Below, one piece after another: positions 1-64,000 of a stretch of 64,000 nucleotides of DNA (within the stretch, counting starts at the first letter, position 1; the number at the start of each line of letters is the position of its first letter). The notes beneath the pieces were generated by a model that searched no databases, had not been told where the DNA came from, and worked only from the letters and a program-made list of their open reading frames with translations. Source of the stretch: Candidatus Nomurabacteria bacterium (lineage in GTDB: Bacteria > Patescibacteriota > Saccharimonadia > Saccharimonadales > CAIOMD01). The stretch covers positions 71,218 through 135,217 of the forward strand of contig JACKGO010000002.1 in assembly GCA_020631975.1 (NCBI GenBank). Reading direction: 5' to 3'. The position numbers and the translations under genes were made by a program.

Positions 1-495
<495 letters not shown>

Positions 496-645
496 AACAG
501 ACTTAAAAAAAATCTGCGCTGACTTATCTTGAAATTACTTAAAAAGAAATTTACTTATCAACTTGACGTTGACGCTGCACTATTCAATTTTTAACGTCCG
601 ATTTTTTGAGCACATTAAACAATGCGCCTCAAAATATCTTTAGTA

Positions 646-674
646 ATACTACTCTAAATCCACCGCCGGGTCAA
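646..674 (-). promoter_or_regulatory. candidate sigma70-type promoter upstream of 16S rRNA
   Basis: On the minus strand: TTGACC (674->669), a 17-nt spacer, then TAGTAT (651->646). It sits about 150 nt upstream of the 16S 5' end. Confidence 0.35.
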
Positions 675-706
675 GCATGTACGGACATTAAATGTAGTAG
701 ATTTTT

Positions 707-1126
707 CTACAATAATACTACTGTTAGCAGTCCGGTGATGATCCCAACAACCAGACCAGCTAAGACTTCTACTGGTGAGTGCCCCCGAGCATCATGCAGT
801 ACTGCAAGCTTAATATTCGTCTTTTTTGCTAGCTGCTGCAGCGCCTTGGTTTGCTCGCCAGTAGTACGTCTTACCCCCATAGCGTCGTACATGACAATTG
901 CAGTAAATGCTACAGCTATTGCAAAATAGGCAGAACTGATTCCATATTGATACCCCACGGCTGTAGTCAAAGAACTGGTAAACGCAGCGTGCGAACTTGG
1001 CATGCCACCAGATTGAATAGCATCACTAAATTGAATACCATCTTTTCTTAGGGTAAAAATGAATTTTAATAATTGAGCTATTATCCAGCCAGCAAAAGGA
1101 GCAACTAAAATAGCATACTTATTCAC
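707..1126 (-). CDS. divergent PAP2 / acid-phosphatase-related membrane protein (DUF212, YuiD-like)
   Basis: 139 aa and hydrophobic, with the [10 protein letters not shown] motif typical of this family. It overlaps the gyrA stop by 8 nt. Confidence 0.6.
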
Positions 1127-3638
1127 TGTCGTCTGCCGTCTCTTCTACTTCTTGTAAGACCTTCGCTACCAATGCAAGAGAAACAACACTATCACCGTTA
1201 TTTAAACGCATGATACGAACACCTTGAGTTGCGCGACCGAGTTCTGATATATCTTTAATGCCTAAACGTATAGTTTGCCCTTGAGAAGAAATGATAATCA
1301 CCTCATTCGCTTCTTCTGTAAGATTGGCGACACCAATTAGATTACCGGTTTTTTTGTTAACAACCGCTGATCTAATACCTACACCACCCCTTTTATGAGC
1401 AGTAAACTGAGCAACCTTCGTACGCTTGCCATACCCTAGTTCGCTAATAACAAATATATTTGAATCTTCGTGAACTATATCCATGCCGATAACGTAATCG
1501 TTCGGGCGCAAACGTATTCCACGTACACCCCTAGATACTCTCCCCATAGCCCTAACTTCTTTTTCATGGAACCGTATCGCTTGACCTAACGATGTAGAAA
1601 TAACTACTTCGTTATCTCCTGTGCTAAAGCGAATCCACTTTAATTCATCACCATCATCTAGGTTAATTGCTATGAGCCCAGAGGTGCGTACATTTCTGTA
1701 CTGTTCGTATGCAGTTTTCTTTACAACACCCCGTACTGTTGCCATGAACAAATATCCGTTCTCTTCTGACTTGCTTACCCTTATAAGTGCACTTACTTTT
1801 TCTTCAGGCTGTAACTGCAATAGGTTTACAATAGCAACGCCCTTTGCATTGAGGCCAGTTGCTGGAATTTCGTAACCTTTTAGTCGGAATACCCTTCCTT
1901 TATTGGTAAAGAACAGCAAAAAGTCATGCGTGCTGGCAATAACAAGATGTTCTATAAGATCTTCATCTCTGGTTGTCATACCGCGACGACCCTTACCACC
2001 GCGACCTTGTCTTTTATAGTCTACAGCTGGGCTTCGTTTAATATAGTTTTCTGTTGTTAGAGTTACTACTACTTGTTCATCAGGAATTAGTTCTTCGTCA
2101 CTAAACTTTCCAAGCTCTTGAGAGACTATCTTGGTACGTCGCTCATCACCGTAGCGCTCTTTAAGGTCGGCAAGTTCTTGCTTGATAATACCCAATATCT
2201 TGGTTTCATCTGCCAAAATAGCCTTGAGGTTAGTAATAAGTTTGATAAGTTCGGCAAGTTCATCTTCAATTTTTTGTCGCTCTAGACCTGTTAGTGTTCT
2301 AAGTGGCAACGCTAAGATAGATTTTGCCTGAATCTCAGACAGCTTAAATTGCTGCATAAGGTTCTTGGAAGCTTCTTCTACCGTCTTAGAAGCACGTATG
2401 ACACGAATTACTTCGTCTATATTATCTAAGGCTACTTTATATCCTTCTAGTATGTGGGCACGAGCCTCTGCCTTCTTGAGCTCGAATTCAGTCCTGCGCC
2501 GTACGACAACTTGGCGATGCTTAATATATTCGTGCAATATATCACTAAGGCTCAGAACTCGTGGTTGAATACCATCAACTAACGCGAGCATATTGTAATG
2601 AAACGATGTTTGCAGTGGAGTAAGTTTATATAATTGATTCAATACTTTTTTAGGGTATGCATCTTTTTTCAGGTCTACCACAATACGCACAATACCGCGG
2701 GCACTTTCGTCTCGTAAGTCAGATATGCCGGTAATCTTTTTATCTTTTACTAAATCAGCAATTTTCTCTATAAGTGACGCTTTGTTTAGATTGTAAGGAA
2801 TTTCCGATATAACAATTCTGAATGCACCTTTTTTAGAACGCTCCTGAATATCTGCCACACCCCTGACAACCACACCACCACGGCCAGTCTTATAAGCAGT
2901 TGTTAACGATTCACTACCGTACACTATGCCACCCGTAGGGAAATCAGGACCTTTCACATATTGCAATAGATCGTCGGTACTTGCTTCTGGTGTGTCTATA
3001 AGATGCGTAATCGCATCAATAATTTCACCCAAGTTATGTGGAGGTATAGACGTAGCCATTCCTACCGCTATTCCAATCTGTCCGTTTAAAAGAAGATTCG
3101 GTAAACGTGCGGGTAAGACAGTTGGTTCTTGCTTGCGGCCGTCATAGTTATCACGCCAGTCAACCGTTTCTTTATCTATATCTACGAGCATTTCTTCTGC
3201 GACCCGAGCCATACGGGCTTCTGTGTATCGCATGGCTGCTGGCGGATCTCCGTCCATAGAGCCAAAGTTACCTTGGCCATCAACCAATGTGTAACGCATA
3301 GACCAATCTTGAGCCATACGTACCATAGAATCGTAAATGGCAGAATCGCCATGCGGGTGGTAATCACCCATCACAGAACCTACCACCGTTGCGGATTTAC
3401 GATGACGTGCTCCGGCACGTAGACCCTCGAGGTTCATGGTGTATAAAATACGACGATGAACAGGCTTAAGTCCATCACGTACGTCAGGTAATGCACGCGA
3501 CACAATGACACTCATAGAGTAGCGTAGGTAGCTATCTTCCATGATATTTTCAACAGAGGTAAGTTCTACTTCTCTTGAATGTGTTTGAGCAGGAATAATT
3601 TCCATATCTGGTGTATCTTTTACTACATCTTCGTCCAT
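1119..3638 (-). CDS. gyrA: DNA gyrase subunit A
   Basis: 839 aa. The N-terminal breakage-reunion domain carries motifs [14 protein letters not shown] and [11 protein letters not shown]-terminal beta-pinwheel repeats are present. It lies directly downstream of gyrB. Confidence 0.97.
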
Positions 3639-3639
3639 A

Positions 3640-5619
<1,980 letters not shown>

Positions 5620-5738
5620 CTACTACTTACTCTCTCTGTTTAGTATCACACTCAATTATATATTTTTCAGGGCAATGTTTCAACCATAAGAATATTGCCT
5701 TTTAGTGTAATAACTGGTTATATAAAAGGGTACAATAA

Positions 5739-7727
5739 TTGTTCATTAGTATATATACAAAAATGTTTCGAAAATTAATATCAAACCTACCATTCCAACC
5801 TTCTTTGCTATCAGATGTAGCCTTTTATGCGCATAGGCTCAAGCAGGAGCACGCTATACGACGTATTGGTTTTATATTAATACTGGTTGGCTTTGGCATA
5901 CAGATTTTTGCTGTCGCTTTTCCACCAGAAGCCTCGTTAGCCACCAACACATCAGACATAGTATACGGAGCAACTACTAAAAAAGATGTGTTACGTGCGT
6001 ATCGTAATAACCAAGACACGCAAGGCCGAAAAGACATAAGAGCAATTTTTGATCATTACGGTATCGGCGAAGCTCAAATTGAAAACGCAACCAAAACTAC
6101 TATTAAAGATAACAACTCAAACTACATAAACACTTCTAGAAGCACTACCAAATATGCAGATACCTTTGTGCCAATTCAAGGAGCCATAGATGGTGGAATT
6201 TATGAATTTCCCCTTAAATATTGGCGCAAAAACGAATTCCCAAACGGTTACCCTGCTCTAACAGGAATATCTACGTACGGATTTAGGTTTTGGATATTAC
6301 TTAAAGGTTGCGGAAATATTGTGTACGAAAAAGGTGCTAAAAAACCGAACTTTGAAATAACCAAACAACTAACTTCTAAATCTACCATCAATGAGGGAGA
6401 AAAGAGTACATACGACATTAGATTCCGTAATACTGGTGCTATTGCGAGTAACCAGACAAAAATTACCGATAGCTTACCTGCTGGGCTAGAGTACGTTTCG
6501 TACAAAAGTACTGCCGATGTACGCTTTCATAAAAAAGGTCAAACCCTCACTTGGGAAATAGCTAATAAAAACAGTAGTTTAAGCCCAGGAAATAGATGGC
6601 ACCAAATAACGGTAACAACAAAATCTACCAAAGCCACTACTAAGAAGCTGTGTAATGCAGTGGTAATTAATGCCGGGAACGCCAAACGTGCTGAAGCAAA
6701 AGATACTACATGCATTACGGTTGTTAAGCCTACGTGCCCTGGTACAGGGTTACCTATTCCCGCGGGAGGTGTTGGAGCCTGCCTAGTTCAATGCCCAGAC
6801 GGCTCGCAGATTCCGTATAATCAAAGTTGTAGTGTACCCCAACTTAGTTGTAGTAATTTACAAGTAGTCGCTGCATCAGCCTGGAACACCAGAGAACTGC
6901 AAACTACGGTCGCCAGCCAGCCGGGCGCTGCTGTGCGACAGGTTGACTTTTACATAAATGGGCAATTAGCTGGCTCTTCACAAAATGCAACAAGCCAAGG
7001 AGTGTATTCGTATACGGGCAGCTTCCCTGATGCAGGCACGTACATAATCAAAAGTGAGGTCATTGCTGCTAATGGGCAGGTTCAGCCCAGCCAAAACTGT
7101 ATGTACGAAGAAACAATTAATAAACCAGACGTTAATGGACCAATCTTGGTAACAGATAAACGTGTTCGGAATGAGACACAAAATATTGATAACGCGAACA
7201 ACACAACCGCCAACCCTGGTGATCAGCTAACGTATAGTCTTACTATCACCAACCAAGGTGCCAGCCCAGCCGTAGACCTAGCGCTCTCTGGTGAATACGC
7301 TGAAGATATACGTGATATTTTAGAATATGCCGATATTGTGACACTTAACGACGGTGTGCTTAATAAAGAAACCAGCAAAATTACATGGGCAGCTACTACA
7401 ATTGCGCCCGGGCAAACCATAACTAAAACATTCGCCGTTAAGGTCAAAGATCCTTTGCCTGCTACACCAATATCATTGTCTAACCCATTATCGTATGACT
7501 ATGAAATGCACAATAAGTTTGGCCGAACAGTTGTTGTTAAGCTGAATAAACCTGGTTCAAAAGCTATTGAACAAACTGCGAGCATGCTACCTAATACTGG
7601 TCCAGGAAGCACGTTACTAATGAGTACACTGATAGTAGTCGTTGTTGCCTATTTTTACTATCGTAATAAACTACTCTCAAAAGAATTGGGTATTATTCAA
7701 AAAGAGTTTCAAGCGGGAGGACTATAG
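5739..7727 (+). CDS. LPXTG-type cell-surface protein with DUF11-like repeat domains
   Basis: 662 aa with an N-terminal TM/signal segment. Repeated blocks resemble DUF11 (TDSLPAGLEYVS, GDQLTYSLTITNQG). The C-terminal sorting signal is LPNTG (7587-7601), followed by a hydrophobic helix and a basic tail. The TTG start at 5739 is uncertain; an ATG at 5763 is possible. Confidence 0.7.
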   Translation: MFISIYTKMFRKLISNLPFQPSLLSDVAFYAHRLKQEHAIRRIGFILILVGFGIQIFAVAFPPEASLATNTSDIVYGATTKKDVLRAYRNNQDTQGRKDIRAIFDHYGIGEAQIENATKTTIKDNNSNYINTSRSTTKYADTFVPIQGAIDGGIYEFPLKYWRKNEFPNGYPALTGISTYGFRFWILLKGCGNIVYEKGAKKPNFEITKQLTSKSTINEGEKSTYDIRFRNTGAIASNQTKITDSLPAGLEYVSYKSTADVRFHKKGQTLTWEIANKNSSLSPGNRWHQITVTTKSTKATTKKLCNAVVINAGNAKRAEAKDTTCITVVKPTCPGTGLPIPAGGVGACLVQCPDGSQIPYNQSCSVPQLSCSNLQVVAASAWNTRELQTTVASQPGAAVRQVDFYINGQLAGSSQNATSQGVYSYTGSFPDAGTYIIKSEVIAANGQVQPSQNCMYEETINKPDVNGPILVTDKRVRNETQNIDNANNTTANPGDQLTYSLTITNQGASPAVDLALSGEYAEDIRDILEYADIVTLNDGVLNKETSKITWAATTIAPGQTITKTFAVKVKDPLPATPISLSNPLSYDYEMHNKFGRTVVVKLNKPGSKAIEQTASMLPNTGPGSTLLMSTLIVVVVAYFYYRNKLLSKELGIIQKEFQAGGL

Positions 7728-7729
7728 GT

Positions 7730-8293
7730 ATGTCAGAAAAACTTCGCCACAACCACGAACAACAGTCTAATCACACTGAGAAAAAACCATACCACCACGA
7801 AACTATTCGTAAACACGAGACGCACACGTCTCCTGAACGTACACATTCTAAAGAGGCTATTTATAAGACAATAGAAAGTCAGGCTAAAAGCAAAGATAGC
7901 TTAAACATAACCCACACAGAAAAAGAGCATCATCAGCGACCTCATCACTATATTACCCGCAGCGTTAAACTTGGTGTGTATACCCACACAATTAAGCGTG
8001 TACAAAGCCAGCTAAAGCCCACAGAGCGCGTTTTTAGTAAAATTATACATAACGATACTATTGAAACTATAAGCGAGCTTGGCGCGGACACTGTGGGACG
8101 TTCCAGCGCAATTCTAGGCGGAGGCATCGTCATGGTCTTCGCTGGACTCGGCTTACTACTCACTGCCCGGTATTTTGGTTTTACAATACCCTTAAGTAGC
8201 CTCATTGTGTTATATGTAATCGGTTTTGTATTAGTGTTTATCGTTGATATCGCAAGCAAACCTCTAAAAAATCGGCGCCGTAAACACAACTAA
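7730..8293 (+). CDS. hypothetical His/Lys/Glu-rich protein with C-terminal TM segments
   Basis: 187 aa. It starts 3 nt after the LPXTG gene stop, so co-transcription is likely. The N-terminal half is low-complexity and His-rich, followed by two predicted TM helices. Confidence 0.4.
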   Translation: MSEKLRHNHEQQSNHTEKKPYHHETIRKHETHTSPERTHSKEAIYKTIESQAKSKDSLNITHTEKEHHQRPHHYITRSVKLGVYTHTIKRVQSQLKPTERVFSKIIHNDTIETISELGADTVGRSSAILGGGIVMVFAGLGLLLTARYFGFTIPLSSLIVLYVIGFVLVFIVDIASKPLKNRRRKHN

Positions 8294-8317
8294 CGCACGT
8301 ATTTCTTTTTTCGTTTT

Positions 8318-11236
8318 TTATGAACTGGTTTTAGAGGTTAGATTACCATTCTTGTCTATATGTATTGTGTCATCATGAGAAAACATACCTTTTGTACCAG
8401 TTTTTGCCACAATACTATCTTTTTGGGTAGAGGTACCTTGTTGAGAACTACTTGTGGTATCTGTTTTTGTATTGAGTGATTCTTTGAGTTTATTTGCAAT
8501 GGAATCTATTTCTTGGTTATCTACAGTTTTACTACTGATATTTCGGTTGGTAGAAATATCGCCTTTTGGTACTGTCTCTGCAGCCTTGGGGGTTGTTGGG
8601 GCTGCTTGAGCTGCTGTTTGTTGTGGCCCAGCCGCCATCGCCGGATTCGTAATACGTTTGGCGTCTTGCGCTCGGCGCTTTGCCAGCCAATCATCTAAAA
8701 ACGAGCTCTGGCCGGGCGGCTTAGGAGGTGCAATCCCTCCACCGAAAGCTCCTCCCCTCGCACCCAGGGTTGGTTTGGGTTTTTCTTCTGTCGTGAGTCT
8801 ATTGAAGATTTCTTTCTCCACAATCGCTTTTGGTCTACCGTATTTAACTGCTGAAAGCTGTTTAAGAGCATCTGATAGTTGCTTGTTTGTATGGCCTAGT
8901 GGCGGGAGGTTAGCCATACTGAAAGGTTGCGTGGGCACGCCTCCAATGAGCATTTTTACAATTGTATTATAGTTGGGTAGCTGCTGTAAGTCGTCTATAT
9001 CAAAGATAGGTCTAAAGTACCGTTCAAGCACTTCTGCATCTTGATTACCAACACGATGTGAAATAACGGTACCAATGTTTCCAAAAATAGCATCCCGAAC
9101 TTCTTCAGTTAGTTGGGTGGTAAACTGGTTCGCCACTATAAGGTTTAGTCCAAATTTACGAGCCTCACTTAAAATGGTAGCAAAAGAATCTGTTGAGAAA
9201 TTTTGAAATTCGTCTACATATAAACTAAAATCCCTCCGCTGAGCTTCTGGTATATCTGCCCGGCTCATGGCTGCTGCTTGAAATTTCATAACAAAAATCA
9301 TCCCTAAAAGCTTTGAGTTAAGCTCACCTGTCCGCCCCTTACTTAGATTAACCAGTAATATTTTACCTTCGTCCATGATTTTTCTAAGGTCAAAGGAACT
9401 AGTATTCTGGCCAATAATGTTACGCATCATTTCGTTAGACATAAAGGCTCCAAACTTGCTAACGACCCAGCTTGTCACTTCTCCGGATTCGTTAGAACGT
9501 TGTGAATTTGGAAACTCTTTCGTCCAGAAATCTAGCACCATACGATCATTTGTGTATTTCAGTTTTTGTTTTGCGTAATCATAGTCCGTAAGTAGTTTAG
9601 GTATGTCTATAAAAGTTCCACCGTGAGGATCTGCCATAAGGAGTAATGCACAATTTCTAAAGATATGTTCGTAGCGTGGCCCAATAATTCCTTGATGTTG
9701 AGGGTCATATAATTTATACAACATAGAAATTACTTCTTGAATCAAAAAGTCTTTTTGTTCAGGCAAGCTATATTCAAATAAGTTAAGCCCAAGAGGATAA
9801 TCCATATCTGACGGACAAAAATAAATTACATCTTCTGTTCTTTCTTTTGGCACCATTCCTAGCAGAGTCTCAGCTGTGTCACCGTGAGGATCAATAAAAG
9901 CAAACCCACGACCTTCTATCATATCTTGCAGCGCAAGGTTCTCTAAAAATACAGATTTACCGACACCGGTCTGACCGACAATATACATATGGCGGCGGCG
10001 ATCGTTTTCGCTCAGCCTGATAGGCTTTTTGGCACCCCTAAAAACGTTGTAGCCAAGTAAGAGCCCATCTTCAAGCAAATTACGAGGTCCATCAACTTGT
10101 TTTGACTGTTGACGCTCAAGCTGTGTGGTTGGGACATTAGAAGAATCTGGCAAATGAAATATCGTTGCTAGTTCTACATCATTTAAAATACTCTTTCTGT
10201 ATTCTGGTGGGAAAAATCGTAAAATATACGCGAGAACAAAGCTGTCTATATCCTTGGCTGGAATAAATTTAAACCCATTTCTGCCGGTAGCTTCATATAA
10301 AGAAAATACTGCGACAATGTTGTTTAAAATAACTTGCGATCGGTGCGAAATATTAGACGACGCTACTACCCGAACCAAGACTTCAAAACCATTATGCCGA
10401 GCTTTTTCTTCTATTGCTTCTGCGCGGGCTTGATCGGTACCAGAAACAGTTGGTGGTTCTACTGAGTTTTGACCTTCTTTTGCCTCTGGTGGTTTAACCG
10501 GCGCTGTGAATATTTGGCGGACCCACCAAAAAGCCAAATCTGCACCTTTTCTATTTTTCTTGCCTTGCCGTAAATTACTTGACTCGGTACTGGCTAGCTT
10601 AGTCCAGCCCGAGCTGGTAGGCCTAATAAGTATTTGAACCCCCGCACCATCTTCTCTTTCTAGTGACGACAAGGCGTTTAACAAGGCCTGCATAGTATCA
10701 CGCTTAATCTCTTGATACGTCGCTATAGGATATACCGACGATTCTTTTAGCACTAATTCCCCGCCAATGGTACCGCTCGCTTTACCGACAGGGCTAAATA
10801 TATTATGTTCGGCTACTTCTTCTAACCGGCTATTTGGGTAGGCGCTCAAGATTGCTTGTTCTATTACCGGCACCAATGTAATTGGAGCGGCCGTATAAAA
10901 ATACACTTTTCCCTTATGCGCTACAATTTCTAAGCTAATATGTCGCTGACCATACAAGTTACTTTTAAAGCCTTTCTTGGTGGTACTCGCCAGTATGTTA
11001 TACAGAGTTTGCGCCTTGAATATACTCTCGTCGGCTATATCGCGAGCATCGCGGCCTTTGCTTTCTAGATCGTCACTGCTTGGTGGTAAATGGATAAGCA
11101 AAGGTACCATTTTTAAGCCTCTTTCGTAGTTCTTTGCTTCTCGTAGGTTTTTCCTTGCAAAGAATAACATTCCACCAGCTAAACTGGGGATTACCACCAA
11201 AATAACTATAAGTAAAAATGAGGCCGAACTACTCAT
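8318..11236 (-). CDS. membrane-anchored TraD/VirD4/TraG-like P-loop ATPase (FtsK/HerA superfamily, coupling-protein type)
   Basis: 972 aa with an N-terminal TM helix. It has Walker A GQTGVGKS and a Walker-B-like LYVDEFQNF. The C-terminal tail of about 200 aa is low-complexity and Pro/Ala/Thr-rich. Confidence 0.65.
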   Translation of the reverse strand: MSSSASFLLIVILVVIPSLAGGMLFFARKNLREAKNYERGLKMVPLLIHLPPSSDDLESKGRDARDIADESIFKAQTLYNILASTTKKGFKSNLYGQRHISLEIVAHKGKVYFYTAAPITLVPVIEQAILSAYPNSRLEEVAEHNIFSPVGKASGTIGGELVLKESSVYPIATYQEIKRDTMQALLNALSSLEREDGAGVQILIRPTSSGWTKLASTESSNLRQGKKNRKGADLAFWWVRQIFTAPVKPPEAKEGQNSVEPPTVSGTDQARAEAIEEKARHNGFEVLVRVVASSNISHRSQVILNNIVAVFSLYEATGRNGFKFIPAKDIDSFVLAYILRFFPPEYRKSILNDVELATIFHLPDSSNVPTTQLERQQSKQVDGPRNLLEDGLLLGYNVFRGAKKPIRLSENDRRRHMYIVGQTGVGKSVFLENLALQDMIEGRGFAFIDPHGDTAETLLGMVPKERTEDVIYFCPSDMDYPLGLNLFEYSLPEQKDFLIQEVISMLYKLYDPQHQGIIGPRYEHIFRNCALLLMADPHGGTFIDIPKLLTDYDYAKQKLKYTNDRMVLDFWTKEFPNSQRSNESGEVTSWVVSKFGAFMSNEMMRNIIGQNTSSFDLRKIMDEGKILLVNLSKGRTGELNSKLLGMIFVMKFQAAAMSRADIPEAQRRDFSLYVDEFQNFSTDSFATILSEARKFGLNLIVANQFTTQLTEEVRDAIFGNIGTVISHRVGNQDAEVLERYFRPIFDIDDLQQLPNYNTIVKMLIGGVPTQPFSMANLPPLGHTNKQLSDALKQLSAVKYGRPKAIVEKEIFNRLTTEEKPKPTLGARGGAFGGGIAPPKPPGQSSFLDDWLAKRRAQDAKRITNPAMAAGPQQTAAQAAPTTPKAAETVPKGDISTNRNISSKTVDNQEIDSIANKLKESLNTKTDTTSSSQQGTSTQKDSIVAKTGTKGMFSHDDTIHIDKNGNLTSKTSS

Positions 11237-11250
11237 GTCGTACCATATTA

Positions 11251-11685
11251 TTACTTTTTAGACGTGTCTTCTTTGGGGATAGCAATTGTTTTTCCATAGC
11301 GTTGCTGTATGTACTCTTTCTTTAAACCAGTCAGCTGATTAGACTTTGCATGTGGATCACCTTGTGTTCGAACGACAATTTCTTTAGCTTTATCTACCCA
11401 TTCCTTCTCAATCACATCGTTATCATCAGCTATCACCGCTGCTGTACTCTGAGGGTCGGTACTCGGCTGAAGCTGCTGCAACGGCATAGCAGGTACTGCA
11501 ACCGCACTTACCGCTTGGGAAACGGCGCTATTTGCTGCAGATAAACGCTCACCTGGCATGGGAGCAACTTTTAACTCTGGTGTTACATGACCAAAACCCT
11601 CTTTGCCAAAATCTGGCAAGGCCTCTCCGTTAGATACGTGAGGTTTTGGCAACTCGTGTTGCGGTGGTGTTTGCATTCCATCCAT
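11251..11685 (-). CDS. hypothetical protein
   Basis: 144-aa ORF, co-oriented with and 14 nt upstream of the ATPase gene. No motif recognised. Confidence 0.4.
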   Translation of the reverse strand: MDGMQTPPQHELPKPHVSNGEALPDFGKEGFGHVTPELKVAPMPGERLSAANSAVSQAVSAVAVPAMPLQQLQPSTDPQSTAAVIADDNDVIEKEWVDKAKEIVVRTQGDPHAKSNQLTGLKKEYIQQRYGKTIAIPKEDTSKK

Positions 11686-11728
11686 CAGAGGTTAGTATAT
11701 CAAAATAAAGAGTTTATGTTTATACCAT

Positions 11729-12079
11729 TTATTTTTTATATGTGGCATACCATGCTATCAATATGATTGTTGCAAATAATATAAATAAATCTAGTACTGT
11801 TGCCTGCCGGAGCGAAGCAAACATAATAAGAGCTGGTGGTACGCATGCAAATAAGAAAGTCATAGTGATATGGCTATACCAACTCTTTCCTGTATACAAA
11901 GCAAAAAATAAGGCTATAACATTCGCCGATAATACATATACTAAGATTAATATAATCAAGACAGGTACGGCTGTATCCGTTTTTGGTGTAATACTGCCAG
12001 CGAAAATCAAAAATATAGTTGATAAGCTTAATAAACTAGTCGTAAGGAACAATATCTGTTTTTTCATACTTTTAACCAT
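11729..12079 (-). CDS. small 4-TM membrane protein, unknown function
   Basis: 116 aa with four hydrophobic helices. The overlapping plus-strand ORF 11742..12086 is rejected as antisense. Confidence 0.5.
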   Translation of the reverse strand: MVKSMKKQILFLTTSLLSLSTIFLIFAGSITPKTDTAVPVLIILILVYVLSANVIALFFALYTGKSWYSHITMTFLFACVPPALIMFASLRQATVLDLFILFATIILIAWYATYKK

Positions 12080-12093
12080 ACCTTAAGTTTCTC

Positions 12094-12133
12094 ATAAAAG
12101 TGAATATCCGCCCCCAACCAGGCGGATATTCAC
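12094..12133 (-). terminator. intrinsic terminator-like hairpin immediately upstream of the 4-TM gene
   Basis: A perfect 13-bp stem, GTGAATATCCGCC (12100-12112) with GGCGGATATTCAC (12121-12133). On the minus strand it is followed by TTTTAT (12099->12094). It lies about 15 nt before the ATG at 12079. Confidence 0.55.
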
Positions 12134-12300
12134 CAACAACGTAAAATGTATACTTGGAGTTCTGAGACGGTAAATCCGCTCTGTAAAATTACTATTTAGC
12201 GCTTACCGTCTGGCAGAACTTTGACTGACCGCTCTCTCTGCCTTTAGGGCTTCGAGGGCGTTAACGAACACTTGTTTGTACATTTTGTAAGGTTTTTATG
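12094..12300 (-). ncRNA. candidate structured leader or small RNA (class unknown)
   Basis: The unit ends at the terminator above. It contains a second long imperfect hairpin, 12159-12173 pairing with 12203-12219. No credible ORF is present. The 5' boundary and promoter are not resolved. Confidence 0.3.
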
Positions 12301-12725
12301 TTTTTCTTACATGTATGAAGCGTAGCAAAATAATGCATTTTAGTCAAGTATAACGTAGTTATTATTACTACTTTCATCTGTATATTAGTTAATTATTTTG
12401 TTGTTATAAATATAACATATTTTCTGTATACATAATTAAGTTGTTTACATGTATGCTGCTTTCAGGTGCTTTTATGGTATGGCCGATAGATATTTCGTAG
12501 GACTACGTTTATACGTTCTAGCGAATCTCTATAGGTTGTTCATTATGCACACAACACTACAAAGATTAAGGTTTTTATTGTGTGTGGTTACGAAGCAGAA
12601 ACAACCACCACGGTTTGTTATTATGAGCGATAACTTACCCTTCAAAAACATATTAATACGTCTAGCAGTAGCTGTATTTAAAAAAATGCAGTTTGTATTA
12701 ATTACCTAAAATTATAAAAAAGTCA

Positions 12726-12755
12726 TTGACAGCAATTTTGCTTATCCTTTACTAT
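12726..12755 (+). promoter_or_regulatory. candidate sigma70-type promoter for the comM leader
   Basis: TTGACA (12726-12731), an 18-nt spacer, then TACTAT (12750-12755). Confidence 0.45.
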
Positions 12756-12876
12756 GAACTTAGCGCTTGAATAAAAAAAGTGCTCAAAAACAAAAACCTG
12801 GCTTTAATAACAACGGCTTCTCGCAAGCCGTTGTTCCAAGCAAATCAGGTTTTACACAGACACAAAAACCTATATA

Positions 12877-12912
12877 CCGTCATCACCCGCAGCTTGATGA
12901 CGGTATTTTTTA
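12877..12912 (+). terminator. terminator-like hairpin inside the comM leader (possible attenuator)
   Basis: CCGTCATCA (12877-12885) pairs with TGATGACGG (12895-12903), followed by TATTTTTTA. It lies about 30 nt upstream of the RBS-proximal ATG at 12944. Confidence 0.5.
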
Positions 12913-12943
12913 TTCATACTCATATTGTTGTACTATAGGGGGT

Positions 12944-14437
12944 ATGATTGAATCACCTATTAGTATTGGCTACACTTCGGTTGCGGTACATGTAGAATGT
13001 AGCACTTCTAATGGGCTGCCATCTCTCACCATAGTAGGACTCGCAAGTAAAGCAGTAGATGAATCAAAAGAACGGATCAGAGCAGCAATTGTAGCAAGTG
13101 GATATGTATTCCCAAGAAAACGCATAATTGTTAATTTAGCACCCGCAGATATACAGAAGAATAGTTCTAGCCTCGATACAGCTATCGCGCTTGGTATACT
13201 GCATGCGGATAAACAAATAGCGCTTAAGAAACCTATCGTTGCCATCGGAGAACTTGGTTTAGATGGTTCTATACACGCAACACGAGGTATTATTGGTTTA
13301 CTTAAAAGCTATATCAGCGACAATACCAAAGACATATACTTCCCTACTCAAAATAGCATGCAAGTTCAGGCTCTTGGACTGCAATCTGCGTATGCTGTAC
13401 CTAATTTAAAGTCTATTGTAGAACATTTGAATGGCAATAGACCTTTAATAGCAGCTCAGCCTGGTTTGCTGTCTACGAACAAGATTTCTGCTCTCGTTGA
13501 ACCCATTGATTTTGCTGAAATTATTGGGCAACAAGCTGCAAAACGAGCACTCATTATCGCTGCAGCAGGCGGTCATAATATTCTGTTATCAGGGCCCCCT
13601 GGCACAGGAAAAAGTATGCTCGCCAAAGCATTCATAAGTATTTTGCCCGATCTTACCTTAGAACAATCACTAGAAACAACACATATCCATAGCTTGGCAG
13701 GAGCAGAAATAGAAATGCTACTGACTCATCCACCACTTAGGTCACCACATCATACTTCTAGTAATGTTGCGATTATTGGTGGTGGGCACACGCTACGCCC
13801 TGGTGAAATAAGTCTTGCGCACAATGGGGTTTTGTTTTTAGATGAGCTGCCCGAATTCCCTCGGTCTATTATAGAAGCTCTTCGTCAGCCACTAGAAGAT
13901 AATGTTGTAACAATCTCTCGGGCGCAATCTAGTACCACATACCCAAGTGATTTTATACTTATGGCAACCAGCAATCCATGTCCGTGTGGGTATTATGGGA
14001 GCACCAAAGCATGCACCTGCAACGCCCACGAAATAGCCAGATACCAAAAAAAGATTTCAGGACCAATATTAGATCGTATCGACATGCATTTTACTGTGTC
14101 TACTGTAGATCACGAAAATTTACTAAAGAAAACTAGCCTTAAAGAATCTCCTGACATAAAAGTGATTGTTAGCACAGCCAGAAAGATACAAAAACAACGC
14201 ACAGATGCCCCGAACGCACGGCTTTCTAATAAAGAACTTAAGCGTGTGATGAATATTAACAAAGATGCAGAATCATTTCTCAATAGTGCCGCTCAAAAAA
14301 TGGATATATCGGCACGTTCATACATGAAGACGGTAAAGTTAGCCCGTACGATTGCCGACCTAGAGAAATCAAATGAGATAACAACGGCACATATTACCGA
14401 AGCGCTGCAATATAGACCAAAACAAACGGTATTATAA
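12944..14437 (+). CDS. comM: YifB/ComM family Mg-chelatase-like ATPase
   Basis: It has a Lon-protease-like N-terminus, Walker A GPPGTGKS and a VLFLDELPEF Walker B. The family normally starts near MIESPISIGY. The ATG at 12944 is preceded by AGGGGG. The track ORF starts at TTG 12767, giving a 59-codon in-frame extension of doubtful reality. Confidence 0.85.
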   Translation: MIESPISIGYTSVAVHVECSTSNGLPSLTIVGLASKAVDESKERIRAAIVASGYVFPRKRIIVNLAPADIQKNSSSLDTAIALGILHADKQIALKKPIVAIGELGLDGSIHATRGIIGLLKSYISDNTKDIYFPTQNSMQVQALGLQSAYAVPNLKSIVEHLNGNRPLIAAQPGLLSTNKISALVEPIDFAEIIGQQAAKRALIIAAAGGHNILLSGPPGTGKSMLAKAFISILPDLTLEQSLETTHIHSLAGAEIEMLLTHPPLRSPHHTSSNVAIIGGGHTLRPGEISLAHNGVLFLDELPEFPRSIIEALRQPLEDNVVTISRAQSSTTYPSDFILMATSNPCPCGYYGSTKACTCNAHEIARYQKKISGPILDRIDMHFTVSTVDHENLLKKTSLKESPDIKVIVSTARKIQKQRTDAPNARLSNKELKRVMNINKDAESFLNSAAQKMDISARSYMKTVKLARTIADLEKSNEITTAHITEALQYRPKQTVL

Positions 14438-14447
14438 ATCTAAATTG

Positions 14448-14476
14448 TTGACCCCAGTGACGTAATCTGTTATAGT
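14448..14476 (+). promoter_or_regulatory. candidate promoter of the infC-rpmI-rplT operon
   Basis: TTGACC (14448-14453), a 17-nt spacer, then TATAGT (14471-14476). Confidence 0.55.
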
Positions 14477-14502
14477 CAGTATCTGAAAAAGGAGAAGATT
14501 AC

Positions 14503-15030
14503 ATTAACAAGCACACCCGTCTCAACGAGGCAATAAGAGCGACCGAATTACGAGTTATAGATGAAGATGGAAACCAATTAGGGGTACTGTCTAAACAAGA
14601 GGCTCTTCGGGCAGCTCAGGCAGCAGAACTAGATTTGGTAGAGATTTCCCCCGGTGCGACACCACCAGTTGCAAAAATAATAGATTGGGGTAAATACAAT
14701 TATCAAAAGACGAAACAGCTGCAAAAAAGTAGGAAGAACGCCAAAGCGGGCGATCTAAAACAAATGCGCTTTGGGCTTAAAATTAGCGATCACGATATTG
14801 CTGTTAAGCTTAAGAAAGTTGTTTCTTTTCTAGAAGATGGAGACAAAGTACGCATTAGTGTCATCTTTCGTGGTCGCGAGCTGGCTCACAAAGAAATTGG
14901 GTATGCGTTAATGGATAAAATTATTAACATTATTGGTGAAATTGCAGTTGTTGATCAACCACCTCAATTCGCTGGTAGACAAATTAGTGCAGTCATAAGG
15001 AGTAGTCATGCCAAAGTTAAAAAGCCATAG
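14503..15030 (+). CDS. infC: translation initiation factor IF-3 (non-canonical ATT start)
   Basis: The frame is open from 14476. ATT at 14503 follows AAAAAGGAGA (14487-14496). The deduced N-terminus INKHTRLNEAIRATELRVIDEDG matches the conserved IF-3 start. The track ORF (14635) lacks this domain. Confidence 0.85.
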   Translation: MNKHTRLNEAIRATELRVIDEDGNQLGVLSKQEALRAAQAAELDLVEISPGATPPVAKIIDWGKYNYQKTKQLQKSRKNAKAGDLKQMRFGLKISDHDIAVKLKKVVSFLEDGDKVRISVIFRGRELAHKEIGYALMDKIINIIGEIAVVDQPPQFAGRQISAVIRSSHAKVKKP

Positions 15031-15202
15031 TGGAACAAAGAGTCGGGTAAAAATTACCAAAACTGGTAAAGTGATGTCCCGGAAGAGCTTTGGGAACCAC
15101 TTCTTAGAGAAGAAATCAGCATCTCGGAAGCGAACCTACGCCGGTATGCGCGAAATGACAGGTAAAACTCGTACAAATATTAAGCGAAAATTAGGAGTCT
15201 AA
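15008..15202 (+). CDS. rpmI: 50S ribosomal protein L35
   Basis: 64 aa and basic, beginning MPKLKSHSGTKSRVKITKTGK. It overlaps the infC end, in the canonical operon position. Confidence 0.92.
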   Translation: MPKLKSHSGTKSRVKITKTGKVMSRKSFGNHFLEKKSASRKRTYAGMREMTGKTRTNIKRKLGV

Positions 15203-15204
15203 CA

Positions 15205-15549
15205 ATGAGAGTTAAACGAGGCGCAACCTCACATAAAAAGCATCTTAAGGTACGTGCCGCCACAAAAGGCATGACGCACTCGCGACGTCGTAGCTACCGC
15301 ATGGGCAAACAGGGTGTTATAAAAGCCATGCAGTATTCGTACCGTGATAGGCGTAACAAAAAACGTACGTTCCGTACGTTATGGAATGCGCGAATCAATG
15401 CAGCAGCAAGACTCAATAACACTACCTACAGCGCGTTTATTAGTTCTTTAAAAAAGACTAACATAACATTAGACAGAAAAATCTTATCAGAGCTTGCTGT
15501 AAACGAACCTACGGCATTTGCAGATATAGTGAAAAAAGCATCTAAGTAA
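15205..15549 (+). CDS. rplT: 50S ribosomal protein L20
   Basis: 114 aa, beginning MRVKRGATSHKKHLKV...RDRRNKKRTFRTLWNARINAAAR. Confidence 0.95.
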   Translation: MRVKRGATSHKKHLKVRAATKGMTHSRRRSYRMGKQGVIKAMQYSYRDRRNKKRTFRTLWNARINAAARLNNTTYSAFISSLKKTNITLDRKILSELAVNEPTAFADIVKKASK

Positions 15550-15578
15550 TTAACCATACTGAGGCCTAGCTTTCACCT

Positions 15579-15608
15579 AAAAAACCCATCACAAATGATG
15601 GGTTTTTG
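15579..15608 (+). terminator. intrinsic terminator after rplT
   Basis: AAAACCCATCA (15581-15591) pairs with TGATGGGTTTT (15596-15606), followed by a T-rich tail. Confidence 0.7.
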
Positions 15609-15610
15609 TG

Positions 15611-15974
15611 TAGCCAGATTGCCTATAAGCCGGGTTCTGTGATACGTCGATCATCTATCTAGGAATCGTATTGCTACGAATCTCAAGCGGGTTGACTTGG
15701 GTATAGCGGGCCACTAGCTTAAAAAGCACTACCCAATCCTTGCAGCCAACAGGGTTTACCCTCCTACTATGTCACCATAGTAAGCTGTGGGCTCTTACCC
15801 CACTCATTTCACCCTTACCTAGTATGCATTGCTGTCATAGTTAGGCGGTATCGTTTCTGTGGCACTTTCCCTAAGATTACTCTTGGTTGCCGTTAGCAAC
15901 TGTTGTGCCCTATACTGCCCGGACTTTCCTCCCGCATTTTTTTGAATGCAGGCGACCGACCGGCAATCTAGCTA
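15611..15974 (-). ncRNA. rnpB: RNase P RNA (bacterial type)
   Basis: The minus strand carries three conserved blocks. GAGGAAAGTCCGGGC is the rc of 15917-15931. AGGGTGAAATGAGTGGGGTAAGAGCCC is the rc of about 15789-15815. ACAGAACCCGGCTTAT is the rc of 15625-15640. A P1 helix can form between AGCTAGATTGCC (5') and GGCAATCTGGCT (3'). The ends are approximate. Confidence 0.9.
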
Positions 15975-15992
15975 CATCTATTATAGTACATC

Positions 15993-16793
15993 TTACTTAC
16001 TATTCGCGAACGCATCCAAGGCTTCGTTCACCATTGCATCAGCCTCTTTATTGTATTCACGTGGTATGTAAGTAAATGACACTCTATCGAAAGAATGTTC
16101 ACACAATTGCTTAATTGCTTGATGTATTGGCCACAACTCCCTGTTTTTAATTTTGTATATTCCGTTCATTTGATTTGCTACTAACTGACTATCTAAGAAT
16201 ACAGATACCGTACCATTGGTATATTGCGCACACGCCGCTAACCCAGCACGCACAGCTTGGTATTCTGCTTGATTATTCGTTGTGAGACCAATGTACTTAG
16301 AGCCCGATTCTAGTAGCTCATCATTAATATCTTTTACAACATACCCAAGAGCCGAAGGGCCAGGGTTACCACGAGAACCACCATCAGTATACAGCTTTAC
16401 CTCTGTTATTTTTGTTGCTTTTGTTACATCGTTTACACTATTATTTTGTGCTGCTATAAAGCTAAATTGGACTATCTTGATGGGTGTATCTTGTGTAACA
16501 AGGGGCCCATACTGTTCGCGAAAGTTATCTATGATATCTTGTTTGCTCCTAATTGTTGTGTCTATTTTATAATCTTTTTCTGTAATATCGCGTATGCATT
16601 TTTCCGTAACGCTCTGTATAGTACCGTTACCAATAGCATGCCATGTACCTTCATCGTCTGGATCTACTTTTTCAATAAATTGTATTTCATCGCCAACCGA
16701 AAGATGCTTTTCATCGAATATCTTCCAAACTATACGACGTGTACCGGCTAGCACTTGTTGTGCAAATGTATGATCGAGTTTAATTGTTTTCAT
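15993..16793 (-). CDS. ASCH-like domain fused to RNase HI-type ribonuclease H
   Basis: 266 aa. The C-terminal half has RNase H motifs (LYTDGGSRGNPGPSALGYV, NNQAEYQAV, DSQLVANQMNG, EYNKEADAMVNEAL). The N-terminal 120 aa resembles an ASCH/PUA-like fold (weaker call). Confidence 0.7.
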   Translation of the reverse strand: MKTIKLDHTFAQQVLAGTRRIVWKIFDEKHLSVGDEIQFIEKVDPDDEGTWHAIGNGTIQSVTEKCIRDITEKDYKIDTTIRSKQDIIDNFREQYGPLVTQDTPIKIVQFSFIAAQNNSVNDVTKATKITEVKLYTDGGSRGNPGPSALGYVVKDINDELLESGSKYIGLTTNNQAEYQAVRAGLAACAQYTNGTVSVFLDSQLVANQMNGIYKIKNRELWPIHQAIKQLCEHSFDRVSFTYIPREYNKEADAMVNEALDAFANSK

Positions 16794-16891
16794 TACGTAA
16801 GCATTATCTCACATAAACAGTATGGCTTAAAGGATTAGTAGTACGTAATAGTCACATCAAGTGATTATGACTCATCGTTCTTAAGATGTTT

Positions 16892-16973
16892 GGGGTGACA
16901 GGACTTGAACTTACGGCTACTGCCGTAAGGCTGCGTCGTTAATATGTAGGTCGCAGGTTCAAAGCCTGTCAGC
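16892..16973. repeat. tRNA-Pro-derived fragments: a direct 19-nt copy of the 3' end plus an inverted T-arm copy
   Basis: 16892-16910 is identical to 17000-17018 (tRNA-Pro T-arm and acceptor 3' strand). 16948-16973 (AGGTCGCAGGTTCAAAGCCTGTCAGC, plus sense) is an inverted copy of the tRNA variable/T-arm region, 23 of 26 identical. Between them lies the hairpin CTTACGGC-TACT-GCCGTAAG, which resembles a shortened anticodon arm. Confidence 0.65.
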
Positions 16974-16994
16974 TAATCAATACTAATTATTTTC

Positions 16995-17070
16995 TGGTCG
17001 GGGTGACAGGACTTGAACCTGCGACCTCACGGCCCCCAGCCGTACGCGCTACCAACTGCGCCACACCCCG
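16995..17070 (-). tRNA. tRNA-Pro (anticodon GGG), CCA encoded
   Basis: The rc reads CGGGGTG-...-TACGG-CTGGGGG-CCGTG-AGGTC-GCAGG-TTCAAGT-CCTGT-CACCCCG-A-CCA. This gives a clean cloverleaf of 76 nt. Confidence 0.9.
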
Positions 17071-17094
17071 ATAATCGATATTATTATAGCATTA

Positions 17095-17460
17095 ACTCTG
17101 GGCCGTGAGCCTCACGGTCACCTTTGGCGACCCCGTCGCAACATCATTCAAAACAAGTTTTGATTGAGTTGGCTCCCTTGCAACCCACCACCGGCGGGTT
17201 TCACCCCAGCCGTACGGTCACAACGGTCACAATCTTACTTGCAAGCTATGCATGCAAATTTGTTGCGACCCCACCTCAGCTTGGTCGCATTTGCGATCCA
17301 GGCTTCCGGTCTTGCGAATTGCCACAGGCAATTCTCACTACCAACTGCGCCACACCCCGATACGTACCAAAAACCCTGTCATCCGTTTGGATTCCTGCTG
17401 GAAAACCAAGTGGGTGTCCTCATTCTATACCCACGGGTATAGAGAATATTAGACTCCCCT
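17095..17460. other. GC-rich ORF-free block with tRNA-Pro fragments; probable structured RNA or element remnant
   Basis: Line 17161-17220 is 37/60 G+C, against about 40% in the background. All three plus frames are open (ORFs 17124-17462), which is a composition artefact. Many local hairpins are present, for example TGCGACC..GGTCGCA at 17264-17290 and CCGTGAG-C-CTCACGG near 17103-17117. The block contains the 25-nt and 13-nt tRNA-Pro copies. Confidence 0.5.
17338..17362 (-). repeat. exact 25-nt copy of the tRNA-Pro 5' end (acceptor and D-arm plus 2 upstream nt)
   Basis: 17338-17362 is identical to 17049-17073. A further 13-nt copy of the anticodon-arm 5' side (17204-17216) equals 17034-17046. 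Confidence 0.85.
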
Positions 17461-17539
17461 AAACATTATATTCAGAAATCAATGCTTGATGACAGGGCTA
17501 CTACTAGTATACGTCAGATATAGTATTCTCGCTACGTAT

Positions 17540-18178
17540 TTACAGTGTGATAAGTGTAGTATAAAGCCCCTCGTACATCGTTTGGAGAAATGGACCAAAA
17601 AACGGCATACCAACAAGAATCAGCGCCAGAATTATCAAGAATCCTACTTGCTCTAATTGATTCATAACTCGTTGCAATGGTTCTGGTGCAAATGCATACA
17701 AAACCCTAGAACCATCAAGCGGAGGTATCGGAAGCATATTAAATAAGAAGAACCCTATATTAATTTGTATAAAATAGCTCCACCATAGCTCCCAAAGACC
17801 TCCACTAATATGAGAAAACGAAAATATTACCCCGCCTATTACAGCCAAGCATAAGTTTACAAGTGGACCAGACACAGCAACGAGCGCCATACCAAATTCT
17901 TCTCCTTTTAGGCGATGCGCTTGCACAGGAACTGGTTTGGCGGCGCCAAAAATCGGTTGCTGCAAAATCGCCAACAGTAAAGGCAGTGCGAGGGTAAAAA
18001 ATGGATGAATATGAACCGCTGGGTTGAGCGTAAGTCGCCCTTCATCTTCTGCAGTACTATCGCCTAAATATTTTGCGACATAGCCATGAGTGACTTCGTG
18101 TAGTATAACTGATATTGCTATTGCAAGTATGGCGACAATGATAATTGTAAGCATATGTATTAGTATAACAAATCTCAC
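17540..18178 (-). CDS. site-2 protease (M50) family zinc metalloprotease
   Basis: 212 aa and polytopic, with the HEVTHG (HExxH) motif in the first TM region and a PIPPLDG motif. Confidence 0.8.
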   Translation of the reverse strand: MRFVILIHMLTIIIVAILAIAISVILHEVTHGYVAKYLGDSTAEDEGRLTLNPAVHIHPFFTLALPLLLAILQQPIFGAAKPVPVQAHRLKGEEFGMALVAVSGPLVNLCLAVIGGVIFSFSHISGGLWELWWSYFIQINIGFFLFNMLPIPPLDGSRVLYAFAPEPLQRVMNQLEQVGFLIILALILVGMPFFGPFLQTMYEGLYTTLITL

Positions 18179-18246
18179 CCCTTGACTTCTTGAGATAAAA
18201 TACGTACAATAAACAGTTGAAGTTTTGTTAATTAAAGGTAATAACT

Positions 18247-18435
18247 ATGCAAGTATGTGACATCACCGGCAAAGGTAAGCAATACGGAAATAATGTAAGT
18301 TTTTCGCTGAGACATACTAAAAAAGTATGGAAACCAAACTTGCAATCTAAAACGGTAGTTGTAGATGGCAAGAAGGTTAAGCTAAAAATTAGTACGCAAG
18401 CCATGCGTACACTCAAGAAAAAAGGACTGCTGTAA
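18247..18435 (+). CDS. rpmB: 50S ribosomal protein L28
   Basis: 62 aa, beginning MQVCDITGKGKQYGNNVSFSLRHTKKVWKPNLQ. Confidence 0.92.
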   Translation: MQVCDITGKGKQYGNNVSFSLRHTKKVWKPNLQSKTVVVDGKKVKLKISTQAMRTLKKKGLL

Positions 18436-18470
18436 ACCGCAGTCCTTTTTCTTTGTCTTACGAAATTACC

Positions 18471-19085
18471 TTATTGCTTGTTGAGAATAACAAGTTGTGT
18501 CTTTTCTGGAAACATGGCGTCTTTGAGCTTTAAGACGTCTAACGTCTCTGTATCAGATGCTCCGTACGTCTTCAAGAATTCTTCAAGAGGAGCCTGCGGC
18601 ATTTCATACGTAACACTACTGTCTTCGTAATGTGTGGGAATAACAATTTTTGGTTCTATTTCTTTAATCAGCTTTGTTGCCTCGACAGCATCTAGTGTAT
18701 AACCGTGCCCACCAACAGGGATAATGAGAACGTCTACAACTCCAAGTTTTTCTAACTTAGCCTCATCTAGCTGAGCCTCAGTATGTCCTATAATTGCCAC
18801 AGAAAATCCATCTATGTGTAACGAATAAATAACGCTCTGTTTATCAGGATCATGGTGTAAGGTAGAGGCAATACCTGTCACCGCCACTTCACTTACTTCA
18901 TATTCGCCAGGTGATTGAATCTCAAAAACAGCTCCTTCACCATAAGATAGTGCTTTATTTGTTTGAATGGCAATGTCTTTGGCAGTCGTTATATATGCAC
19001 CTTTGTCCTTGGTGTCATCTACTATAATTGAGGCTTTTTTCGTTGTTAGCTTTACGCAGTTCGCACCAAAATAACGTATTTCCAT
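18471..19085 (-). CDS. MBL-fold metal-dependent hydrolase (UPF0173-like)
   Basis: 204 aa. It has the family-typical N-terminus MEIRYFGANCVKLTT and His-bearing motifs (IIGHTE, PTHYED). The call is at family level only. Confidence 0.55.
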   Translation of the reverse strand: MEIRYFGANCVKLTTKKASIIVDDTKDKGAYITTAKDIAIQTNKALSYGEGAVFEIQSPGEYEVSEVAVTGIASTLHHDPDKQSVIYSLHIDGFSVAIIGHTEAQLDEAKLEKLGVVDVLIIPVGGHGYTLDAVEATKLIKEIEPKIVIPTHYEDSSVTYEMPQAPLEEFLKTYGASDTETLDVLKLKDAMFPEKTQLVILNKQ

Positions 19086-19102
19086 ATCACATGCTCCTTT
19101 TT

Positions 19103-19759
19103 TTATTGTAAATAATTATCTCTATCTAAATGTACGATTTTCTTCGCTACTAAGATATTTGCTAAAAATCTATCATTTACTTGTTTGCGATACATGTATT
19201 CTTCTGGTGTAAACACGCAGTATCTAAGTTCTTTTTTTTCTGACTTTTCTAGTTCGGTAATGGCGTGCTCTAAGTTAGGAATATTCATATCACCAATAAC
19301 TATAATATCTGCATCGGCGGTTTCATCACGCGTGAACTGACCCGTAAAAACGAGTAAGCGCACATTACCTGCACGAACAATATTTTGAATGGTAGCATCT
19401 GCAAACGTATCAATTTGTTCTACAATCGGTTCACTGGCAACTTCGCTTTTTGATTCGTCGGTCTCTGGTTGCTTCTTTTTACTACGCTTGGTTTTTGGCT
19501 TGCCTCCAAACATTTCTGACAAAGAGTCATAATGTTCAAATTTCTGGTTTACTTCATAATATAGTTTATTGTTCGCCGTATCTGAACTAATTATGCCAAT
19601 ACTAAGTAGATTGGCTAATTCTCTACGTACAGAGTTGATTTGTTCGTCAATCTTACGTGTTATTTCCCTCACATAAAAAGAACGGTTTGGGTTTTGGTAA
19701 AATAATCCCAGTAACTTCACACGTGTCTTTGAGCCAAACAATTGTTCTATCATAATCAT
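19103..19759 (-). CDS. winged-helix (ArsR-like) DNA-binding protein with a C-terminal nucleotidyltransferase-like domain
   Basis: 218 aa. The N-terminus LFGSKTRVKLLGLFYQNPNRSFYVREITRKI...VRRELANL is typical of wHTH regulators. Confidence 0.5.
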   Translation of the reverse strand: MIMIEQLFGSKTRVKLLGLFYQNPNRSFYVREITRKIDEQINSVRRELANLLSIGIISSDTANNKLYYEVNQKFEHYDSLSEMFGGKPKTKRSKKKQPETDESKSEVASEPIVEQIDTFADATIQNIVRAGNVRLLVFTGQFTRDETADADIIVIGDMNIPNLEHAITELEKSEKKELRYCVFTPEEYMYRKQVNDRFLANILVAKKIVHLDRDNYLQ

Positions 19760-19796
19760 ATTGTATCAATAGACGGTACAAAACAACAGACCCGAA

Positions 19797-20507
19797 CTAT
19801 CTAGGGCGACGTAAAGCGACATGCTTGGCGGCTTCTGCTATAGAATCATCTAGTGACGAGAGCTTGTGAACACCAATGTTCTGGACAGCTTTTTCTAATA
19901 AAGCATCAGCAAATTGTGGTGCTTTTGCCAAGAGCGGGCCATGTAAATAAGAACCGTATACATTGTTTTGTTGCGCACCTTCAGTCGTGTCTTCTCCGTT
20001 ATTGCCCTGTCCTATTTTTGTTACACCAAGTTGTTTGATACCTTCAGCTAAATACGTCTTGCCGCTATGATTTTCGTAGCCAACTAATGTGCCCCAATGA
20101 GATTTTGTGCTAATGTTGCCGATGATTCGCTTATTACCTGCATCAGTGTAGGCATCAAGTATGCCAAGCCCAGGTATAACGACACCCTCGGTAGTTTTAA
20201 AATAATGTCCAAACATCTGATACATGCCACATATCATTAGCATCACAACACCATCATCCCTCATGCGTAAAAGTGTTTTTTGTTTCTTCTTCATATCTGC
20301 AGCTATAGCAGATTGTCCAGCGTCTTGCCCGCCACCGCCAATAATAATATGACTATCTACTGGTAGCGTATCGCCTACATTAATGTGCATAACTTTGCTT
20401 GGAATGCCTCGCCACTGTAGCCTCTTGTGTAGTATGGCTACGTTGCCGTTATCGCCATATATGTTCATTTCTTTCGCATACAAATGAACAATATTGATTG
20501 TTTTCAT
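19797..20507 (-). CDS. gatD: lipid II isoglutaminyl synthase, glutaminase subunit GatD (CobQ-type amidotransferase)
   Basis: 236 aa with motifs ICGMYQMFG (nucleophile Cys), GYENHSGKTY and GSYLHGPLLAK. It overlaps murT by 4 nt. Confidence 0.85.
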   Translation of the reverse strand: MKTINIVHLYAKEMNIYGDNGNVAILHKRLQWRGIPSKVMHINVGDTLPVDSHIIIGGGGQDAGQSAIAADMKKKQKTLLRMRDDGVVMLMICGMYQMFGHYFKTTEGVVIPGLGILDAYTDAGNKRIIGNISTKSHWGTLVGYENHSGKTYLAEGIKQLGVTKIGQGNNGEDTTEGAQQNNVYGSYLHGPLLAKAPQFADALLEKAVQNIGVHKLSSLDDSIAEAAKHVALRRPR

Positions 20508-21757
20508 ACTTTTTCTACCTCTGTTATGGTTGAGAGTAAGCTCCGTAATTTTAGCATTGCTGTGTACGTCGCATATACATGCAGCGTACCTTCATCGGGA
20601 ACTTTGAGAATAGCTTGCTTTAACGCAGTATTAAGATTTTGCTCATAATCCTCTACTGGTATTTCGTCATACTGCAATCGTAGCGCCATATCAGCTGCAC
20701 GCATGCCAGCAGTACTTATACTCTTACCTTGTAGTGCTGAAAAATCTACATCCCACAACCATGATACGTCTCTACCGTCTGGATAATCATCATTGATGGC
20801 TACCATCGTATGATCATCCTTCACTGTTGTAGCCCCGATAAGTGCGTGTCTAAATCCACCAGGATTTTTTACAAGTTGCAAGATTATTCGTTTTTCACCA
20901 ATATATATACGTTCACCCCTACCGAATGCGGGTGTCACGTTCGTAATATTATGTACTATATCAGAAGGATGTAATCCAAGTGCCAAGCTGGTGGCAATAA
21001 CCGCACAAGCGTTTTGTGCGTTATATGTACCGTACAGCGACAATCTAATGTCATACTTAACCTCTTCGATTTTAACGACAATTTTGTCATCATTCACCCC
21101 TAATAGTTCTACTGTGGCGTTAGTGTTAGTGTTACTTATATCACCATGTAATTCGTCATCATTTCTATAAATTGCCCGTAAGTCATGGGACACACCAAAA
21201 AACATACTCTGAGACTTTGTTTGATTTCGCATTGCATAGACACGACTATCGTCTCGGTTTAAAATCACGACATCTGTAGTTTTACTTACTACGTTTTGTA
21301 AGAGCCGAGCTGTGTGATCTATCTCGCCAAAACGATCCATTTGATCGCGCATAACATTTAATATTACACTCATCCGTGGTGAAATATGTTCAACAAACTT
21401 TGATGCATACGCTTCGTCGAGCTCTATAATTGCTATGTCCTGCCGCAGCCTACCACCCCATGAAGCATCGGCAATAATCGCCGCCACGACGCCTCTCGTA
21501 AAATTGCTGCCTGTTGGGTTTGTGAGCACTTTTTTACCAGTGCCTTTTAGGACTGCAGATAACATTTTTGTTGTGGTAGTTTTACCATTGGTGCCACTAA
21601 TAACGACAACCCCTTCTGGTAACGTCTGCAACATTTTAGACAAAAAGTTAGGATATATTTTTTCTACTACGAGTCCAGGCAAGGCTGCACCTCTTTTATT
21701 GAGTAGCCTAAGACCAAGCAGAACACTCTTACCAATCCATAAACTAATTAATCGCAT
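20504..21757 (-). CDS. murT: lipid II isoglutaminyl synthase, Mur-ligase-type subunit MurT
   Basis: 417 aa with the Mur ligase P-loop GTNGKTTTT and a C-terminal DUF1727-like region (DGRDVSWLWDVDF). Confidence 0.85.
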   Translation of the reverse strand: MRLISLWIGKSVLLGLRLLNKRGAALPGLVVEKIYPNFLSKMLQTLPEGVVVISGTNGKTTTTKMLSAVLKGTGKKVLTNPTGSNFTRGVVAAIIADASWGGRLRQDIAIIELDEAYASKFVEHISPRMSVILNVMRDQMDRFGEIDHTARLLQNVVSKTTDVVILNRDDSRVYAMRNQTKSQSMFFGVSHDLRAIYRNDDELHGDISNTNTNATVELLGVNDDKIVVKIEEVKYDIRLSLYGTYNAQNACAVIATSLALGLHPSDIVHNITNVTPAFGRGERIYIGEKRIILQLVKNPGGFRHALIGATTVKDDHTMVAINDDYPDGRDVSWLWDVDFSALQGKSISTAGMRAADMALRLQYDEIPVEDYEQNLNTALKQAILKVPDEGTLHVYATYTAMLKLRSLLSTITEVEKV

Positions 21758-21760
21758 ACT

Positions 21761-22618
21761 TTACAGTGTACCTTGCTTATGGTTCATGAACCACTCTAAT
21801 GCTTCTTGAGGGCTGGTGAACCAAGTAATATCTGGGTTACGTTTAAACCACGTTAATTGTCGCTTGGCTAGCTTTTTGTCATACGTAATGATTGATTGAA
21901 GAGTAGCGTCTATGGATTGTTCGCCCCTTAAGTAAGGCTGGACAGTACGATACACTCCTCCCAATAAAGCTGGTGACGTATTATATGTTTTATACATGTG
22001 ACTAACTTCTTCTAGCACCCCTTCTTGTATCATTTGATGGGCCCTTTGCTCTATATTACCAAGCAATACGTCTTTTTCTGGGGCAATACCAATAATCATT
22101 GTGTCTTTAGGCAAAGCTTTTTTAGTGGGAGTAGGTCTATTAGCTCGTTCTAGTGCAAGCGTTAAGTGGCGTTTGTTTTTACTATTTACTGGTAGTGCGA
22201 TGTTCCTCTTTATAATTTCTTGCTGTAACTGTGTAACACTCCATGACTGATAGGTTTTTCGTACGTCAGGATTTGGGGCCACAAACGAGTAATCATATAT
22301 AAAGCCGTCAATAAACAATCCACTTCCACCGACTGTTATTGGTATCTTGCTACTGTGTCGTATTGTATGCTCTGCCTGCTTTGCAGCTATAACAAAATCG
22401 GCTACAGTAAATGGTTCGTTTGGATACACTAAATCTATACAGTGATGCTTCACCAAAGCTTGATCTTGCGCTGTAGGTTTAGCAGTTCCGATATCCATAC
22501 CTTTATATACTGTTCGCGAATCTGCGCAGATTATTTCTCCGTTCAAGAGTGTAGCTAATCGTAACGATAAAGCTGTTTTACCACTCGCTGTTGGTCCAAC
22601 AATCACAATGTGATGCAT
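21761..22618 (-). CDS. miaA: tRNA dimethylallyltransferase
   Basis: 285 aa with P-loop GPTASGKT and a family-typical DSRTVYKGMDIGTAKP motif. Confidence 0.9.
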   Translation of the reverse strand: MHHIVIVGPTASGKTALSLRLATLLNGEIICADSRTVYKGMDIGTAKPTAQDQALVKHHCIDLVYPNEPFTVADFVIAAKQAEHTIRHSSKIPITVGGSGLFIDGFIYDYSFVAPNPDVRKTYQSWSVTQLQQEIIKRNIALPVNSKNKRHLTLALERANRPTPTKKALPKDTMIIGIAPEKDVLLGNIEQRAHQMIQEGVLEEVSHMYKTYNTSPALLGGVYRTVQPYLRGEQSIDATLQSIITYDKKLAKRQLTWFKRNPDITWFTSPQEALEWFMNHKQGTL

Positions 22619-22920
22619 TACAGTTGATATTCTTTCATGATGACTTTATCGTTTGAAAACCGCACTCCCTCTGCAATAAGTAGCTGCTTTTGTTGAGTTG
22701 GACCACCTGGTACATACCCATGTGCCAATCTACCGTCAGCGTATACCAAGCGATGCCAAGGCAAAAGAGGATCGCCAAAATGCGCAATTTGGCCCACCAC
22801 CCGAGCAGCCCCTGGGTGACCACACCAAACAGCAAGTTGGCTATACGAAATAACAGAGCCTGCTGGTACTTTGGCTATTTCTGCATACACAGCTTTTGTA
22901 AAATCACTCCTCGGTTGCAT
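22618..22920 (-). CDS. alkyltransferase-like (ATL) protein, MGMT DNA-binding domain without catalytic Cys
   Basis: 100 aa. The canonical PCHRV active site is replaced by PWHRLV, the Trp substitution that defines ATL proteins. Confidence 0.75.
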   Translation of the reverse strand: MQPRSDFTKAVYAEIAKVPAGSVISYSQLAVWCGHPGAARVVGQIAHFGDPLLPWHRLVYADGRLAHGYVPGGPTQQKQLLIAEGVRFSNDKVIMKEYQL

Positions 22921-22926
22921 GGTTCG

Positions 22927-24771
22927 CTATAATGTCGTTTTAGTGGTTCGTGTTTTTGCTTCGTTGGCTACTGTTTTTAAGAAATTATCAATTTTTATCG
23001 GATGCTCCAGCTGTACTTCTATGTCATTACGAATACGCGGTGTTGTTTCACCACTTTCGACTTCTTTTTCACCAATAACAATTGTGTATGGTATCTTCAT
23101 CTTTTCAGCATTACGTATCTTTTTTCCTACGGAGTCATTTGCATTATCTACACTGGTGCGTAAACCAAGCTGTTTTGCTTTTTCATGAGCTTTCTCTGCC
23201 ACTTGTACTACCGGAGTTGTTTGATTAACCGTTATAAAACGAACCTGTTCTGGGGCCAGCCAAACTGGAAATCTGCCAGCATAGTGCTCTATAAGGAGCA
23301 TAATAAACCGCTCAAACGAACCGAGAATTGCACGATGTATCATTACTGGGATAGCGTCTTTGCCATCTTCATTAACATACGTTAGCCCAAAGCGTTTGGG
23401 CATAGCAAAGTCTAGCTGAATGGTCGCGAGCTGCGTTTCACGGCCTAGCGCATCTTTAAACATAAAGTCTAGTTTAGGACCATATATTGCAGCTTCTCCT
23501 TCCATTTTTTTAGCACCTAATCCATGGATGTCTGATACCTCTTGTAACATTTGCTCTGCAACTTCCCAGTCCGCTGTATCCCCAATGTACGCATCTGGGT
23601 TAGCATAATCCCTAACCGAAAGTGACACCCAATGATTACCCCACAACCCAAGAGATTCATAAAAATCACGGATGATTTCAACGATGATAGAAGCTTCTTC
23701 CTTGATTTGATCAGCACGACAAAATGTGTGTCCATCATCTACCGTAAAACCTCTTGTTCTTTGAAGCCCGCCGAGCTGGCCTGGCTTTTCGTCCCGATAT
23801 TGCATAGTCTGCTCAACGTAGCGCAGTGGCAAATCTCTGTAGCTTCTAGGGTGTCCAGCGTATATCTGGGTATGGTGCGGACAGTTTACAGGCTTTAAAA
23901 CAAAATCTTGTTCATAATGACTCTTTACATGAAATAATTCACCGCTAAATTTCTGAGCATGCCCAGATGTTTCATATAGTTCTATCTTAGCAATATGCGG
24001 TATAGACACTTGCCTCATACCATATTGTCTACCGATTTCATTTAAAGCATTTCGCAATTCTTCAATTAATACGGCCCCGTTAGGAGTATACAAGGGTAAA
24101 CCAGGGCCAACGAGATCTGAAAAGGTAAACAAATCTAACTCTTGGCCGAGTTTGCGATGATCTCGTTTTTTCGCTTCTTCAAGCATTTGTAAATATTCGT
24201 CTAGTTCTTGTTTTGACCCAAATGCTACCCCATAGAGGCGCTGCATCTGAGGATTATTCTCTTTCCCCCTCCAATACGCGCCCGCTACACGCATCAGTTT
24301 AAAAGCACCAATGTCCTTCGTGCTCTCTACGTGTGGACCTCGGCACAAATCTGTAAAACTACCACTAGTGTAAAAAGATACTGTTTCTACTTTGCTCGTA
24401 CCTTGTGATGGCAAGCCGAGTTCTTCTGTGTCTATGTCTTTTGCACTTGTCGTGCCAGACCGCTTAAGATCATTCAATAACTCTACCTTGTATGGTTGGT
24501 CTGATTGCTCCGCCCACACAATAGCATCTTGAATAGATTTTTCTGTTTTGACAAATGAAACGTTGCTCTTGATAATCTCTTTCATTTTCTTTTCTATTTT
24601 TGAAAAATCATCTTCAGAAATTGTCGTATTGCCTAAATCGATATCATAATAAAAACCATTTTCTATTACTGGTCCGACGCCAAATTTAGCATGAGGCCAA
24701 AGCTGTCCTACGGCGTCTGCCATTATGTGTGCCAAACTATGGCGCATTGCGTGTAGTTTTTGATCAGTCAT
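22927..24771 (-). CDS. thrS: threonine--tRNA ligase
   Basis: 614 aa. It has an editing-domain HxxxH (MRHSLAHIMA), a class II core (CRGPHV, FTVDDGHTF, RAILGSFERF) and a C-terminal anticodon-binding domain. Confidence 0.95.
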   Translation of the reverse strand: MTDQKLHAMRHSLAHIMADAVGQLWPHAKFGVGPVIENGFYYDIDLGNTTISEDDFSKIEKKMKEIIKSNVSFVKTEKSIQDAIVWAEQSDQPYKVELLNDLKRSGTTSAKDIDTEELGLPSQGTSKVETVSFYTSGSFTDLCRGPHVESTKDIGAFKLMRVAGAYWRGKENNPQMQRLYGVAFGSKQELDEYLQMLEEAKKRDHRKLGQELDLFTFSDLVGPGLPLYTPNGAVLIEELRNALNEIGRQYGMRQVSIPHIAKIELYETSGHAQKFSGELFHVKSHYEQDFVLKPVNCPHHTQIYAGHPRSYRDLPLRYVEQTMQYRDEKPGQLGGLQRTRGFTVDDGHTFCRADQIKEEASIIVEIIRDFYESLGLWGNHWVSLSVRDYANPDAYIGDTADWEVAEQMLQEVSDIHGLGAKKMEGEAAIYGPKLDFMFKDALGRETQLATIQLDFAMPKRFGLTYVNEDGKDAIPVMIHRAILGSFERFIMLLIEHYAGRFPVWLAPEQVRFITVNQTTPVVQVAEKAHEKAKQLGLRTSVDNANDSVGKKIRNAEKMKIPYTIVIGEKEVESGETTPRIRNDIEVQLEHPIKIDNFLKTVANEAKTRTTKTTL

Positions 24772-24780
24772 GTCGTAAAA

Positions 24781-24995
24781 TCCTTACCTTTTCACTTGCC
24801 TTCTTGTATATTGTACTCCATAACTAACACCTCTGTACTAAAAAAGCGATGTTATCTTACCTCGCAGCAACCTTTTAAAGGTTATAAGACAACATCGCTA
24901 GCGATGAATAGATGTGTACCCATCGTAGCCGATCGTTCGGCGTCAACACACCTGATAAAACTTCACCTGTACGTAGTAGTATATACAGGCTAGCC
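24781..24995 (-). promoter_or_regulatory. thrS 5' leader with intrinsic terminator (attenuator; possible T-box-like element)
   Basis: A 15-bp terminator stem forms on the minus strand, 24885-24899 with 24845-24859, followed by TTTTT (24845->24841). It lies about 70 nt upstream of the ATG. An upstream hairpin, CCTGTA...TACAGG (24966-24989), has a loop reading UAU-ACU-ACU-ACG, which contains Thr codons. A GAUGGGUACAC segment (rc of 24914-24924) loosely resembles the T-box UGGN core. Confidence 0.45.
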
Positions 24996-25210
24996 TTTTT
25001 TTACTAGTATCATTTTGTTAGCTTATCCACAGATGTGGATACTTGCGTGCCGAGAGGTGTTATTGTTATACTCACAAGTGTTATGTGCAACCTATTGTGC
25101 GCACATAACAATGAGTGTGGTACTTACGCCAAAAGTGTTTAAGCGATACCAGTATCGTTTTAAGTAATGCACTTGGTTAACAATTAGATGCCTTGTACCA
25201 TTCGCTTAGT

Positions 25211-25287
25211 TGGGTCCTTAGCTCAGTTGGCTAGAGCGCTTCCTTGACGTGGAAGAGGTCAGAGGTTCGAATCCTCTAGGACCCACC
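25211..25287 (+). tRNA. tRNA-Val (anticodon GAC), CCA encoded
   Basis: GGGTCCT...CTTCC-TTGACGT-GGAAG...GGTTCGAATCC...AGGACCC-A-CCA. Confidence 0.92.
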
Positions 25288-25463
25288 ATATAATTACATC
25301 TTAAAAAAATAGTGCGCAGTTACGGTCTTGAAACATTTTTTACGTACTTATACCTATACACAAGCAGCCATCAAGGCTGTTTTTTATACCTACTCTTATA
25401 TATTGTTTTATATCATATATGTTTAAGTTTTTAGATAATAGTAAATTACTCGTTGTATATGTA

Positions 25464-25692
25464 TTGACATAAGTATACCACCCTGCTATAATGGTTACGT
25501 TAAACGAGGCGTTTAGCTTGAGTAACAATTCACCGTTAGAAAGCTTTCAGCTATTCTACGAAGAACTGCACTCATCTAAGGTGTTCATCAACAGAATTCG
25601 ACGATCACGTCGTATGGCCACACAAAACACCAATTAGATTCAGTTCGAAACCAAGCTTAATACCCCAGTCACATGACTGGGGTATTATTTAT
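25464..25692 (+). ncRNA. candidate small RNA (about 195 nt) bounded by a consensus promoter and a terminator
   Basis: A perfect TTGACA (25464-25469), 17-nt spacer and TATAAT (25487-25492). The terminator hairpin is AATACCCCAGTC (25659-25670) with GACTGGGGTATT (25675-25686), followed by ATTTAT. No RBS-preceded ORF is present. Internal pairing is possible, for example CTAAGGTGTT with AACACC-AATTAG. Confidence 0.45.
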
Positions 25693-25755
25693 ATCCCCAC
25701 ATTTATAGGCACTTATCCACTAGCGTTTTTAACAGCATAATGTCAATATAATGAC

Positions 25756-26199
25756 ATGGTTTGTATATATTGTGGTCATAAAACTATTGTTGCTAACTCG
25801 CGCTATAAGAAAAAAAACGCTGTTGTCTGGCGAAGACGGTTATGCACTCATTGCGGCGCTATAACGACTACATTTGAGGAATACGACTATTCTACTGCCT
25901 TGGTGGTAAAGAAACGCTCAGGAGCGCTCCAGGCGTTCCAGAAGGATAAACTACTCCTAAGTATTGCAAAGGCCACCGAACATCGCCAAGGGAGCACGCA
26001 AGCTGCCAGTGAGTTAACAACTACTATCATTTCGCGTATCTTAAAACAAAAACCTATACAAACTACAATTTTAAGCAAAGATATATCATCTGTAGCTAGT
26101 TTAGTTCTAAAACACTACGATGCAGCAAGCGCTGTAAAATACTTGTCATTTCAGGCTCCGACTAATTTATCTAGAGATATACGCAAGATGCTTCAGTAA
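25756..26199 (+). CDS. nrdR: transcriptional repressor NrdR
   Basis: 147 aa with an N-terminal zinc ribbon (CIYCGH...CTHCG) followed by an ATP-cone. Confidence 0.9.
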   Translation: MVCIYCGHKTIVANSRYKKKNAVVWRRRLCTHCGAITTTFEEYDYSTALVVKKRSGALQAFQKDKLLLSIAKATEHRQGSTQAASELTTTIISRILKQKPIQTTILSKDISSVASLVLKHYDAASAVKYLSFQAPTNLSRDIRKMLQ

Positions 26200-26216
26200 C
26201 CTACGATTTTGCGTGA

Positions 26217-27827
26217 TTACTTCTTAATAGCCTTTGTGGTGACATCAAATTTGCCAAGGTATTTACCAAACATCAGCCTTGTTTGAGAATACAGCGCTGC
26301 AAAACTACTGTAGATAATCGTAGTTAGCGGTAAGAGAACCCATTGTAATAACATTGGTATCCAGTGGTGAGCCTTATAACGTGGTGGTTTAGGTGGTAGT
26401 AACCTAATGCTAAGGTAAATACTTAGAAAGAGCCCTGCCATAGCTATACGTTGGATATAACTAGCGATGACAGGCAGTTGGTTCGCAATATAACTATCGC
26501 CTGCCTCTGGTGCAATATACAGTGGTACAAACGCTCCTAACAGCAGTAGCAGGGGCGCAGTTGCCCACGAAAGGTGCCCTTCTATTAATCTGGCGGTTTT
26601 AAATAACAAGTCTACTTTAGGGACGGAATTTTTTCTTCTCCAGCCAGCGTTAAGTACATACGCTATGTCTGAAGCACCCCAGGCCCATCGGCGAATTTGT
26701 ATAAACTGTGCTTTGAGTGTTTTGCGATACGTAACATCTAGCACGGCATCTTGATATATAGGCACCAGCATAGGGTGAACCTCGTGCTGGCCGTTATAGG
26801 CAAAGTATGTTCGCCAGAATTGATGGCCGTCCTCTACAATCGTACGTGTACTCCAAAAATCTGTGTCTTGTAGTGTCTTTAGCGTCTGCGAATGTGATGC
26901 AAAGTTGCGAATCATGTGTGGCCGTAGCCCTAAAACAATATTCCAAAATGAATTACCAGTTGCGATAACACGCATTGGCGCAGGCACATCCCATATATTG
27001 TTCGTAAAAATAGATATAGGTTGGAACGATGCGTGAATGGGGTCTGGACACGCTAAATAGGCATATGAAACTGCGGCAAAATATTGATGATGTGGCCTAT
27101 TATCAGAATCTAATGTCGTAACGATCACATTGCGAGCCGGAATGTTTTGTTGTTTAAAGTAATCATCTACTCTGCGCCCAGCATACGTGATATTGCCACC
27201 CTTACCGATAACCTCATGAGGAATATCTTTTGGATGCACGACCATTTCTAAATGTTTGAACAGTTTTTTATGTTTTACAACTAGCGCTTGCATATTTTTA
27301 CGCACTTCTGCTCCACCACGCTCTTCTACTGCAAGTATTACCACCATTTTATCTAGAGGAAAATTGCTACTCGCCACACTTAAGATTGTTGGTTCTACGA
27401 CTTCTGGCGATTCGTTATAAACAGCGATAATCACTGCTTGGTATAGTTCACTCAGCCGAGCACGATCACCTTTTCGAGCCTGATGACGTATCATATTGCG
27501 ATAGTGCCACTGCGGTGAAATTCCCTCTGGATACCGTAAGAATGCTGGTTCAGGATTATCGAGCTCTTGGGCATGGCTATACCAATCTAGAGACGTACTC
27601 TGCTGAAGTTTCTTGTAACCCTGCGCCATACGAACATTCATAAAAAATGTTTTAAAGAACCACATTAACAAATAAGCGACGATAAAATACGCAGCCAGTA
27701 TCGGTGCAATAAAACTCAATACAAATGGTAACGATAAAGTCAGCCACGTCAGCACACCAGGTACCATTTCAAATAACCGATATATCTTACCGCGCTCAGA
27801 GACTAAAGGAATCTCTATGTTTTTCAT
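26217..27827 (-). CDS. membrane-embedded processive family-2 glycosyltransferase (cellulose/chitin-synthase-like)
   Basis: 536 aa with multiple TM helices at both ends. It has a TLDSDN acidic motif and the QxxRW signature (QIRRWAWG). Confidence 0.7.
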   Translation of the reverse strand: MKNIEIPLVSERGKIYRLFEMVPGVLTWLTLSLPFVLSFIAPILAAYFIVAYLLMWFFKTFFMNVRMAQGYKKLQQSTSLDWYSHAQELDNPEPAFLRYPEGISPQWHYRNMIRHQARKGDRARLSELYQAVIIAVYNESPEVVEPTILSVASSNFPLDKMVVILAVEERGGAEVRKNMQALVVKHKKLFKHLEMVVHPKDIPHEVIGKGGNITYAGRRVDDYFKQQNIPARNVIVTTLDSDNRPHHQYFAAVSYAYLACPDPIHASFQPISIFTNNIWDVPAPMRVIATGNSFWNIVLGLRPHMIRNFASHSQTLKTLQDTDFWSTRTIVEDGHQFWRTYFAYNGQHEVHPMLVPIYQDAVLDVTYRKTLKAQFIQIRRWAWGASDIAYVLNAGWRRKNSVPKVDLLFKTARLIEGHLSWATAPLLLLLGAFVPLYIAPEAGDSYIANQLPVIASYIQRIAMAGLFLSIYLSIRLLPPKPPRYKAHHWIPMLLQWVLLPLTTIIYSSFAALYSQTRLMFGKYLGKFDVTTKAIKK

Positions 27828-28177
27828 TAGCGTAGGTTATAAATTGCGTTACTCACCACAAACAACATAACAAGCACAATAAGCGTTAGTGATAACAACA
27901 AGACGCTCATGAGCCTTTTTTGAGTAAAGAATTTAGCGCTTAGTATAATAGCAACGGCTGCAAAAAATACTGATGCAATCGCAAAACTGTACAATTCCGA
28001 GGTATCTGCTCTGCTATACCCTGTTAATAATTCGGCTGCTTGGTACCTTACAATGGCAACGGACTTGCTCGTATCTATACGTATGACCGAGGCAATGACG
28101 TTTAATAACGCAGTTGCAACAATAGCTATATTTAAAAATAAGATTGGTCTATCTTGAAAGTATTTTTTTGTGAACAT
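27827..28177 (-). CDS. small membrane protein, unknown function
   Basis: 116 aa with 3-4 TM helices. Its stop overlaps the start of the GT2 gene (shared base at 27827). Confidence 0.45.
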   Translation of the reverse strand: MFTKKYFQDRPILFLNIAIVATALLNVIASVIRIDTSKSVAIVRYQAAELLTGYSRADTSELYSFAIASVFFAAVAIILSAKFFTQKRLMSVLLLSLTLIVLVMLFVVSNAIYNLR

Positions 28178-28261
28178 CAGTACTATTATACATTACATCC
28201 ATAGGTACACAGAGAACAAAAAGAGTGCTCGTTTATTGATAGTGTACTGTTATGGGTTAGT

Positions 28262-28336
28262 TGGTGCGGGTGGCGGGAGTCGAACCCGCGTTTCAGCCTT
28301 GGGAAGGCTGCATAATAGCCGTTATACGACACCCGC
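28262..28336 (-). tRNA. tRNA-Gly (anticodon CCC), CCA encoded
   Basis: The rc reads GCGGGTG...CAGCC-TTCCCAA-GGCTG...GGTTCGACTCC...CACCCGC-A-CCA. Confidence 0.9.
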
Positions 28337-28412
28337 TGGAGCCACCTAGCGGAGTCGAACCGCTGACCTACGCGTTACGAGTGCGTTGCTCTACCAGCTG
28401 AGCTAAGGTGGC
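28337..28412 (-). tRNA. tRNA-Thr (anticodon CGU), CCA encoded
   Basis: The rc reads GCCACCT-TAGCTCAGCTGGTAGAGC...CTCGTAA...GGTTCGACTCC...AGGTGGC-T-CCA. Its CCA abuts the first base of tRNA-Gly. Confidence 0.9.
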
Positions 28413-28749
28413 ACATGCCGTTACCATTACTAGTGTACTAAATCTACCCCTGTTTTTGTAGCATACCCTGTGCAGCATGCCTGCAACGTGCATTTTTACA
28501 CATTTTAATAATATACACGCATCGCATCGCGAACAAGAATGTCTGTTCCCTTTGATACAATATTGTTATATCAGTACTAGTATAGTAAACCATACCCTGC
28601 CGAGCCAATCATAGAAAAAGAGTATGAATAGTTGCCATAGCAAGGGTACGAGCCAGCTATGGGCTAAATGCCAATGGACACGACTGCCACGTTGCAAAAT
28701 ACGCTTGTCTCTGTTACCATAGGTTGTGCTATTTTAGTGCCAAAACCAT

Positions 28750-28826
28750 GGGCTCGTGGTGTAGAGGCCTAACATGCCTCCCTGTCACGGAGGAGATCGC
28801 CGGTTCGAATCCGGTCGGGCCCGCCA
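28750..28826 (+). tRNA. tRNA-Asp (anticodon GUC), CCA encoded
   Basis: GGGCTCG...CCTCC-CTGTCAC-GGAGG...GGTTCGAATCC...CGGGCCC-G-CCA. A short hairpin plus T-run follows at about 28833-28862. Confidence 0.92.
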
Positions 28827-29036
28827 AGAAAATAGTCTCAACCTTTGTTGGGGCTTTTTTTATTGACACGCTCGCCTACACTACAGGCAATTGTTGGATA
28901 CTTTTAATAGCACCATGCTCCACAATTACTTGTATGCAAACGACGCGATTGAAGAACTTGTTAGCTGAACACTCTTTAGTATATTTGCTACCCCGTCTAA
29001 ACGTTCGCTAAAAACATACTGTTGCTAGAAAGTATA

Positions 29037-30119
29037 TTAATCTATTTTTACGTAAACAGTCGCTGGTTTTTGAGCTTTGTAATCATTAAGGTATTCTGCC
29101 AACTCTTTATACTTAAATACAATATGTGCAGCTTTGATTTTTTCGCCCTCAAAGCCAAGGTGCTTGACGATAGCTAAGCCATTATCTAATACTATCACCC
29201 CTGAAACATCGCCCGGCTGCATAGCGGTAAGAGCTTCGTATTCTTGTGGTAAATAAGCTTTATTTGCATCAACTATACCCAAATTGCCACCATTTTCTTT
29301 CGTGCCAATATCATCTGAGGACTCCTGTGCGGCAGTGGCAAAATCCTTACCTGCAGAGATCTCTGCTAATACTGTATCTGCCTTGGCCCGTACAGATGGA
29401 TCAAGTGCTTGTACAACCTTGGCATTAAGTAATTGTTGCTTAATACTACGTCTAAAATCAGCAATACTCCAATCATAATTAGAGCGTAAGACTTCTTCGA
29501 ATACTTGCTGCTCACTGCCTAGTAGCCCAAGTTTTTTAAGAGTATCAATCTGAGAGTTGACTTCATCTTCGCTGACAGTAATACCTTTTTCTCTTGCTAT
29601 CTTTTCGGCGTACGTATTATTAATGATAAGATCGCGTATTTTTTTCTTTTCTTCTTGTAATTGCTGGGCACCTTGTTCACTGGTAAAGTCTACCCCACCT
29701 TTTTCTTCAAAAAAGTGAATCAGATGGCGAAGTTCAAATAAATATTCCTCATACGGAACATACGTACCATCAACTTTTGCAAATGGTAGCGGTACCACTT
29801 TAGTAATCTGATAGGCAAATGCAGAAGTAGATTGAAATTTATACAAACTAAGAATGGTGTACGTGGCAAAGCCTACAATAAGAGCTACCAAAATACTAAC
29901 AGATACTATAACAATTCGATGTCGCGAATGCTGCAAGGGGTAGATGTATTTTTTGGCACCAGAAATGACTTCTTCTCTGTGTTTGCTCACGGTATCGTTG
30001 GTAATACGAGGAATAGCGTCGTCTGTTACAGATCGCGCTTGCTTTTTACGAACCCGCGGCGTTAAAAAACGTCGGGCGCGTTTGCTGCCTGGTATTGATG
30101 ATTTTTTACTATCTTTCAT
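29037..30119 (-). CDS. membrane-anchored parvulin-type peptidyl-prolyl isomerase (PrsA/SurA-like)
   Basis: 360 aa with an N-terminal TM anchor, a SurA-N-like helical region and a C-terminal PpiC domain (FATAAQESSDD...GGNLG...PGDVSGVI). Confidence 0.7.
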   Translation of the reverse strand: MKDSKKSSIPGSKRARRFLTPRVRKKQARSVTDDAIPRITNDTVSKHREEVISGAKKYIYPLQHSRHRIVIVSVSILVALIVGFATYTILSLYKFQSTSAFAYQITKVVPLPFAKVDGTYVPYEEYLFELRHLIHFFEEKGGVDFTSEQGAQQLQEEKKKIRDLIINNTYAEKIAREKGITVSEDEVNSQIDTLKKLGLLGSEQQVFEEVLRSNYDWSIADFRRSIKQQLLNAKVVQALDPSVRAKADTVLAEISAGKDFATAAQESSDDIGTKENGGNLGIVDANKAYLPQEYEALTAMQPGDVSGVIVLDNGLAIVKHLGFEGEKIKAAHIVFKYKELAEYLNDYKAQKPATVYVKID

Positions 30120-30122
30120 TCA

Positions 30123-30635
30123 CTATTCGTTACTTGCAGGAACTGCTGTTGTCACCCCTAATTCTCGCAAGATGTGTGTCAGACGTTTCTGGATTGCTCT
30201 TGGGTGATGTACGTGGTGTATAACGAGCTCGCCAACATATGTCTGTATTACTATTGTACCAAATCCAAGCAAAGATTGCTCTAGGCCTTTTACTTGGTAC
30301 GATACTGTTTGAATTTTATTTATACCAATATCAACAACGCTGCGGTTCCATAAGCCTTTTTGGCTAATCTGAATAAACCGTTGGTCTGTAACTATATATA
30401 CCGTAAAGTACCAGCCTATCCATGAATAAAATAATGTACATACAAATAGTAAAAGGCCAATTGCTAAGCCACCAAAGAATACTTGAAACGTAGGCCAAAT
30501 AAGTGATGGCAAGACACCTGCGAGTAAAAACAATGAACTAAAAATAAGCGCTTTACGCATCACTATAGGGTGCTTTCTAAACATGTAAAGCATTTCTTCG
30601 TCGTCAAATTGGTCTGCAAAATATTTTTGTGGCAT
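30123..30635 (-). CDS. bacterial PH-domain (bPH_2/DUF304, YdbS-like) membrane protein
   Basis: 170 aa with two TM helices followed by a YIVTDQRFIQISQKGLWNRSV...FGTIVIQT pattern. Confidence 0.65.
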   Translation of the reverse strand: MPQKYFADQFDDEEMLYMFRKHPIVMRKALIFSSLFLLAGVLPSLIWPTFQVFFGGLAIGLLLFVCTLFYSWIGWYFTVYIVTDQRFIQISQKGLWNRSVVDIGINKIQTVSYQVKGLEQSLLGFGTIVIQTYVGELVIHHVHHPRAIQKRLTHILRELGVTTAVPASNE

Positions 30636-30703
30636 AGTGCTATAGCTATTTTACTACGGTTTTGTACTTTTTTGTGCCTGGTATAGTATATATAAGGAGT
30701 TAT

Positions 30704-30779
30704 GGCCTGGTAGTTCAATGGATAGAACACCACCGTCCTAAGGTGGGTGTTGGGGGTTCGATTCCCTCCCAGGTCACCA
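30704..30779 (+). tRNA. tRNA-Arg (anticodon CCU), CCA encoded
   Basis: GGCCTGG...CCACC-GTCCTAA-GGTGG...GGTTCGATTCC...CCAGGTC-A-CCA. Confidence 0.88.
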
Positions 30780-30780
30780 T

Positions 30781-30816
30781 TACAAAATACCTCGCTCTAT
30801 GGCGAGGTATTTTGTA
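30781..30816. terminator. bidirectional terminator hairpin (after tRNA-Arg, facing ndk)
   Basis: TACAAAATACCTCGC (30781-30795) pairs with GCGAGGTATTTTGTA (30802-30816). Confidence 0.7.
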
Positions 30817-30876
30817 ATCATAACTTTCGTTTGTGTCTAGCGTACGTATAAATGTAACTTACAAACTATTTTTTAC

Positions 30877-31434
30877 CTACACTCGGGTTAACACTTCGTG
30901 AACGGTTTCGTATTCAAATAGTTCACTATCGTCAAACCACATGGCAATTTCTTTTTCTGCTTCTTCTACAGTCCCAGAAGCATGTATTAAATTAGCAGCA
31001 CCTTTCTTTTTTAACGATGCCCTCCCTAGACTTAAATGAGCATAATCGCCCCTGATTGTTCCTGGAGCAGAATCTTTTGGACCGGTACTGCCAACCATTT
31101 TTCTAACAACCTCTACCGCATGGCCGCCTTCGAGCACGGCTGCAATAACTGGCGAGCTCCTCATAAATTCTCTGGTTGCTGTCACAATCATTTCACCAAT
31201 TTCTTCGGCAGTTTCTTTATAATCTATACCGTAATTATCCCAGTCTTTTTTTGTTTTATTACCAACAATAGGCACAAGTGCGTCAGGGTAATGCTTCGTT
31301 ACAAGGTCTTGGCTTGGAGTCATCATTTTAAGGCCAATTATTTTTAAGCCTGCTTTTTCAAATCGTGTTAAGATTTCGCCCGCAATGGCTCGTTTTATTG
31401 TATCCGGCTTTAATATTATGAGTGTTCGTTCCAT
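30877..31434 (-). CDS. ndk: nucleoside-diphosphate kinase (long form with internal insertion)
   Basis: 185 aa, with MERTLIILKPD, GTIRGDY and an NLIHASG active-site His context. Confidence 0.85.
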   Translation of the reverse strand: MERTLIILKPDTIKRAIAGEILTRFEKAGLKIIGLKMMTPSQDLVTKHYPDALVPIVGNKTKKDWDNYGIDYKETAEEIGEMIVTATREFMRSSPVIAAVLEGGHAVEVVRKMVGSTGPKDSAPGTIRGDYAHLSLGRASLKKKGAANLIHASGTVEEAEKEIAMWFDDSELFEYETVHEVLTRV

Positions 31435-31456
31435 ATCTATCCTTTCATTTGCTTGT

Positions 31457-32254
31457 CTATATAATACCAGTCACAAGCAATACTGATAAGACTGCCGCTA
31501 AACCAATACGGTACCAACCAAAATCTCGCAAACCCCGCGTACTAAGTAACTTAAGTAAAAAGCCTATAGCAAATAGGCCACTCGCAAACGAAACAATGTT
31601 ACCAACAAGCACAACACCAACATTAGACGACACGTATGACCAGCCACCGTCTAGAAGCATTACTTTAGTAGTAGCACCAGCTATTGTGGGTATCGCTAAC
31701 ATAAAGCTAAATTCGGCAGCCCGGGCGGCGCTAAGATTACTCCGTAAACCTGTCAGAATTGTTATACCACTACGTGACGTGCCAGGTATAAGTGCTATAG
31801 CCTGCGCAAAGCCAACCCGTAGTGCCACTGGCCACGTAACCGAACTTTCTAGCGGACTATCGTCTGATTCTGGGTTAGGCTTACCGTATATAATCATCAA
31901 AATACCTACTAGAACCAGCATTATAACAACGACCCACACCATATTATTGAGCGCTTTTATTTGATTACCAAACGACAGACCAATCGCAAAAGCCGGGATA
32001 GTTGCAGCCAGCAATTTACTCAGGAGGGCCCATTCTTTACCAACGAATGTTCGTATGATCAATTCTTTGATACGTTTGCGATAAAACAATATAAGCGCAC
32101 TGAGCGTACCTATGTTTAGTAGTACGTCAAACGCAAAAGATTCGGGTGTACCAAGCAAGTAGTTAAATATCACAAGATGCCCCGAACTTGAGACCGGAAT
32201 AAACTCTGTTAGTCCTTGAACTAACCCCAAAATAATTGCATCTAAATAGCTCAT
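31457..32254 (-). CDS. uppP: undecaprenyl-diphosphate phosphatase
   Basis: 265 aa and polytopic, with motifs EFIPVSSSGHL and PGTSRSG. Confidence 0.9.
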   Translation of the reverse strand: MSYLDAIILGLVQGLTEFIPVSSSGHLVIFNYLLGTPESFAFDVLLNIGTLSALILFYRKRIKELIIRTFVGKEWALLSKLLAATIPAFAIGLSFGNQIKALNNMVWVVVIMLVLVGILMIIYGKPNPESDDSPLESSVTWPVALRVGFAQAIALIPGTSRSGITILTGLRSNLSAARAAEFSFMLAIPTIAGATTKVMLLDGGWSYVSSNVGVVLVGNIVSFASGLFAIGFLLKLLSTRGLRDFGWYRIGLAAVLSVLLVTGII

Positions 32255-32312
32255 CTTGTTAGCACTTATGCTACCACACTACCCCATACATCCCAAGTCA
32301 CACACCAACCCC

Positions 32313-32357
32313 ATTACACATATATTTACGCCGACCGTCGTAAATATATGTGTAATT
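32313..32357. terminator. 17-bp perfect inverted repeat between the PaaX-like gene and uppP
   Basis: TTACACATATATTTACG (about 32314-32330) pairs with CGTAAATATATGTGTAA (about 32339-32355). The right arm is part of the 22-bp direct repeat listed below. Confidence 0.6.
32332..32353. repeat. 22-bp direct repeat, copy 1 (CGACCGTCGTAAATATATGTGT)
   Basis: Exact match to 32949-32970. Confidence 0.9.
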
Positions 32358-32931
32358 ATAATATAGATTTAAATTTTTGTATGAGCTGGTTTTGGCCGTC
32401 TAGGTGCGTAACTTCTGCACTAATAATGTGTTTACTCGCAAATGGGTAGTTTGTGTGCACCATAGCTACAAATTCGCTAATATCGTATGGGTAGACGTAT
32501 ACGCTATTTTGAATTAATACCATCCCTAAAGATTCAATTTTATAGCGTAGCGTATCCCGCACTAATCTATATTGTTCAGGAATATCGAACATTAATAAAT
32601 GCCATTTATTGTCCCAAGCTCCATTAATAGGGATTTTGTAATCTTCAAATAGCACCTTGGTATTTATACTTTGCCCTTTTGGTGTAAGCGTTATTGCATA
32701 CCTATTGTCATCTATTTTTTGAACACTAAAATAACCGCTATTTTTTACTTGTTCACTAAATCGTTTGGGCTGTTTTTTGTTGAGCTTCTTAGCAACCAAC
32801 GTAATAGCCTGTGTCGCATTAGGCGCTACAACAATAATACCCGCCGCTCCTGCAGCACCAGCTGTTTTAACAAAAGCGCGCATTGTTATATTGGTAATCT
32901 TTTTTATGTTCGTATATTTCTTATTCTTCAT
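32356..32931 (-). CDS. PaaX-C-terminal-like / Cas2-fold domain protein with N-terminal TM segment
   Basis: The WDNKWHLLMFDIPEQYRLVRDTLRYKIESLGMVLIQNSVYVYP pattern matches the PaaX-type WxxxWxxxxFxIPE...R..LR module. The likely start is ATG 32931 (MKNKKY) rather than the GTG at 32949 in the track. Confidence 0.45.
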   Translation of the reverse strand: MKNKKYTNIKKITNITMRAFVKTAGAAGAAGIIVVAPNATQAITLVAKKLNKKQPKRFSEQVKNSGYFSVQKIDDNRYAITLTPKGQSINTKVLFEDYKIPINGAWDNKWHLLMFDIPEQYRLVRDTLRYKIESLGMVLIQNSVYVYPYDISEFVAMVHTNYPFASKHIISAEVTHLDGQNQLIQKFKSIL

Positions 32932-32948
32932 AATACATATATTATACA

Positions 32949-32970
32949 CGACCGTCGTAAATATATGTGT
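32949..32970. repeat. 22-bp direct repeat, copy 2
   Basis: Exact match to 32332-32353. It lies in the divergent spacer between the PaaX-like gene and the recombinase gene. Confidence 0.9.
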
Positions 32971-32979
32971 TTTTGAGGG

Positions 32980-33918
32980 ATGGGGGGAATGTCGTACAAT
33001 ATAAGTATGGATTTAGAAACGCTCATTGGGGATTATTTAGAATATATGGCTATAGAGCGTGGCCGTTCAAAAAAAACAATTGCCAACTATAGCCACTACC
33101 TAACGCGTTTGGTTGATTTTGCAGGTGACGTAACAATAGATGAAGTAACGCCTGATTTAATACGAAAATGGCGCCTGTGGCTAAATGACCTTGGCTCTGA
33201 TAGGTCTGACGAGCTTGGTAAGGCGACACAAAATTATCACCTAATTGCCCTGCGCAACTTTTTAAAATACTGCCATAAACGTGATATTGCAGCGATGAGC
33301 GCCGACCAAATAGAGCTCGCTAAAGTAGCGCGCACAAAAGTTACCTTTTTAGACAAAGACGAGTTAGAACGGTTGCTAGAGCAACCCAACACACAAGAAA
33401 TAGCTGGTTTGCGCGATAGAGCGATATTAGAATTACTGTATTCTAGCGGTTTGCGCGTTTCTGAACTAGTGAGTCTAGATACAGCGCACATAAACTTAAA
33501 GCGCCGTGAATTTACCGTACGTGGTAAAGGCCAAAAAGATCGCCCAGTGTTTATAAGCCAGCAAGCGGCTGATTGGGTGCAACTTTATATAGATACGCGT
33601 GAAGATGCATTACCTGCCCTGTTTATTAGCTATGGGGGCAAAGCAGCAACCAACACAACTGGTAACTACCGTCGGCTCACACCACGCAGTATTCAGCGTA
33701 TGGTGGCGCGCTACGCCCTGCTAGCGGGCATTACCAAGCATGTGAGCCCGCACAGCTTGCGGCATAGCTTTGCTACCGACTTACTCATGAACGGTGCCGA
33801 TATACGAAGCGTGCAAGCCATGCTTGGCCATAGTAACATTGCTACCACCCAAATTTATACCCACGTTACCGACCCACACCTAAGAGCTGTCCACGAAAAG
33901 TTCCATAATAAAGCCTAA
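32980..33918 (+). CDS. tyrosine site-specific recombinase (XerC/XerD family)
   Basis: 312 aa with an N-terminal SAM-like core-binding domain. Catalytic motifs are present: ...LRVSEL..., HSLRHSFAT, LGHSNIATTQIYTHV. Confidence 0.85.
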   Translation: MGGMSYNISMDLETLIGDYLEYMAIERGRSKKTIANYSHYLTRLVDFAGDVTIDEVTPDLIRKWRLWLNDLGSDRSDELGKATQNYHLIALRNFLKYCHKRDIAAMSADQIELAKVARTKVTFLDKDELERLLEQPNTQEIAGLRDRAILELLYSSGLRVSELVSLDTAHINLKRREFTVRGKGQKDRPVFISQQAADWVQLYIDTREDALPALFISYGGKAATNTTGNYRRLTPRSIQRMVARYALLAGITKHVSPHSLRHSFATDLLMNGADIRSVQAMLGHSNIATTQIYTHVTDPHLRAVHEKFHNKA

Positions 33919-34995
33919 TTACGGCGCAGGACAAGCGCCACCACCTGATATGTTAAAGTTATTAGCGCCATCTACTTTGATGTCTTTACACAAACTATCA
34001 GCTAATGCTCCAAAATATGGTTGCCACGTGCTATTTGACCCTGGAGATGTTGAGATATAGCTAATTAGTCTTTTAGATTGGTCTTGCGCGATAGCATTTA
34101 CGTCAATTTTTGTCTGTATGTTGTCTAGTTTGACAGGTACGGCACCGCTCAATGCTTGGTACTTCAGTGTAGCGGATTGATCACCTATAATCTGAAAATA
34201 ATATAACCTAGAATTAGGCAACGAAGAAGCATTTGCGTAGCCATTCAGATCTGCTTTACATTCACCGTTGGCTGAGCAAGTCACGTTAAATGCAGCCGCA
34301 TTACCTCTATTGTTAGTAGGTCCATCCTCTAAATTTATTGGCGTTGGAGCAATATTTTCACCCGCCTTAGAAGCTGGTATAAGGTAATAAACTTCTATTT
34401 TTGGTTGTGCTGTATTGGTTATATCTGCAGTTGATACACTAGCAACTTTCAGTATGGGTAATTTGCCTGGTTGCACAGGTTTCAAATTCGTACGACCAAT
34501 GGCCCCATCATATGCACTCATACTGTCGGCAAATGCGTCCACCTTCCAAGAAATAAGGTCTTTACCTGTAAAATTTGTTGTGGTAAAACTCCACCCGTCA
34601 TACGGCGACAGTGTCTTAACTGCTTCTTCAGGTTTGGCATCCCATGTCACGCAAGTGATGCGTACACCTTCAGAAAAAACTGGATATTTAAAGTTACCAA
34701 CTTCTTCACACCCGTTTTTTACACTACCTGGGTTAGAAGCACCCAAACTACCGCTTTTCACTTTTTCCGATATGTATGTGTTAGCTGCATTTATACCAGA
34801 CTCAGCTGCCAGTTGAGCTTGTGATGATAGTGTTTTATCTATTGTCGCCCGTTGATCGCGTCTCGACAGCGTTGCAAAACCAACCGATATAAGCGATATT
34901 ATCATAATAAAGAACAAAGCAAACATTATTGCTGATGCCCCAGATTGATTAAAATTAATAGGCTTTTTATTCATTTGCATTTTTATATATCCCAT
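33919..34995 (-). CDS. PilX-N-terminal-domain pilus-associated protein
   Basis: 358 aa. The N-terminus, QSGASAIMFALFFIMIISLISVGFATLSRRDQR, is typical of PilX_N proteins. It is the last gene of the minor-pilin block. Confidence 0.55.
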   Translation of the reverse strand: MGYIKMQMNKKPINFNQSGASAIMFALFFIMIISLISVGFATLSRRDQRATIDKTLSSQAQLAAESGINAANTYISEKVKSGSLGASNPGSVKNGCEEVGNFKYPVFSEGVRITCVTWDAKPEEAVKTLSPYDGWSFTTTNFTGKDLISWKVDAFADSMSAYDGAIGRTNLKPVQPGKLPILKVASVSTADITNTAQPKIEVYYLIPASKAGENIAPTPINLEDGPTNNRGNAAAFNVTCSANGECKADLNGYANASSLPNSRLYYFQIIGDQSATLKYQALSGAVPVKLDNIQTKIDVNAIAQDQSKRLISYISTSPGSNSTWQPYFGALADSLCKDIKVDGANNFNISGGGACPAP

Positions 34996-35574
34996 TTATT
35001 GTATCCTCGGTTTCACACTACTATTATAATTTACTATTGTACAAAAATCACCGCCACGCAATGTAGGTAAGCATTCGGTATACGAATTATTTTTATACAT
35101 ATCATATGTGCCTACGTTAAAACGAGTAGTTATATCAAATACACCAAGATCTGCTGATGGTTGTGTAATGGTAAATTGACTGACAAATCCATTGCGCGGT
35201 AGTAAATTTGTACCACCATTTGCTTGGCCACGTTCGCAGGCTGCATCGCTTAGTTGCCTTTTAAACAATCCATTATTTATGGTATTACCATCTGGTAATG
35301 ACCAATAATACATTACATTTCCAATACAAAAATATGTTACAGAATCTTCTGTTTTCATGTTGGTCACTGCATCTTTATTAACATATGCAACGGCATTAAA
35401 TATATCTTGGTGAATACTACGCGACGCATCGTTTAATTGTGCTGTATATGAACCTTTCTGATATTGACGTGACATACCTATTACGGCTGCAGTAACCAGT
35501 AATGACGCAACGCCAAATACTAGCATAGCTATCATAAGCTCAACTATTGTAAAACCTTTTTTACTACATGGCAT
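34996..35574 (-). CDS. type IV minor pilin (prepilin-type N-terminal methylation motif)
   Basis: The likely start is MPCSKKGFTIVELMIAMLVFGV at 35574. The track ORF start at 35673 adds 33 aa that overlap the upstream gene. Confidence 0.7.
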   Translation of the reverse strand: MPCSKKGFTIVELMIAMLVFGVASLLVTAAVIGMSRQYQKGSYTAQLNDASRSIHQDIFNAVAYVNKDAVTNMKTEDSVTYFCIGNVMYYWSLPDGNTINNGLFKRQLSDAACERGQANGGTNLLPRNGFVSQFTITQPSADLGVFDITTRFNVGTYDMYKNNSYTECLPTLRGGDFCTIVNYNSSVKPRIQ

Positions 35575-36064
35575 ATTGTAACTCCAGTTTAGACTGCGTA
35601 CCTTTGACATTAGCCCATGTAACAACAATAGAGTATACAGAATTCGTTGTTTTGTTCGTACTACAAATTGCACCTATAGCTTTTGTTGCCTGATCTACAC
35701 AAGATATTTCAATTGCATATATATTTGCACCACCCATGCTAATATCTTTACAATCTGCTTGGACCTCTAGCTTACCCGCGACATTTTTAAGACAAGTAAA
35801 TGACCCACTTGCAAAATCATTTCTAGTCGAACCACCGTTAGAGCCAGCGTCAGAAGCACGTATGTATTCTACCTGTTGATTTGCCAGTTGTTGCGCTTGG
35901 TACTGTTCTTTATTCGCCTGTAAACCAGCATTGCTTCTGCTAACAGTGGCAAAACTTAACCCGAGAGCAAAACTAAGAACGGTAATAGCAATAAGTACTT
36001 CAACTATCGTATCACCAGAATGATCTATAAGTTTTTGTGATTTATGTCTTTTTAGTGAATACAT
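35564..36064 (-). CDS. type IV minor pilin (PilV-like)
   Basis: 166 aa with a class III signal-like N-terminus, SGDTIVEVLIAITVLSFAL. Confidence 0.65.
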   Translation of the reverse strand: MYSLKRHKSQKLIDHSGDTIVEVLIAITVLSFALGLSFATVSRSNAGLQANKEQYQAQQLANQQVEYIRASDAGSNGGSTRNDFASGSFTCLKNVAGKLEVQADCKDISMGGANIYAIEISCVDQATKAIGAICSTNKTTNSVYSIVVTWANVKGTQSKLELQYAM

Positions 36065-36786
36065 TCTGGATCATCCAAATTCATTTCTACGTTTGTACTA
36101 CCGTTACGGCCAATAATTAGGCTACCTTTTTTATACCCGTCAAAACAAATACGTTTACCCTGATTCCAGTAAAGTGGAGTACGGTCTTTTGTCCATTCAT
36201 CTTCTGAGCGCGTTGTTATATTATTGTCATCTATATAAGCCTCGTAAAGGCTTGTTGTTTGCGAGCCATAATCAGTGGTTGAAAAATTCTTAAACATCAC
36301 TGCAAAGCCTGTTGATTCTCTTGGGTATGTACCATTAGATTTGTGGTGATATTTGTAGTTAATGCTCCCCGGGTATGTTATGTACGTTTCTTTGCCATTG
36401 CTAAGCTCTACGTCTGTGTCTAGCGAACCCCCGGAGTCTGCATATATGTTTTCTACTCTTATCATGCTTTTTCCAGCTGTACATGGTTGTCTAGAATTTT
36501 CATCATCGTTCGGGTCTGGAGCATCAGTACAAAAATAAATGCGTTTGCCTGCGAGCACCGTTCCAGCCGTATCATTCCCCGTGGCACCCGGAAAGTAACC
36601 GTTTTCTGTATCTTTTATTGCTTGTTGAACAGTCTGCTGTATTTGGCGCATGCTATCTTGGTAACGTGTTTTTTCTACCTGCCCCTGTATAAGTAGGGCG
36701 GTAGTCGTGAAAAGCACACCCGTAACTGTTAACACGATAAGCGTTTCTAGTATGGTGTAGCCTGTTTGTTTTTTTATTAGTTTCAT
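36052..36786 (-). CDS. type IV minor pilin / pseudopilin (FimT/GspH-like)
   Basis: 244 aa with N-terminus KKQTGYTILETLIVLTVTGVLF. Confidence 0.65.
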   Translation of the reverse strand: MKLIKKQTGYTILETLIVLTVTGVLFTTTALLIQGQVEKTRYQDSMRQIQQTVQQAIKDTENGYFPGATGNDTAGTVLAGKRIYFCTDAPDPNDDENSRQPCTAGKSMIRVENIYADSGGSLDTDVELSNGKETYITYPGSINYKYHHKSNGTYPRESTGFAVMFKNFSTTDYGSQTTSLYEAYIDDNNITTRSEDEWTKDRTPLYWNQGKRICFDGYKKGSLIIGRNGSTNVEMNLDDPECIH

Positions 36787-36838
36787 TACCCTGCATTATA
36801 CCATAAGCACAATTTTTGCAACAGAGCTGGTAGCACTG

Positions 36839-37717
36839 TTATAGGCCTAAAAGTACGGTGCTGTACCAGCTGCTTAGACTATCACCAAAAAATAAGGCTA
36901 AACTAGCGCCCAATATTAAAAACGGGCCAAACGGTATGTGCGACGTGACACTGAGTTTTTTAGATACGATCCCCGGTATTGCTACTGCCAAACCTACTAA
37001 GCTAGCTAAAAATACTGCAATAAAAACGTTTAGGGGCGACCCAGCTATAAGCCCAAGTAAAAACGCCAAGCGTACATCGCCAAAGCCAAGCCACGCTTTT
37101 GCACCGGTTTTATGTTGTTGCACAATATATGACACATAAAAAAGCGCAAAAAAACCAGCTAAATAAAGCACACCTGCAGCAATTGCATTAACCAGTGTGC
37201 TAGTTACACCGCTAAGCACTGCATAAAACAGCAAACTTGCGCCGTACGTAATAATACCTAGGTAAATAAGTTTAGATGGCAAAATGTACCATTTTGCATC
37301 GTATATCGCCAGCACGAGCAAAAATACTAGGGTAACAAGCCAGCCAGCAAGCAGTACCCAGCCATACTGCGCTGTACTAATGGGCCAAAAGATATAAGAC
37401 AAAGCAAATACTACTGCCGTTATAAGCTCTACAAGCGGATACTGGGCACTAATTGGCGCATGGCAGTAGCGGCACTTGCCTTTTAAAAGTAACCAGCTAA
37501 ATACCGGCACTAAGTCTTTGGCAGCAAGGGCGTGCTTGCAACTTGGGCACATGCTACGGCCATGCAGTATAGACAGTTCTTTACGTTTTGTGGCAGAGAG
37601 CTTTTTTGGGTCGCCATCGTCATTGAGCAGTTGGCGCAAGCGCCACACCCATGCGTTAATAAAGCTGCCCAATATAAGCCCAAGTACAAATAAATAGACT
37701 GTTAACAAAATGCTCAT
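36839..37717 (-). CDS. pilD: prepilin peptidase (A24 family)
   Basis: 292 aa and polytopic. It has two CxxC pairs (CPSCKH, CRYCH) and the conserved Asp-containing motifs of PilD. Confidence 0.88.
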   Translation of the reverse strand: MSILLTVYLFVLGLILGSFINAWVWRLRQLLNDDGDPKKLSATKRKELSILHGRSMCPSCKHALAAKDLVPVFSWLLLKGKCRYCHAPISAQYPLVELITAVVFALSYIFWPISTAQYGWVLLAGWLVTLVFLLVLAIYDAKWYILPSKLIYLGIITYGASLLFYAVLSGVTSTLVNAIAAGVLYLAGFFALFYVSYIVQQHKTGAKAWLGFGDVRLAFLLGLIAGSPLNVFIAVFLASLVGLAVAIPGIVSKKLSVTSHIPFGPFLILGASLALFFGDSLSSWYSTVLLGL

Positions 37718-37750
37718 CCTAAAAAGTATCTCACAGATATTGAGTAAAAT

Positions 37751-37781
37751 AAAAGAAACGGCTGCTATAACCGTTTCTTTT
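37751..37781 (-). terminator. terminator hairpin after the major pilin gene
   Basis: AAAAGAAACGG (37751-37761) pairs with CCGTTTCTTTT (37771-37781), with a T-run on the minus strand. It probably uncouples high pilin expression from pilD. Confidence 0.6.
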
Positions 37782-37798
37782 ATTTATATCTATACCCT

Positions 37799-38272
37799 TT
37801 AGCCTTCAATACACTGAAGTGCTTCGCCACTGCCCGATGTCTCTGTGACAAACCATATGGCAACAGTTCTTGCGCTTGTAACAAAGTTACAATCTCTACC
37901 AGTGGCTACGTACAGCGTGCCAGGAACTGCGCTGGCAGTAGTTGGCAAAGCAGTGACTGGCGCTACCGGTGTTGATCCGTTTAGTGTTACGGTTGAAGTT
38001 CCGCCTCCGGTAAGTGTAATCGTACCTGTCCCAGCGCCTACCGTTGGCGTTGTGCCGTTGTAGCTGGATCGATGATCACCTACTCCACCTGCGAGTAATT
38101 GTGCGTCATTTCTTATTGATGTATTCCTACTGTTTCTCTGAAGTGCCGGTACTGCCAAGAATACAATAAGCATTATTAAACCAGCAATTGCCAGCACAAT
38201 CAAAACTTCTATGATTGTAAACCCTTTATTTTCTTTTTTAAACATATGTTTGGTGCCCCTTCTTTTGAACAT
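37799..38272 (-). CDS. type IV major pilin (PilA-like)
   Basis: KGFTIIEVLIVLAIAGLIMLIVFLAV is a prepilin cleavage/methylation motif. A Gly/Thr-rich globular part with a C-terminal Cys pair follows. An alternative start at 38245 (MFKKENKG) gives a typical short leader. Confidence 0.8.
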   Translation of the reverse strand: MFKRRGTKHMFKKENKGFTIIEVLIVLAIAGLIMLIVFLAVPALQRNSRNTSIRNDAQLLAGGVGDHRSSYNGTTPTVGAGTGTITLTGGGTSTVTLNGSTPVAPVTALPTTASAVPGTLYVATGRDCNFVTSARTVAIWFVTETSGSGEALQCIEG

Positions 38273-38332
38273 GATTATGTTTACTTATAATACCTTAATA
38301 ATACTGTATTACCAATTAAATGCAAGCGTTTT

Positions 38333-39531
38333 TTAAGCGCCTAGCCCCTGATTAGCCAAGCCGTAAATAGGCAATAGCACCGCAGCAACAATAATAAGCG
38401 CCACGACACCCAGCACAATCATAAGTACTGGTTCTATGATGGTGTTGATGGTCTTAATTTGTTGATCTACTTCTTTTTCGTAATATTCGGCAGTTTTTTC
38501 TAGCATAGATTCTACCTGGCCAGATTGTTCGCCAATACGCAACATATTTGGCACTAATTCTAAGAAGTTCGGGTCGCCCTCGAGTGAATCTGCTAGGCTT
38601 TTACCACCTTTTACTTGGCTAATAGCGTGGTCTATAGAATCTTCTATGTATACATTATTTACCGATTTACTAGTAATTTCTAGCATCTGTAGCAGTGGTA
38701 CACCGCTGGCAACTAGCGTTGTACCAGTGCGGGCAAACGCGCCATGTACATCTTCATAAACAGTGGGCCAATAAGTGGTGCCTTCATTTTAAACTTGTCT
38801 ATAAATCGTTTGCCTCCAAGCGTGCGGGCCCATCTGCTACCAAAAAATACACCAAACCCTATTAAGATAATGACGACCCTCAGTAAGTAACAAGTGTGTT
38901 AGACATCCATAGTAGCACTTTAGTAATGAGTGGTAGTTCTGCACCCGGTAGGCTATCGTATAAAACTTTTACTTGCGGTAATACACCTACAAGCATAAAA
39001 CCAATGACCGCTAACATAACACCTACAACTACGAGTGGGTATACGAGTGCGCCACGTATTTTACCAAGAATTTCGGCGTCTTTTTCTTGCTGAAAAGCAA
39101 GCCGTTCAAGCGAGTTATCTAGCGTACCAGACACTTCACCTGCTGCCACAAGGCTCACAAACACCGTGCTAAACACTTTGGGGTGGGATGCTAGGGCGTC
39201 TGAAAGTTTTTGCCAGCTTCTACATCACCAATAACCTCTGCAATCACAATCTTCATGGGTTTGCTGCTAGTTTGGCGCTGCACGGTACGGAGTGATTGTG
39301 CCAGTGGTAAGCCAGCGCTAATAAGCGTGCTTAACTGGCGCGCAAACAGTATACGATCTTTTGCTTTAACTTTTTTGCCAAAGCCGCCTTCTTTTTCTAC
39401 TTTAATTTCTACAACTGCAAGGCCTTGGCCTTCTATGGCTTTGGCGGCGGCACGTTCGTTATCTGCCTGAACAGTAGAGGTAACTTTTGGCCAGTTTGCG
39501 GGTTGCGAGCGGTAAATGTAAATGTTGACAT
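38333..39531 (-). pseudogene. pilC: pilC (type IV pilus platform protein, GspF family) interrupted by four 1-nt frame defects
   Basis: The ATG at 39531 gives MSTFTFTARNPQTGQK. Continuing the PilC-like sequence requires frame changes near 39485-39488, 39203-39206, 38877-38885 and 38734-38742. The segments read ...VTSTVQADNERAAAKAIEGQGL...GKNF | SDALASHPKVFSTVFVSLVAAGEVSG...TLVTY | RVVIILIGFG...KMYMAR | FARTGTTLVASGVPLLQMLEITS...GLANQGLGA. Track ORFs 38880..39176 and 38333..38686 are two of the fragments. Confidence 0.85.
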
Positions 39532-39541
39532 ATAGGTGCGC

Positions 39542-40612
39542 CTAGCCTCTCATAAGCCTATCTAACTCTTCTAGGTCTACGGCATAATTACGTGCTTCTT
39601 CGTACGTAATTGTTCCGCTGTGAATAAGGCTCACTAGTGTTTTATCCATGCTTTGCATACCAAATTCTGCGCCAGTTTGTATAACAGCGTCTAGCTGATG
39701 CGTTTTGCCTTCACGCACAATGTTACGTACGGCCGGAGTTGCCACTAGTATTTCTGCAGCTGCAATACGGCCACCACCTATAGCTGGGATAAGCCGCTGC
39801 GAACAGATAGCCATTAAAATATTACTAAGCTGTGAGCGAATTTGTGGCTGCTGGTGTGGCGGGAACACGTCTATCATACGGTCTATACTTTGGGCGGCAC
39901 TGTTTGTGTGTAGCGTCGCAAATACCAAGTGGCCTGTTTCTGCAATTGTAATAGCAGCGGCAATCGTTTCTAGATCTCGCATTTCGCCAATAAGTACTAC
40001 ATCTGGGTCTTGGCGCAAGCTACTACGCAAGGCTGCACTAAAACTAAACGTATCGTAGTGAACTTCGCGCTGTACTATCACGCTTTTAAGGCTTTTATGG
40101 GTAAATTCTATTGGGTCTTCTATGGTAACGATGTGTTCTGCACGTTCGGTGTTAATTTTATGAATCATAGACGCCAAAGTAGTAGATTTTCCAGAACCAG
40201 TTGGCCCAGTAACCAATACTAAACCACGCGGGTATTCGGCAAATTTATTCACAATGTTTGGCAAGCCAAGTTGCTCAACAGATAAAAGCTCGCTTGGTAT
40301 TAAACGCAGCGCTGCTGCCAAGTTACCACGTTCGTGAAAGGCATTTACGCGGAACCGCCCTAAATCACCAAACGCAAAGCTAAAGTCAAATTCTTTGTCT
40401 TTTAGCAAAATCTGCTTTTGATCGTCATCTAGCAATGCAAACACTAAGCTTTCTACGGTTTCTTCTGTAAGAACATCTGTTCCACTTACTGCTTTTAAAG
40501 CACCATCTACACGCAACATGGGTTGCAAACCAACTTGTAAGTGGAGGTCACTGGCCTTTTTCTTGATTACTTCTTCTAGGAGTACTTCTATTCTTGGTTG
40601 TGCTACTTGCAT
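39542..40612 (-). CDS. pilT: type IV pilus retraction ATPase PilT
   Basis: 356 aa with Walker A GPTGSGKST, an AIRE-like and His-box region (TGHLVFATLHT) and a length typical of PilT. Confidence 0.9.
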   Translation of the reverse strand: MQVAQPRIEVLLEEVIKKKASDLHLQVGLQPMLRVDGALKAVSGTDVLTEETVESLVFALLDDDQKQILLKDKEFDFSFAFGDLGRFRVNAFHERGNLAAALRLIPSELLSVEQLGLPNIVNKFAEYPRGLVLVTGPTGSGKSTTLASMIHKINTERAEHIVTIEDPIEFTHKSLKSVIVQREVHYDTFSFSAALRSSLRQDPDVVLIGEMRDLETIAAAITIAETGHLVFATLHTNSAAQSIDRMIDVFPPHQQPQIRSQLSNILMAICSQRLIPAIGGGRIAAAEILVATPAVRNIVREGKTHQLDAVIQTGAEFGMQSMDKTLVSLIHSGTITYEEARNYAVDLEELDRLMRG

Positions 40613-40631
40613 GGTTCCACCTTATTATTTG

Positions 40632-42404
40632 TTATGCGCTATCTGATGCTGCAACGCGGTTGACTTCTGCTATAGAAGTTCGGCCACTTAATGCCTTAAA
40701 ATAGCCATCTTGCCGCATCGTTATCATCCCTTGCTGTTGTGCCATTTCTTGTATTTGGGCACTGGTAGCATGTTTGATAATTAAATCTTGTATTTCTTCG
40801 GTGACGCTAAAGACTTCGTAGAGTCCTAGGCGCCCTTTATACCCACCGGGTGTGATTGGTGAATCTTTACCCTTATACAAAGTATAAGCGTTTTGGTTAG
40901 CCAGTGGCAAGTCCCCGTAGCCTAAATCTTCTACAACGGCTGGTTTGGCTTCTTCTGTGGTTGGCAAAAAAGAGCCGATTGTCTCTGTTATGGCTTTTGC
41001 TTCTATGGGGCTAGATTCAGTTGGTTCTGGTTTATGCAAACGGCGTACTAAACGCTGGCCAATGACTGTCCGCACCGTACTGGCAATAAGAAACGGTTCT
41101 ATGCCCATATCGAGCAAACGGGGCAAAATACCAGCTGCACTATTTGTGTGCAGCGTAGACAGCACCAAGTGACCTGTAAGTGCAGCTTGCACTGCTAGGC
41201 TGGCCGTTTCTGCATCACGAATTTCCCCAACCATTACTACGTCTGGGTCTTGGCGCAAAATAGACCTTAGGCCACTGGCAAAGGTTAGCCCTACCTCACT
41301 ATTAACCTGTATTTGGTTAATGCCTTCCATTTTATATTCAACAGGATCTTCTAGAGTAACGATGTTAATTTCATCGCTTTTAATTTCTTGGATAAGCGCA
41401 TACATACTGGTTGATTTACCAGAACCAGTAGGCCCAGATGTTAAAATCATCCCATTAGGATTTTTAGCACCTTCACGAATCGTACGGAGGGCTCTACCAG
41501 AATAGCCCATGTCTTCTAGCATAAGGCTAGTGCCAGATTTATCTAGCAAACGAATAACACACTGTTCACCCCATACCACGGGCGAGATTGCAATACGCAG
41601 ATCAATAGCTTTGCCACCGGCCATAATACTAAACTGGCCGTCTTGTGGTATGCGATGTTCGTCTATTTTAAGGTTAGATAAAATTTTAATGCGCGATATA
41701 AGTGCTGGTTCGGTAGATTTTGGTAACTTCATAATTTCGCGTAACACGCCATCTATACGGCAACGAATTTTGAGTTCTTTTTCTAGTGGTTCTATATGAA
41801 TATCACTGGCGCGACTTTTGGCTGCATAATCCATAATTGCTGCCAAGGCTTTACTAATAGGCGAATCTTGAACAATGGTTTGAATACTCTTTGTCTTGGT
41901 AGCACCGGCGGCATCGTCTGACTTTTTTTGTTCGAGGGCTTTTTCTACATCCTTCGTAACATCAACACCATACTGTTTAATAACATCTTCTATACCCTGC
42001 TGGCTCGCCATGTACACTTTAAGCGGGCGACCAATTTTGTTAGATAAAAAGTCTACAGCCTGCACGTTGCTGGCATCTAACATAGCTACAACCAGCCTAT
42101 TTTGCATTTCGCCAAGCGGTACGGCCATGTAACGCTCTGCAACCTCTAACGGCAACAAAGACAGCACTTTAGGGTTTACGCGGGCAGTGCTAAGGTTTAC
42201 GTACGGTACACGGGTTACTTGGGCAATAGCTTTGGTAAGTTCTTCGCCGGTAACGTGTTCTTCGGTAACTAGTAACTGAAAAAACGGTTCACCTTTTTCT
42301 TTCGCTTTGGCGTGCACGGCATCTAGCTGGGCTTTTTCTATGAGACCGTTTTTAACCAACAGCTGCTCTACCTGTTTTTGAGTATCTTCTAGTAGTACGG
42401 GCAC
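40632..42404 (-). CDS. pilB: type IV pilus assembly ATPase PilB (GspE family)
   Basis: 590 aa with a GSPII_E N-terminal domain, Walker A GPTGSGKST, and LRQDPDVVMVGEIRD and TGHLVLSTLHT motifs. Confidence 0.9.
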   Translation of the reverse strand: MPVLLEDTQKQVEQLLVKNGLIEKAQLDAVHAKAKEKGEPFFQLLVTEEHVTGEELTKAIAQVTRVPYVNLSTARVNPKVLSLLPLEVAERYMAVPLGEMQNRLVVAMLDASNVQAVDFLSNKIGRPLKVYMASQQGIEDVIKQYGVDVTKDVEKALEQKKSDDAAGATKTKSIQTIVQDSPISKALAAIMDYAAKSRASDIHIEPLEKELKIRCRIDGVLREIMKLPKSTEPALISRIKILSNLKIDEHRIPQDGQFSIMAGGKAIDLRIAISPVVWGEQCVIRLLDKSGTSLMLEDMGYSGRALRTIREGAKNPNGMILTSGPTGSGKSTSMYALIQEIKSDEINIVTLEDPVEYKMEGINQIQVNSEVGLTFASGLRSILRQDPDVVMVGEIRDAETASLAVQAALTGHLVLSTLHTNSAAGILPRLLDMGIEPFLIASTVRTVIGQRLVRRLHKPEPTESSPIEAKAITETIGSFLPTTEEAKPAVVEDLGYGDLPLANQNAYTLYKGKDSPITPGGYKGRLGLYEVFSVTEEIQDLIIKHATSAQIQEMAQQQGMITMRQDGYFKALSGRTSIAEVNRVAASDSA

Positions 42405-42417
42405 TTTTTAGTACTCC

Positions 42418-42648
42418 TTACTGTGAATAGTCGCCAATAGTAATATTCTTGGTTGGGTTAAGCGATTGGGGGTTAAAGAATCGTTCGTCTGGTGTAGGAA
42501 ATTCAGCAGATATTGGCTGTACTTCTGGGGCTTCTAGCAATTTGCTTTGGTCTGTCTGTGTGCCAAACAGTGCATTAGAAATCACATAACTAAAGATAGC
42601 ACTCACAATGGCGATACCTACAATAACCATAATATCTTTGCGTTTCAT
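42418..42648 (-). CDS. small single-TM protein in the pilMNO block (PilP-position)
   Basis: 76 aa with an N-terminal TM helix. It is contiguous with the pilO-like stop. Confidence 0.4.
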   Translation of the reverse strand: MKRKDIMVIVGIAIVSAIFSYVISNALFGTQTDQSKLLEAPEVQPISAEFPTPDERFFNPQSLNPTKNITIGDYSQ

Positions 42649-43389
42649 TTAGTTACTACTCCCTGTTGTGTTAGTGTCTGTAGCCGGCGGTGTTGCTTCG
42701 TTACCACCAATAAATTTACCATTTTTATCTACTTTTTTGTACTGAATGCCTAAGTCTTTAGCTGGTTGATAGAACGTTTCGCCCGTAACTTTTACACTAA
42801 CTACACCGCCCTCAGAGGCTGTGAAATCAACCGAATGAATTTTAAATGGTCGGATAGACCGCTGCAGATCAGTGAGTAATTTTTGGGCAGCTTCGTACGT
42901 ACCAATTGCACCAAATTCAAACGGTATAGCAATAGGTGTTGGGTTCACGCTACTCTGTTCTGCAGAAATTTCTTGGTCTGCTCCTGTAATGCTCTCTACG
43001 GACATACCAGCACCAGTAATGATGCCATCTATACTGGTGGTAAGGGCCGGAAAGTCGTATTTACTTGGTAGTGCATCGAGCACAATTTTGCTATTTTTTT
43101 CTGATGTGCCCAGCACAGATTCTGGACTTTCATCAAACGCCGCAAACGAGACAACAAGCTGATCTTTTGCGTCTATGTTTTCTTTAAGCTGTTTATTGGC
43201 AACATTTCTTTTGCTAATCACTTTGTTTTGGTAGCTAATCTTATCTATTAAAGCCTTACTGGCAAATAAGCTAAATACGACAATGGCTGCAGCCACCGCA
43301 GCGGCAACAATAACTGTGGTGTTTGCCTTATCTACCAATACGTGCTTGGTAGATAGCTGGCCAAAGCCCTTTGGTAATGCACGTGCCAT
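42649..43389 (-). CDS. pilO: PilO-like pilus biogenesis protein
   Basis: 246 aa with a TM helix, a coiled-coil and a ferredoxin-like C-terminal region (ALPSKYDFPALTTSIDGIITGAGMSVESI). It shares one base (43389) with pilN. Confidence 0.6.
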   Translation of the reverse strand: MARALPKGFGQLSTKHVLVDKANTTVIVAAAVAAAIVVFSLFASKALIDKISYQNKVISKRNVANKQLKENIDAKDQLVVSFAAFDESPESVLGTSEKNSKIVLDALPSKYDFPALTTSIDGIITGAGMSVESITGADQEISAEQSSVNPTPIAIPFEFGAIGTYEAAQKLLTDLQRSIRPFKIHSVDFTASEGGVVSVKVTGETFYQPAKDLGIQYKKVDKNGKFIGGNEATPPATDTNTTGSSN

Positions 43390-44081
43390 TATTGAGCCTC
43401 CTGTGAATCTGAGCTAGGTGCAAATATTGTGCTAGATGGTAACTGTGTTTGTGACCGAGTAGTCGTAATATTAGGAATAAGCAATTTTATATCTGTATTT
43501 GCAGAAGAAAATAGTTGATCGCTAAACTTAAAATCAATCGTAAAGGTATAACCTTTTTCTGATTTGCTAAACGATGATAATACTACTTCGCTAAACGCAT
43601 ATTGCTTTTCTTGGTTTTCTTGTATTGGTGCGATTTCTGTGAACTTTAAGGTGTCTACATATTTATTCACAAGTTCTATGCTTGGTGCTTCGCCATCTAC
43701 AGACCACGTAAAATCTTCGTTATTAATGACGTACTTTTCTAGTACCACAGAGTCTGGAGTTGTTTGCTGCAAGTACGTAAATAATCGTTCCATAACTGGC
43801 TTAGATTCATGCAATGGGGTGAGTGCAAAAAGCTGGTTTTGAATGGTAAGTATTTTGTCTAAATCTTTTACGTCTTTAATATTTTGTTCACTTTTAGCTA
43901 TGTCGTTTTTTAGATTATTAAGCTGAAGTTGCTGAGTACCATACGCCACGCTAGCTAACAAACCAACCACGCCAAGAGACACGGCCACCGCGATAATAGA
44001 AATAGTTATAACAGTACGCTTTGTGCGTTGTGCTTTTACGTATTCTGCTTTAATGCTTGGTAGTAAGTTAATCTGTATCAT
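43389..44081 (-). CDS. pilN: PilN-like pilus biogenesis protein
   Basis: 230 aa. The N-terminus MIQINLLPSIKAEYVKAQR, followed by a TM helix, is the canonical PilN start. Confidence 0.75.
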   Translation of the reverse strand: MIQINLLPSIKAEYVKAQRTKRTVITISIIAVAVSLGVVGLLASVAYGTQQLQLNNLKNDIAKSEQNIKDVKDLDKILTIQNQLFALTPLHESKPVMERLFTYLQQTTPDSVVLEKYVINNEDFTWSVDGEAPSIELVNKYVDTLKFTEIAPIQENQEKQYAFSEVVLSSFSKSEKGYTFTIDFKFSDQLFSSANTDIKLLIPNITTTRSQTQLPSSTIFAPSSDSQEAQ

Positions 44082-45118
44082 TCTATTCGCTCCGCCAAGC
44101 CTGCTGCCACACCAAAATGGTTGCTTACAGAAAGTAGTTCGTTTTGTTTATCTGCTGGGAAAGTGACATTACGCCAAGCGTTGCCTATTTCTACATTGAT
44201 ACCAAACTTATTGGCGATAAACAGCGGGAACTCCGGTAGTGTAGATGCGCCACCGGTGACAACTATCTTTGTAATTGGTGCGTTTGGGTAACGTGTTTGG
44301 TAAAACTTAATTGACTTTTCTATTTCTGATACTAATGTTTCTACTGTGCCTATAATTGCAGCGTATATCTGGCCTTCTAGCTTGTCTTTACTTAGGCCAA
44401 ATTTATAAACAAACTGCTCGGCTTGTTTATCGTCTATGCCAAGCCCTTGCATAGCAGCTTTTATAATAGCGTCCGAACCTGTGGGGATAGACCTGTTAAG
44501 TTTTGGCGTACCGCCGGCAACAATGACGAGGTCTGAATAATTTGTACCAATGTCTACGACTACTTGTGGAGCGGTATCATCACTACTGGTCATGGCTCGC
44601 GCTAGTGCAATGGTGTCTGGTTCAAAGGCAATAACATTTAACCCAATTGCTTCTAGTGTGTCTAGACGTTGCTCTACATAAGTGTTGGCAACACTAGAAA
44701 TAAGTACTTCTACTTTGTTGGCATCTACTGGTGAATCACCCAATAGCGCCCAGTCTATTTTACTTTCGTCTAGTGGCGTGGGTATGAGTGTGTCTGCCTG
44801 AAATTTAATATTTTTGGCAAGTTCAGATGGGCTAAGGCGTTCTATGTCTACAACAGTAGTAAAAACACGTTGCGATGGCAAACCAACCGTCACATTTTTA
44901 GTATTCACTCGTGCTTGGGCGACGAGCTCTTTTATAATGCTGGCTACTTTTTGTTGATCTGCTTTTGCGTCTGATAGAACTAATTTTGTATCTATAGGGG
45001 TAAGTGCGTATTTTACTAGCGCTTTTACGGGCCCACTTCCTCTTAATTGTACTAGGCGGATTGCCGACGTTCCAATATCAAGGCCAAAAAAGTCTGAGAC
45101 GCCACTTAGGACACTCAT
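44078..45118 (-). CDS. pilM: PilM, actin-like pilus assembly ATPase
   Basis: 346 aa with FGLDIGTSAIRLVQL and an FtsA/actin-like fold pattern. It overlaps pilN by 4 nt. Confidence 0.85.
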   Translation of the reverse strand: MSVLSGVSDFFGLDIGTSAIRLVQLRGSGPVKALVKYALTPIDTKLVLSDAKADQQKVASIIKELVAQARVNTKNVTVGLPSQRVFTTVVDIERLSPSELAKNIKFQADTLIPTPLDESKIDWALLGDSPVDANKVEVLISSVANTYVEQRLDTLEAIGLNVIAFEPDTIALARAMTSSDDTAPQVVVDIGTNYSDLVIVAGGTPKLNRSIPTGSDAIIKAAMQGLGIDDKQAEQFVYKFGLSKDKLEGQIYAAIIGTVETLVSEIEKSIKFYQTRYPNAPITKIVVTGGASTLPEFPLFIANKFGINVEIGNAWRNVTFPADKQNELLSVSNHFGVAAGLAERIE

Positions 45119-45170
45119 AGTGTTTATTCTAAAGCATAACCGCTACACAAGCAAACAAATTATAGTTATT

Positions 45171-47939
45171 TTACAACTTTGGTGGTACCACAAACATGGC
45201 ATCCACGGTATCGCCAGGAGTGCTTTGGTTTTTAAGGTATGGTTTAGCAAAATATAAATATGCTGGGTAGTTAATAATTTCTGCTGATTTGCCAGTATTG
45301 TTTGGCATGTTACCTCTATCTGCACAGTTTTGTATGCCCTTACTAACGTTGCAGTTTTGCTGCTCGTCACCTGGTGAGGTATTTAAGTACCTACTACCAC
45401 CGCCTCTTCTAAAATCTATAGTAGGTGCAGAAACCGCTCCATTTATATTTAAAGGCACCCTACAGGTTGAATGTATCTGATTTTGCCCTACCTTTGCAGC
45501 TGGGCCATAACCTGCGTATCCACAGGTATATATACCTGTTTTAGAAACTAAAATTGCATCTATGCGCTTAACATTGTTATCTACTACAATGGGACCTTCG
45601 GAAATAATTAAAAGCACACCAGTCTTTGCAGGATCCGTATAATTTGCTGCACTAGTAAGATTGATGACATCACCTACAATCATCAACATCTTATCTGTAG
45701 GATTGACGGCCGTTATTTTTTTGGTATATGTAGTTACTCCACTGCCAAAAGTATCACCCCAGCCTAATACGGGTATGCCACCATTATCTTTAGCCCAGTC
45801 AGGAACAGGCAATGAGTTATTGGTGGGAGTTAAAGAAGTAGCTTTTTTTATAATATAACAACCGTCTTCAGTAGCATTGAGCCCGCCACTCTCAATTTCA
45901 CCACATGTTTTTGGCAAATTCCCAGTTACATCTGTATACACTTGGTTGGCATTTTTACCTGATATAGCTTTTGAGCCAGAGGCATCTAGACCATCTGGTG
46001 GTACAGGGTTAATGGTACGAAACGCCGATGTATCTATAGTAACTGTACCAAACGCTAACGCTGCATATTGGTCTACACTACCCCTTTTAGTGGTACCACT
46101 AGGGTTATCTGTAGAATTAAAGCGTATATCGCCTGCTGTCGCATATATGTCATTACCGTAAAAACGAGCAAAGGGGACTTCATAGACGAGGATTTCACCA
46201 CATTTTTGTTGTTCATTATTAACACTTAGGCAATATTTAATACCGCTGAGGCCTGGGGCTGATTGGTTGAGCTGACCGATAATTGCTGCAGGAATTGGAA
46301 TAACATTTGTCGGCGGATTGCAGCCATAAGCCCCACCATACCAAAAACCAGTACCCGCAGGTGATGACACTCCACCAATGCTCCAACTAAATGGTATCCG
46401 TATCGGGGTCGACGGGCAACTTCCGCCGTTATTTACTTTTACATCAGCTTCGTTGATAGAAATGCTTTCGCTGCCCTTCTCGTAGCTAACAGTAGTAGGC
46501 ACATCACCGTCAGGGTCAATAATGTGCACACAATCACTAGTGCTCGTTGTAGCGTCACTATTCCAGCTTGTTGGTGTGAATGATAACGTATCACAATAAT
46601 TACCTACATTATTCATTACAATAGACCGTGCTGGTACCGTTCCAACACCTGTTTGTCTCTTGGTGCCTACGTTCGAATCAGTAGGTATATCGTATGATGT
46701 GTAATCATCTGCCATACCTGTATCACCCGTAACATCGCCGTCAATAGATTCATCGTTTTTATCTGGGCCAATGTTTTCTATAGAATGAGAATAACTAACC
46801 GTTTGCCCGGTAAAAGCTGTGCGTTGTCTGCTAGCACTACCAGAAATAGTCCATTTAGGGGGGTTGTTACATGGCGGCTGTTCATTCATCGGGAACACCA
46901 TGAGTGATAAATAATTTTGAGCATTAAGATCGTTAATAGTTAATTTGTAATTTATACCACGTTTAATTGTATACTTTAACCATGCAAAATTATCAGAACT
47001 CTCCCAATTACTTGCTTGGGTTGCGTCATGCAAAGGTTTGTATCTATTTGCGTCAGTTTTATCCCAACCTACCTCTTTAGCCCATTTGCTTGCAGATGTG
47101 CTTGTATCTATAGCTTTCATTCGATTGCCGGTGTCTTTTCTTGTAAGCCCAAAGTATAAATCTTTAAAAACATAACCATCAAGTACTTTACCCCTACCAT
47201 TATTTGATCCGTCATAATCAAATGTTTTTCGATTATAAGGAGCTCCAGGGCTGTTATTATCTTGTGCGCCCCTAGCATTGTTATCTGCATAATTATCTAT
47301 GTCATATGCGTAAATTATTCCTGTTTCATTAGAAGTCGAATAACAATTTAAATTCATATTGATATTTATGTCGGTGTATACAGAGCTGTCTGTGGAGTCT
47401 ATCGCTATGGGGACTGTATAATCATAGCTGAGACTGCCTACAAAACCGATATGCTTTGCTTCATCCACCTGTACCTTAAACTTCATACTGCTTTCGTCAG
47501 GAGGGCTATTCATTTTAATAGTAAACATGTATTTTGTTAAAGCTAACTGAGAATCATAAAAAGCGCCAGCAATATCATAAGAAACTTTAAATTCATTATC
47601 ATTGTCTTTACAATCACGCGTAGTGCTATTAATGCTATTCCCAAATATATCAATTCTATCAAATGTGTATTTAAATTTTTTCACACAATTTAAGTTATCT
47701 AGAATTACTTTAAATGTGCGATCTTTAGTTGTGGTGGTATTCCCATCCATGTACACCGCAAAAGACATTGCCGTATCTACGTGTTTAGAATCATCCCTGG
47801 CAAGCTTTATAGATATTGGTTCGTTCGACCACTGAGTACCCGGCCATTTTAAGGCCAATGCAGAATTACCAAATGCAAATAATGAAAAGCTTATTAACAA
47901 AAATAGTGATAATACTTTGTAGTGCATAGCTTTCATCAT
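45171..47939 (-). CDS. large secreted protein of unknown function, first-in-line with the pilus operon
   Basis: 922 aa with an N-terminal signal peptide (MMKAMHYKVLSLFLLISFSLFAFGNSALA). It is rich in Asn/Thr/Gly/Asp and has many Cys. No motif recognised. It overlaps the upstream gene by 4 nt and lies 52 nt upstream of pilM. Confidence 0.6.
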   Translation of the reverse strand: MMKAMHYKVLSLFLLISFSLFAFGNSALALKWPGTQWSNEPISIKLARDDSKHVDTAMSFAVYMDGNTTTTKDRTFKVILDNLNCVKKFKYTFDRIDIFGNSINSTTRDCKDNDNEFKVSYDIAGAFYDSQLALTKYMFTIKMNSPPDESSMKFKVQVDEAKHIGFVGSLSYDYTVPIAIDSTDSSVYTDININMNLNCYSTSNETGIIYAYDIDNYADNNARGAQDNNSPGAPYNRKTFDYDGSNNGRGKVLDGYVFKDLYFGLTRKDTGNRMKAIDTSTSASKWAKEVGWDKTDANRYKPLHDATQASNWESSDNFAWLKYTIKRGINYKLTINDLNAQNYLSLMVFPMNEQPPCNNPPKWTISGSASRQRTAFTGQTVSYSHSIENIGPDKNDESIDGDVTGDTGMADDYTSYDIPTDSNVGTKRQTGVGTVPARSIVMNNVGNYCDTLSFTPTSWNSDATTSTSDCVHIIDPDGDVPTTVSYEKGSESISINEADVKVNNGGSCPSTPIRIPFSWSIGGVSSPAGTGFWYGGAYGCNPPTNVIPIPAAIIGQLNQSAPGLSGIKYCLSVNNEQQKCGEILVYEVPFARFYGNDIYATAGDIRFNSTDNPSGTTKRGSVDQYAALAFGTVTIDTSAFRTINPVPPDGLDASGSKAISGKNANQVYTDVTGNLPKTCGEIESGGLNATEDGCYIIKKATSLTPTNNSLPVPDWAKDNGGIPVLGWGDTFGSGVTTYTKKITAVNPTDKMLMIVGDVINLTSAANYTDPAKTGVLLIISEGPIVVDNNVKRIDAILVSKTGIYTCGYAGYGPAAKVGQNQIHSTCRVPLNINGAVSAPTIDFRRGGGSRYLNTSPGDEQQNCNVSKGIQNCADRGNMPNNTGKSAEIINYPAYLYFAKPYLKNQSTPGDTVDAMFVVPPKL

Positions 47940-48547
47940 AATGTATCCTTAAGGGTCGCATAATACTGTATTAAGCTAGATAAGCTTTGCTGGCTGTCTG
48001 GTGGCACTTCTGTCATTCTTTGGTTGAGCATGACTACTAGTTCGCCTGCTACGGCGCGCGCTTCTTGTTTATAGCCATTCGCAATCAGCGAAGTTACCAA
48101 CCACTCAGAGGCCTCAATACTAAGTTTAATACCCTGGGGTTGAATTTGGTTTATATAGATCTCTGCTGTGCGGCGTGTATCTTCTAAGGCAGTTAGTTTT
48201 GATACGATTGATTCGTAGTATTCGGTCTTCTGGGTAATAGAAGCATCGCTTGGTAATTTTTGCTGAAGTAGGCTATCTAATGAACCCGCTACATCATCAA
48301 GTTGGAGTTGAGGCTCGGGGAAGACTAATTTATCATCACTACGATTAATATACCAAGCGCCAGTGGCTACCAACAGTATCAATGCACAAAGGCTAATCAC
48401 GATAATAAATATATTTTTACGATTTTTAAGAATAGTAAATTTCGAGCTGGACCCAACGCTACTTACAATTGTTTTACTGTTTTGCGTTGCTGAAGGGCGC
48501 TTGGCGAGCGCAATGTCTTTATTGGTTGGTTTTTTATGGTGTTTCAT
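47936..48547 (-). CDS. single-TM anchored helical protein, unknown function
   Basis: 203 aa with a basic N-terminus, one TM helix (IFIIVISLCALILLVATGAWYI) and an alpha-helical ectodomain. Confidence 0.5.
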   Translation of the reverse strand: MKHHKKPTNKDIALAKRPSATQNSKTIVSSVGSSSKFTILKNRKNIFIIVISLCALILLVATGAWYINRSDDKLVFPEPQLQLDDVAGSLDSLLQQKLPSDASITQKTEYYESIVSKLTALEDTRRTAEIYINQIQPQGIKLSIEASEWLVTSLIANGYKQEARAVAGELVVMLNQRMTEVPPDSQQSLSSLIQYYATLKDTL

Positions 48548-48612
48548 ATAAATATTAGTGGGTTTCTTATAATTAAGTTAATCATAAGCATTAAATTTAA
48601 GCAAAAAAATAC

Positions 48613-48675
48613 GGGTGCCCCAGCTGGGCTGGTGCTCGGTATTAGCGAGCACACAGCACACAGCTAGGACACCCT
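48613..48675 (-). terminator. long GC-rich terminator of the GC-rich island gene
   Basis: On the minus strand GGGTGTCCTAGCTG...CAGCTGGGGCACCC forms, with an inner GTGCTCG/CGAGCAC stem. It is followed by GTATTTTTTT. Confidence 0.65.
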
Positions 48676-48683
48676 TGCTACCG

Positions 48684-49466
48684 TTAAGCTTTCAGCTTAA
48701 CGGTCTTGGCCTTGTAGGGTCCGCCGACTTCGCGGACCGTGATCTTGACCTTGGCCTTCTTGGTCTTGGGCTTGACCTTGAAGGTGCACTTAGCAGACGT
48801 TACCATCCGCTTCTTGGGCTTGACTTTCGCCTTGCCCTTCACAACCTTGGTCTTGCACTGCCACTTGGTGGCGGTGCCAGACTTCCAGGTCGCCTTGACC
48901 TTGGTCTTCTTTACCTTGACCTTCAGGCCTTTGACAGCCTGAGGTTGTGGTACTGACTGGGTCGGCGTCACTGTCGGTGTTACCGTTGGTGTCGGCTCCA
49001 CCGTTGGGGTGGGTGTTGGCGTCACCGTCGGTGTTACCGTTGGTGTCGGCTCTACCGTGGGGGTTGGCGTTGGTGTCGGCTCAACCTCGCACAGAACCAA
49101 TGAGAATATTCCGGTACTCTGAGTCCCGAGGTTCTCCGTAAAGAGACGGCCTTCCATAAATATCTCTACACCACGAGGTAACTGCCTTCTCACAGTGAGT
49201 ATCTTTGGGCCTACCTCTCCTGACACCAAACCGTCCATTGACACCAGGTCTCCGTACGGTCCTATGAACGTCATCAGGCTACCCGTACCTGAGTTAGCCG
49301 GTAGCACGAAATCTGCTACCAGGGCATCTTCGTCACAATCGTACCAGACTGTTAGCCCAAAGTCGGGCTCTTCTGCCGTAGCTGGGGTGGTTCCGAGCAC
49401 CCCGGCCAGAATGAGCGTCACCGTTCCCAGCAACGCCCAAAGGATCTTCGGAATGTTTTTCAACAT
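48684..49466 (-). CDS. secreted protein with Pro-Thr repeat linker and Lys-rich C-terminal domain (GC-rich, probably foreign)
   Basis: The likely start, MLKNIPKILWALLG (ATG 49466), is preceded by GGAAGGAGGTGAT. It has a signal peptide ending ATAEE. A duplicated VEPTPTVTPTVTPT block and a KxKVK-rich tail follow. Line 48721-48780 is 36/60 G+C. Confidence 0.7.
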   Translation of the reverse strand: MLKNIPKILWALLGTVTLILAGVLGTTPATAEEPDFGLTVWYDCDEDALVADFVLPANSGTGSLMTFIGPYGDLVSMDGLVSGEVGPKILTVRRQLPRGVEIFMEGRLFTENLGTQSTGIFSLVLCEVEPTPTPTPTVEPTPTVTPTVTPTPTPTVEPTPTVTPTVTPTQSVPQPQAVKGLKVKVKKTKVKATWKSGTATKWQCKTKVVKGKAKVKPKKRMVTSAKCTFKVKPKTKKAKVKITVREVGGPYKAKTVKLKA

Positions 49467-49647
49467 CCGAATCACCTCCTTCCTAATTGTCATTCTTCAT
49501 CGGCCAGGGTGGCCAAGGAAGCTTCTAGGCCCTACATGTATTGCTACACATAGAACACTCGTGTAATATAATACCAGCTTTTAACTAAAAAGTAAATAGC
49601 AACGCGCTTATGTAGTTGCAAAAAATGTAATCGCGTTTAAAAAATGG

Positions 49648-50139
49648 TTATTTTGGCAAAGATACGTTTGCTTTTTTAGCAATATGCACTATAGCTTTAT
49701 AAGCCTCTACAATTTGATCTTCTAAAGGTTGCTGCTGATACTTACTTACAGCTGGGTCTTTTTTGGCCAATATTTTATAAATTTCTTTCACATCGTTTTC
49801 TAGTGCTTCTAGGCGACCTTCTATATTTTCTAGGCGGTTATTCGTTTGCGCCTGGGCCGTTTCTATATTTGTTACACGAGATTCTAAACTACCTAATCTG
49901 CTTTCTACTTTATCTAAACGTTTGTCTACCATATCTAAACGTTTGTCTACCATATCTAAACGTTTGTCTACCTTATCTAAACGTTCGTCTACTTTATCTA
50001 AACGTTTGTCTACTTGTTCGAACCGCTCGTCTACCTGGGTTGCAAAATCACTAATTATTTCTGCTAAGCTATTGACTGCTTTGTTTATAGCTTTATCAAC
50101 AATTTCTTGTACGTCTTGTTTGGTCGCGTAGTCACTCAT
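49648..50139 (-). CDS. coiled-coil protein with tandem heptad repeats (VDKRLDK)
   Basis: 163 aa. It contains five or more consecutive 7-aa units encoded by 21-bp tandem repeats. Confidence 0.6.
   Translation of the reverse strand: MSDYATKQDVQEIVDKAINKAVNSLAEIISDFATQVDERFEQVDKRLDKVDERLDKVDKRLDMVDKRLDMVDKRLDKVESRLGSLESRVTNIETAQAQTNNRLENIEGRLEALENDVKEIYKILAKKDPAVSKYQQQPLEDQIVEAYKAIVHIAKKANVSLPK
49911..50016. repeat. 21-bp tandem repeat, about 5 copies (ATCTAAACGTTTGTCTACCAT and variants)
   Basis: Direct reading of 49911-50016. The repeat is in-frame within the coiled-coil CDS. Confidence 0.85.
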
Positions 50140-50200
50140 ATTATAGAAATTGTAGCACGCAAGCTACGCTTTAGTAAAAAGCAATATTGCACAGCCGTTC

Positions 50201-50229
50201 TTGCCTAAATGTTATCTTTTAAGTATACT
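50201..50229 (+). promoter_or_regulatory. candidate promoter of phd-doc-ychF
   Basis: TTGCCT (50201-50206), a 17-nt spacer, then TATACT (50224-50229). Confidence 0.45.
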
Positions 50230-50254
50230 TATAAAATAACTTTAAGGACATACT

Positions 50255-50467
50255 ATGACAATTATTGGCTTAAAAGAACTTTCACAAAACGCTGGTAAAA
50301 TTGCAGAGCGTGTAGCAAATGGCGAACGTTTTACTGTTGTTAAAAGGTCAAAGCCGGTGTTTGAGATATTGCCCCCTAGCACTACGGCCGATAACGAACT
50401 GGCTGAATGGACCAAGGACGCTATAAAACAATACCGCCCCGCTCTAGACGCTTTGAGTAAAAAGTAA
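50255..50467 (+). CDS. type II antitoxin, Phd/YefM-like
   Basis: 70 aa. The N-terminus MTIIGLKELSQNAGKIAERVANGERFTVVKRSKPVFEILP fits the antitoxin fold pattern. Its stop overlaps the doc start. Confidence 0.7.
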   Translation: MTIIGLKELSQNAGKIAERVANGERFTVVKRSKPVFEILPPSTTADNELAEWTKDAIKQYRPALDALSKK

Positions 50468-50859
50468 TGCGATACATTAGTGCAGACGATATTGTATTTA
50501 TTCATGATGTCATCATAGTTGAAACAGGCGGTGCTTTAGGGGTAAGAGAGCCTGGGCTGTTGCTATCGATAGCAGAAAAACCAAAGACTCGTTTTGGTAC
50601 GTACGATTTATACCCAGATATATACGTGAAAGCTGCCTCGCTATATGAAAGCATTTGTAATTACCATGTATTTATAGACGGTAATAAAAGAACGGCGGTA
50701 CTAACTATGTATCGGTTTTTATATTTAAATGGCTGTATATTGCTTGCAGATAATAAGACTATAGAAGAATACACTCTTTATATAGTAAACAATAAGCCAG
50801 ACATCACAGAAATTGCTAAATGGATAAAAAAGCATAGCAGAAAGGCAAAAAATATATGA
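50467..50859 (+). CDS. doc: type II toxin, Doc (Fic/death-on-curing family)
   Basis: 130 aa with the Fic-type motif HVFIDGNKRTA. Confidence 0.85.
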   Translation: MRYISADDIVFIHDVIIVETGGALGVREPGLLLSIAEKPKTRFGTYDLYPDIYVKAASLYESICNYHVFIDGNKRTAVLTMYRFLYLNGCILLADNKTIEEYTLYIVNNKPDITEIAKWIKKHSRKAKNI

Positions 50860-51938
50860 GTGTAAGTATTGGAATCGTTGGCCTACCTAACGTAGGTAAA
50901 AGTACCCTGTTTAATGCGTTAACCAATAATAATATATTGGCTGCAAACTACCCTTTTGCGACCATAGAGCCAAATACAGGGATTGTACCAATACCCGACC
51001 CACGGCTAGATGCGCTTGCCAAGCTTTATAACAGTAAAAAAATCATCCCCGCTACGGTAAAATTTACCGATATTGCCGGCTTAGTTGCCGGTGCCAGTAA
51101 GGGCGAAGGTTTAGGCAACCAGTTTTTAAGCCATATCCGTGAATGTGCAGCGATTGTGCAGGTGGTACGTGGCTTTACTGACCCAAATGTTGTTCATGTA
51201 GACAATACCCATAACCCAGCCAACGACATAGACGTCATAAACACCGAGCTTGTACTGGCAGATTTGCAAACACTAGATAAAGTATTGCCCCGATTACAAA
51301 AAGAAGCTCGCACTAACCCAAAATTGAAACCGCAGCTCGATATTTTAAAAGAAGTCCAAGCTATTCTTGACGCTGGCAAACCACTATATAGCGATGAAGG
51401 TTTAAGGTTAGAGGTTATAGGTTATAGAGAGCTGCAACTACTTACGGCAAAACCTATAATTTATTTGTTCAATGTAGATGAAGACAGCCTTAGTAATGCA
51501 GCTGTGCAAACAAAACTTGCACAAATGGTTTTACCAAACGCTGCCTTGTTTGTTAATGCCAAGCTAGAAGATGAACTACGGAGCCTAGACGAGGCCGAAA
51601 GAACAGAGATGCTGGCAGAATATGGTGTACAAGAATCTGGGCTTGTTCAGCTTATACACGCTGCTTATGAAACATTGGGTTTACAAAGCTACTTAACCGC
51701 AGGCGAAAAAGAAGTCCGAGCCTGGACAATAAAAAAAGGCGCTACTGCGCCGCAAGCTGCCGGGGTAATACATGGTGATTTTGAACGCGGCTTTATTGCC
51801 GCTGATGTTGTAGACTACCAAGATTTAATTGCAGCCGGGTCACTGGCAGCTGCCCGCGCTGTTGGTAAAGTGCGTACAGAGGGCAAAACTTACGTTATGC
51901 AGCCTGGTGACGTCGTAGAATTTAAGTTTAACGTCTAG
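50856..51938 (+). CDS. ychF: redox-regulated ATPase YchF
   Basis: 360 aa with G1 GLPNVGKST and a C-terminal TGS-like domain. Its ATG overlaps the doc stop (ATGA). Confidence 0.93.
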   Translation: MSVSIGIVGLPNVGKSTLFNALTNNNILAANYPFATIEPNTGIVPIPDPRLDALAKLYNSKKIIPATVKFTDIAGLVAGASKGEGLGNQFLSHIRECAAIVQVVRGFTDPNVVHVDNTHNPANDIDVINTELVLADLQTLDKVLPRLQKEARTNPKLKPQLDILKEVQAILDAGKPLYSDEGLRLEVIGYRELQLLTAKPIIYLFNVDEDSLSNAAVQTKLAQMVLPNAALFVNAKLEDELRSLDEAERTEMLAEYGVQESGLVQLIHAAYETLGLQSYLTAGEKEVRAWTIKKGATAPQAAGVIHGDFERGFIAADVVDYQDLIAAGSLAAARAVGKVRTEGKTYVMQPGDVVEFKFNV

Positions 51939-51980
51939 CAGTGTAAGTGTTACAGGCCAGTTGTGTACCAACAAACACCA

Positions 51981-52610
51981 CTAGGAACGTCCGGGGTGTA
52001 TCTTTTGTATGAATGTACTGTTTTTGGGAGTTTCTACCAAATGCTGGTAGCGTCTTGCAGCCTGTTTAAATTGTTCCGTGTCGCCCGGTGTCACACCTGC
52101 AAGAGCAGCCACAGATAAACCCAAAAGTACCGCTTCCATAATCCGTTCCTTGGGCGATACAGGCACATCTGTTGGCAACACCTCTACTAAGGGCCCTTTT
52201 GGCAATGCTTTTTGAAGTAACAGACTACCCCTATGGGCGTGGCCCCAGCTCGCCACAACTACTAAGCGGAGACTACGCGTAGAGAAGCCAAGCTCATCAA
52301 TGAGCCCTGCGACATTAGCAGCGTTTTCAAACGTGGTTGTAGACGATGGTTCGCCTATTACCTTCGCCTGTGGGTACAAAGTAAGAATATGCTTACGCAT
52401 GGCATCTGCTTCAGAAATAGGATACTCTTCTTCTGCGGACGGGCCCCAGCCAGATGTTATAGCAAAGTCTGCCTTACCATCTAATAAATGCTCTGCAGCA
52501 GTTGTTGCATTAGCAATAGACCTCTCAGAGACTCCAATTGGCGTATTGCCTCGCCCCAATACTACTAAACCTGTAAGGCGATCTGTTGGTGGTATGTGTA
52601 TATTCTTCAT
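51981..52610 (-). CDS. DUF218 / YdcF-family protein
   Basis: 209 aa. SGWG...SEADAMRKHIL...EPSSTTTFENAANV matches the DUF218 core pattern. Confidence 0.55.
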   Translation of the reverse strand: MKNIHIPPTDRLTGLVVLGRGNTPIGVSERSIANATTAAEHLLDGKADFAITSGWGPSAEEEYPISEADAMRKHILTLYPQAKVIGEPSSTTTFENAANVAGLIDELGFSTRSLRLVVVASWGHAHRGSLLLQKALPKGPLVEVLPTDVPVSPKERIMEAVLLGLSVAALAGVTPGDTEQFKQAARRYQHLVETPKNSTFIQKIHPGRS

Positions 52611-52706
52611 ACGTATACTTTACTTCTTTAATGCATAATAAAACGTGTACTAAAAAGTTCTATGTATATACTATTATTATAATACTTTTATAATTATTTG
52701 TCAATT

Positions 52707-53690
52707 CTATCGATTCAATAGCGTTCCAATAAACCTAACCAACGCGTTTTTGCGATGTGTGGCCTTTTCTTCTGTGCGCTCTTGGCGCATCTGTATCATA
52801 CGCGCAGCTTGGTGTGCTGGTAGCAATAAGCTATTTTGTATCATGTCTATGATTTCATCTACTGTAGTTATTGCGTAGGCACTGCGTAGTGAATCATCAG
52901 TTGGCTCTGTGAGACCCGTCGTTAAATCAACCGCTACAGACGGGGCTTTTGCTTGTTTATAGTAAGCTACTGGCGTGCCACCGTGGGTAATATTTACAAG
53001 TTCTGGCACTGCGGGTTGATTTACAGACTGTGGAGGTCTGAATAATCTTATAGATACATTGGGATGTTGTGGATCCTGTAGGTTGTCTACAGTGCTTAGT
53101 TCATACAAGGCTGACCCTAGTTGAGTAGCAATCAAAGACGGATGTGCGTTATTAATAATGGCGAGTGCAATAAAATATGCTTGGCTACTGCGGTATTCTT
53201 CGTAGTAACGGGAATATTCATCTATGTCATGTGGTATACGCAGGTTTTGCAAGTCTGTTACAACAGCACTATTAAATGGTTCAACAGCGTGTATACCTGT
53301 AAAAGTTTGGTGTGTATTAATTACTGCCGCACTTGGGTGAAGTTGGTATTCTTTGGCAAGGTCATCTATATCAATAGCAGTGATAATATAATTGCTTTCG
53401 TCAAGCAAACTAGCCTCTGACTTTGGTTGTGTAGCGTTGTAAGGGTACTTGTAACTTAAGATGTATGGCTTTAATGTTACCTGTTCAGCTTGTTCACGCT
53501 GTGCCAAGGCTATGATATTTGTTTCTTCTAGATAAGTATCATGGCCATGAGTTTTATCTGGAGTACTTTGTATAAGACCGCTGAGTTCGGGAGACCATGC
53601 ATAGCCCCTCAGCTGCGCAAAACACTGCCGTTGCAATTGCGTGTACAGCTCTGGGTAGCCGTGGCCTTCTGGACTTCTCCCGTTATCCAT
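52707..53690 (-). CDS. hypothetical protein
   Basis: 327-aa ORF with no recognised motif and background composition. Confidence 0.45.
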   Translation of the reverse strand: MDNGRSPEGHGYPELYTQLQRQCFAQLRGYAWSPELSGLIQSTPDKTHGHDTYLEETNIIALAQREQAEQVTLKPYILSYKYPYNATQPKSEASLLDESNYIITAIDIDDLAKEYQLHPSAAVINTHQTFTGIHAVEPFNSAVVTDLQNLRIPHDIDEYSRYYEEYRSSQAYFIALAIINNAHPSLIATQLGSALYELSTVDNLQDPQHPNVSIRLFRPPQSVNQPAVPELVNITHGGTPVAYYKQAKAPSVAVDLTTGLTEPTDDSLRSAYAITTVDEIIDMIQNSLLLPAHQAARMIQMRQERTEEKATHRKNALVRFIGTLLNR

Positions 53691-53809
53691 ACTTATATTA
53701 TATCATACCTGTGCTTTTTAGTCAATTTTTGTAAAAACACTTGTACTATACAACATAGTTGGGTTGGTGGGGCGTGGGCAGTATTGCACCACACGCCCCA
53801 CCTTGGCAA

Positions 53810-54376
53810 TCAGCCCACCAGTATGTACTGACGGGTGCAGGTTGGGGACCAGAACATGGTCTTCACCTTGTTCCAGGCCATGTCTGATAGTACCGGATTT
53901 TTGCCAGGTTGTACCAGCTTGACCACTGGCCGTACCCATCGGTACACCTTGCCATTTTGCCCCACAACGTACGGAACGTTGATTTCGGGCATGAAGGCGA
54001 CGTCAGCCTGAAACTCGCCAGGGCCGAGTTCTTGATCCCATCTGAATACCGTAACTGGTGCAGAGTTAAGTTTCTGCTTGCCACGGAGAATCAGACGAAA
54101 TTTTGCCCACTTGTCGACATACAGTGTGTCGAGAGTAGCGAAGAGGTTGAAGATACGTTCATCATAACTCTCTTCGCCCACAACGACTTGCTGCAGGCAC
54201 CATGGTGGTTGCACGAATGCAGTCGGCTGGGGAGCAACTTCGAACTCTTGGCCGATGTTGTCTGTTGCTTCTGACGAAACCGGTGTCGGCAGGTTCTGTG
54301 CCCAGGCATGCCCAGACACAGTCACGAAGAACACCGTAGCTAACGCTACGGCAACCCTACGAGCTTTTGCTGTCAA
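53810..54376 (-). CDS. secreted hypothetical protein (GC-rich island)
   Basis: 188 aa with a TTG start preceded by GAGAGGA and the signal peptide MTAKARRVAVALATVFFVTVSGHAWA. Line 54001-54060 is 33/60 G+C. A GC hairpin, GGTGGGGCGTG/CACGCCCCACC, lies downstream at about 53768-53803. Confidence 0.6.
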   Translation of the reverse strand: MTAKARRVAVALATVFFVTVSGHAWAQNLPTPVSSEATDNIGQEFEVAPQPTAFVQPPWCLQQVVVGEESYDERIFNLFATLDTLYVDKWAKFRLILRGKQKLNSAPVTVFRWDQELGPGEFQADVAFMPEINVPYVVGQNGKVYRWVRPVVKLVQPGKNPVLSDMAWNKVKTMFWSPTCTRQYILVG

Positions 54377-54452
54377 TGTACCATTCCTCTCAAGAATTCG
54401 GATGATTGCCGAGTACTACTTTAACATAAATTAAAATATTTTACAAGCATAA

Positions 54453-55513
54453 CGTAATGACTCAACAGCTTTGCAACACATAACATGTGGCTGTTCTACA
54501 CTGTAAGTGTACTAATCTAAACAGGAGAACAGCCACATGAGCTATTCTAGCAACCCATTACTACCTAAAGCGAGAGCAGAAGCCGTTAGGCTCGTCATTG
54601 AGCAAAGTATGCCTTTGACAATTGCTGCAAGAAGATGTGGAGTCCACCGCACAACCTTATGGCGTTGGCTACGCAAATGGGAGCTACTAAACCAGAATGT
54701 TCAGCTCACCAATGTCAACCGACCAAAAAGAAACTCAGATTCCCAAGTGCCCAGCAGCTTTCGTCTCGCAGCTTGTACGTGGCGTATACCTACCAACAGT
54801 AGCCGACCTCATTTCTTTGGTCGGGCAGTACCCAATATGGTTGTTGAACGCATTCGGTATTACCGCACTAAGTACAACCGTTGCGCAACAATTGTTCACG
54901 CCTACTGCAAACAAGAAGGTACCGAAGTGTCACTCAGTACGGTTCGTCGGGTATTGTACCGACTCGGGTTGGTGGTACGACAAAAGTGGCAACGTCGGTG
55001 GCGTCCGCCACTACCGCGCCCAGATGTACAGTGTCCAGGTGACTTCATTCAAACCGACACGGTACACCTGTATGATCACCGAACAAAAAAGCGGAGCTAT
55101 TTGTATACACTGGTTGATGTTTACTCTCGTTGGGCGTATGCCGAATACAGTACTGTGCTCAGCCAGCGTGTAGCCGCTGCAGTCATCCAGCGAGGCCAGG
55201 CCTATGCTCAGTTCCGTTTCAAAACCGTCCAGGCTGACAATGGACCCGAATTTAGTAAGAACTTTGAAGAGCTACTTAAAGCGCAAGGTACGACAGTACG
55301 TCACAGTAGAGTGCGACGACCGAATGACAATGCTCACATAGAGCGGTTCAACCGGACAATACAAGAAGAATGTATTGGTTCCACAAATCCATTCTCTAAA
55401 GAACTATATGGCAAGGTAGCAAACTACCTTGCCTACTACAACGAAGAAAGGCTACACTTGAGCTTAGAGTGTAGAACACCAGCGAGTGTTGCAAAGGTGT
55501 TGAACTAATTACG
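54453..55513 (+). mobile_element. IS481-family insertion sequence (1061 bp) with inverted repeats and a 6-bp target duplication
   Basis: The termini are CGTAAT...ATTACG. The left repeat (54453-54479) matches the reverse complement of the right repeat (55486-55513) in about 24 of 27-28 aligned positions with one 1-nt gap. The core TCAACA(G/C)CTTTGCAACAC is shared. GCATAA flanks both ends (54447-54452 and 55514-55519). Confidence 0.85.
54537..55508 (+). CDS. IS481-family DDE transposase (HTH plus rve integrase core)
   Basis: 323 aa with an N-terminal HTH (TIAARRCGVHRTTLWRWLRKW). The DDE context is IQTDTVHL, VQADNGPEF and HIERFNRTIQEE. The RBS is AGGAGAACAGCCAC-ATG. Confidence 0.88.
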   Translation: MSYSSNPLLPKARAEAVRLVIEQSMPLTIAARRCGVHRTTLWRWLRKWELLNQNVQLTNVNRPKRNSDSQVPSSFRLAACTWRIPTNSSRPHFFGRAVPNMVVERIRYYRTKYNRCATIVHAYCKQEGTEVSLSTVRRVLYRLGLVVRQKWQRRWRPPLPRPDVQCPGDFIQTDTVHLYDHRTKKRSYLYTLVDVYSRWAYAEYSTVLSQRVAAAVIQRGQAYAQFRFKTVQADNGPEFSKNFEELLKAQGTTVRHSRVRRPNDNAHIERFNRTIQEECIGSTNPFSKELYGKVANYLAYYNEERLHLSLECRTPASVAKVLN

Positions 55514-55588
55514 GCATAAAAAATACCCACTGGTGTGGGTTTTGGGTGGGCGCTGGGCTGCAAAGCCCTAGCGCCCACCCGTGGTGTC

Positions 55589-56080
55589 TTAGCGACTGAC
55601 GGTGAAGCCTGCCGTCTGGTCAAAGTAGTAGTTTTTGTTGATGGTTATGACGACCGCCAACTGGCACCTAGCGTAGCACTCGACGTGCGGATAGATGACA
55701 TGCCACCGACCCTTGCGCAGTTCACCGCCAGACCAGTAGTCTGTGGTCGCTCCGTCTAGATAGCGCATTGAGTGCAAATGTAGCTCGATGCCACGCACTT
55801 TGCGTGACTTCACAAGCGTTTTGACCGCGGTGACGCGATCGTTACCCTTGTGGCGAACAACACACAGCTTGACCCAAACCCTGACACTTTCGTGAAAGAC
55901 TGTATCTACGTATTGATCGTAGATCTTCCACTTGCGTGTTGGGCAACCAGCGCTGCTCACGTACGCAGGTTGTGCGCTGGCACTCACTCTGCTTAGCGGT
56001 GCAGACATTGCACTCGCAGGCGCAACCGTGCCCACGAGCAAAACAACGCTCGCAAACACAATCTTGGCGATGGTAACCAC
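55589..56080 (-). CDS. secreted hypothetical protein (GC-rich island)
   Basis: 163 aa with a GTG start preceded by GAGGGAG and the signal peptide MVTIAKIVFASVVLLVGTVAPASA. The strong GC hairpin GGGTGGGCGCT...AGCGCCCACCC (about 55541-55577) lies downstream. Confidence 0.6.
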   Translation of the reverse strand: MVTIAKIVFASVVLLVGTVAPASAMSAPLSRVSASAQPAYVSSAGCPTRKWKIYDQYVDTVFHESVRVWVKLCVVRHKGNDRVTAVKTLVKSRKVRGIELHLHSMRYLDGATTDYWSGGELRKGRWHVIYPHVECYARCQLAVVITINKNYYFDQTAGFTVSR

Positions 56081-56148
56081 TCTACATCACTCCCTCTATG
56101 ATGGACGTGTTAAGACTTAACTACTTAAACATATTTTTATGCTTTTGT

Positions 56149-56868
56149 CTATATCTTTAGCAGGTAAAAACGTTCGATATTGCCCTTTGCGCCTTTTATA
56201 TCTGAATCTGCTTTATGTAACACAATAAAATACTGCTTCACCCACGTTTCAAAATCACGCAAAATGCGGCGGCGCATAGCATCATTTTTTATCACACCGT
56301 GGTGTTTACTACCTGCCCCGGCTTCGAACTGTGGCTTACACATGGCTACCACCAGTGTTTTTTTAGAAATTATCGTAGCGATATGCGGTAAAACGTCGCG
56401 CAAGCTGATAAACGAAACATCAATAACAACCACGTCTATGTGTTCTGTGGGCTTAAAATTTCGTATATCAGTTTGTTCGTGAAGACTAATTTTTGTGTTA
56501 CCGCGCAAACTTGGGTGCAGCTGTTGCGTACCTACATCTACAGCGAATACTTTTTTTGCACCATGTTGCAATGCGTAATCTGTAAAACCACCGGTACTGC
56601 TGCCGACATCCAGTACAACTTTGCCATTAAAATCAAGTTTTAGCAGCTGCGCGACACTAGCCAGTTTAAGGCCTGCCCGGCTCACGTATATCTCTTTTGC
56701 AATATTAGTAATCACAGCGCTAGGCGCTACAAAATACCCGGGCTTTTGGATAACTTTTTTATCTACCTGAATATAGCCAAGTCGAATACTATTTTCTGCC
56801 TGAGAACGCGTTAAGGCAAGATCGCGGCTGACGACTGCTTGGTCTAAGCGTTGCTTGGCTTGGGACAT
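56149..56868 (-). CDS. tlyA: TlyA-family rRNA 2'-O-methyltransferase
   Basis: 239 aa with an S4 domain N-terminus (RLDQAVVSRDLALTRSQAENSIRLGYIQVD) and an FtsJ-type SAM motif (VLDVGSSTGGFTD). Confidence 0.88.
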   Translation of the reverse strand: MSQAKQRLDQAVVSRDLALTRSQAENSIRLGYIQVDKKVIQKPGYFVAPSAVITNIAKEIYVSRAGLKLASVAQLLKLDFNGKVVLDVGSSTGGFTDYALQHGAKKVFAVDVGTQQLHPSLRGNTKISLHEQTDIRNFKPTEHIDVVVIDVSFISLRDVLPHIATIISKKTLVVAMCKPQFEAGAGSKHHGVIKNDAMRRRILRDFETWVKQYFIVLHKADSDIKGAKGNIERFYLLKI

Positions 56869-56905
56869 GCGCGCTCCTTGCTCTTTAAAGGCTGCCTATA
56901 GCAAC

Positions 56906-57265
56906 CTATTTCTCACCACGTTCTGGTCTGTCGCCTAGTGATGGTTCGTCATCACCTAGTAGACGTACTTTTAAATCTGCTGTTATGGCTTGCATGCGGC
57001 CAAAGACAGATTCTACAGCGGAGCTCCCAAGATCACTGACGGTTGTATACGCATTTTTTGAACGTTCCTGTACTGTGCTTGTTGTGGCAGTGGCTTTATC
57101 TACGACTGTATCTGTCGCAGTTTTAGCGGTATCTGTTACTACACCTGCTTGCTCTACAATAAAACTACGGAGCTTACCTAGTGTTGATTCGGCTTTTTCT
57201 GTTATGTTAAATGACTTTGCGTCCCATGGTAACCCTAAAAAATCACGTTTATTTCTTTCGCTCAC
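56906..57265 (-). CDS. hypothetical protein (Thr/Ala/Val-rich helical)
   Basis: 119-aa ORF overlapping the efp stop by 17 nt. No motif recognised. Confidence 0.4.
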   Translation of the reverse strand: MSERNKRDFLGLPWDAKSFNITEKAESTLGKLRSFIVEQAGVVTDTAKTATDTVVDKATATTSTVQERSKNAYTTVSDLGSSAVESVFGRMQAITADLKVRLLGDDEPSLGDRPERGEK

Positions 57266-57806
57266 GATATGCTCCTGTTTCAGTATCTATTGATAAAATG
57301 TCGCCCTGCTTAATAAAAGCAGGTACTTTGACTATTATACCTGTTTCTAACGTAGCGTCTTTTAAAACACTGCTTGTTGTGTCGCCTTTTACAACGTCTT
57401 CTGTGTAGGTAACCGCCAAATAGACATTTTTTGGTAGTTCTATGCTAATAACGCGCCCATCAAATGACTGCGCTTTTACTTTATCGCCCTCTTTTAGGTA
57501 GCCTGTTTGGCCCTCGAGCATATCTGCACGAATTTCTATCTGCTCAAAGCTGTCGTCATCCATAAAAAAATAGGTTTGGGCGTCGTTATACAAATATTGA
57601 ACATTTTTGTAGCTAATATCTGCTGGCTCAATAGCTTCGTTGCCTTTAAAGGTCTTTTGCAACACCTTGCCGTCTATAAGGCTTTTTATACGCACATTAA
57701 CAATTGAGCCACCACGACCCATAACTTTTTGCCCGTATTCGAGTACTTTATATGGGTGGCCGTCCATCTGAAAAACAGCTCCCTTTTTTAAATCGGTTAT
57801 TCCCAT
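57249..57806 (-). CDS. efp: elongation factor P (Arg at the loop-tip position)
   Basis: 185 aa. DGHPYKVLEYGQKVMGRGGSIVNVRIK aligns with the E. coli ...VKPGKGQAFARVKLR. This places R31 where K34 lies in E. coli. Confidence 0.92.
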   Translation of the reverse strand: MGITDLKKGAVFQMDGHPYKVLEYGQKVMGRGGSIVNVRIKSLIDGKVLQKTFKGNEAIEPADISYKNVQYLYNDAQTYFFMDDDSFEQIEIRADMLEGQTGYLKEGDKVKAQSFDGRVISIELPKNVYLAVTYTEDVVKGDTTSSVLKDATLETGIIVKVPAFIKQGDILSIDTETGAYRERKK

Positions 57807-57896
57807 TTGTTAGATTATAGAAATTTGATGATAGATAATAGAATCTACTACCTAATTTCTTTCTCCTTTCTTATGATTAACTAGTTGCAAACGAAC

Positions 57897-58243
57897 CTAC
57901 ATTTTATAAATAGAGACACATTGCTCGTATAGGCTATTCATATTTGATTCGCTAATATAACCTATGCCCCTAGCAATGAGAATCTGGTTCTCTGGTTCCG
58001 TCAATAATCCGTTGGCCATAGCGTAAAATTGATCATTTTCCTTGTAAGATTTTCTTCCAAAGCCTTCGGCGATGTTAGAACAAACCGAGACAGATGCTCT
58101 TTGCATTTGGCTAGAAAGGCCATACTGTTCATGTTTAGTAAAAAACTAGAAGTTACTTTGTAGATATGAACTGATAGGTGGTAAGTAGATTGCCATACAC
58201 GCAAATCGCGAAATGACTTTATTCTGACACTTCTATCGGCCAT
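57897..58243 (-). pseudogene. four-helix-bundle protein (23S rRNA IVS-protein family), frameshifted
   Basis: The N-terminal part, SFRDLRVWQSTYHLSVHIYKVTSSF (ORF 58001..58243), and the C-terminal part, TKHEQYGLSSQMQRASVSVCSNIAEGFGRKS... (ORF 57897..58106), are in different frames. The switch is at the A6/T6 run 58140-58145. Confidence 0.75.
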
Positions 58244-58266
58244 AATCTATAATCCTGTATCTACAT

Positions 58267-58473
58267 TTATTTGTTGGCTACAAAAGGTAGCAGCGCAATG
58301 TGGCGAGCTTGCTTGATAGCTCGGGCCAATCGGCGTTGTTGCATTTCTGTTAAGCCAGAACGCTTGCGGCCTTCTATTTGGCCAAACTGGTTGGTAAAGC
58401 GCTGTAAGGTCTTTACATCTTTATAATCAAAATAAATTGCGCCGGTAATTGGCTTTCTTTTTGGCTTTGCCAT
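58267..58473 (-). CDS. rpsR: 30S ribosomal protein S18
   Basis: 68 aa with the ...GLTEMQQRRLARAIKQARHIALLPF motif. Confidence 0.92.
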   Translation of the reverse strand: MAKPKRKPITGAIYFDYKDVKTLQRFTNQFGQIEGRKRSGLTEMQQRRLARAIKQARHIALLPFVANK

Positions 58474-58570
58474 AAAATTTCTCCTCCTGAATTATTAGGT
58501 TTTAGGTTCTAGGTTTTAGGTTCTATTGTATTACTATAACCTGCAACCTTGCCCCTTTAACCTATACTTA

Positions 58571-59023
58571 TTAAAATGGGATTTCTGATAAATCAATTGG
58601 TTCGTCGCTGATGTCTTCTATCACGACATCTTTCTTTTTCTGTGGGCTTGGTGCTGGGGCACTGCCACTTGGTGTATCTGATGCACCTTCGCTACGTCCA
58701 CCCAAAAAAGTGACGTCTTGGGCGACAACTTCTACTTTATTACGCTTTTGGCCATCTTGTTCCCATGTGCGGTTTTGTAAACGACCGCTCACAAGTACTG
58801 GGCGCCCTTTAGTGACGTATTGCTGTACACGCTCACCCAATGGGCCCCAAGCAATAACATCTATGTAATCTGTAGCTTCTTGCCAATTACCTGTCGCATC
58901 TTTATAGCTACGGTTTAGTGCTAAGCTAAAATTACAGACGCTCTGGCCATTAGCGGTAGAACGCAGTTCTGGGTCACGTGTGAGGTTACCCATGAGGGTG
59001 ACTTGGTTAAAACTTCTTGCCAT
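58571..59023 (-). CDS. ssb: single-stranded DNA-binding protein
   Basis: 150 aa with an OB-fold N-terminus (NQVTLMGNLTRDPELR) and an acidic tail ending DLSEIPF. Confidence 0.93.
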   Translation of the reverse strand: MARSFNQVTLMGNLTRDPELRSTANGQSVCNFSLALNRSYKDATGNWQEATDYIDVIAWGPLGERVQQYVTKGRPVLVSGRLQNRTWEQDGQKRNKVEVVAQDVTFLGGRSEGASDTPSGSAPAPSPQKKKDVVIEDISDEPIDLSEIPF

Positions 59024-59107
59024 TTTGATAATTCTCCTTTGCTACTTTACTTAAGTTATTAGTGAGTCGTTTTTAGTAAGTAGTAATTACTAAAATTTCG
59101 GAGGTTA

Positions 59108-59473
59108 TTATTTTTCTTCTTTGGCTTCTTCTTCTCTTTTGGCGTGTTTGGCACGCGCAGCCTTGATGCTTTCTGCCTTTTTAATAGCTTTTACATCTGG
59201 CTTGGTTATAAGAAAACGAATTACCTCGTCGGTAATATTTAAGGTAGCTTCTACCTTAGTAACACTCGTAGGTGGCATATCTACGCCATAAAAAACGTAC
59301 ACTGCCATATCATGCCCCTTGATGTTATAGGCCAGCTTACGCTTGCCCCAGTTGTCTTCTGTTGTTACTTTGCCGCCATTAGTCTTTACAATGGCCTTGA
59401 CCTTATCGGCTGCTTTGTCTAGATCTATTTCAAGATCCGGATCATACAAAATTGCCAGCTCATAGCTGTTCAT
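59108..59473 (-). CDS. rpsF: 30S ribosomal protein S6
   Basis: 121 aa, beginning MNSYELAILYDPDL...WGKRKLAYNIKGH. It is in the canonical rpsF-ssb-rpsR order. Confidence 0.92.
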   Translation of the reverse strand: MNSYELAILYDPDLEIDLDKAADKVKAIVKTNGGKVTTEDNWGKRKLAYNIKGHDMAVYVFYGVDMPPTSVTKVEATLNITDEVIRFLITKPDVKAIKKAESIKAARAKHAKREEEAKEEK

Positions 59474-59574
59474 AAATAGAACTCCTTCCGTTGGCTTAAT
59501 TATCGCCTACGCGCCCTATTGGCCGTAAGCTGAAGTTAATAGTAGAGCTAGTGTACCAGTTTTACCTCTGTTAG

Positions 59575-60434
59575 TCAAGCAGCTAAGCGCTCTTTGGCGC
59601 GTTTAGATATCGTTGCAAAGTAATCTTCTTGTCTTTTATGGGTAATTGATTTAATAACTTTGACTGGTGTTGTAGGATGATGCTCGGGTAATAGACCAGA
59701 ATTTCTAGAAAGTTTAAATGCAGGAATAATTGGAGCAGTTGCCTTGTCTAAATATGCGCTAATAACCATCATGCCAAAGTGTCTTTTGGTTTCTTGATCT
59801 CTTTCTTCTAAAAATTGCTCTAGTAATTCTGCAGACTTTTGCAAAACCCATGTCCATTGCTTGCTGCATAAAAAGTATCCACGACGCGCAAAGTAATTAT
59901 CTTTACCATTAACTTTGTTAATATCTTGCTCTGGGAATACTCGTGAGCTTAGCATAGTCTGTAATGCTTTTTCGCCTAACCTAACTATAGAAGGTGTGCG
60001 TCTGCTAACATCTACTGCATATTGCGGAACTATATCTGCACACGCCATAATTCCAATAAAGAATTTCTCTTCGTCTGTATCTGGTAAATATGAAATCCCA
60101 TTACTGAATGCTTCAAAAAGCTTTGGTGTAGTACCTGGGCGCTCAGTAACCGCGAATGCCTGACAACCCTACCACCCTGTCCTTGTAATAAAGCGTGAGT
60201 ATTCCAGTGAAATATGTGATGATTATCGTCAAAATCATTGCGATGTCATACCCAGGATGGTTTCTCTGATGGCGCAATATGTAATGGAATACCCGTAATC
60301 TGGGTCTTACAGGAAAAAACCCATTGCGTATTTCTTCTTCCCATATATCGATTGGTGGTGATTCTATAGATTGCACCACTATGTAATTGGGTTTATGTAG
60401 GAATTATCCACTACTTTTTCCGTAGGTAATCTTT
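59575..60434 (-). pseudogene. disrupted gene of unknown function (two or more frame changes)
   Basis: The ATG at 60434 is preceded by GAGGAG and reads MQSQRLPTEKVVDNSYINPIT-stop. The reading frame then continues in another frame (ORF 60143..60379). It continues again in a third frame that is open from about 60160 into ORF 59575..60048, with no start codon upstream of Met-1 of that ORF. Confidence 0.5.
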
Positions 60435-60753
60435 GAGACTGCATATTATACACTCCTCTTTTTTATTTGTACTCAGCTATCAAAAAAACGCCTTTGCAGT
60501 TTTTGCATTGGCGCTTTTTGAAGTGCGAGCCTGTACGTATTGTGCTTAGTAGCCAGCAAGTAAAGGTGTTAAGAATCATCACCATATGATGCTGCATACG
60601 CTCACGCTCCTTTTTTTGATATTTGCGTACCTATTTTCATCATAGTACCGCCGTCGTAAAAGTACAAGTGTTTTATATAAATCATTCCTTATTGTGGAAT
60701 AAACAGCTTGTGCTTTGCTATAATTGTGTTTGAAAGCAGGTGTAAACACAGAT

Positions 60754-62880
60754 ATGATGCCTAAATTGTACGAGGCAATCGAAGCTCTCGTAGCACAAGG
60801 GGTGCCCAGCCAATATATTCCGAATGCGCTTATTCAAGCTGGATGGCCACCAAACCTTGTAAACCAAGCCGTCGATGCTTGGATGGTTACGCATGGCAGA
60901 AAGTTGCAACGCACAGATTTTAAAAATTGGGTGAAGAAATATCACCGTATGGCACTACCAGCTGTAGGAGTAGTTGTGTTTATCAACCTTATTGCCGATG
61001 GTATTGCCCTACTTAAGCCATGGCCTCTAAAAATATTGGCAGATTCTGCCTTTGGTGAAATAGCAGCACCAGGCCCACTAGAGCCATACACACATACACC
61101 AACACTTATTTTAATACTATCGCTCATAAGCATTGCCCTGTTTATCTTGGGCGCCTTATTTGGCTACGTACAAGATTTTTTGTTACTTAAAATTGGCTTT
61201 TGGCTGAACCGCGGTATTAAAGCAGAATCATTAAACCATATATTACATTTACCCCTGTTTCATCAAGAACGTCTAGCTAAGGGAGATTACGTTTATCGCC
61301 AGAATATTGTGACGAATAGTTTGTCTGACTTAGTGCTCGCATCTACTTCTTCAATAATTGGATCAATCCTTATGATAATCGCTATTTTGGTCATTATGCT
61401 AAAATTTAGCGTTACACTTACCTTATTTGCCGTTATACTTATTCCGTTTTTGTTCTTGACTATGAAGTTAGTTGGGCCAAAACTCGGCAAATATAATCAA
61501 GCCCTAAACGAAATTGCATCTGATACCGCTGCTAAAGTAACTGAATCGGTAGACAATGCAGAAACTGTTCAAGCCTTTACCCTAGAGCGAAAACAACTGG
61601 CGAACATCAACAAGCTGTGGGAAGTTGGATATCTGTTCACACGCAAAAGCATGGTGTGGGGTAAAGTGCTAGAAGATGGCAATGGCCTGTTGATAATTAT
61701 CGCAACATCAGCTGTTATGTTCTTTGGCGGCTCTGCAGCCTTACGGGGTGATATTAGTTTTGGTGATTTACTAGTCTTTATGACGTATATGGGCTACTTA
61801 CTTAACCCTGTGCAAGAACTGGTTAGCCAGGTTACTTCACGCAATAAAAAACTTATAGATGTGCACCGAGTATACGAAGTTTTAAGTGATCATGAAGGCA
61901 TAGAAAACTTACGTAAAGATAGCTTGCTACCACCGCGCCTAAGCGGCATCGTACGGTTTGAAAACGTTAGCTATAGCTACAAAGACAACTTAGTGCTAAA
62001 TAACGTCAACTTCACCGTTAATGCAGGTGAAAAAATAGGTATTATTGGGCCAAGTGGTGGTGGTAAAAGTACAATTTTAAAGCTTGTACCGTTATTTATA
62101 GAACCAGATGGTGGGCGTGTGCTCATAGATGAGTACGACACGCAAACAGTATCGCTACACGATTTACGAAAGCGGATCGCCTGGGTGAGCCAAACACCAC
62201 AACTATTTGACGGTACGATTCTAGATAATTTATACGACGCCGATATAGACAGACAAATAACCAGCGACGAAGTTGTAGATGCGCTCGATGTTGCCAACGT
62301 AACAGAGTTTGCCGTTAAGCTACCGCTTGGGCTAGATACACCTACGGGTGAAAATGGCGGTAGCCTAAGTGGTGGTCAACGTCAGCGCGTAGCGATTGCG
62401 CGTTCACTACTACGCGGATCGCCCATTATTTGTCTTGACGAGCCAACAGCTGCACTTGATGCAAAAAGCGAAAATTATATTAAAGATTCACTCAGCCAAA
62501 TGATTCAGGGCAAGACCGTTATGATGGTGACGCACCGTAAAGCACTACTCGCTCTTATGGATACGATTTATGTACTAGAAAACAGCACGCTTACAAATGT
62601 TAATGAACTTGGCGGGCTAGATGCATATTTGGCTAAACTAGAAGGTCTAGAAATAGAAAATGCACAAATAGACAATGAACACATAGAACCGATTGCACCG
62701 ATTGGCGGTGGCTCTGGAGGTGTACCAGAAGTTACAGATGTAGATAAAGCGATTAACGATGCCTTGGCCACAGTTGATGATACTCCGCCTATAGCAACCA
62801 ACAACGACGAAACACTAAATGACACCGTGCCAACAGAAACAACAGACAATGATGGTACGCTACGGATAGATCATCACTAG
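60754..62880 (+). CDS. ABC exporter, fused permease/ATPase (MsbA/ABCB-like) with extra N- and C-terminal regions
   Basis: It has six TM helices, Walker A GPSGGGKST, signature LSGGQRQR and Walker B ICLDEPT. An extended -10 (TGCTATAAT, 60716-60724) makes the TTG at 60724 unlikely as the start. ATG 60754 is preferred. An acidic Thr/Asp-rich C-terminal tail of about 90 aa is present. Confidence 0.85.
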   Translation: MMPKLYEAIEALVAQGVPSQYIPNALIQAGWPPNLVNQAVDAWMVTHGRKLQRTDFKNWVKKYHRMALPAVGVVVFINLIADGIALLKPWPLKILADSAFGEIAAPGPLEPYTHTPTLILILSLISIALFILGALFGYVQDFLLLKIGFWLNRGIKAESLNHILHLPLFHQERLAKGDYVYRQNIVTNSLSDLVLASTSSIIGSILMIIAILVIMLKFSVTLTLFAVILIPFLFLTMKLVGPKLGKYNQALNEIASDTAAKVTESVDNAETVQAFTLERKQLANINKLWEVGYLFTRKSMVWGKVLEDGNGLLIIIATSAVMFFGGSAALRGDISFGDLLVFMTYMGYLLNPVQELVSQVTSRNKKLIDVHRVYEVLSDHEGIENLRKDSLLPPRLSGIVRFENVSYSYKDNLVLNNVNFTVNAGEKIGIIGPSGGGKSTILKLVPLFIEPDGGRVLIDEYDTQTVSLHDLRKRIAWVSQTPQLFDGTILDNLYDADIDRQITSDEVVDALDVANVTEFAVKLPLGLDTPTGENGGSLSGGQRQRVAIARSLLRGSPIICLDEPTAALDAKSENYIKDSLSQMIQGKTVMMVTHRKALLALMDTIYVLENSTLTNVNELGGLDAYLAKLEGLEIENAQIDNEHIEPIAPIGGGSGGVPEVTDVDKAINDALATVDDTPPIATNNDETLNDTVPTETTDNDGTLRIDHH

Positions 62881-62882
62881 CA

Positions 62883-62918
62883 TTAAAGACCTACCACGCA
62901 TGTCTAGTAGGTCTTTAA
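62883..62918. terminator. bidirectional terminator hairpin
   Basis: TTAAAGACCTAC (62883-62894) pairs with GTAGGTCTTTAA (62907-62918). Confidence 0.7.
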
Positions 62919-62938
62919 GTTTACAGCAACCGTTAGAT

Positions 62939-64000
62939 TATCTATTTTTCTTTTTCTTGCCTGGTCCGTCGTTGTCTTGTTTTTTTGGCTTATTTTGTTG
63001 AGCATTAACGAGTGCAGCTGCTTGTTCACTTTACATCTTACTGAGCCACCCGTCTTGTTTGAAGTTTTCTTTAGATATTCTACCGCTAAATCATTTCACG
63101 TTGGTCTTGTTTGCTGTCTATTTGTGCTTTTAAACTTCAGCTTGTTTGGCTTCTTTACGGCTTATTTCACCGTCTTTACCAGCAATAGATTTAAATGCTT
63201 TGAGCTCTTTTTTAGGCTAATTTTCATTATCGTTTAATAGAATCTACCATCTTGTAGGCTTTTGCTTCTGTGCGCTTAACGGTGCCAGATTTCCATCAAC
63301 ATCGGCCACTGCTACAAATTCTTTACGCTTGCTTTCTATGCCAACAACCCCGTCTTTGGTACGATCAGCAGCATTTAAAACAGTTTGCTCTTTTTTTGCT
63401 CACCGTTCCATCCGCATCCAGATAGGTGCAGGCCGATCTGCAGCCATAAGCACTTGTGATTTTTGCGCTGCCTCACTAATGCTCACATCATGACCGCCAG
63501 CTCCACTGGATCTGTCTTGCCCATAGGTGCAGGCGACCTTGACGTCCTCTGGACGTTGTCGTAGAAACACCGCCTGTCCCAGGGATGACCATTGCTGTTT
63601 GCAGGAACTTGCGATGCTCCTGGTGTTCCAGGGTCCTTTTCACCCGCAGTGCTAACGCCAGCTGGACGGCTGTCTTTACTAAGACGCTTCAACACTGCAG
63701 ATCAGTGTCCGATTATGGTGACCAGTGATAGGCCACCATCTTTTTGCAGTTTTTAACCTCTACCCAAAATGGGATACCCTGTTCTCATTTTTTACCATTT
63801 TTAACTTTAATTATCATTGCCAGGATTTTTTAGTTTTTAGTAATACCTGTCTACAGCATTCTGGAATCTTCTGTACCGGTTGCATTAAATGCCAAGTTAA
63901 CGAGTGCAGCTGCGGTTCAGTACTGCACTGCCATTTGCACCGCCCAAAAAGCTTGCTGTTGTGCTTTTGATAGTTCTTTAAATGGTTTTGTCTGACCATC
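62939..64000 (-). pseudogene. degenerate minus-strand coding remnant with D-x-D-G-type repeats (runs off the window end)
   Basis: Minus-strand translation gives protein-like stretches, including KELKAFKSIAGKDGEISRKEAKQAEV, YLDADGNGEQKK, AADRTKDGVVGIESKRKEFVAVADVDGNL and SEQAAALVNAQQNKPKK...stop at about 62939. These are interrupted by TAA, TAG and TGA stops and by frame changes. No intact ORF over 90 aa exists in any frame. Confidence 0.45.

Follow-up and report, generated by a model that had tools for sequence, protein, structure and literature searches.

The tRNA-Pro(GGG) gene of a bacterium of the Saccharibacteria (TM7, Saccharimonadales) is preceded by a 264-nt non-coding insert, which we call X, and by a stranded copy of the gene's own 5' end. 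Comparison of its sequence in distant relatives argues that X is a real, undescribed, tRNA-linked RNA element. The stranded fragment and X would together make one conserved, tRNA-derived structured RNA with four stem-loop modules. Our preferred reading, with a probability of about 0.45, is that X is an ancient structured leader RNA of tRNA origin, which RNase P releases and which deletion between the repeats readily removes.

The tRNA-Pro locus and its partial copies

The window, i.e. the whole stretch of 64,000 nt that we analysed, has a GC content of 41.9%, and its neighbouring proteins match best in Saccharibacteria. Along the minus strand come the gene of ribosomal protein L28, an M50 site-2 protease gene (17540-18178), a gap of 746 nt, an RNase H fusion gene (15993-16793), RNase P RNA (15610-15971) and the genes of L20, L35 and IF3. 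Inside the gap, and on the same strand, the M50 gene is followed by a 6S-like RNA, positions 1-22 of tRNA-Pro, X, the complete tRNA-Pro(GGG), a block that we call Y, and the RNase H gene. The complete tRNA gene (16995-17070, CCA encoded) had been called intact in the original prediction, and both ARAGORN and Rfam (RF00005, 63.3 bits) agree. The neighbours of this X-bearing locus are housekeeping genes, and the two repeat pairs described below enclose 264 nt and 89 nt. The arrangement was found again in at least seven independent assemblies from different samples, which rules out an assembly artefact. The repeat of 22-25 nt disrupts short-read assemblies at this place, and the contigs of the L073 species all break at it.

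The stranded copy (17338-17362, minus strand) holds tRNA positions 1-22 and three leader bases (TAT). It is an exact direct repeat of the 25-mer at 17049-17073, with a spacing of 289 nt (BLAST E 3.5e-8, window-wide), as had been noticed from the letters alone. The copy starts 14 nt past the 6S-like RNA, which is the place where the tRNA gene starts in relatives (L091 and L082). Hence, some 289 nt, made of X and a second copy of positions -3 to 22, part tRNA positions 22 and 23. The equivalent fragment of two distant relatives, L080 and L073, ends at G22 and is followed by TGAG; it spans tRNA positions 1-22 or 1-23. In each of the three lineages the upstream fragment matches the lineage's own tRNA exactly, even though positions 5 and 6 and the D loop vary among these tRNAs (CGGGGUG, CGGGGCG, and CGGGAUG with an extra D-loop C). 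Within the window's species, the fragment shows zero polymorphism in eight sequences (the window and seven assemblies). The complete tRNA does vary: strain L103 has one extra base in this copy only, so a one-base difference between the copies is tolerated, and strain L106 has a 10-nt tandem duplication within the tRNA. We looked for a degraded extension of the duplication into the leaders upstream of both copies and their similarity was not significant (p 0.3-0.9), which suggests that the tRNA part alone is constrained or newly made.

A third piece of the tRNA lies inside X (17204-17216, minus strand) and corresponds to positions 25-37, the 5' strand of the anticodon stem and the loop. This 13-mer is exact (it equals 17034-17046), as originally reported, and its E value is only 0.5 window-wide, though homologous elements of other genomes contain the same piece. 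The pieces of L073 (13 nt) and L080 (9 nt) have C27 as in their own tRNAs, and the window has U27 in both places. Two other candidates were set aside. The 8-nt piece CCGTGAGG is better explained by an internal duplication of about 100 nt in X (repeat D5), and the likeness of GAGGNGGGGUCG to a decayed copy of tRNA 42-50 or 2-7 is too short to claim.

A candidate 6S-like RNA upstream of X

The original prediction treated the region upstream of the tRNA as a single GC-rich block of 360 nt. It is in fact composite, and about 95 nt of it (17363-17460) belong to what the comparative evidence suggests is a 6S-like RNA (E1; approximately 17368-17500, minus strand), present in relatives that lack the insert. 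A TATACT lies upstream at 17506-17511, and the closing stem is followed by a U run. The alignment shows that about 130 nt downstream of the M50 gene are conserved between the window and its close relatives, and in many Saccharibacteria the element again stands between M50 and tRNA-Pro. Its fold is rod-like with paired ends, and 18 of the 26 consensus pairs carry compensatory changes in 18 sequences. In relatives without X the tRNA starts 19-70 nt past this RNA (19 nt in L091).

The Rfam model of 6S RNA (RF00013) aligns over its full length at the same place in L080, L073 and L053, scoring 25.4-30.6 bits where 46.4 is the gathering score; it does not match the window's own copy at E values up to 10. 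The likeness to 6S RNA thus lies in the length of about 130-150 nt, the paired ends, the strong covariation and the full-length model alignments in three relatives, whereas the scores are below threshold, the window's copy is unmatched and the molecule is shorter than a typical 6S RNA. The 6S-like RNA of Saccharibacteria therefore escapes detection at Rfam thresholds.

Predicted fold of X

X proper (17074-17337, in the tRNA sense on the minus strand) is 97-100% conserved in at least seven assemblies of the species, where it is fixed. Its GC content is 51.5% (55.6% over 17100-17360), below the 60% or so that had been stated originally. The earlier statement that three frames lack stops holds across the core of the plus-strand frames and fails over 17074-17460, where we counted 2, 4 and 1 stops; the region has no real ORF. 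The sequence from 17071 to 17465 folds better than its shuffled versions on both strands (z -3.95 and -5.3).

Four modules can be recognised, all on the minus strand. The first (17304-17337) consists of TGAG, a hairpin P1 (AATTGCC/GGCAATT), CGCAAG, and ACCGGAA, the 3' strand of a helix P2. P2 would tie the fragment to X: the D-loop UUGGU of the fragment pairs with the ACCGG of X (RCCGG across the lineages), and the helix is stacked on P1. The predicted fold of this module is identical in the three lineages in dot-bracket notation despite the different stems (AAUUGCC, GGCUGCC and AACUGCC), two pairs being altered on both sides and four on one side. By eye, we found no partner for the acceptor strand of the fragment within X that is common to the three lineages. 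The second module (17275-17303) is a three-tier hairpin, P2a, which has the same architecture and different sequences in the window's species, L080 and L073, and whose outer helix covaries (A-U/G-C/C-G). The third (17216-17272) starts with the conserved GAGGNGGGGUCG and continues with a long hairpin P3 closed by GGUCG/UGACC; it contains a 9-nt tandem duplication (17224-17232) missing from L105 and L106. The fourth (17180-17203) is a hairpin, P4, with an equivalent at the same place in each lineage (GAAACCCGCC.., AACCC-GCAA-GGGUU and UCGCG-GAA-CGCGA). The changes of L105 and L106 strengthen the P4 stem, and overall two hairpins show stem-improving variants within the species. Beyond these modules lies a second, shortened GGGGUCG..GUGACCGU.AGGCU unit with the palindrome CCGTGAG-G-CTCACGG (17100-17140, minus strand; repeat D5, spacing 100). 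The window's X is longer than its homologues of about 170 nt owing to this species-specific internal duplication of about 100 nt.

Several linkers are invariant in the three lineages, namely CGCAAG, CCGGA, GAGGNGGGGUCG and GUGACCGYACGGCU. Four column-aligned pairs of X are changed on both sides among the three lineages, and these covariation statistics are thin since they stem from three lineages and one remnant only. The G·U pairs of X would become A·C on the opposite strand, which argues for an RNA in the tRNA sense. Preserved helices and strand-specific G·U pairs in three lineages thus point to X as a structured RNA. This agrees with the original suggestion of a structured RNA rather than a protein, given that helices keep pairing through compensatory changes, and also with that of a tRNA-linked RNA, since X falls in no Rfam family and contains pieces derived from tRNA-Pro.

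The 3' end of X carries a promoter-like extended -10 sequence, TGCTATAAT (17083-17091, minus strand), which we read 12 nt ahead of the complete tRNA and whose TATAAT lies at 17083-17088. Equivalents stand at the same place in L080 (TGGTATAGT) and L073 (TGATAAACT), and the spacing to the complete tRNA is 8-13 nt in the three lineages. A simple sigma-70 scan requiring a -35 hexamer found no promoter.

X matches no RNA family in Rfam. Rfam searches of the window and of the X-bearing relatives, at the gathering score and at E values up to 10, returned nothing for X, nor for Y in the window. RF00028 (group I introns) matched neither the window nor L080 nor L073 at E up to 10. There was also no Rfam match to domains V/VI of group II introns and no real ORF for an intron-encoded protein, no tmRNA by ARAGORN in the window or by Rfam, no match at E up to 10 to a bacterial SRP covariance model, in which the conserved domain IV is encoded, and no match to a known ribozyme family. 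The reader's inspection by eye, which had found no group I, group II, tmRNA or SRP signature, is thus borne out. A MITE or insertion sequence was rejected too, as no inverted repeat joins the ends of X and the duplication spans 22-25 nt rather than being short.

These searches also bear on an intron-like reading, which takes the fragment for the true 5' exon and X plus the second copy for a D-arm intron between positions 22 and 23, either self-splicing in a group I-like manner or of a new kind. Group I introns are indeed common in the tRNA genes of Patescibacteria, where they occupy the anticodon loop, at 35/36 and neighbouring positions, and they are often missed by RF00028 (PMC13011429). P2 would moreover pair the end of the supposed exon (UUGGU) with a guide-like internal RCCGG by means of U·G pairs. 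But the break at 22/23 lies outside the anticodon loop, the X core of about 170 nt has four hairpins and lacks the P3-P9 of a group I core, and no lineage gave a match to any Rfam intron at E up to 10. The repeats pose a further problem. A direct repeat makes the last base of the exon the same as the last base of the intron, so that a final U in the 5' exon and a final G in the intron are incompatible. Finally, the complete tRNA with its own promoter downstream makes splicing unneeded. An intron is thus very improbable.

Distribution of X among Saccharibacteria

The original prediction had proposed comparing the locus in related genomes, and this comparison proved informative: the insert is absent from the closest relatives and has homologues in L080 and L073. 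Relatives with the same gene order have M50-to-RNase H gaps of 392 nt (L081-L088), 294 nt (L091) and 415 nt (L112). X is missing from all of them, and their M50 proteins are 76-83% identical to that of the window; by group, identity is 80-81% (database search) or 84% (local BLAST) for L081-L088, 83% for L091 and 78% for L112. Homologous X elements of about 170 nt occur in L080 and L073, whose M50 proteins share 66% identity with each other and only 44-45% with that of the window. In both, the 6S-like RNA is followed by the tRNA fragment, the G22|TGAG junction, X and the complete tRNA. The presence of the same module at the same spot in two distant relatives indicates a real tRNA-linked RNA element rather than random decay. 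The conservation of motifs and fold over this very deep divergence implies that X and the fragment are either selected as RNA or continually regenerated in a site-specific way.

A covariance model (R1) built from the three X-bearing lineages scores 193, 122 and 108 bits in them and finds nothing else significant among 89 sources. The junction of X is described by the pattern GCGCAGTNNGGTAGTGAG. There is no second copy of X in the window, be it in the R1 search or in a BLAST of the block against the whole window. The element is patchy: the nearest X-less relatives are L040 for L080 (76% M50 identity), L053 for L073 (80%) and L081-L088 and L091 for the window (about 84%), and X is also absent from P0197 and P0122, neighbours of L073. 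Since each X-bearing lineage has X-less sisters (M50 76-84%), vertical descent requires many independent losses. Within the window's own clade, L112 and L113 lack the tRNA fragment but keep a remnant that corresponds by homology to the second GGGGYCG..GUGRCCGU.AGGCU unit in the window's X and whose stem shows compensatory changes. This remnant speaks for an old presence of X followed by loss. On reading the alignments, the X of the window seemed at least as close to that of L073 as the X of L080 is, an impression for which no distance was computed; such a closeness of the window and L073 elements would depart from the host tree.

This sporadic distribution, with X-less sisters, is what one would expect if X were, or formed the conserved end of, a miniature non-autonomous integrative element that is site-specific for the D arm of tRNA-Pro(GGG). 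X would then bring a promoter and tRNA positions 1-22, thereby restoring the gene, and the host's original 5' end would be left stranded upstream; a recombinase would act in trans, or the element would spread by natural transformation and homologous recombination. Several other features suit this scenario. As in att scars, DNA missing from relatives is bordered by direct repeats of a tRNA end; the repeats lie exactly at the tRNA terminus and end at the same internal base in three lineages, and perfect repeats are expected under the model. The D stem and loop make up a short inverted repeat that resembles tyrosine recombinase core sites. X also has its own extended -10 promoter. A precedent is given by dusA-specific integrases (PMC4482086), whose elements target the gene at its 5' end and rebuild it.

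Yet, there is no integrase, recombinase or other element gene between or beside the repeats, and no mobility gene near the three X loci or the loci with an enlarged gap. The loci with larger M50-tRNA gaps have unrelated genes or hairpins instead of X or an integrase. A unit of 170-290 nt is incapable of moving alone, and terminal inverted repeats are absent. Neither the viral contig collection (two pattern scans) nor a blastn against phages gave a match to X; they returned nothing or the tRNA 25-mer alone, and the two "phage" records containing the 25-mer carry tRNA-Pro genes. A metagenome scan with the M50 protein returned five loci, none of them informative. RNA-type covariation and sense-strand G·U pairs are unexpected in att arms, and both the internal 25-37 piece and the repeat-less L112 remnant fit a clean att structure poorly. 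On balance we find an integrative element doubtful, though it is the strongest competitor of the leader reading. Of the integration scars put forward originally, the idea remains live for X and reasonable for the downstream copies, whereas no recombinase or larger element came to light.

The downstream block Y

Y (16892-16994, minus strand) is specific to the species and consists of an inverted copy of tRNA positions 44-67 (16948-16971), a hairpin TTACGGC-AGT-AGCCGTAA and a direct copy of the 3' end of the tRNA (16892-16910). The three features that had been described here are all reproduced. The direct copy is an exact 19-mer (16892-16910 equals 17000-17018, tRNA positions 53-71; E 1.3e-4) at a spacing of 108 nt, and other assemblies of this species have 24 nt of it, the CCA end included. 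Over 24 nt, the inverted T-arm copy (16948-16971 versus 17004-27) shows 92% complementarity. On either strand, the sequence from 16892 to 16975 gives a long stem that encloses two hairpins (-40.0 and -31.4 kcal/mol, z about -4 to -5). We found no counterpart of Y in L082, L091 or L080, and strains of the species differ in its 3' copy (GACCA versus AAACA). Y is probably a separate, inverted-plus-direct duplication of the 3' part of the tRNA, i.e. a neutral rearrangement; alternatively, it may be an old att scar.

One might extend this explanation to the whole locus and regard all copies, X included, as non-functional debris of slippage, template switching and unequal crossing-over at a duplication-prone tRNA gene. 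Small duplications are certainly frequent here: the 9-nt and about 100-nt ones in X, the 10-nt one in the L106 tRNA and the direct-inverted-direct arrangement of Y, which has no homologue elsewhere and whose 3' copy shows decay among strains of the species. Tandem repeats (of about 190 nt) with a truncated tRNA-Pro also occur on L115, an unrelated "phage" scaffold. This reading suits Y. It does not suit X, whose motifs and fold are kept where the flanking protein is about 45% identical, a divergence at which neutral DNA would be unrecognisable, and whose upstream fragment is perfect in all three lineages. For the locus as a whole we regard it as improbable.

Discussion

If X is an old structured leader, as we tend to think, the fragment and X would be transcribed in the tRNA sense as the 5' leader of tRNA-Pro, from the promoter of the 6S-like RNA or from an ancestral tRNA promoter beside the fragment. 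RNase P would release this leader by cutting where the complete tRNA begins, and the extended -10 at the 3' end of X would keep the tRNA expressed independently. The element may have arisen long ago, when part of the tRNA gene, on its 5' side, was duplicated and then remodelled into a separate RNA. The decayed tandem tRNA gene with insertions that was among the first suggestions comes near this origin, but the element is conserved and is not decaying. X would since have been inherited in a few lineages of Saccharibacteria, and deletion between the repeats of 22-25 nt would restore the 6S-tRNA order of the nearest relatives. The upstream copy might stay identical as a working part of the RNA or by gene conversion. 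Its role would likely be in cis, in processing or insulation between the 6S RNA and tRNA-Pro, or through mimicry of the 5' half of tRNA-Pro.

Against a leader stands the identity of 22 nt over deep divergence, which requires selection or gene conversion. The remnant in L112 and the absence of mobility genes favour it. We also counted for it that the fragment is unvaried within the species while the 3' copy in Y varies.

It is also conceivable, if unlikely, that the fragment and X represent a new class of tRNA-resident RNA. Such an RNA might propagate itself, with the RCCGG guide forming P2 at the D loop, insertion after G22 and copying of the 5' exon, or it might be a riboregulator that mimics the 5' half of tRNA-Pro and controls maturation of the 6S-tRNA-Pro transcript.

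Partial copies of tRNAs are usually written off as integration scars; here, one of them is a perfectly maintained part of what appears to be a conserved structured RNA. A functional X would be a leader or regulator of tRNA origin, linked to a unit of 6S RNA and tRNA-Pro. A mobile X would be an element of unusually small size, aimed at the 5' side of a tRNA gene. Either way, these bacteria belong to a phylum that has tiny genomes and yet retains unusual RNA elements.

Comparison with known systems

Exact copies of tRNA termini are known beside intact tRNA genes. The 178-bp repeats downstream of E. coli tyrT carry the 3'-terminal 19 nt, and the att site of pSAM2 lies in tRNA-Pro. The locus shares with tyrT repeats and tRNA att scars the exact copies of a tRNA terminus on both sides of a non-tRNA segment beside an intact gene, and Y, with its 3' copy of 19-24 nt placed 108 nt downstream, fits this pattern well. 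X departs from it in doubling the 5' end rather than the 3' end, in having no integrase or island, and in that a conserved structured RNA intervenes, in deeply diverged lineages.

Among large structured RNAs, ROOL and GOLLD (500-800 nt, in Rfam) are often borne by phages and often adjoin tRNAs. They have in common with X a conserved fold, an unassigned function, the proximity to tRNAs and the fact of being known from comparative analysis alone, whereas they carry no copy of the 5' end of the neighbouring tRNA. The group I introns of Patescibacteria resemble X as structured RNAs that interrupt tRNA genes, in the same phylum, sporadically and unseen by standard annotation. But they have a group I core, and neither an exon duplication nor an intact downstream gene, and X differs from them in each of these respects. 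The elements of dusA-specific integrases share with X the insertion in the 5' part of a gene and the provision of a replacement 5' end and promoter, the original being left upstream. These elements target a protein gene, span kilobases and bear an integrase, whereas X measures 170-290 nt, is free of genes and shows covariation of the kind expected of an RNA.

Conserved neighbourhood of tRNA-Pro

In many Saccharibacteria, as in the window (17368-17515, minus strand), a conserved gene for a 6S-like RNA separates the M50 protease gene from tRNA-Pro. Covariation in this RNA is strong (18 of 26 pairs). Matches to the Rfam 6S model occur in relatives, all below threshold; the window's own copy gives no Rfam 6S match, not even a sub-threshold one. 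The L28 gene is located upstream of M50, and close to it we found weak, sub-threshold matches of 32-36 bits to the rimP leader model in two relatives (L040, 3615-3710; L001, 3634-3731), possibly marking an L28-associated structure or else arising by chance.

On the other side of the locus, a minus-strand gene (15993-16793) encodes a 266-aa protein with an RNase H domain (Pfam RNase_H and RVT_3), for which one relative's version also shows a weak ASCH match. The RNase P RNA gene is directly downstream in the window, and this adjacency is kept in all five relatives scanned for it (L040, L053, L082, L091, L112).

Elsewhere on the minus strand, ARAGORN places tRNA-Gly(CCC) and tRNA-Thr(CGT) at 28262-28412 with zero spacer (boundary 28336/28337), and by its coordinates CCA is encoded in both. 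At 1-493 on the same strand is a 16S rRNA gene truncated by the window edge, so that its 5' third alone is included.

Assembly breaks and variation at the repeat

Assemblies at the tRNA-Pro locus appear to be broken by the 22-25-nt repeat. In the L073 species, a distant carrier of X (the insert next to tRNA-Pro), short-read contigs all stop about 230 nt past the M50 gene, and in the window species the tRNA is the start point of several contigs (loci noted for these breaks: L117-L120, L108-L111).

Two other assemblies of the window species differ from it here. In L106, a JGI assembly, the 10-nt CGCGTACGGC is doubled in tandem within the complete tRNA-Pro (L106 2592-2625, corresponding to window about 17040-17049), where it should disrupt both the D stem and the anticodon stem; either this duplication is an assembly error or it indicates that the tRNA-Pro is dispensable. 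The differences in L103 (2724-2930) correspond to window 17052 and 16863-16891. The first is one additional D-loop C in the complete tRNA-Pro, also found in the relative L082 and absent from the upstream 5' copy, so that the two 5' copies have a one-base mismatch. The second is a divergent patch directly downstream of the 3' copy. These differences may be the outcome of recombination with another lineage.

The tRNA-Pro locus in other genomes

In several Saccharibacteria tRNA-Pro(GGG) lies beside the M50 gene on the opposite strand (L013, L027, L005, L044, L074), so the locus has undergone repeated inversion or rearrangement. A human faecal scaffold labelled "bacteriophage" but unverified (L115, MT839022.1) carries, at 480-870, a tandem repeat of about 190 nt that is unrelated in sequence to X. 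The repeat's first unit ends with a truncated 5' part of tRNA-Pro, about 36 nt long, and its second with a complete tRNA-Pro(TGG).

Follow-up and report, generated by a model that had tools for sequence, protein, structure and literature searches.

Lineage-specific palindrome pairs bracket a PaaX-like gene family of Patescibacteria and are most likely operators of the encoded protein

The window, that is the whole stretch of 64,000 nucleotides analysed here, carries a small PaaX-like gene that lies divergent to a gene for an XerC/D-like tyrosine recombinase and is bracketed by a direct repeat. We asked whether the copies of this repeat are recombination sites of the Xer protein, as an earlier note on this DNA had suggested, operators shared by the PaaX-like protein, which the same note had offered as an alternative, or something else. 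The features of the locus are as follows.

31457-32254, minus strand: bacA/uppP (undecaprenyl-diphosphatase), downstream of site D
32313-32356, no strand: site D, a near-perfect palindrome (ATTACACATATATTTACGCCG / CGTCGTAAATATATGTGTAAT) starting at the stop codon of the PaaX-like gene and holding copy 1 of the repeat
32356-32931, minus strand: PaaX-like gene, 191 aa, predicted winged helix and Cas2-like (PaaX_M) domain, without PaaX_C
32929-32972, no strand: site U, an imperfect copy of the site D palindrome that overlaps the ATG (32929-32931) and holds copy 2
32941-32946, minus strand: TATAAT hexamer, putative -10 box, in the gene-proximal arm of U, 9 nt upstream of the ATG
32973-33000, plus strand: promoter-like TTGAGG-16-TACAAT for the divergent xer, directly abutting site U, called by the sigma-70 scan
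33007-33918, plus strand: xer, XerC/D-like tyrosine recombinase, 303 aa, in a reading frame open from 32980

Analysis of the repeat indicated that the 22-mer CGACCGTCGTAAATATATGTGT has exactly two plus-strand copies in the 64-kb window, at 32332-32353 and 32949-32970, precisely as the earlier note had described them, while dinucleotide-preserving shuffles gave an expectation of 0 chance matches even with three mismatches allowed. The 22-mer is the best-conserved part of a dyad-symmetric site of about 38-42 bp found at both ends of the gene; the exact match stood, while the repeated unit proved longer, with 42 nt at 83% identity (32312-32353 and 32929-32970). Copy 1 lies within a strong inverted repeat with perfect 17-nt arms, TTACACATATATTTACG and CGTAAATATATGTGTAA, and an 8-nt spacer, which confirms the 17-bp inverted repeat reported for it; scored in an alternative way, the same palindrome has 21-nt arms (95%) around a 2-nt centre and spans 32313-32356. 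Copy 2 is likewise palindromic but poorer, its dyad symmetry being broken where the gene-proximal arm reads TATAAT. Copy 2 had been placed just upstream of the gene start, but the unit that holds it overlaps the start codon. The recombinase probably starts at 33007, which yields the 303-aa product of the NCBI record (homologues have 302-305 aa), so that 36 nt, and not 10 nt as first thought, separate the end of copy 2 from the recombinase gene.

Judged by its position, the TATAAT in site U may serve as the -10 box for a transcript that is leaderless or nearly so; we call it putative because the two-hexamer sigma-70 scan did not call this hexamer, no promoter being called for the PaaX-like gene and none at site U. 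Site D, folded as RNA, gave -24.7 kcal/mol (z = -5.7), lacks a U tract and was not called by the terminator scan, and the Rfam and tRNA scans returned nothing at the locus. A third copy of the palindrome was not found in the 64-kb window, and with no further target sites in this stretch no regulon is evident. Strain variants of the window species share the outer arms of site D and are polymorphic in its central ~10 nt, one haplotype having the central dinucleotide AC flipped to GT. When a metagenome collection holding few sequences of the window species was scanned for the perfect palindrome with a free centre, only the same locus (L106 = L008) and an unrelated contig, L105, were recovered. 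The L105 contig is visibly GC-rich in the stretch read.

Pfam comparison of the 191-aa protein revealed a match to PaaX_M only (PF20803, E = 5e-19, 68.6 bits against a cut-off of 24), with no match to the PaaX N-terminal domain or to PaaX_C, the protein ending at residue 191. The AlphaFold2 model (pLDDT 91.9) places a winged helix at residues 15-82 (helix, strand, two helices and beta-hairpin wing) ahead of a Cas2-like domain. In the Foldseek search E. coli PaaX, 8a39, ranked first (E = 1.2e-5) and aligned over its full length, with Cas2 and MarR-like structures next in rank; structure comparison aligned the N-terminal domain with MarR-like winged helices, and the family profile matched 8a39 with E = 0.004. 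A DNA-binding fold is thus predicted from the model. PaaX is a phenylacetyl-CoA-responsive repressor of E. coli that binds palindromic operators. The window protein resembles PaaX (8a39; Pfam PaaX / PaaX_M / PaaX_C) in having a predicted winged helix and then a Cas2-like central domain, and differs from it in its length of 191 aa, in the missing PaaX_C, in a TIGR02277 score of 20.8 bits, below the cut-off of 264.55, and in the retention of the Cas2-type Asp. It further differs in that paa genes were found neither nearby nor in any related locus table, and in that its sites bracket its own gene and not catabolic promoters.

The C-terminal domain resembles Cas2 and VapD in its modelled fold and has the motifs FDIPE ... 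LQNSV. The score against TIGR01573 (Cas2) was 24.1 bits with a cut-off of 24.5, Foldseek matched several Cas2 structures at E of about 0.007-0.05 with a probability of about 1.0, and the PADLOC defence-system models gave weak Cas2 matches only. The Asp (D116) at the position which we take to be that of the catalytic Asp of Cas2 is invariant across 79 family sequences, so that the PaaX-like protein may have nuclease activity. Unlike in Cas2, the domain is fused to a predicted winged helix, and neither cas1 nor a CRISPR array is present in the neighbourhood; unlike a CRISPR array, the locus has two repeats only, 617 bp apart, with a gene between them.

At E <= 1e-10 the family comprises 3,516 representatives of 50%-identity clusters, whose database labels are inconsistent (Cas2, PaaX, VapD or hypothetical). 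The survey covered 78 non-redundant family genes across Patescibacteria, with 350 neighbouring ORFs as controls, each gene being scored by the best local match of its start region to its stop region. The median score was 23.75 in the family genes and 9.5 in the neighbouring ORFs (Mann-Whitney p = 3e-39), and 66 of the 78 family genes exceeded the 99th percentile of the controls, their flanks sharing a locus-specific palindrome of about 38 bp. When wider search windows were applied to the 12 failing genes, 4 showed a clear pair, 6 showed weaker sites of the family type and about 2 showed none. Comparison of U from one locus with D from another gave background scores (median 9.5, 99th percentile 15); the likeness of U and D is therefore locus-specific, and the two copies co-vary. 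The palindrome arms vary by lineage, and differ even between two family genes within one MAG, while the C..G core is nearly invariant, 61-64 of 66 sites having C at -3 and G at +3. The dyad symmetry is strong next to the centre (+-1-4), weakens at +-5-8 and recovers at +-9-18, and in these respects the sites resemble operators in duplex DNA.

Analysis of the positions of the sites showed that the median distance between the centre of U and the start codon is 31.5 nt and that a perfect TATAAT stands between centre and start in 22 of 66 U sites, compared with 4 of 66 after D (p = 1e-4). The better palindrome was D in 40 loci and U in 14. The next gene downstream of D is convergent in 28 of 60 loci and a T-run follows D in 5 of 66, so D neither serves the downstream gene nor is a canonical terminator; with the negative scan in the window, an intrinsic terminator at D was rejected. 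Exactly two sites were counted in 55 of 61 loci, a few loci having 3-5 palindrome copies. The relative orientation of the imperfect copies is mixed (17 direct, 9 inverted and 40 symmetric), and is inverted in the syntenic relative L020.

The flanking genes were found to be separable from the palindrome pair. The neighbours of the PaaX-like gene are xer, bacA, ndk and pilus-like genes, and among 84 non-redundant family loci only 3 have an Xer homologue within 3 kb, the other 81 having none so near. The Xer homologues are 72-88% identical across Saccharibacteria whether the cassette is present or absent, and the motif TGTCGTACAAT just upstream of the xer start is kept in the relatives L116, L118, L120 and L122. 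The ATG of bacA lies about 80 nt from the centre of site D, with D upstream of it; since bacA adjoins xer in the cassette-free genomes L116, L120 and L122, bacA is independent of the cassette. In four related Saccharibacteria the ndk/bacA-xer locus is empty, both the gene and any palindrome of this type being absent, while Xer is 74-86% identical. Comparison of relatives for presence or absence of the cassette, proposed in the earlier note, thus showed empty loci, and these keep no such site. At the corresponding locus L123 carries a very remote family member (20-25% identity), which is oriented the other way and has a palindrome pair of its own. The PaaX-like proteins of the window and the L016 group are 47-49% identical and those within the group 66%, while Xer is 85-87% identical in both comparisons; by these values, the divergence of the PaaX-like protein is discordant with that of Xer. 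Both palindromes go with the gene in every genomic context. Among about 30 strain-level contigs, recovered via the PaaX-like gene, xer or bacA, no excised, inverted or newly inserted variant was found. In alignments of filled and empty loci made for insertion boundaries and target duplications, the intergenic DNA was too diverged, and a crude neighbour-joining tree, inspected for a single clade of xer-adjacent cassettes, was star-like at about 45% identity.

Because the palindrome pair travels with the PaaX-like gene and not with Xer, it most likely represents the binding sites of the PaaX-like protein itself. We assign a probability of roughly 60% to the reading that both are operators of this protein, U serving autorepression and D acting as an auxiliary operator or roadblock. 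This reading, one of the two possibilities given in the earlier note, is favoured because of the dyad symmetry, the co-variation, the overlap with the putative -10 box and the start codon and the predicted winged-helix fold; a dyad-symmetric site at the putative promoter of the gene and a predicted winged helix in its product are as expected of an autoregulated dimeric repressor with a palindromic operator. The constancy of the outer arms among strain variants also counts for this reading. We infer that U and D would each be bound by a symmetric dimer or a dimer of dimers, for which the Cas2-like domain could provide the dimerisation. With the putative -10 box and the start codon both inside U, protein bound there would silence the promoter of the PaaX-like gene itself (negative autoregulation), and in the window genome might influence the xer promoter next to U as well. 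D, the more perfect palindrome at the stop codon, would be the auxiliary operator, which might strengthen repression via a loop of about 620 bp enclosing the gene or might act as a protein roadblock at the 3' end of the gene.

The arrangement recalls the looping repressors lambda CI, LacI (O1/O2), GalR and DeoR, which likewise use two dyad sites several hundred bp apart; one of the window sites overlaps the promoter predicted to be regulated, and, as with the OR and OL sites that flank cI-rexAB in lambda, the repressor's own gene lies between the two sites. Unlike in those systems, helical phasing of the U-D spacing was not significant (best period 10.5 bp, p about 0.1), looping and oligomerisation are putative here, and the second site follows the stop codon directly in essentially every family member. 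An operator directly 3' of the regulator's own stop codon is unusual, and we know of no repressor family in which a second site at this position is the rule. Two further observations temper the operator reading: a hairpin or cruciform would also account for a site of about 38 bp that is symmetric through its centre and has a near-invariant C-N4-G core, and, judged from the genomes compared, cassettes present or absent at one locus, each with both palindromes, also fit a mobile unit.

The main rival, because related genomes have empty sites at the locus, is the view that the two palindromes delimit a small cassette of about 660 bp (palindrome-gene-palindrome), mobile or selfish, whose protein recognises the terminal palindromes, possibly as hairpins or cruciforms, and then nicks or cuts them; RAYT/REP, the hairpin ends of IS200/IS605 and IS inverted repeats that overlap the transposase promoter would be analogues. 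We regard it as unlikely, and hold still less likely its more specific form, in which a minimal selfish cassette of a previously unrecognised type in Patescibacteria has a winged-helix-guided Cas2-like nuclease that processes its own terminal palindromes, although that form would account for the patchy presence, turnover and inversion of the gene next to xer. The four empty loci, the inverted distant member in L123 with its own pair, the discordant divergence of PaaX-like protein and Xer, the constant company of gene and palindromes, the invariant Asp and the few loci with 3-5 copies all speak for mobility. As in RAYT/REP and IS200/IS605, a small single gene is flanked by co-varying, lineage-specific palindromes and encodes a ferredoxin-like (beta-alpha-beta-beta-alpha-beta) domain. 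The window protein, however, lacks HUH/Y1 and has no known transposase or integrase domain, and the palindromes come two per locus and are not dispersed in the 64-kb window. The cassette is single in the 64-kb window, identical multi-copy elements were not found (within one MAG, identity between members reaches 77% at most), and family members were not found in IMG/VR viral contigs. The mixed copy orientation is at odds with terminal inverted repeats and with direct attachment sites alike, the strain-level contigs contain no excision, inversion or new insertion, and the patchy distribution would follow equally well if the gene had been lost or had moved along with its cis-regulatory sites.

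That the palindromes act as RNA hairpins, the 3' one terminating or stabilising the mRNA and the 5' one controlling translation, with the Cas2-like (RNase-fold) domain perhaps binding either, appears improbable to us. Site D does lie in the 3' untranslated region and folds strongly, Cas2 relatives such as VapD, which was among the PDB matches, are ribonucleases, and the C-N4-G core would give a tetraloop closed by C-G. On the other hand, wobble-type mismatches show no strand bias (G:T 21, A:C 14, p = 0.31) and most mismatches are not of the wobble type, pairing dips at +-5-8 in the middle of the would-be stem, and T-runs after D are rare. Because U overlaps the putative -10 box and the start codon, moreover, only its right arm can be transcribed in the leaderless class, and the lineage-specific sequence shared by U and D would stay unexplained unless a common factor reads both.

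Recombination sites of dif, attachment-site or integron type, at which the adjacent Xer would excise or invert the 617-bp segment, are the least probable reading, which is already largely refuted, the evidence against it including the 3/84 co-occurrence with Xer, the mixed orientation and the lack of variants among the strains. The xer gene is adjacent and divergent, dif is known to adjoin the recombinase gene in single-recombinase Xer systems (XerS/difSL), some Saccharibacteria have the cassette next to xer and others lack it, and the haplotype with AC changed to GT at the centre of D could be taken in the same sense. As in other Xer/dif modules (XerS/difSL, XerH/difH and dif-integrating elements), xer adjoins an AT-rich, partly palindromic repeat. 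Unlike in these modules, the repeats follow the PaaX-like gene: the pair is found in nearly all family loci, with Xer close by or not, lineages with differing palindromes share Xer proteins that are 72-87% identical, and the empty loci have no residual copy of such a site. The dif consensus has arms of about 11 nt, a centre of 6-8 nt and an ATAA...TTAT core. The AT-rich core of the repeat had been compared to dif, but arms of about 18-21 nt and a centre of 0-8 nt are unlike the 11-6-11 layout, copy orientation is not conserved, and a search of the window with the dif-core pattern gave three weak matches of chance level, all elsewhere. Nor does the locus coincide with a GC-skew terminus where dif might be sought, since the skew stays negative over the whole profile and does not change sign near 32-33 kb. 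An integron-type integrase is not indicated either, the recombinase scoring 140 bits against TIGR02249 (cut-off 265) and 77 against NF011946 (cut-off 435), with the XerC/XerD models scoring higher. The xer gene is a neighbour that stands outside the repeat system.

In the searched literature no description of this PaaX-like family or of the palindrome-gene-palindrome architecture was found. The finding of the palindrome pair corrects the 'Cas2' annotations of family members, and it is unusual for a second site to be fixed at the stop codon, whether this serves a loop around the gene or a roadblock or marks the ends of an element. If the mobile reading were true, the family would form a new class of mobile element with a Cas2 domain and, in the form of a selfish cassette, a Cas2-domain counterpart of RAYT/REP or IS200-type elements. 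To our knowledge, very few regulators can be recognised in the Patescibacteria (candidate phyla radiation), and next to nothing has been learned about their gene control. Nearly every member of the present family is bracketed by its own lineage-specific palindrome pair, which makes its DNA target predictable from sequence, and the protein and site pairs across the family constitute a natural set for working out the recognition code.

Analysis of the nucleotide sequence of the window revealed that the 22-mer CGACCGTCGTAAATATATGTGT occurs as exact copies at 32332-32353 and 32949-32970, as the earlier note had reported, while in shuffled sequences no match is expected even with three mismatches allowed; the repeat pair is confirmed and lies far from chance. 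The full repeated unit is longer than had been described, 42 nt with 83% identity (32312-32353 versus 32929-32970), and its second copy, which had been placed just upstream of the PaaX-like gene, overlaps the start codon. Both copies are palindromic. The perfect 17-nt inverted repeat noticed earlier around the first copy was recovered as an alternative reading of site D, in which perfect 17-nt arms flank 8 nt. The features are as follows.

32313-32356: site D, palindrome at the 3' end of the PaaX-like gene; 21-nt arms, 95% complementary, 2-nt centre
32356-32931, minus strand: PaaX-like gene, 191 aa, between sites D and U
32929-32972: site U, palindrome at the 5' end of the gene; poorer, covers the start codon 32929-32931
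32946-32941, minus strand: TATAAT, 9 nt from the ATG of the PaaX-like gene
32973-33000: promoter-like TTGAGG-16-TACAAT, abutting site U

Comparison of strain haplotypes of site D (window 32330-32339; L011 4542-4563; L110 and L112 165-202) showed that variation is found almost only in the central ~10 nt, with outer arms that do not differ between strains. One haplotype carries GT in place of the central dinucleotide AC (CGACCG to CGGTCG) and another has paired changes at -4 and +5. As strain polymorphism affects only this centre and, in site U, single bases, the copies are not being homogenised. The outer edge of site D also provides the ATG of an 11-codon ORF (ATGGGGTTGGTGTGTGACTTGGGATGTATGGGGTAG, 32279-32314, minus strand), mirroring site U, which ends in the real start codon; this ORF is probably a by-product of the repeat.

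The only Pfam match of the 191-aa protein is PaaX_M (E = 5e-19), the Cas2-like central domain of PaaX. An AlphaFold2 model built from a 79-sequence alignment (mean pLDDT 91.9) showed a winged helix (helix 15-30, strand 32-35, helices 39-50 and 58-65, wing 68-82), followed by a linker helix and a beta-alpha-beta-beta-alpha-beta Cas2-like domain. The best full-length PDB match was the E. coli repressor PaaX (8a39, E = 1.2e-5), which the family sequence profile also reaches (E = 0.004), while the C-terminal domain matched Cas2 structures and the N-terminal domain MarR-like winged helices. It does not qualify as a PaaX orthologue, since it lacks a PaaX_C domain, reaches 20.8 bits where the cut-off is 264.55 bits, and has no paa genes nearby. 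Nor is it a CRISPR Cas2, as neither a cas1 gene nor a CRISPR array is present. Residue D116, at what we take to be the position of the catalytic Asp of Cas2, is invariant in the alignment. The family comprises 3,516 representatives of 50%-identity clusters (E <= 1e-10), mostly of 175-200 aa and named Cas2, PaaX, VapD or hypothetical depending on the source; a literature search for this protein family found no paper.

Homologues with 39-54% identity each carry their own, different palindrome just before the start and just after the stop (26-43 nt long, 617-650 bp apart), and the pair is kept where no recombinase is nearby, as at loci with MscS and MazG neighbours (L021) or a convergent PrmC gene (L024). 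The family alignment was used to scan the GTDB representatives, one genome for each species, which yielded 80 loci, nearly all labelled Patescibacteria MAGs, and the start and stop regions of each gene were compared by best local alignment score. The median score was 23.75 for 78 non-redundant family genes versus 9.5 for 350 neighbouring ORFs of the same loci, with 66 of the 78 exceeding the 99th percentile of the controls (Mann-Whitney p = 3e-39). Wider search ranges on the other 12 revealed a clear pair in four, weaker family-type sites in six and none in two. When the upstream region of one locus was paired with the downstream region of another, scores stayed at background (median 9.5, 99th percentile 15.0); the similarity of sites U and D is therefore a locus-specific co-variation and not a shared family motif. 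Family genes within the same MAG, which may be paralogues or derive from co-binned strains, bear different arms.

A few family loci hold three to five palindrome copies, some of them in tandem at 80-180 bp spacing before or after the gene.

L076: 397-430, 2350-2688 and 3543-3576, with a perfect extra copy 2.4 kb away
L102: 337-640
L073: 2510-2650 and 3478-3700
L054: 3351-3480

These extra copies may represent arrays of several operators or an incipient REP-like spread. At L021 (4700-4815), the downstream palindrome and the MazG-like gene are separated by a perfect (AAGCAG)n tandem repeat with about 18-20 units. On L105, an unrelated contig whose inspected stretch is visibly rich in GC, a comparable AT-rich palindrome (ACATATATTTAC-N10-GTAAATATATGT, 3401-3434) shortly precedes a long ORF; this match is due to chance or convergence and does not belong to the same system.

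The divergent neighbour of the PaaX-like gene, xer, codes for a XerC/D-like tyrosine recombinase. Its ORF is open from 32980; since the NCBI call is 303 aa (MDLETLI...) and homologues have 302-305 aa, the true start is probably the ATG at 33007. Directly upstream of the xer start codon, TGTCGTACAAT is found in all Saccharibacteria relatives examined (window 32980-33009; L116 and L118 2982-3003; L120 2978-3002; L122 2988-3008). It resembles a TACAAT -10 box about 6 nt ahead of the ATG, which suggests that the xer mRNA is leaderless. On the other side, the start of bacA/uppP, the gene downstream of site D, is preceded at a distance of 10-15 nt by the motif TGGTAGCATAAG (TGGTAGCATTAA in L116; window 32255-32290, L020 4580-4600, L116 2922-2935). 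Its conservation with or without the palindrome-gene-palindrome unit makes it a probable element of bacA's own promoter, which implies that bacA would not be driven from site D. The bacA position (window 31457-32254) is taken in one related lineage (L016-L019 4664-5182) by a PAP2-family phosphatase, the other kind of undecaprenyl-pyrophosphate phosphatase, possibly a case of non-orthologous replacement at a fixed position. The window derives from a metagenome-assembled genome of Candidatus Saccharibacteria. Elsewhere it contains a 16S rRNA gene represented by its 5' part (1-493), RNase P RNA (15610-15971), six tRNA genes and, directly past xer, a type IV pilus-like cluster with pilin-like N-methyl proteins and a prepilin peptidase (33919-37717).

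The proposal of the earlier note that the repeats are dif- or attachment-like Xer sites bounding an excisable or invertible cassette was not supported. GC skew is negative right across the locus, and the dif-core pattern gave only chance-level matches elsewhere. Exact look-ups with the PaaX-like protein, Xer and BacA fetched 14, 6 and 23 contigs of the same species, respectively; all of the about 25 listed retain the xer / PaaX-like / bacA order and both sites, and none carries a deletion or inversion of the segment. The palindromes accompany the PaaX-like gene, and a Xer homologue lies within 3 kb in only 3 of 84 non-redundant family loci, the window and its two syntenic relatives. The main rival to the operator reading, that the unit is, or once was, a mobile cassette, is less likely. 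In its favour, the unit has a patchy distribution: across Saccharibacteria the ndk/bacA-xer region is empty in four lineages, occupied in the same direction as in the window in three, and occupied in the opposite direction by an unrelated family member in one. The four empty relatives (L116, L118, L120 and L122, about 2860-3010), whose Xer is 74-86% identical to that of the window, lack any palindrome of this type, while the family member in L123 (2427-2990) is very distant (20-25% identical), runs in the opposite orientation and has a 37-nt palindrome pair of its own. The PaaX-like proteins have also diverged out of step with Xer: those of the window and the L016 group share 47-49% identity (66% within that group), much less than the 85-87% identity of Xer would lead one to expect. 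Several observations speak against mobility at present: the gene is single-copy and stable in position across strains, the relative orientation of the palindromes varies, viral contigs lack the family, and no transposase-type domain is seen in the protein. Gene loss or turnover with cis sites moving with the gene accounts for the same data.

Alignment of the sites on their centres revealed a length of about 38 bp, with dyad symmetry of 0.88-0.97 at positions +-1-4, 0.56-0.70 at +-5-8 and 0.8-0.9 at +-9-18, decaying beyond. The arms are lineage-specific, while C at -3 and G at +3 occur in 61-64 of 66 sites; typical cores are GCTA|TAGC, ACGA|TCGT, GCGG|CCGC, GCAT|ATGC and GCCA|TGGC. The centre of U lies a median of 31.5 nt ahead of the start codon and that of D 30 nt past the stop, 649 bp apart (median), and the U-D spacing gave no significant signal of helical phasing. 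Palindrome quality favours D in 40 loci and U in 14. A perfect TATAAT stands between centre and gene in 22/66 U sites versus 4/66 D sites (p = 1e-4), and the order centre, TATAAT, 6-9 nt, ATG, found in many lineages, implies leaderless or near-leaderless transcripts. A T-run follows D in only 5/66 loci and the downstream gene is convergent in 28/60, so D is not a canonical terminator, and it does not act as operator for the gene that follows. Palindrome mismatches showed no G:T versus A:C strand bias (21 vs 14, p = 0.31), which argues against RNA-hairpin selection. Imperfect copies are direct repeats in 17 loci and inverted in 9, including the syntenic L020, and this mixed orientation is consistent with a reader of two-fold symmetry but not with directional recombination sites or with the ends of a transposon.

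The best support goes to the alternative raised in the earlier note, that of a shared operator for the PaaX-like protein, given the site symmetry, the locus-specific pairing, the promoter overlap and the winged-helix model. We consider it probable (about 0.6) that both sites are cognate operators of the encoded winged-helix and Cas2-like protein. We infer binding, oligomerisation, repression and looping by this protein as follows: a symmetric oligomer would read the sites as duplex DNA, and since the start codon and putative core promoter of the gene overlap with site U, binding there would give negative autoregulation. In the window genome, the -35 element of the putative xer promoter also lies directly next to site U. 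At the stop codon, site D would serve as an auxiliary operator, either as a roadblock or through a loop enclosing the gene, the latter resembling lambda CI with OR and OL. The explanation extends to a family-wide architecture in Patescibacteria, a gene bracketed by its own palindromes, of which the literature search turned up no description.

What the first reader, a model, noticed from the sequence alone, without database searches (positions are those of the whole stretch)
38333..39531. pilC carries four independent 1-nt frame defects inside an otherwise intact type IV pilus locus
All other pilus genes are uninterrupted: pilB, pilT, pilM, pilN, pilO, pilD, the major pilin and four minor pilins. 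The platform protein PilC is required for assembly in studied systems, yet it needs four frame corrections to be read end to end, near 39485-39488, 39203-39206, 38880 and 38738. Each defect behaves as a missing base, and three lie in short A/T runs. None of the long genes nearby (2.9 kb, 2.8 kb, gyrA, gyrB, thrS) shows a single defect, so random sequencing error does not obviously explain the clustering. The alternatives are recent pseudogenisation (loss of piliation while keeping retraction and assembly ATPases), a second pilC elsewhere, local assembly or polishing error, or population heterogeneity.
Basis: seen in the sequence. Interest (0 to 1): 0.6.

Follow-up and report, generated by a model that had tools for sequence, protein, structure and literature searches.

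The report
Broken pilC: probable local assembly error
The pilus platform gene pilC of this Saccharibacteria genome really is split by four missing bases, but comparison with 17 contigs of the same species suggests errors in a strain-variable 1.9-kb patch of the assembly, not a dying gene.

Summary
pilC (minus strand, 39531-38333) needs four single-base corrections, at 39485-88, 39203-05, 38880-82 and 38735-37. Repair gives a 400-aa T2SSF protein.

The pseudogene reading is not supported. Every conspecific contig compared at these four sites carries the extra base (16-17 per site). Six of them carry the window's own pilC haplotype, and their intact PilC differs from the repaired window protein by 2 residues.

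The window matches one short-read strain almost exactly on both sides. It switches to another haplotype over about 37640-39575 (pilC, pilin, spacer). Its only private differences there are five one-base deletions, the fifth intergenic at 37790. One of them (38880) carries an adjacent base change. There is no stand-alone private substitution.

About 42.6 kb covered by at least three contigs shows no other window-private one-base indel. An error-rich assembly of the same species shows the same kind and density of deletions genome-wide.

Best reading (about 0.8): a local consensus or polishing artefact in a strain-variable cassette. Real recent inactivation stays possible (about 0.12) until reads are examined. 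Low interest.

The parts
38333..39531 (-). pilC (type IV pilus platform protein, T2SSF family), read in five frame pieces; 1199 nt as assembled, 1203 nt / 400 aa after four one-base repairs
   Evidence: Pfam PF00482 E 8e-59, two stretches. The repaired protein differs by 2 aa from intact P0123 and P0126.
39485..39488 (-). Defect 1: A4 (gene sense) where all 17 conspecific contigs have A5; codon ~16
   Evidence: 3+14 = 17 of 17 contigs
39203..39205 (-). Defect 2: T3 where 16 of 16 conspecific contigs have T4 (AAAAACTTTTCAG); codon ~110. The error-rich assembly L004 has A4-C-T4 here, a different one-base loss in the same 10-nt stretch.
38880..38882 (-). Defect 3: 'TGA' where 17 of 17 contigs have 'TGGT' (Trp-Trp codons TGG TGG). 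It is one base lost plus one changed, creates a stop, and is not in a homopolymer.
38735..38737 (-). Defect 4: T3 where 17 of 17 contigs have T4 (GCGCGTTTTGCC); codon ~266
37789..37790 (-). Fifth window-private single-base loss. It is intergenic (pilin-pilD spacer, 'TATAG^ATATA' against 'TATAGTATATA') and lies outside pilC.
   Evidence: 8 gap placements among 9 covering contigs
37640..39575 (-). Strain-variable cassette (last ~30 nt of pilT, spacer, pilC, pilin, spacer, first ~80 nt of pilD). Here the window switches from the L005 haplotype to the L113/L117/L109 haplotype. All five private deletions lie inside it. Switch points are 39566-39583 and 37630-37651.
39532..39541 (-). pilT-pilC spacer, 6 nt longer than in most strains. 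It is a natural allele shared with the intact-pilC contigs L113-L117 and with L004, so it is not a defect.
37799..38272 (-). Major pilin (N_methyl), uninterrupted. It is identical to the pilin of L109 and has 0 nucleotide mismatches to L113-L117.
39542..40612 (-). pilT (retraction ATPase, 356 aa), intact. The identical protein is indexed in 57 blocks of the public collection.
40632..42404 (-). pilB (assembly ATPase, 590 aa), intact
36839..37717 (-). pilD (prepilin peptidase, 292 aa), intact

Best explanation
The four frame defects are most likely errors of the assembled sequence, not mutations of the organism.

The window comes from a Saccharibacteria (TM7) population in which the pilC-pilin cassette is hypervariable between co-existing strains. 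In this assembly a ~1.9-kb patch (about 37640-39575) carries a different haplotype from its flanks. That patch alone carries consensus errors of the long-read type, deletions that are mostly one base lost from a short homopolymer.

The most likely route is one of three (inferred):
- a long-read consensus, or a long-read bridge across a short-read assembly bubble, that short reads could not polish because the dominant strain's reads are 7-25% divergent there;
- a polisher mis-calling indels in a mixed-strain pile-up;
- low local coverage of the minority haplotype.

The true gene is then an intact 400-aa pilC, as in every other contig of the species.

Shown here: the defects, their privacy to this assembly, the haplotype switch and the deletion-only spectrum. 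Inferred: the sequencing and assembly route.
For: 1. All conspecific contigs compared at the four sites have the extra base (17, 16, 17 and 17). L004/L097 were excluded from that count as error-rich. The contigs come from ENA and JGI assemblies, Logan assemblies of public runs and NCBI MAGs.

2. Six contigs carry the window's own pilC haplotype and are intact. L113-L116 and L117 span the whole gene. L109 covers sites 3 and 4 and has the identical pilin. Their proteins P0123 and P0126 differ from the repaired window protein by 2 residues.

3. The window's private differences within 37640-39575 are five single-base deletions, one of which has an adjacent base change. There is no stand-alone private substitution. 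If neutral decay produced 3-10 substitutions per indel (my assumption from general knowledge), five indels out of five events would have a probability of 1e-3 to 6e-6.

4. One of the five deletions is intergenic (37789/90). The cluster therefore follows the patch, not the gene.

5. Outside the patch the window differs from L005/L104 at only 4 positions in 11 kb, with no gaps. Inside the patch it differs by 6-48 mismatches per 200 nt. The L113-type contigs show the reverse pattern. All deletions lie between the two switch points.

6. No other window-private one-base indel appears in 42.6 kb covered by at least 3 contigs.

7. L004/L097 (GCA_041402185.1, same species) shows about 1.8 indels per kb everywhere, about 17 deletions to 1 insertion. 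Most are in short homopolymers, and one is a deletion plus substitution like site 3. It has its own different one-base loss in the same AAAAACTTTT stretch as site 2. The window's patch has 5 in 1.94 kb, or 2.6 per kb.

8. Contigs in public assemblies of this species often break at this locus. Several contigs of 1.4-2.0 kb hold pilC and little else. L010 ends at 39354, L111 starts at 39448 and L109 starts at 38936.

9. After a first inactivating hit, further neutral hits should scatter over the whole ~11.5-kb pilus locus. None is seen outside the patch.
Against: - No reads, coverage figures or assembly metadata are available, so the artefact is inferred and not observed.
- The rest of the window is of very high quality, so the error process has to be strictly local.
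- Deletion bias and slippage in short runs are also features of natural mutation.
- Mosaic pilC-pilin haplotypes also occur in other assemblies of the species, for example L009. The haplotype switch by itself therefore need not be an assembly chimera.
- The source assembly was not found in any searchable collection, so its platform is unknown.
Confidence: 0.8

Rival explanations
1. Real, very recent inactivation of pilC (PilC1 of pilus locus one) in this strain. The cell has lost assembly of this pilus, and the remaining genes have not yet decayed or are kept for a second pilus system.
For: The frame defects are unambiguous in the sequence, and one of them creates a stop codon. The rest of the 64-kb window shows no comparable errors, so a generally poor assembly is excluded. 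In TM7x a second locus encodes PilC2/PilB2 but no retraction ATPase, so pilT and pilD could stay under selection (PMC11623550).
Against: - Four hits fall in one 1.2-kb gene and none in the ~10 kb of pilB, pilM, pilN, pilO, pilD and pilin genes.
- There is no stand-alone private substitution alongside five private deletions.
- A fifth deletion of the same kind lies outside the gene.
- The defects are absent from all 16-17 conspecific contigs per site, including six of the same haplotype.
- The fragment proteins are not on record in the public gene index searched.
- The flanks differ from another strain's contig at only 4 positions in 11 kb, leaving little time for four independent events.
- pilC is intact in the 80 loci listed from other species' genomes, mostly Saccharibacteria. 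T4P inhibition reduces host attachment and growth in TM7i (PMC9894109).
Confidence: 0.12
2. Real population heterogeneity. Frameshifted pilC alleles exist as minority variants, or different cells each carry a different single defect, and the consensus stitched several of them into one sequence that no cell carries.
For: The locus is the most polymorphic segment of the compared region, and several haplotypes of the species are found in public data. The window agrees with a different haplotype group at 38612 and 38619 than in the rest of the patch, which hints at a mixed consensus.
Against: No independent contig shows even one of the four defects. Short runs of 3-5 bases are not known contingency tracts. 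The intergenic deletion is not explained.
Confidence: 0.05
3. Programmed recoding or phase variation. The ribosome or RNA polymerase slips at the four sites, or the runs act as on/off switches.
For: All four shifts are in the same direction (-1), and three lie in A or T runs.
Against: Conspecific genes, including the same haplotype, are simply in frame at these sites, so the shift is not conserved. The runs are only 3-4 nt. Site 3 is not a run and places a TGA stop in the incoming frame. Four consecutive programmed shifts in one gene have no precedent known to me (own knowledge).
Confidence: 0.01

Closest known systems
PilC1, the platform protein of type IV pilus locus one in Saccharibacteria (Nanosynbacter lyticus TM7x; PMC11623550)
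   Same: The gene neighbourhood holds the same components (gene order in TM7x was not compared): pilM, pilN, pilO, pilB, pilT, pilC, pilin, pilD, then further pilins. The repaired protein is a 400-aa T2SSF protein with two PF00482 stretches.
   Different: As assembled here the gene is split into five frame pieces. Identity to the TM7x protein itself was not measured. The nearest hit to another species' representative genome was 80% identical.
Residual indel errors of long-read or hybrid (meta)genome assemblies that break genes into false pseudogenes (own knowledge: widely reported for nanopore assemblies, with deletions in homopolymers dominating)
   Same: The spectrum is deletion-only, three of the five deletions are in short homopolymers, and the density (2.6 per kb) is like that of the error-rich assembly GCA_041402185.1 of the same species (about 1.8 per kb). 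The defects are absent from independent assemblies.
   Different: The errors are confined to one 1.9-kb patch of an otherwise clean 64-kb window. This needs a local cause, such as failed polishing or bridging in a strain-variable cassette, which is inferred and not shown.
Phase-variable PilC of Neisseria (own knowledge: a poly-G tract in the signal-peptide region switches expression by frameshift)
   Same: The gene name is the same, and one-base changes in a homopolymer alter the frame.
   Different: Neisseria PilC is the PilC/PilY1 tip adhesin, not the T2SSF platform protein. It has one long G tract. Here there are four sites in runs of 3-4 nt or in no run, so it is not comparable.

Membership tests
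T2SSF / PilC platform protein of type IVa pili | Two T2SSF (PF00482) repeats in a polytopic protein of about 400 aa | tested here: met
   The repaired 400-aa protein scores PF00482 E 8e-59 in 2 stretches. Intact conspecific proteins carry PF28597 plus PF00482.
T2SSF / PilC platform protein of type IVa pili | Encoded next to pilB/pilT ATPases, prepilin peptidase and pilins | tested here: met
   The order pilMNO-pilB-pilT-pilC-pilin-pilD-pilins is seen in the window and in conspecific loci, with Pfam calls.
Genuine pseudogene | Reading frame disrupted in the deposited sequence | tested here: met
   Four one-base losses and one in-frame TGA.
Genuine pseudogene | The disruptions exist in the organism's DNA (read-level or independent-assembly support) | tested here: not met
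   None of the 16-17 conspecific contigs per site carries any of the defects. Fragment proteins are not on record. Reads from the source sample cannot be examined with these tools.
Genuine pseudogene | Signs of relaxed constraint: private substitutions alongside indels, and decay of functionally dependent neighbours | tested here: not met
   There is no stand-alone private substitution in the patch. All other pilus genes are full length.
Programmed ribosomal frameshift or transcriptional slippage | The shift site and the need to shift are conserved in relatives | tested here: not met
   All relatives, including the same haplotype, are in frame.
Phase-variable contingency locus | A long simple-sequence tract (typically 7 or more) whose length varies between strains | tested here: not met
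   The runs are 3-4 nt here and 4-5 nt in all others, with no length variation among the 16-17 contigs per site. Site 3 is not a repeat.
Local long-read or polishing consensus artefact | Deletion-dominated, homopolymer-biased differences private to one assembly | tested here: met
   Five of five private events are one-base deletions, three of them in homopolymers. The spectrum matches that of L004.
Local long-read or polishing consensus artefact | Errors coincide with a region of different data support (haplotype switch, strain-variable region, assembly break point) | tested here: met
   All five lie between the switch points 39566-39583 and 37630-37651. Contigs of the species break here.
Local long-read or polishing consensus artefact | Reads contradict the consensus at the sites | not testable with these tools
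   No reads or assembly metadata are available, and the source record was not found.

The most novel reading that the evidence does not exclude
The defects are real. A wild Saccharibacteria strain swapped in a foreign pilC-pilin cassette by homologous recombination. The recombination tract was copied by an error-prone, -1-frameshift-prone polymerase (DinB-like). That left five clustered single-base deletions and knocked out the platform protein of pilus locus one, while the rest of the machinery stayed intact.
Probability: 0.04. Interest if true: 0.55.

Novelty: not a real feature. Interest (0 to 1): 0.08.

Why it matters
If the defects were real, this would be a natural knockout of the pilus platform protein in an episymbiotic Saccharibacteria. 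In cultured relatives type IV pili drive motility and host attachment (PMC9894109, PMC11623550).

As it stands, the value is practical.
- It is a worked example of a false pseudogene created where strain heterogeneity defeats consensus or polishing, so this genome's pilC should not be scored as lost.
- It shows that the pilC-pilin cassette is a recombining, hypervariable module in this species. That is the real biological signal at this locus.

Tried and rejected
- **Source genome by DNA pattern.** An exact 43-nt pattern across defect 3 was scanned in genome contigs and gave 0 hits, so the source genome is not among the species representatives.
- **Fragment proteins.** Exact look-ups of the two fragment ORFs a gene caller would report (117 aa and 98 aa) found nothing on record.
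- **Metagenome scan.** A conserved 32-mer inside pilC gave only 3 contigs. All are intact at the sites they cover.
- **Second pilC in the window.** tblastn of the repaired protein found none; the only other hits are the internal repeat of pilC itself.
- **Second pilC elsewhere in the genome.** This could not be tested.
- **Origin of the related assemblies.** A literature search for JAWKST, GCA_041402185, SRR27686864, SAMN08389183, GCA_040773605 and JAXGVU returned nothing.
- **The 6-nt longer pilT-pilC spacer as a further defect.** Rejected, because it is shared with the intact-pilC contigs L113-L117.
- **Distance of each deletion to the nearest haplotype-distinguishing SNP.** Rejected as uninformative, because SNP density in the patch is about 1 per 14 nt.
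- **Programmed frameshifting and phase variation.** Rejected on the in-frame alleles in relatives and the short run lengths.

Full report
**What is in the sequence**

On the minus strand, between pilT (39542-40612) and the major pilin gene (37799-38272), lies a 1199-nt gene. Its translation has to change frame four times, always in the same direction: frames 2>1>0>2>1, each shift equal to one missing base. Joining the pieces gives a 400-aa protein. It matches Pfam T2SSF (PF00482) at E 8e-59 in two stretches, so it is the platform protein PilC.

The defects are as follows, in gene sense:
- A4 at 39485-39488.
- T3 at 39203-39205.
- 'CTGAGGG' at 38880-38882. This is one base lost and one changed, and it creates a TGA.
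- T3 at 38735-38737.

The neighbouring pilus genes all have the lengths seen in relatives. These are pilM, pilN, pilO, a 76-aa ORF, pilB, pilT, the pilin, pilD and four downstream pilin-like ORFs.

**Organism and relatives**

The identical PilT protein is indexed in 57 blocks of the public assembly collection. A scan of species-representative genomes with the repaired PilC returned 80 loci, mostly from Candidatus Saccharibacteria / Saccharimonadales MAGs. All have full-length matches, 53-80% identical.

The locus holds the same set of components as 'T4P locus one' of the cultured Saccharibacteria TM7x: PilC1, PilB1, PilT, PilM1/N1/O1, PilD and pilins. TM7x also has a second locus with PilC2 and PilB2 (PMC11623550). 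Chemical inhibition of pilus extension blocks motility and host attachment in TM7i (PMC9894109).

**Comparison with the same species**

I collected conspecific contigs (94-99.9% nucleotide identity) covering about 54 kb of the window. They come from ENA, JGI, Logan and NCBI assemblies.

At each of the four pilC sites every contig has one more base than the window: 17, 16, 17 and 17 contigs. The error-rich assembly described below was excluded from this count.

In 42.6 kb covered by at least three contigs, the only window-private one-base indels are these four and a fifth at 37789/37790. The fifth lies in the pilin-pilD spacer. All other indels are one of three kinds: polymorphisms shared with some contigs, in-frame length variants, or singletons in the other contig.

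**The nearest haplotype**

A search with the repaired protein found a 90%-identity cluster of 13 intact 400-aa sequences. Two of them, P0123 (four Logan contigs) and P0126 (NCBI GCA_040773605.1), differ from the repaired window protein by only 2 residues.

Their DNA (L113-L117) shares the window's pilC haplotype, including the 6-nt longer pilT-pilC spacer. So does a Logan contig carrying the window's exact pilin (L109). All are intact at every site they cover.

Against this group, the window's differences inside pilC fall into two kinds:
- The four frame defects.
- A few substitutions, each of which is shared with some other contig (39300 with L117; 38612 and 38619 with the L002 group).

The window therefore has no stand-alone private substitution in pilC.

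**The mosaic**

Mismatch counts per 200 nt and exact positions give the following picture.
- Outside the patch, the window differs from L005/L104 (one short-read scaffold) at 4 positions in about 11 kb, with no gaps. It has 0 mismatches from 41800 down to 39600 and from 37600 down to 35400.
- Between about 39575 and 37640, the window differs from L005 by 6-48 mismatches per 200 nt.
- In that same interval it matches the L113/L117/L109 group with 0-3 mismatches per 200 nt.
- That group in turn differs from the window in the flanks, by 2-3% in pilT and pilB and about 10% in pilD.
- The switch points are 39566-39583 (end of pilT) and 37630-37651 (start of pilD).
- All five private deletions lie between them.

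**Interpretation**

A real pseudogene would need four independent deletions in pilC and a fifth just outside it. It would also need no accompanying substitution and no hit in the ~10 kb of pilus genes that depend on PilC. All of this would have to happen on a backbone that differs from another strain's contig at 4 positions in 11 kb.

I assumed 3-10 substitutions per indel for neutral decay (general knowledge, not measured here). On that assumption, five deletions out of five private events has a probability of 1e-3 to 6e-6. Placing all five in the 1.94-kb patch by chance has a probability of about 2e-7.

The pattern is instead what consensus errors of long-read data look like. The assembly GCA_041402185.1 of the same species (L004/L097) shows about 1.8 indels per kb everywhere, roughly 17 deletions to 1 insertion. 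Most are in short homopolymers, and one is a deletion plus substitution like site 3. These break pilN, pilC, the pilin, pilD and thrS. It also has its own, different one-base loss in the same AAAAACTTTT stretch as the window's site 2. The window's patch has 2.6 deletions per kb.

Contigs in public assemblies of this species frequently end in or around pilC. Several contigs of 1.4-2.0 kb hold pilC and little else, and contig ends fall at 39354, 39448 and 38936. This is expected for a strain-variable bubble.

The most economical explanation is that this patch was filled or called from lower-accuracy data. It could have been a long-read bridge, or a long-read consensus that short reads of the dominant and locally divergent strain could not polish. 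It could also have been mis-polished in a mixed pile-up. The platform and pipeline are inferred. I could not find the source record.

**Caveats**

- Mosaic haplotypes also occur in other assemblies of the species, for example L009. The haplotype switch could therefore be a natural recombinant and not a chimera.
- Natural mutation is also deletion-biased.
- Without reads, a real and very recent inactivation cannot be excluded. I give it about 0.12.
- Programmed frameshifting and phase variation are rejected. Relatives of the same haplotype are simply in frame, the runs are 3-4 nt, and one site is not a run.

**Verdict**

The pseudogene interpretation is not supported. This is not a real feature of the organism in the most likely reading, so interest is low.

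The real biology worth noting is the sharply bounded, hypervariable, recombining pilC-pilin cassette of this Saccharibacteria species.

Noticed in passing
window 37640-39575: The pilC-pilin cassette is a hypervariable, recombining module in this species. Haplotypes differ by 7-25% here against about 0-1% in the flanks. The switch points are sharp: the last ~40 nt of pilT and the first ~80 nt of pilD. Different contigs carry different combinations (L005, L009, L002, L113, L004). The platform protein co-varies with the major pilin.
   Followed up: partly
L004 and L097 (NCBI GCA_041402185.1, JAWKST010000001.1): This public assembly of the same species carries about 1.8 indels per kb, roughly 17 deletions to 1 insertion. 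They split pilN, pilC, the pilin, pilD and thrS into fragments. Its gene content should not be trusted for pseudogene calls.
   Followed up: partly
window 39532-39541: The pilT-pilC spacer exists in two alleles that differ by 6 nt. This changes the distance between the GAGG at the end of pilT and the pilC start codon from about 8 nt to about 14 nt. Both alleles occur with intact pilC.
   Followed up: partly
window 1-493 (-), 15610-15971 (-), and tRNAs at 16995, 25212, 28262, 28337, 28750, 30704: The window begins inside a 16S rRNA gene (its 5' 528 model positions). It also holds RNase P RNA (class A) and six tRNA genes, which account for most of the larger non-coding gaps.
   Followed up: yes
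window 45171-47939 (-), especially 46200-46600: The 922-aa protein with no Pfam match, encoded upstream of pilM, has a stretch that is highly divergent and indel-rich between strains. A 3-nt in-frame length variant lies at 47731.
   Followed up: no
window ~50255-50859 (+) and 54537-55508 (+): A PhdYeFM-antitoxin/Fic pair sits directly upstream of, and overlaps, the ychF-type GTPase gene (50856-51938). An rve-family integrase gene lies at 54537-55508. The Pfam calls come from identical proteins in conspecific contigs.
   Followed up: no
window 12293, 12680-12685, 17222, 21119, 49911: Natural length polymorphisms within the species: A5/A6 and T-run variants in the spacer upstream of the ComM-like gene (called at 556 aa or 497 aa in different contigs), a 9-nt repeat unit at 17222, a 6-nt repeat at 21119 and a 21-nt in-frame variant at 49911.
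   Followed up: no

Follow-up and report, generated by a model that had tools for sequence, protein, structure and literature searches.

A pair of genes directly upstream of pilM belongs to an unnamed, Saccharibacteria-only family that lies beside pilM in nearly every environmental relative. In the window, meaning the whole 64,000-nucleotide stretch that was analysed, these genes encode a 922-aa secreted protein and a 203-aa membrane-anchored partner (Table 1). Our reading, which we hold at about even odds, is of a modular, accessory surface protein that couples to the pilus through a conserved dock, carries an exchangeable binding region, and comes with a cognate chaperone or anchor. If so, the swappable N-terminal part would be a strong candidate determinant of what these parasitic bacteria stick to.

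Table 1. Features of the gene pair, the pilus cluster, and the island border (window coordinates)
Feature	Position	Strand	Basis
ychF, divergent conserved flank, far border of variable island	50856..51938	+	Pfam YchF-GTPase_C and MMR_HSR1
Intrinsic-terminator-like long hairpin and U-run, closing the upstream gene	48603..48679	-	folding and sequence read
Exchanged cassette: promoter region, partner gene, large-gene codons 1-584	46188..48600	-	DNA comparison with L095
Partner gene, 203 aa	47936..48547	-	ORF call
Partner basic cytoplasmic tail, aa 1-45	48413..48547	-	composition
Partner TM segment, aa ~46-67	48347..48412	-	Kyte-Doolittle, 19-residue windows up to 2.89
Partner TPR-like helical ectodomain, aa 106-177, degenerate	48017..48232	-	hhalign-aligned columns, A6 vs A7
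Large gene, 922 aa	45171..47939	-	ORF call
Signal peptide, aa 1-29, predicted cleavage between ALA and LKWPG	47853..47939	-	sole hydrophobic segment and Ala29 conservation
Variable N-terminal two-thirds, aa 30-584, tandem Ig/FN3-like beta-sandwich	46188..47852	-	alignment and AF2 model
Conserved C-terminal module, aa 555-922, beta-solenoid-like, family-defining	45174..46277	-	alignment and AF2 model
EVPFARFYGND motif, aa 587-597, near-invariant	46149..46181	-	family alignment
Conserved C-terminal tail, aa 886-922, consensus AEIINFPAYLY..PYL......F.APPRL	45174..45284	-	alignment
Large gene-pilM spacer, 52 nt	45119..45170	-	sequence read
pilM	44078..45118	-	Pfam PilM_2, E=2e-41
pilN	43389..44081	-	Pfam PilN
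pilO	42649..43389	-	Pfam PilO
76-aa TM protein gene	42418..42648	-	ORF 3′ of pilO
pilB	40632..42404	-	Pfam
pilT (retraction ATPase)	39542..40612	-	Pfam
pilC, frameshifted	~38333..39540	-	Pfam and frameshift check
Major pilin	37799..38272	-	Pfam
Prepilin peptidase	36839..37717	-	Pfam
Minor pilins	36052..36786, 35564..36064, 34996..35673	-	Pfam
PilX1/GspK-like capping pilin, 358 aa, extra domain	33919..34995	-	TadG/GspK-like N-terminal segment

The gene pair and its products

Both genes are real, and the first-pass annotation, which had placed them at the head of a pilM-pilC operon, is borne out in most particulars. The two reading frames overlap by 4 nt (ATGA) as it claimed, the junction reading ...TTATGATGAAA; this holds for the first ATG of the large gene, and the overlap is 1 nt with the second, which the public gene call (P0001, 921 aa) uses. 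A terminator scan found no terminator-like site in the short gap before pilM, again in agreement, and the same scan of the pilM junction picked up a weak 5-bp hairpin within the 3′ end of the large-gene coding sequence. Just 5′ of the 203-aa gene lies a very strong terminator hairpin (-49.7 kcal/mol, z=-7.1; 0 of 200 shuffles fold equally well), so that the transcription unit plausibly begins there. The left edge of the exchanged cassette also falls at this hairpin.

Downstream of the pair, the type IVa set is complete by Pfam (PilM/N/O/B/T/C, prepilin peptidase, and major and minor pilins), and the large gene is ∼8 kb from the minor pilins (34996..36786), whose cluster and strand it shares. 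The operon claim stands as to gene order and the terminator-free approach to pilM, but not as to pilC, which is split by several frameshifts in the window; the pilus of this particular sequence may be non-functional, pilC being frameshifted. No secretin family was found among the cluster genes scanned (33919..48547) or in ten other large ORFs of the window, as the annotation had stated, which fits a monoderm-type system. The 358-aa capping pilin shares its TadG/GspK-like N-terminal segment with SEML1_0116. The distance between ychF and pilM is 5.7 kb here, 12 nt in Southlakia, and between 237 nt and 8.8 kb across loci. In the window this gap also holds a coiled-coil protein, a Thr/Pro-rich protein, and a Phd/Doc pair, cargo that the close relative L095 lacks entirely or in part.

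The large protein has a single hydrophobic segment, at its N-terminus, followed by a cleavage-like site between ALA and LK, and Ala29 is present in at least 90% of the members in a 31-row alignment. By sequence this is a Sec (type I) signal peptide without the G/F...E5 prepilin motif, and inspection revealed no C-terminal anchor or LPXTG. The composition is as first described, rich in Asn, Thr, Gly, Asp, and Cys, with S, T, G, N, and D the commonest residues (7.8-8.7% each) and 16 cysteines. Public copies are named 'hypothetical protein', and searches of Pfam, NCBIfam, PHROGs, PADLOC, and PDB sequences returned no match for the large protein. In a Pfam scan of 70 family members including the window protein (1 + 30 + 39), none matched PF05567 (PilY1) or DUF3494 PF11999. 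The earlier remark that no catalytic motif is recognisable holds as well, with no catalytic family in the Pfam and PADLOC searches and no enzyme fold in the fold search of the models.

The predicted structures are beta-rich, as had been proposed. The AF2 model of the N-terminal two-thirds is all-beta, with fold matches solely to Ig/FN3/macroglobulin arrays. The model of the C-terminal module (pLDDT 78.5, pTM 0.82) is beta-solenoid-like, and its best fold neighbours are DUF3494 ice-binding proteins (E=0.011, TM 0.29/0.43, rmsd 8.5 Å), topped by 4nu2 and 3uyu at E=0.011-0.014 and TM 0.24-0.43, with no match at E≤0.001. Among the folds put forward beforehand, the Ig-like one was thus recovered; a PilY1-type beta-propeller was absent from the listed matches of the large protein and no lectin fold was recognised in its models. 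Within the C-terminal module, the pair Cys806/Cys826 is invariant, as are L830, G834, R845, E887, and P920. The 31-row alignment A1 likewise shows E587, V588, P589, F593, Y594, and G595 of the EVPFARFYGND motif to be invariant, with P589 and G595 unchanged across 91 sequences, and in the tail N890, P892, Y894, and L895 join E887 and P920. Model confidence is low at the extreme tail (pLDDT <50 for aa 906-922, ∼17 residues).

The partner is a predicted N-in protein with one transmembrane anchor, in line with its original description, behind a Lys/Arg-rich N-terminal tail of 45 aa with ∼11 Lys/Arg. This tail and TM architecture is common to the partners of related loci that have a separate partner ORF. 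The window partner has no Pfam or NCBIfam match and hence no TPR or SurA_N hit, and the profiles of window-type and TPR-type partners align with 95% probability (hhalign, E=2.6e-8, 70 columns). Among 35 proteins occupying the same slot elsewhere, TPR_1, TPR_2, TPR_8, and TPR_21 each match 2-6, with TPR_21, a YfgM-type family, matching 2; SurA_N_2 and SurA_N_3 match 3 and 5, and some SurA_N proteins have a parvulin-like remnant, several being joined to the large protein. In all, at least five lineages have the large protein fused to a membrane-anchored PpiD-like module. Partner type co-varies with N-terminal type (odds ratio 7, p=0.003, uncorrected for phylogeny), the association being partial.

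Distribution and cassette exchange

An exhaustive search yielded 111 representative clusters of the large-protein family, all from Saccharibacteria. The family is defined by a C-terminal module of ∼370 aa, which extends to the very end of the protein in nearly all 110 representatives matched, and the proteins range from ∼350 to 1450 aa in length. A member lies directly 5′ of pilM in 61 of 63 informative metagenome loci, defined as pilM-anchored with at least 500 nt upstream; 60 of these carry a recognised member and the 61st (L084) a divergent one that still ends ...SLPPVL. Thirteen genome loci were sampled, and in all ten that were decidable a homologue ends 44-68 nt before pilM in the same orientation, the other three being distal tandem-array copies or cut by contig ends. 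Gene order downstream from pilM is kept in the genome loci reaching that far. The corresponding gap in metagenome loci spans 35-732 nt, usually 35-300 nt, and no demonstrably unlinked copy away from the island was found among the 13 genome loci and the metagenome loci. Since homologues are pilM-adjacent in nearly all loci, the pilus linkage is no coincidence of one genome; mostly unlinked homologues and an enzyme fold, the outcomes named in advance as speaking against a pilus-associated protein, were both looked for and neither appeared.

The gene pair occupies a variable island between ychF and pilM, in which the family is always pilM-proximal while other cargo varies. A partner, TPR-like or PpiD/SurA-like, usually precedes the family member and is sometimes fused to it. 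Tandem second copies, typical of recognition proteins, occur in six loci (L014, L025, L040, L043, L046, and L011), and two of these second copies come with a partner ORF of their own. The cultured oral strain Southlakia epibionticum lacks the island, so that ychF directly adjoins pilM, and the ychF-pilM site of L052 is similarly empty. In Southlakia, SEML1_0104-0107, the equivalents of pilM/N/O and the 76-aa gene, are essential; as its pilus genes are essential where the pair is missing, the pair is accessory and not a core pilus part.

Sequence variability is concentrated in the N-terminal two-thirds, as would fit the recognition role first suggested. In 40-residue blocks of the 31-row alignment, mean identity to the query is 10-28% over aa 1-360, ∼19-35% over aa 361-560, and, for the majority of blocks in aa 561-922, 40-59%, with a drop to 24-36% at aa 681-760. 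Among close relatives, aa 30-360 are 18-22% identical vs 69-100% at the protein end, and relatives at 92-93% PilM identity differ in partner type and have N-termini that are unrelated. One such case of exchange is L095 (GCA_041402185.1), which has a flank identity of 94-97% and in which the partner and residues 1-584 are replaced: no DNA similarity was found across 46188..48600, although identity is 97.4% on the pilM side (window 46187..35154) and, towards ychF, 84% over 48600..49055 and 96% in the ychF block. Protein identity between the window and L095 rises along the length from 18-19% through 27% and 87% to 100%, with a breakpoint at EVPFARFYGND and complete identity from 'YEVPFARFYGND' onward; the 3′ third of the large gene is inherited together with pilM. 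Mirror-tree analysis of 24 loci gave the large protein a partial r of 0.54 with PilO and 0.48 with the 76-aa protein, a signal that is confounded by evolutionary rate and gone in a 10-locus set.

Possible roles of the pair

In the favoured reading, the pair serves the type IVa pilus cluster of Saccharibacteria ('T4P-1') as an accessory module. Expression would most likely start from an own promoter just past the strong terminator, with read-through into pilMNO, and the 922-aa protein would leave the cytoplasm by Sec. Its C-terminal third, a disulfide-containing beta-solenoid-like module with a flexible tail ending PP(R/K)L, may serve as a constant dock that links the protein to some conserved part of the pilus fibre or machinery. 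The N-terminal string of Ig/FN3-like domains would then be the exposed, diversifying part that binds a surface, for which the envelope of the host bacterium is the most plausible target. For this variable part, the 203-aa partner is a putative cognate chaperone outside the cytoplasm and/or a tether to the membrane, and the two may be swapped as one cassette because the partner serves that part, by recombination probably anchored at the invariant EVPFARFYGND motif.

Several observations count against this reading. Fusions to an N-terminal membrane anchor are hard to reconcile with a protein carried off on a pilus tip, and they place the conserved module, not the variable one, membrane-distally. 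A PilX1-like capping pilin with an additional domain, which others have proposed as the tip protein, is already encoded in the cluster, and evasion of phages or other enemies would explain the hypervariability equally well. The first-pass interpretation as a pilus-associated adhesin is therefore partly supported: the pilM linkage and the adhesin-like Ig/FN3 arrays agree with it, but the accessory status, the anchored fusions, and the separate capping pilin leave host recognition a role that we infer.

The distal position of the conserved module in the anchored fusions would suit a structural accessory of the pilus machine in a secretin-less envelope, with the Ig-like part as a membrane-tethered stalk and the distal beta-solenoid forming or supporting a fibre collar or guide across the wall or surface layer, in a function akin to that of PilP/PilQ/TsaP. 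The partner, being TPR-like, would be an assembly factor, and variability a by-product of surface exposure. PilF, PilW, and Tgl, TPR pilotins that act for the secretin, offer a parallel to this partner, and the fixed position heading pilMNO in 61 of 63 loci, the lack of a secretin in the cluster, and the weak co-variation with extracytoplasmic PilO and the 76-aa protein also agree. Such a role is nonetheless unlikely, if a serious candidate: the island is missing from Southlakia and L052, and the essential pilus genes of Southlakia imply a machine that works there without the pair. Cassette replacement at 97% identity and tandem alternative copies would be unusual for a core part, and the spread of lengths from ∼350 to 1450 aa points the same way. 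It is decidedly improbable that the large protein is cargo which a piston-like pilus pushes out through the wall, in the manner of Vibrio cholerae TcpF or ETEC CofJ, with its tail docking the minor-pilin tip. TcpF and CofJ are small proteins with an N-terminal docking peptide, and membrane-anchored fusions would stay unreleased, even though the tail is highly conserved, low in model confidence, and at the very end of the protein, the gene lies within a pilus cluster with a retraction ATPase, and a folded protein of ∼100 kDa would presumably need a route through a thick wall.

A pilus-independent adhesin or surface-layer protein might sit beside pilM simply through a permissive ychF-pilM hotspot, or for timing with pilus retraction. 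The gap does vary in size and gather unrelated cargo, the architecture is adhesin-like, and a multi-step adhesion model has been proposed for Saccharibacteria, with pili acting first and close-range adhesins later (PMC11623550). This reading is rather improbable given that the family is always pilM-proximal and in the same orientation, usually 35-300 nt away, that the 3′ third travels with pilM, and that no off-island copy was found in the 13 genome loci sampled. Joint replacement of a variable region and an adjacent small gene between close strains, in an organism that parasitises other bacteria, also recalls a polymorphic effector and immunity pair, in which a variable toxin is delivered to the host and a small membrane protein protects the producer. 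The layout of polymorphic toxins, a C-terminal toxin followed by a downstream immunity gene, is not that of this locus. Here the variable part is N-terminal and Ig/FN3-like, with no enzyme or pore-former fold, no toxin match for the family came from PADLOC or Pfam, and the small gene is upstream, TPR- or PpiD-like, unlike known immunity proteins, and sometimes fused to the large one; an effector is thus very improbable indeed.

Comparison with known systems

Among the known systems closest to the pair are PilY1/PilC of Pseudomonas, Neisseria, and Myxococcus, which are likewise large, Sec-exported non-pilins encoded in a type IVa pilus cluster, with a conserved C-terminal part, a variable N-terminal part, and paralogues with different N-termini in one genome. 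Membership of the PilY1 family was rejected: PF05567 is not matched, the C-terminal module is beta-solenoid-like with no propeller among the listed fold matches, and the gene is upstream of pilM, outside the minor-pilin operon. Because the module is not PilY1-like, the analogy is functional only, and the dedicated membrane-anchored partner, sometimes fused, is a further difference. The closest structural matches of the module are DUF3494 ice-binding-like surface proteins, whose right-handed beta-helix with its flanking alpha-helix it may share, but the match is weak by the E and TM values given above and none of the 70 members scanned carries the Pfam domain.

PilX1 and PilX2 of Nanosynbacter lyticus TM7x match the pair in phylum and in the type of pilus cluster they belong to. 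Both are 'lollipop' proteins of pilin-like build, having an N-terminal helix and extra beta domains, and are regarded as candidate tip pilins and proposed to bind the host (PMC11623550). The 922-aa family, which is not described in that study, differs in its Sec signal peptide, its threefold larger size, and its place at the opposite end of the cluster.

The proteins in the partner slot resemble the Sec ancillary chaperones PpiD-YfgM and Gram-positive PrsA in being N-in, single-pass proteins with a TPR or SurA_N ectodomain. Unlike these, the slot partners are hypervariable and specific to their locus, with fusion to the presumed client in some cases; the window partner is without a Pfam match, and a separate housekeeping PpiD/PrsA-like gene lies elsewhere in the window (29037..30119). 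Exchange of the cassette resembles that of phage tail-fibre or receptor-binding protein and chaperone cassettes. Although the conserved end here is C-terminal, the helper is upstream and membrane-anchored with a TPR- or PpiD-like character, and the setting is a cellular pilus locus without phage genes, in both cases the machine keeps the conserved end, and the variable binding part, putative in the present family, is swapped jointly with a small helper gene at a conserved junction.

The gene pair and its pilus cluster

Two overlapping genes on the minus strand, one for a 203-residue partner and one for a 922-residue large protein, stand directly ahead of pilM. The first-pass annotation is upheld on both open reading frames, with their coordinates and strand, the 4-nt overlap, the 52-nt gap from the large gene to pilM, and the absence of any terminator-like site in that gap. 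At the junction, TTATGATG, the overlap is 4 nt with the first ATG and 1 nt with the second, which is the start used in the public gene call (921 aa). Upstream of the partner gene, a long hairpin with a U-run terminates the preceding gene. The large protein has a single hydrophobic segment, at the N-terminus, with an Ala-Leu-Ala cleavage-type site, and no C-terminal anchor was found in it; it contains 16 cysteines, and its commonest residues are S, T, G, N, and D (∼8% each). The partner has a basic tail of 45 residues followed by one transmembrane segment, which places its helical C-terminal part outside the cell, and a reading of its cytoplasmic tail found no PilN-like INLLP motif.

The order after pilM is pilN, pilO, a gene for a 76-aa membrane protein, pilB, pilT, pilC, and pilin, followed by prepilin peptidase, three minor pilins, and a 358-aa PilX1/GspK-like protein, the counterpart of SEML1_0116 of Southlakia epibionticum ML1 and of PilX1 of TM7x (both oral model Saccharibacteria), a proposed tip pilin. 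Among the cluster genes scanned, there was no match to a secretin family, in agreement with the earlier description of a locus lacking a secretin gene. In pilC, at least four reading-frame segments (tblastn matches in frames -1/-3/-2/-1) are separated by at least three frameshifts, while the other cluster genes read as intact. A metagenome contig 99.2% identical to the window (L015) has an extra A at position 39488, so at least one of these frameshifts is specific to the window sequence; the broken pilC reflects either a sequence or assembly error or a pseudogene with a defective pilus.

Elsewhere in the window, a 1.7-kb insertion (0.7 kb in the near-complete genome of a close relative, GCA_041402185.1, locus L095) has G+C raised to 0.50, holds a transposase gene, and is probably an IS element. 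The product of the 662-aa gene is likely another surface protein; neither this gene nor the 972-aa gene has a connection with the pilus-linked pair.

Features of the window, with positions, strand, and remarks
Feature	Position	Strand	Remarks
662-aa protein	5739..7727	+	DUF11, DUF7507, and DUF7927 repeats
972-aa protein	8318..11236	-	Weak AAA_22/DUF87 (HerA-type ATPase) matches
Housekeeping PpiD/PrsA-like foldase	29037..30119	-	SurA_N_3 and parvulin rotamase domain
XerC-like recombinase	32980..33918	+	Adjoins end of pilus cluster, as in Southlakia (SEML1_0117)
Last pilus-cluster gene, 358 aa	33919..34995		TadG/GspK-like N-terminal segment
pilC	38333..39540	-	Frameshifted
Large gene, 922 aa	45171..47939	-	
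Partner gene, 203 aa	47936..48547	-	
Long hairpin with U-run	48603..48679		-49.7 kcal/mol, z=-7.1; directly upstream of partner gene
269-aa exported protein	48684..49493	-	Long Thr-Pro repeats, Lys-rich C-terminal half
Segment missing from L095	49596..50855		1.26 kb
163-aa coiled-coil protein	49648..50139	-	Internal repeats; between ychF and pair
Phd/YefM antitoxin	50255..50467	+	Between ychF and pair
Fic/Doc toxin	50467..50859	+	Between ychF and pair
Insertion relative to L095	53776..55513		
rve-family transposase	54537..55508	+	Inside the insertion

Two unannotated protein families

Neither protein of the pair matched Pfam, NCBIfam, PHROGs, PADLOC, or PDB sequences, and the profile of the large protein likewise returned nothing from the PDB. 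Phage-derived and defence-system readings were dropped because PHROGs and PADLOC were empty for both proteins. A word-indexed search, first with the large protein and afterwards with a 31-sequence profile, retrieved nothing beyond an identical metagenome copy, and an exhaustive HMMER search was needed to reveal the family, which comprises 111 representative clusters, 31 of these below 1e-30. All genome matches are Saccharibacteria or Patescibacteria metagenome-assembled genomes except one contig binned as Prolixibacteraceae. No Pfam domain is shared among the 70 members scanned, and no description of the family was found in the literature searched. Among the public copies listed, two named large proteins are called "hypothetical protein," and a fused form takes its name from its SurA N-terminal domain only.

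Conservation climbs toward the C-terminus, with mean identity to the query of 10-28% over residues 1-360, ∼30% over 360-560, and 40-59% over most of 560-922. Nearly all members (110 of 111 representatives) match a profile of residues 555-922, hereafter the C-terminal module, and the match reaches the last residue in nearly every case. Invariant positions across 91 sequences are P589, G595, C806, C826, L830, G834, R845, E887, and P920, and the tail consensus is AEIINFPAYLY..PYL......F.APPRL.

An AF2 model of the full-length protein (31-sequence alignment; pLDDT 75, pTM 0.45) shows beta structure throughout, arranged in several sandwich domains, and whole-model searches of the PDB and BFVD gave Ig/FN3/macroglobulin-type arrays only, at TM ∼0.1; these model-based matches are generic and carry no information beyond a string of beta-sandwiches. 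The C-terminal module was modelled better (91 sequences; pLDDT 78.5, pTM 0.82), its best neighbours being DUF3494 ice-binding beta-solenoids (E=0.011, TM 0.29/0.43), with nothing passing 0.001. The last ∼17 residues are conserved yet modelled with low confidence, as would be expected of a peptide that folds on a partner. No beta-propeller, recognisable lectin fold, or enzyme fold appeared in the models or fold searches.

Partner proteins are far more diverse, with very low sequence conservation across loci. In the metagenome loci, 24 of 40 complete large ORFs follow an ORF of 150-360 aa that has a single transmembrane segment near its N-terminus (gap, -17 to +3 nt), and eight genome loci share this arrangement, one of them (L014) twice. 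TPR models, including TPR_21, match up to 6 of 35 partner-slot proteins and SurA_N models match 5 of 35. The SurA_N type, which also retains a parvulin-like remnant, either stands alone as a protein of 311-356 aa or is fused to the large one (1198-1452 aa in L024/L006, L046, L059, L080, and L090). The profile of the short helical subgroup that includes the window's partner matches the TPR subgroup over residues 106-177 (95% probability, E=2.6e-8). Membrane-anchored TPR and SurA_N proteins such as YfgM, PpiD, and PrsA are extracytoplasmic chaperones, and TPR lipoproteins are pilots of secretins; by analogy, the partner may serve as a chaperone, a tether, or both. The PpiD-like partners of other lineages, separate or fused, may have their evolutionary origin in the housekeeping PpiD/PrsA-like foldase, which has a gene of its own in the window.

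Linkage to pilM and exchange of the variable part

Of 13 genome loci, 10 have the homologue stopping 44-68 nt before pilM and the same gene order thereafter. Two others, L004 and L012, are no exceptions: contig ends truncate both, and both keep the ychF flank. The contig binned as Prolixibacteraceae (L011) was considered as an unlinked copy and rejected, since translation of the sequence downstream revealed another copy, fused and cut off by the contig end, making this a tandem array; Rfam found no RNA in the seemingly empty 2.3 kb there. For the converse, metagenomes were scanned with PilM as the anchor, giving 80 loci with PilM 62-100% identical to that of the window, 63 of them informative (at least 500 nt upstream). 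A family member lies 35-732 nt before pilM in 60 of the 63, and a 61st (L084) has a divergent member ending in ...SLPPVL; in the two true negatives, ychF (L052) or a histidine kinase (L063) occupies the pair's position. Homologues thus adjoin pilM in 61 of 63 metagenome loci, so the family is predominantly pilus-linked, as first proposed.

The conserved far flank is ychF, divergently transcribed, at a distance from pilM ranging from 237 nt at an empty site (L052) to 8.8 kb (5.7 kb in the window). In Southlakia, 12 nt separate ychF (SEML1_0103) and pilM (SEML1_0104), the 13 pilus genes beyond ychF are essential, and a XerC-like gene ends the cluster; the pair is therefore accessory and not a core part of the machine. 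In the literature on the TM7x and Southlakia pilus loci, descriptions begin at pilM and leave the pair unmentioned. The segment with the Phd/YefM, Fic/Doc, and coiled-coil genes is missing from L095, so the ychF-pilM gap gathers mobile cargo. The gene for the 269-aa exported protein has G+C above its surroundings and a very strong terminator hairpin after it; its L095 counterpart matches in two stretches only (84-88% DNA identity).

Comparison with L095 also exposes the mosaic structure of the pair. The window flanks are 94-97% identical to L095, and identity is 97.4% from position 46187 across the whole pilus cluster, with no DNA similarity over 46188..48600, the stretch holding the partner gene and codons 1-584. 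Protein identity is 18-19% for residues 30-360, 27% for 361-555, 87% for 556-720, and 100% for 721-922. The family's most conserved motif, YEVPFARFYGND, is the exact point from which the two proteins are identical. In L016 and L017 (PilM 92-93% identical), the N-terminal 300-360 residues are unrelated and the partner types different, while L002 shares the window's N-terminal type and has a more divergent C-terminus. Partner type co-varies with N-terminal type, though not strictly (odds ratio 7, p=0.003, uncorrected for phylogeny). Tandem second copies occur in L014, L025, L040, L043, L046, and L011, two with their own partner ORF; the window holds no silent or duplicate cassette and no second C-terminal module.

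Two assembly observations touch these comparisons. The L003 contig begins (1..90) with a 5′ pilM fragment (residues 10-39, 77% identical) immediately upstream of partner, large gene, and complete pilM, which could be a duplicated recombination anchor or an assembly join of strain variants. The L095 contig JAWKST010000001.1 has many split gene calls (ychF, pilN, pilC, rRNA methyltransferase, and TPR partner), which suggests a frameshift-prone assembly whose gene models need care.

A candidate host-range module

The firm results describe a new two-gene module that is exported, specific to Saccharibacteria, and fixed in position at the head of the pilus operon, in which the C-terminal third of the large protein is constant and the N-terminal part is exchangeable, as is the partner. 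In the most economical mechanism, the constant module would couple the large protein to some conserved component of the pilus apparatus, ligands would bind to the exposed, variable Ig-like part, and the partner would act as that part's cognate helper. A mirror-tree analysis aimed at finding the docking partner pointed weakly to PilO and the 76-aa protein, which co-varied best over 24 loci, a signal lost in a 10-locus set with pilin.

A wider reading for environmental Saccharibacteria is offered tentatively, with the pair as a plug-in host-range module heading their main, or only, type IV pilus operon. It might, speculatively, combine a C-terminal dock that stays constant with a receptor-binding region that is exchangeable and has a membrane-anchored chaperone of its own. 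It is conceivable, if doubtful, that strains swap such modules like phage tail-fibre cassettes and that the cassette type sets which host bacterium can be attached. That oral model strains lost the module, its function passing to a second pilus (T4P-2/PilX2), is a similarly uncertain proposal.

Other explanations are retained beside this host-range reading. As a structural element, the large protein could be a collar or guide for an envelope that lacks a secretin, a reading for which the membrane-anchored fusions speak and which the pair's absence from Southlakia weakens. The exported string of Ig/FN3-type sandwiches without an enzyme fold, the adhesin-like architecture anticipated by the first-pass annotation, could also belong to an adhesin acting independently of the pilus, and a further alternative is cargo exported by the pilus as a piston and carrying a C-terminal docking peptide. 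A toxin/immunity pair is unlikely.

On the open question of how ultrasmall CPR/Patescibacteria recognise bacterial hosts and hold on to them, genetic work to date has used oral strains, at least one of which (Southlakia) lacks the pair at the ychF-pilM site. Here, one concrete locus, near-universal in environmental Saccharibacteria, is physically linked to the pilus operon and looks as a specificity determinant would be expected to look: one end is constant and the other exchangeable, alternatives occur in tandem, and recombination has a sharp junction at a motif that does not vary. It is thus a concrete candidate through which host range becomes directly testable in CPR bacteria. The work also defines two unannotated families suitable for addition to annotation resources, the ∼370-aa C-terminal module and the locus-specific, membrane-anchored TPR/PpiD-like partners.

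The proposal of a pilus-associated adhesin is supported in part. Its pilus linkage and adhesin-like architecture hold, but a PilY1-like fold and a location at the pilus tip gain no support; the fold searches found no beta-propeller, and the nearest, weakly matching neighbours of the C-terminal module are beta-solenoids. The large protein is rated as a pilus-associated modular surface protein, of a known kind built from new families with an unusual cassette organisation. PilY1/PilC follows the logic of the proposed mechanism, with a conserved coupling end and a variable ligand-binding part, and the receptor-binding-protein and chaperone cassettes of phages come closer still, with their polarity mirrored.
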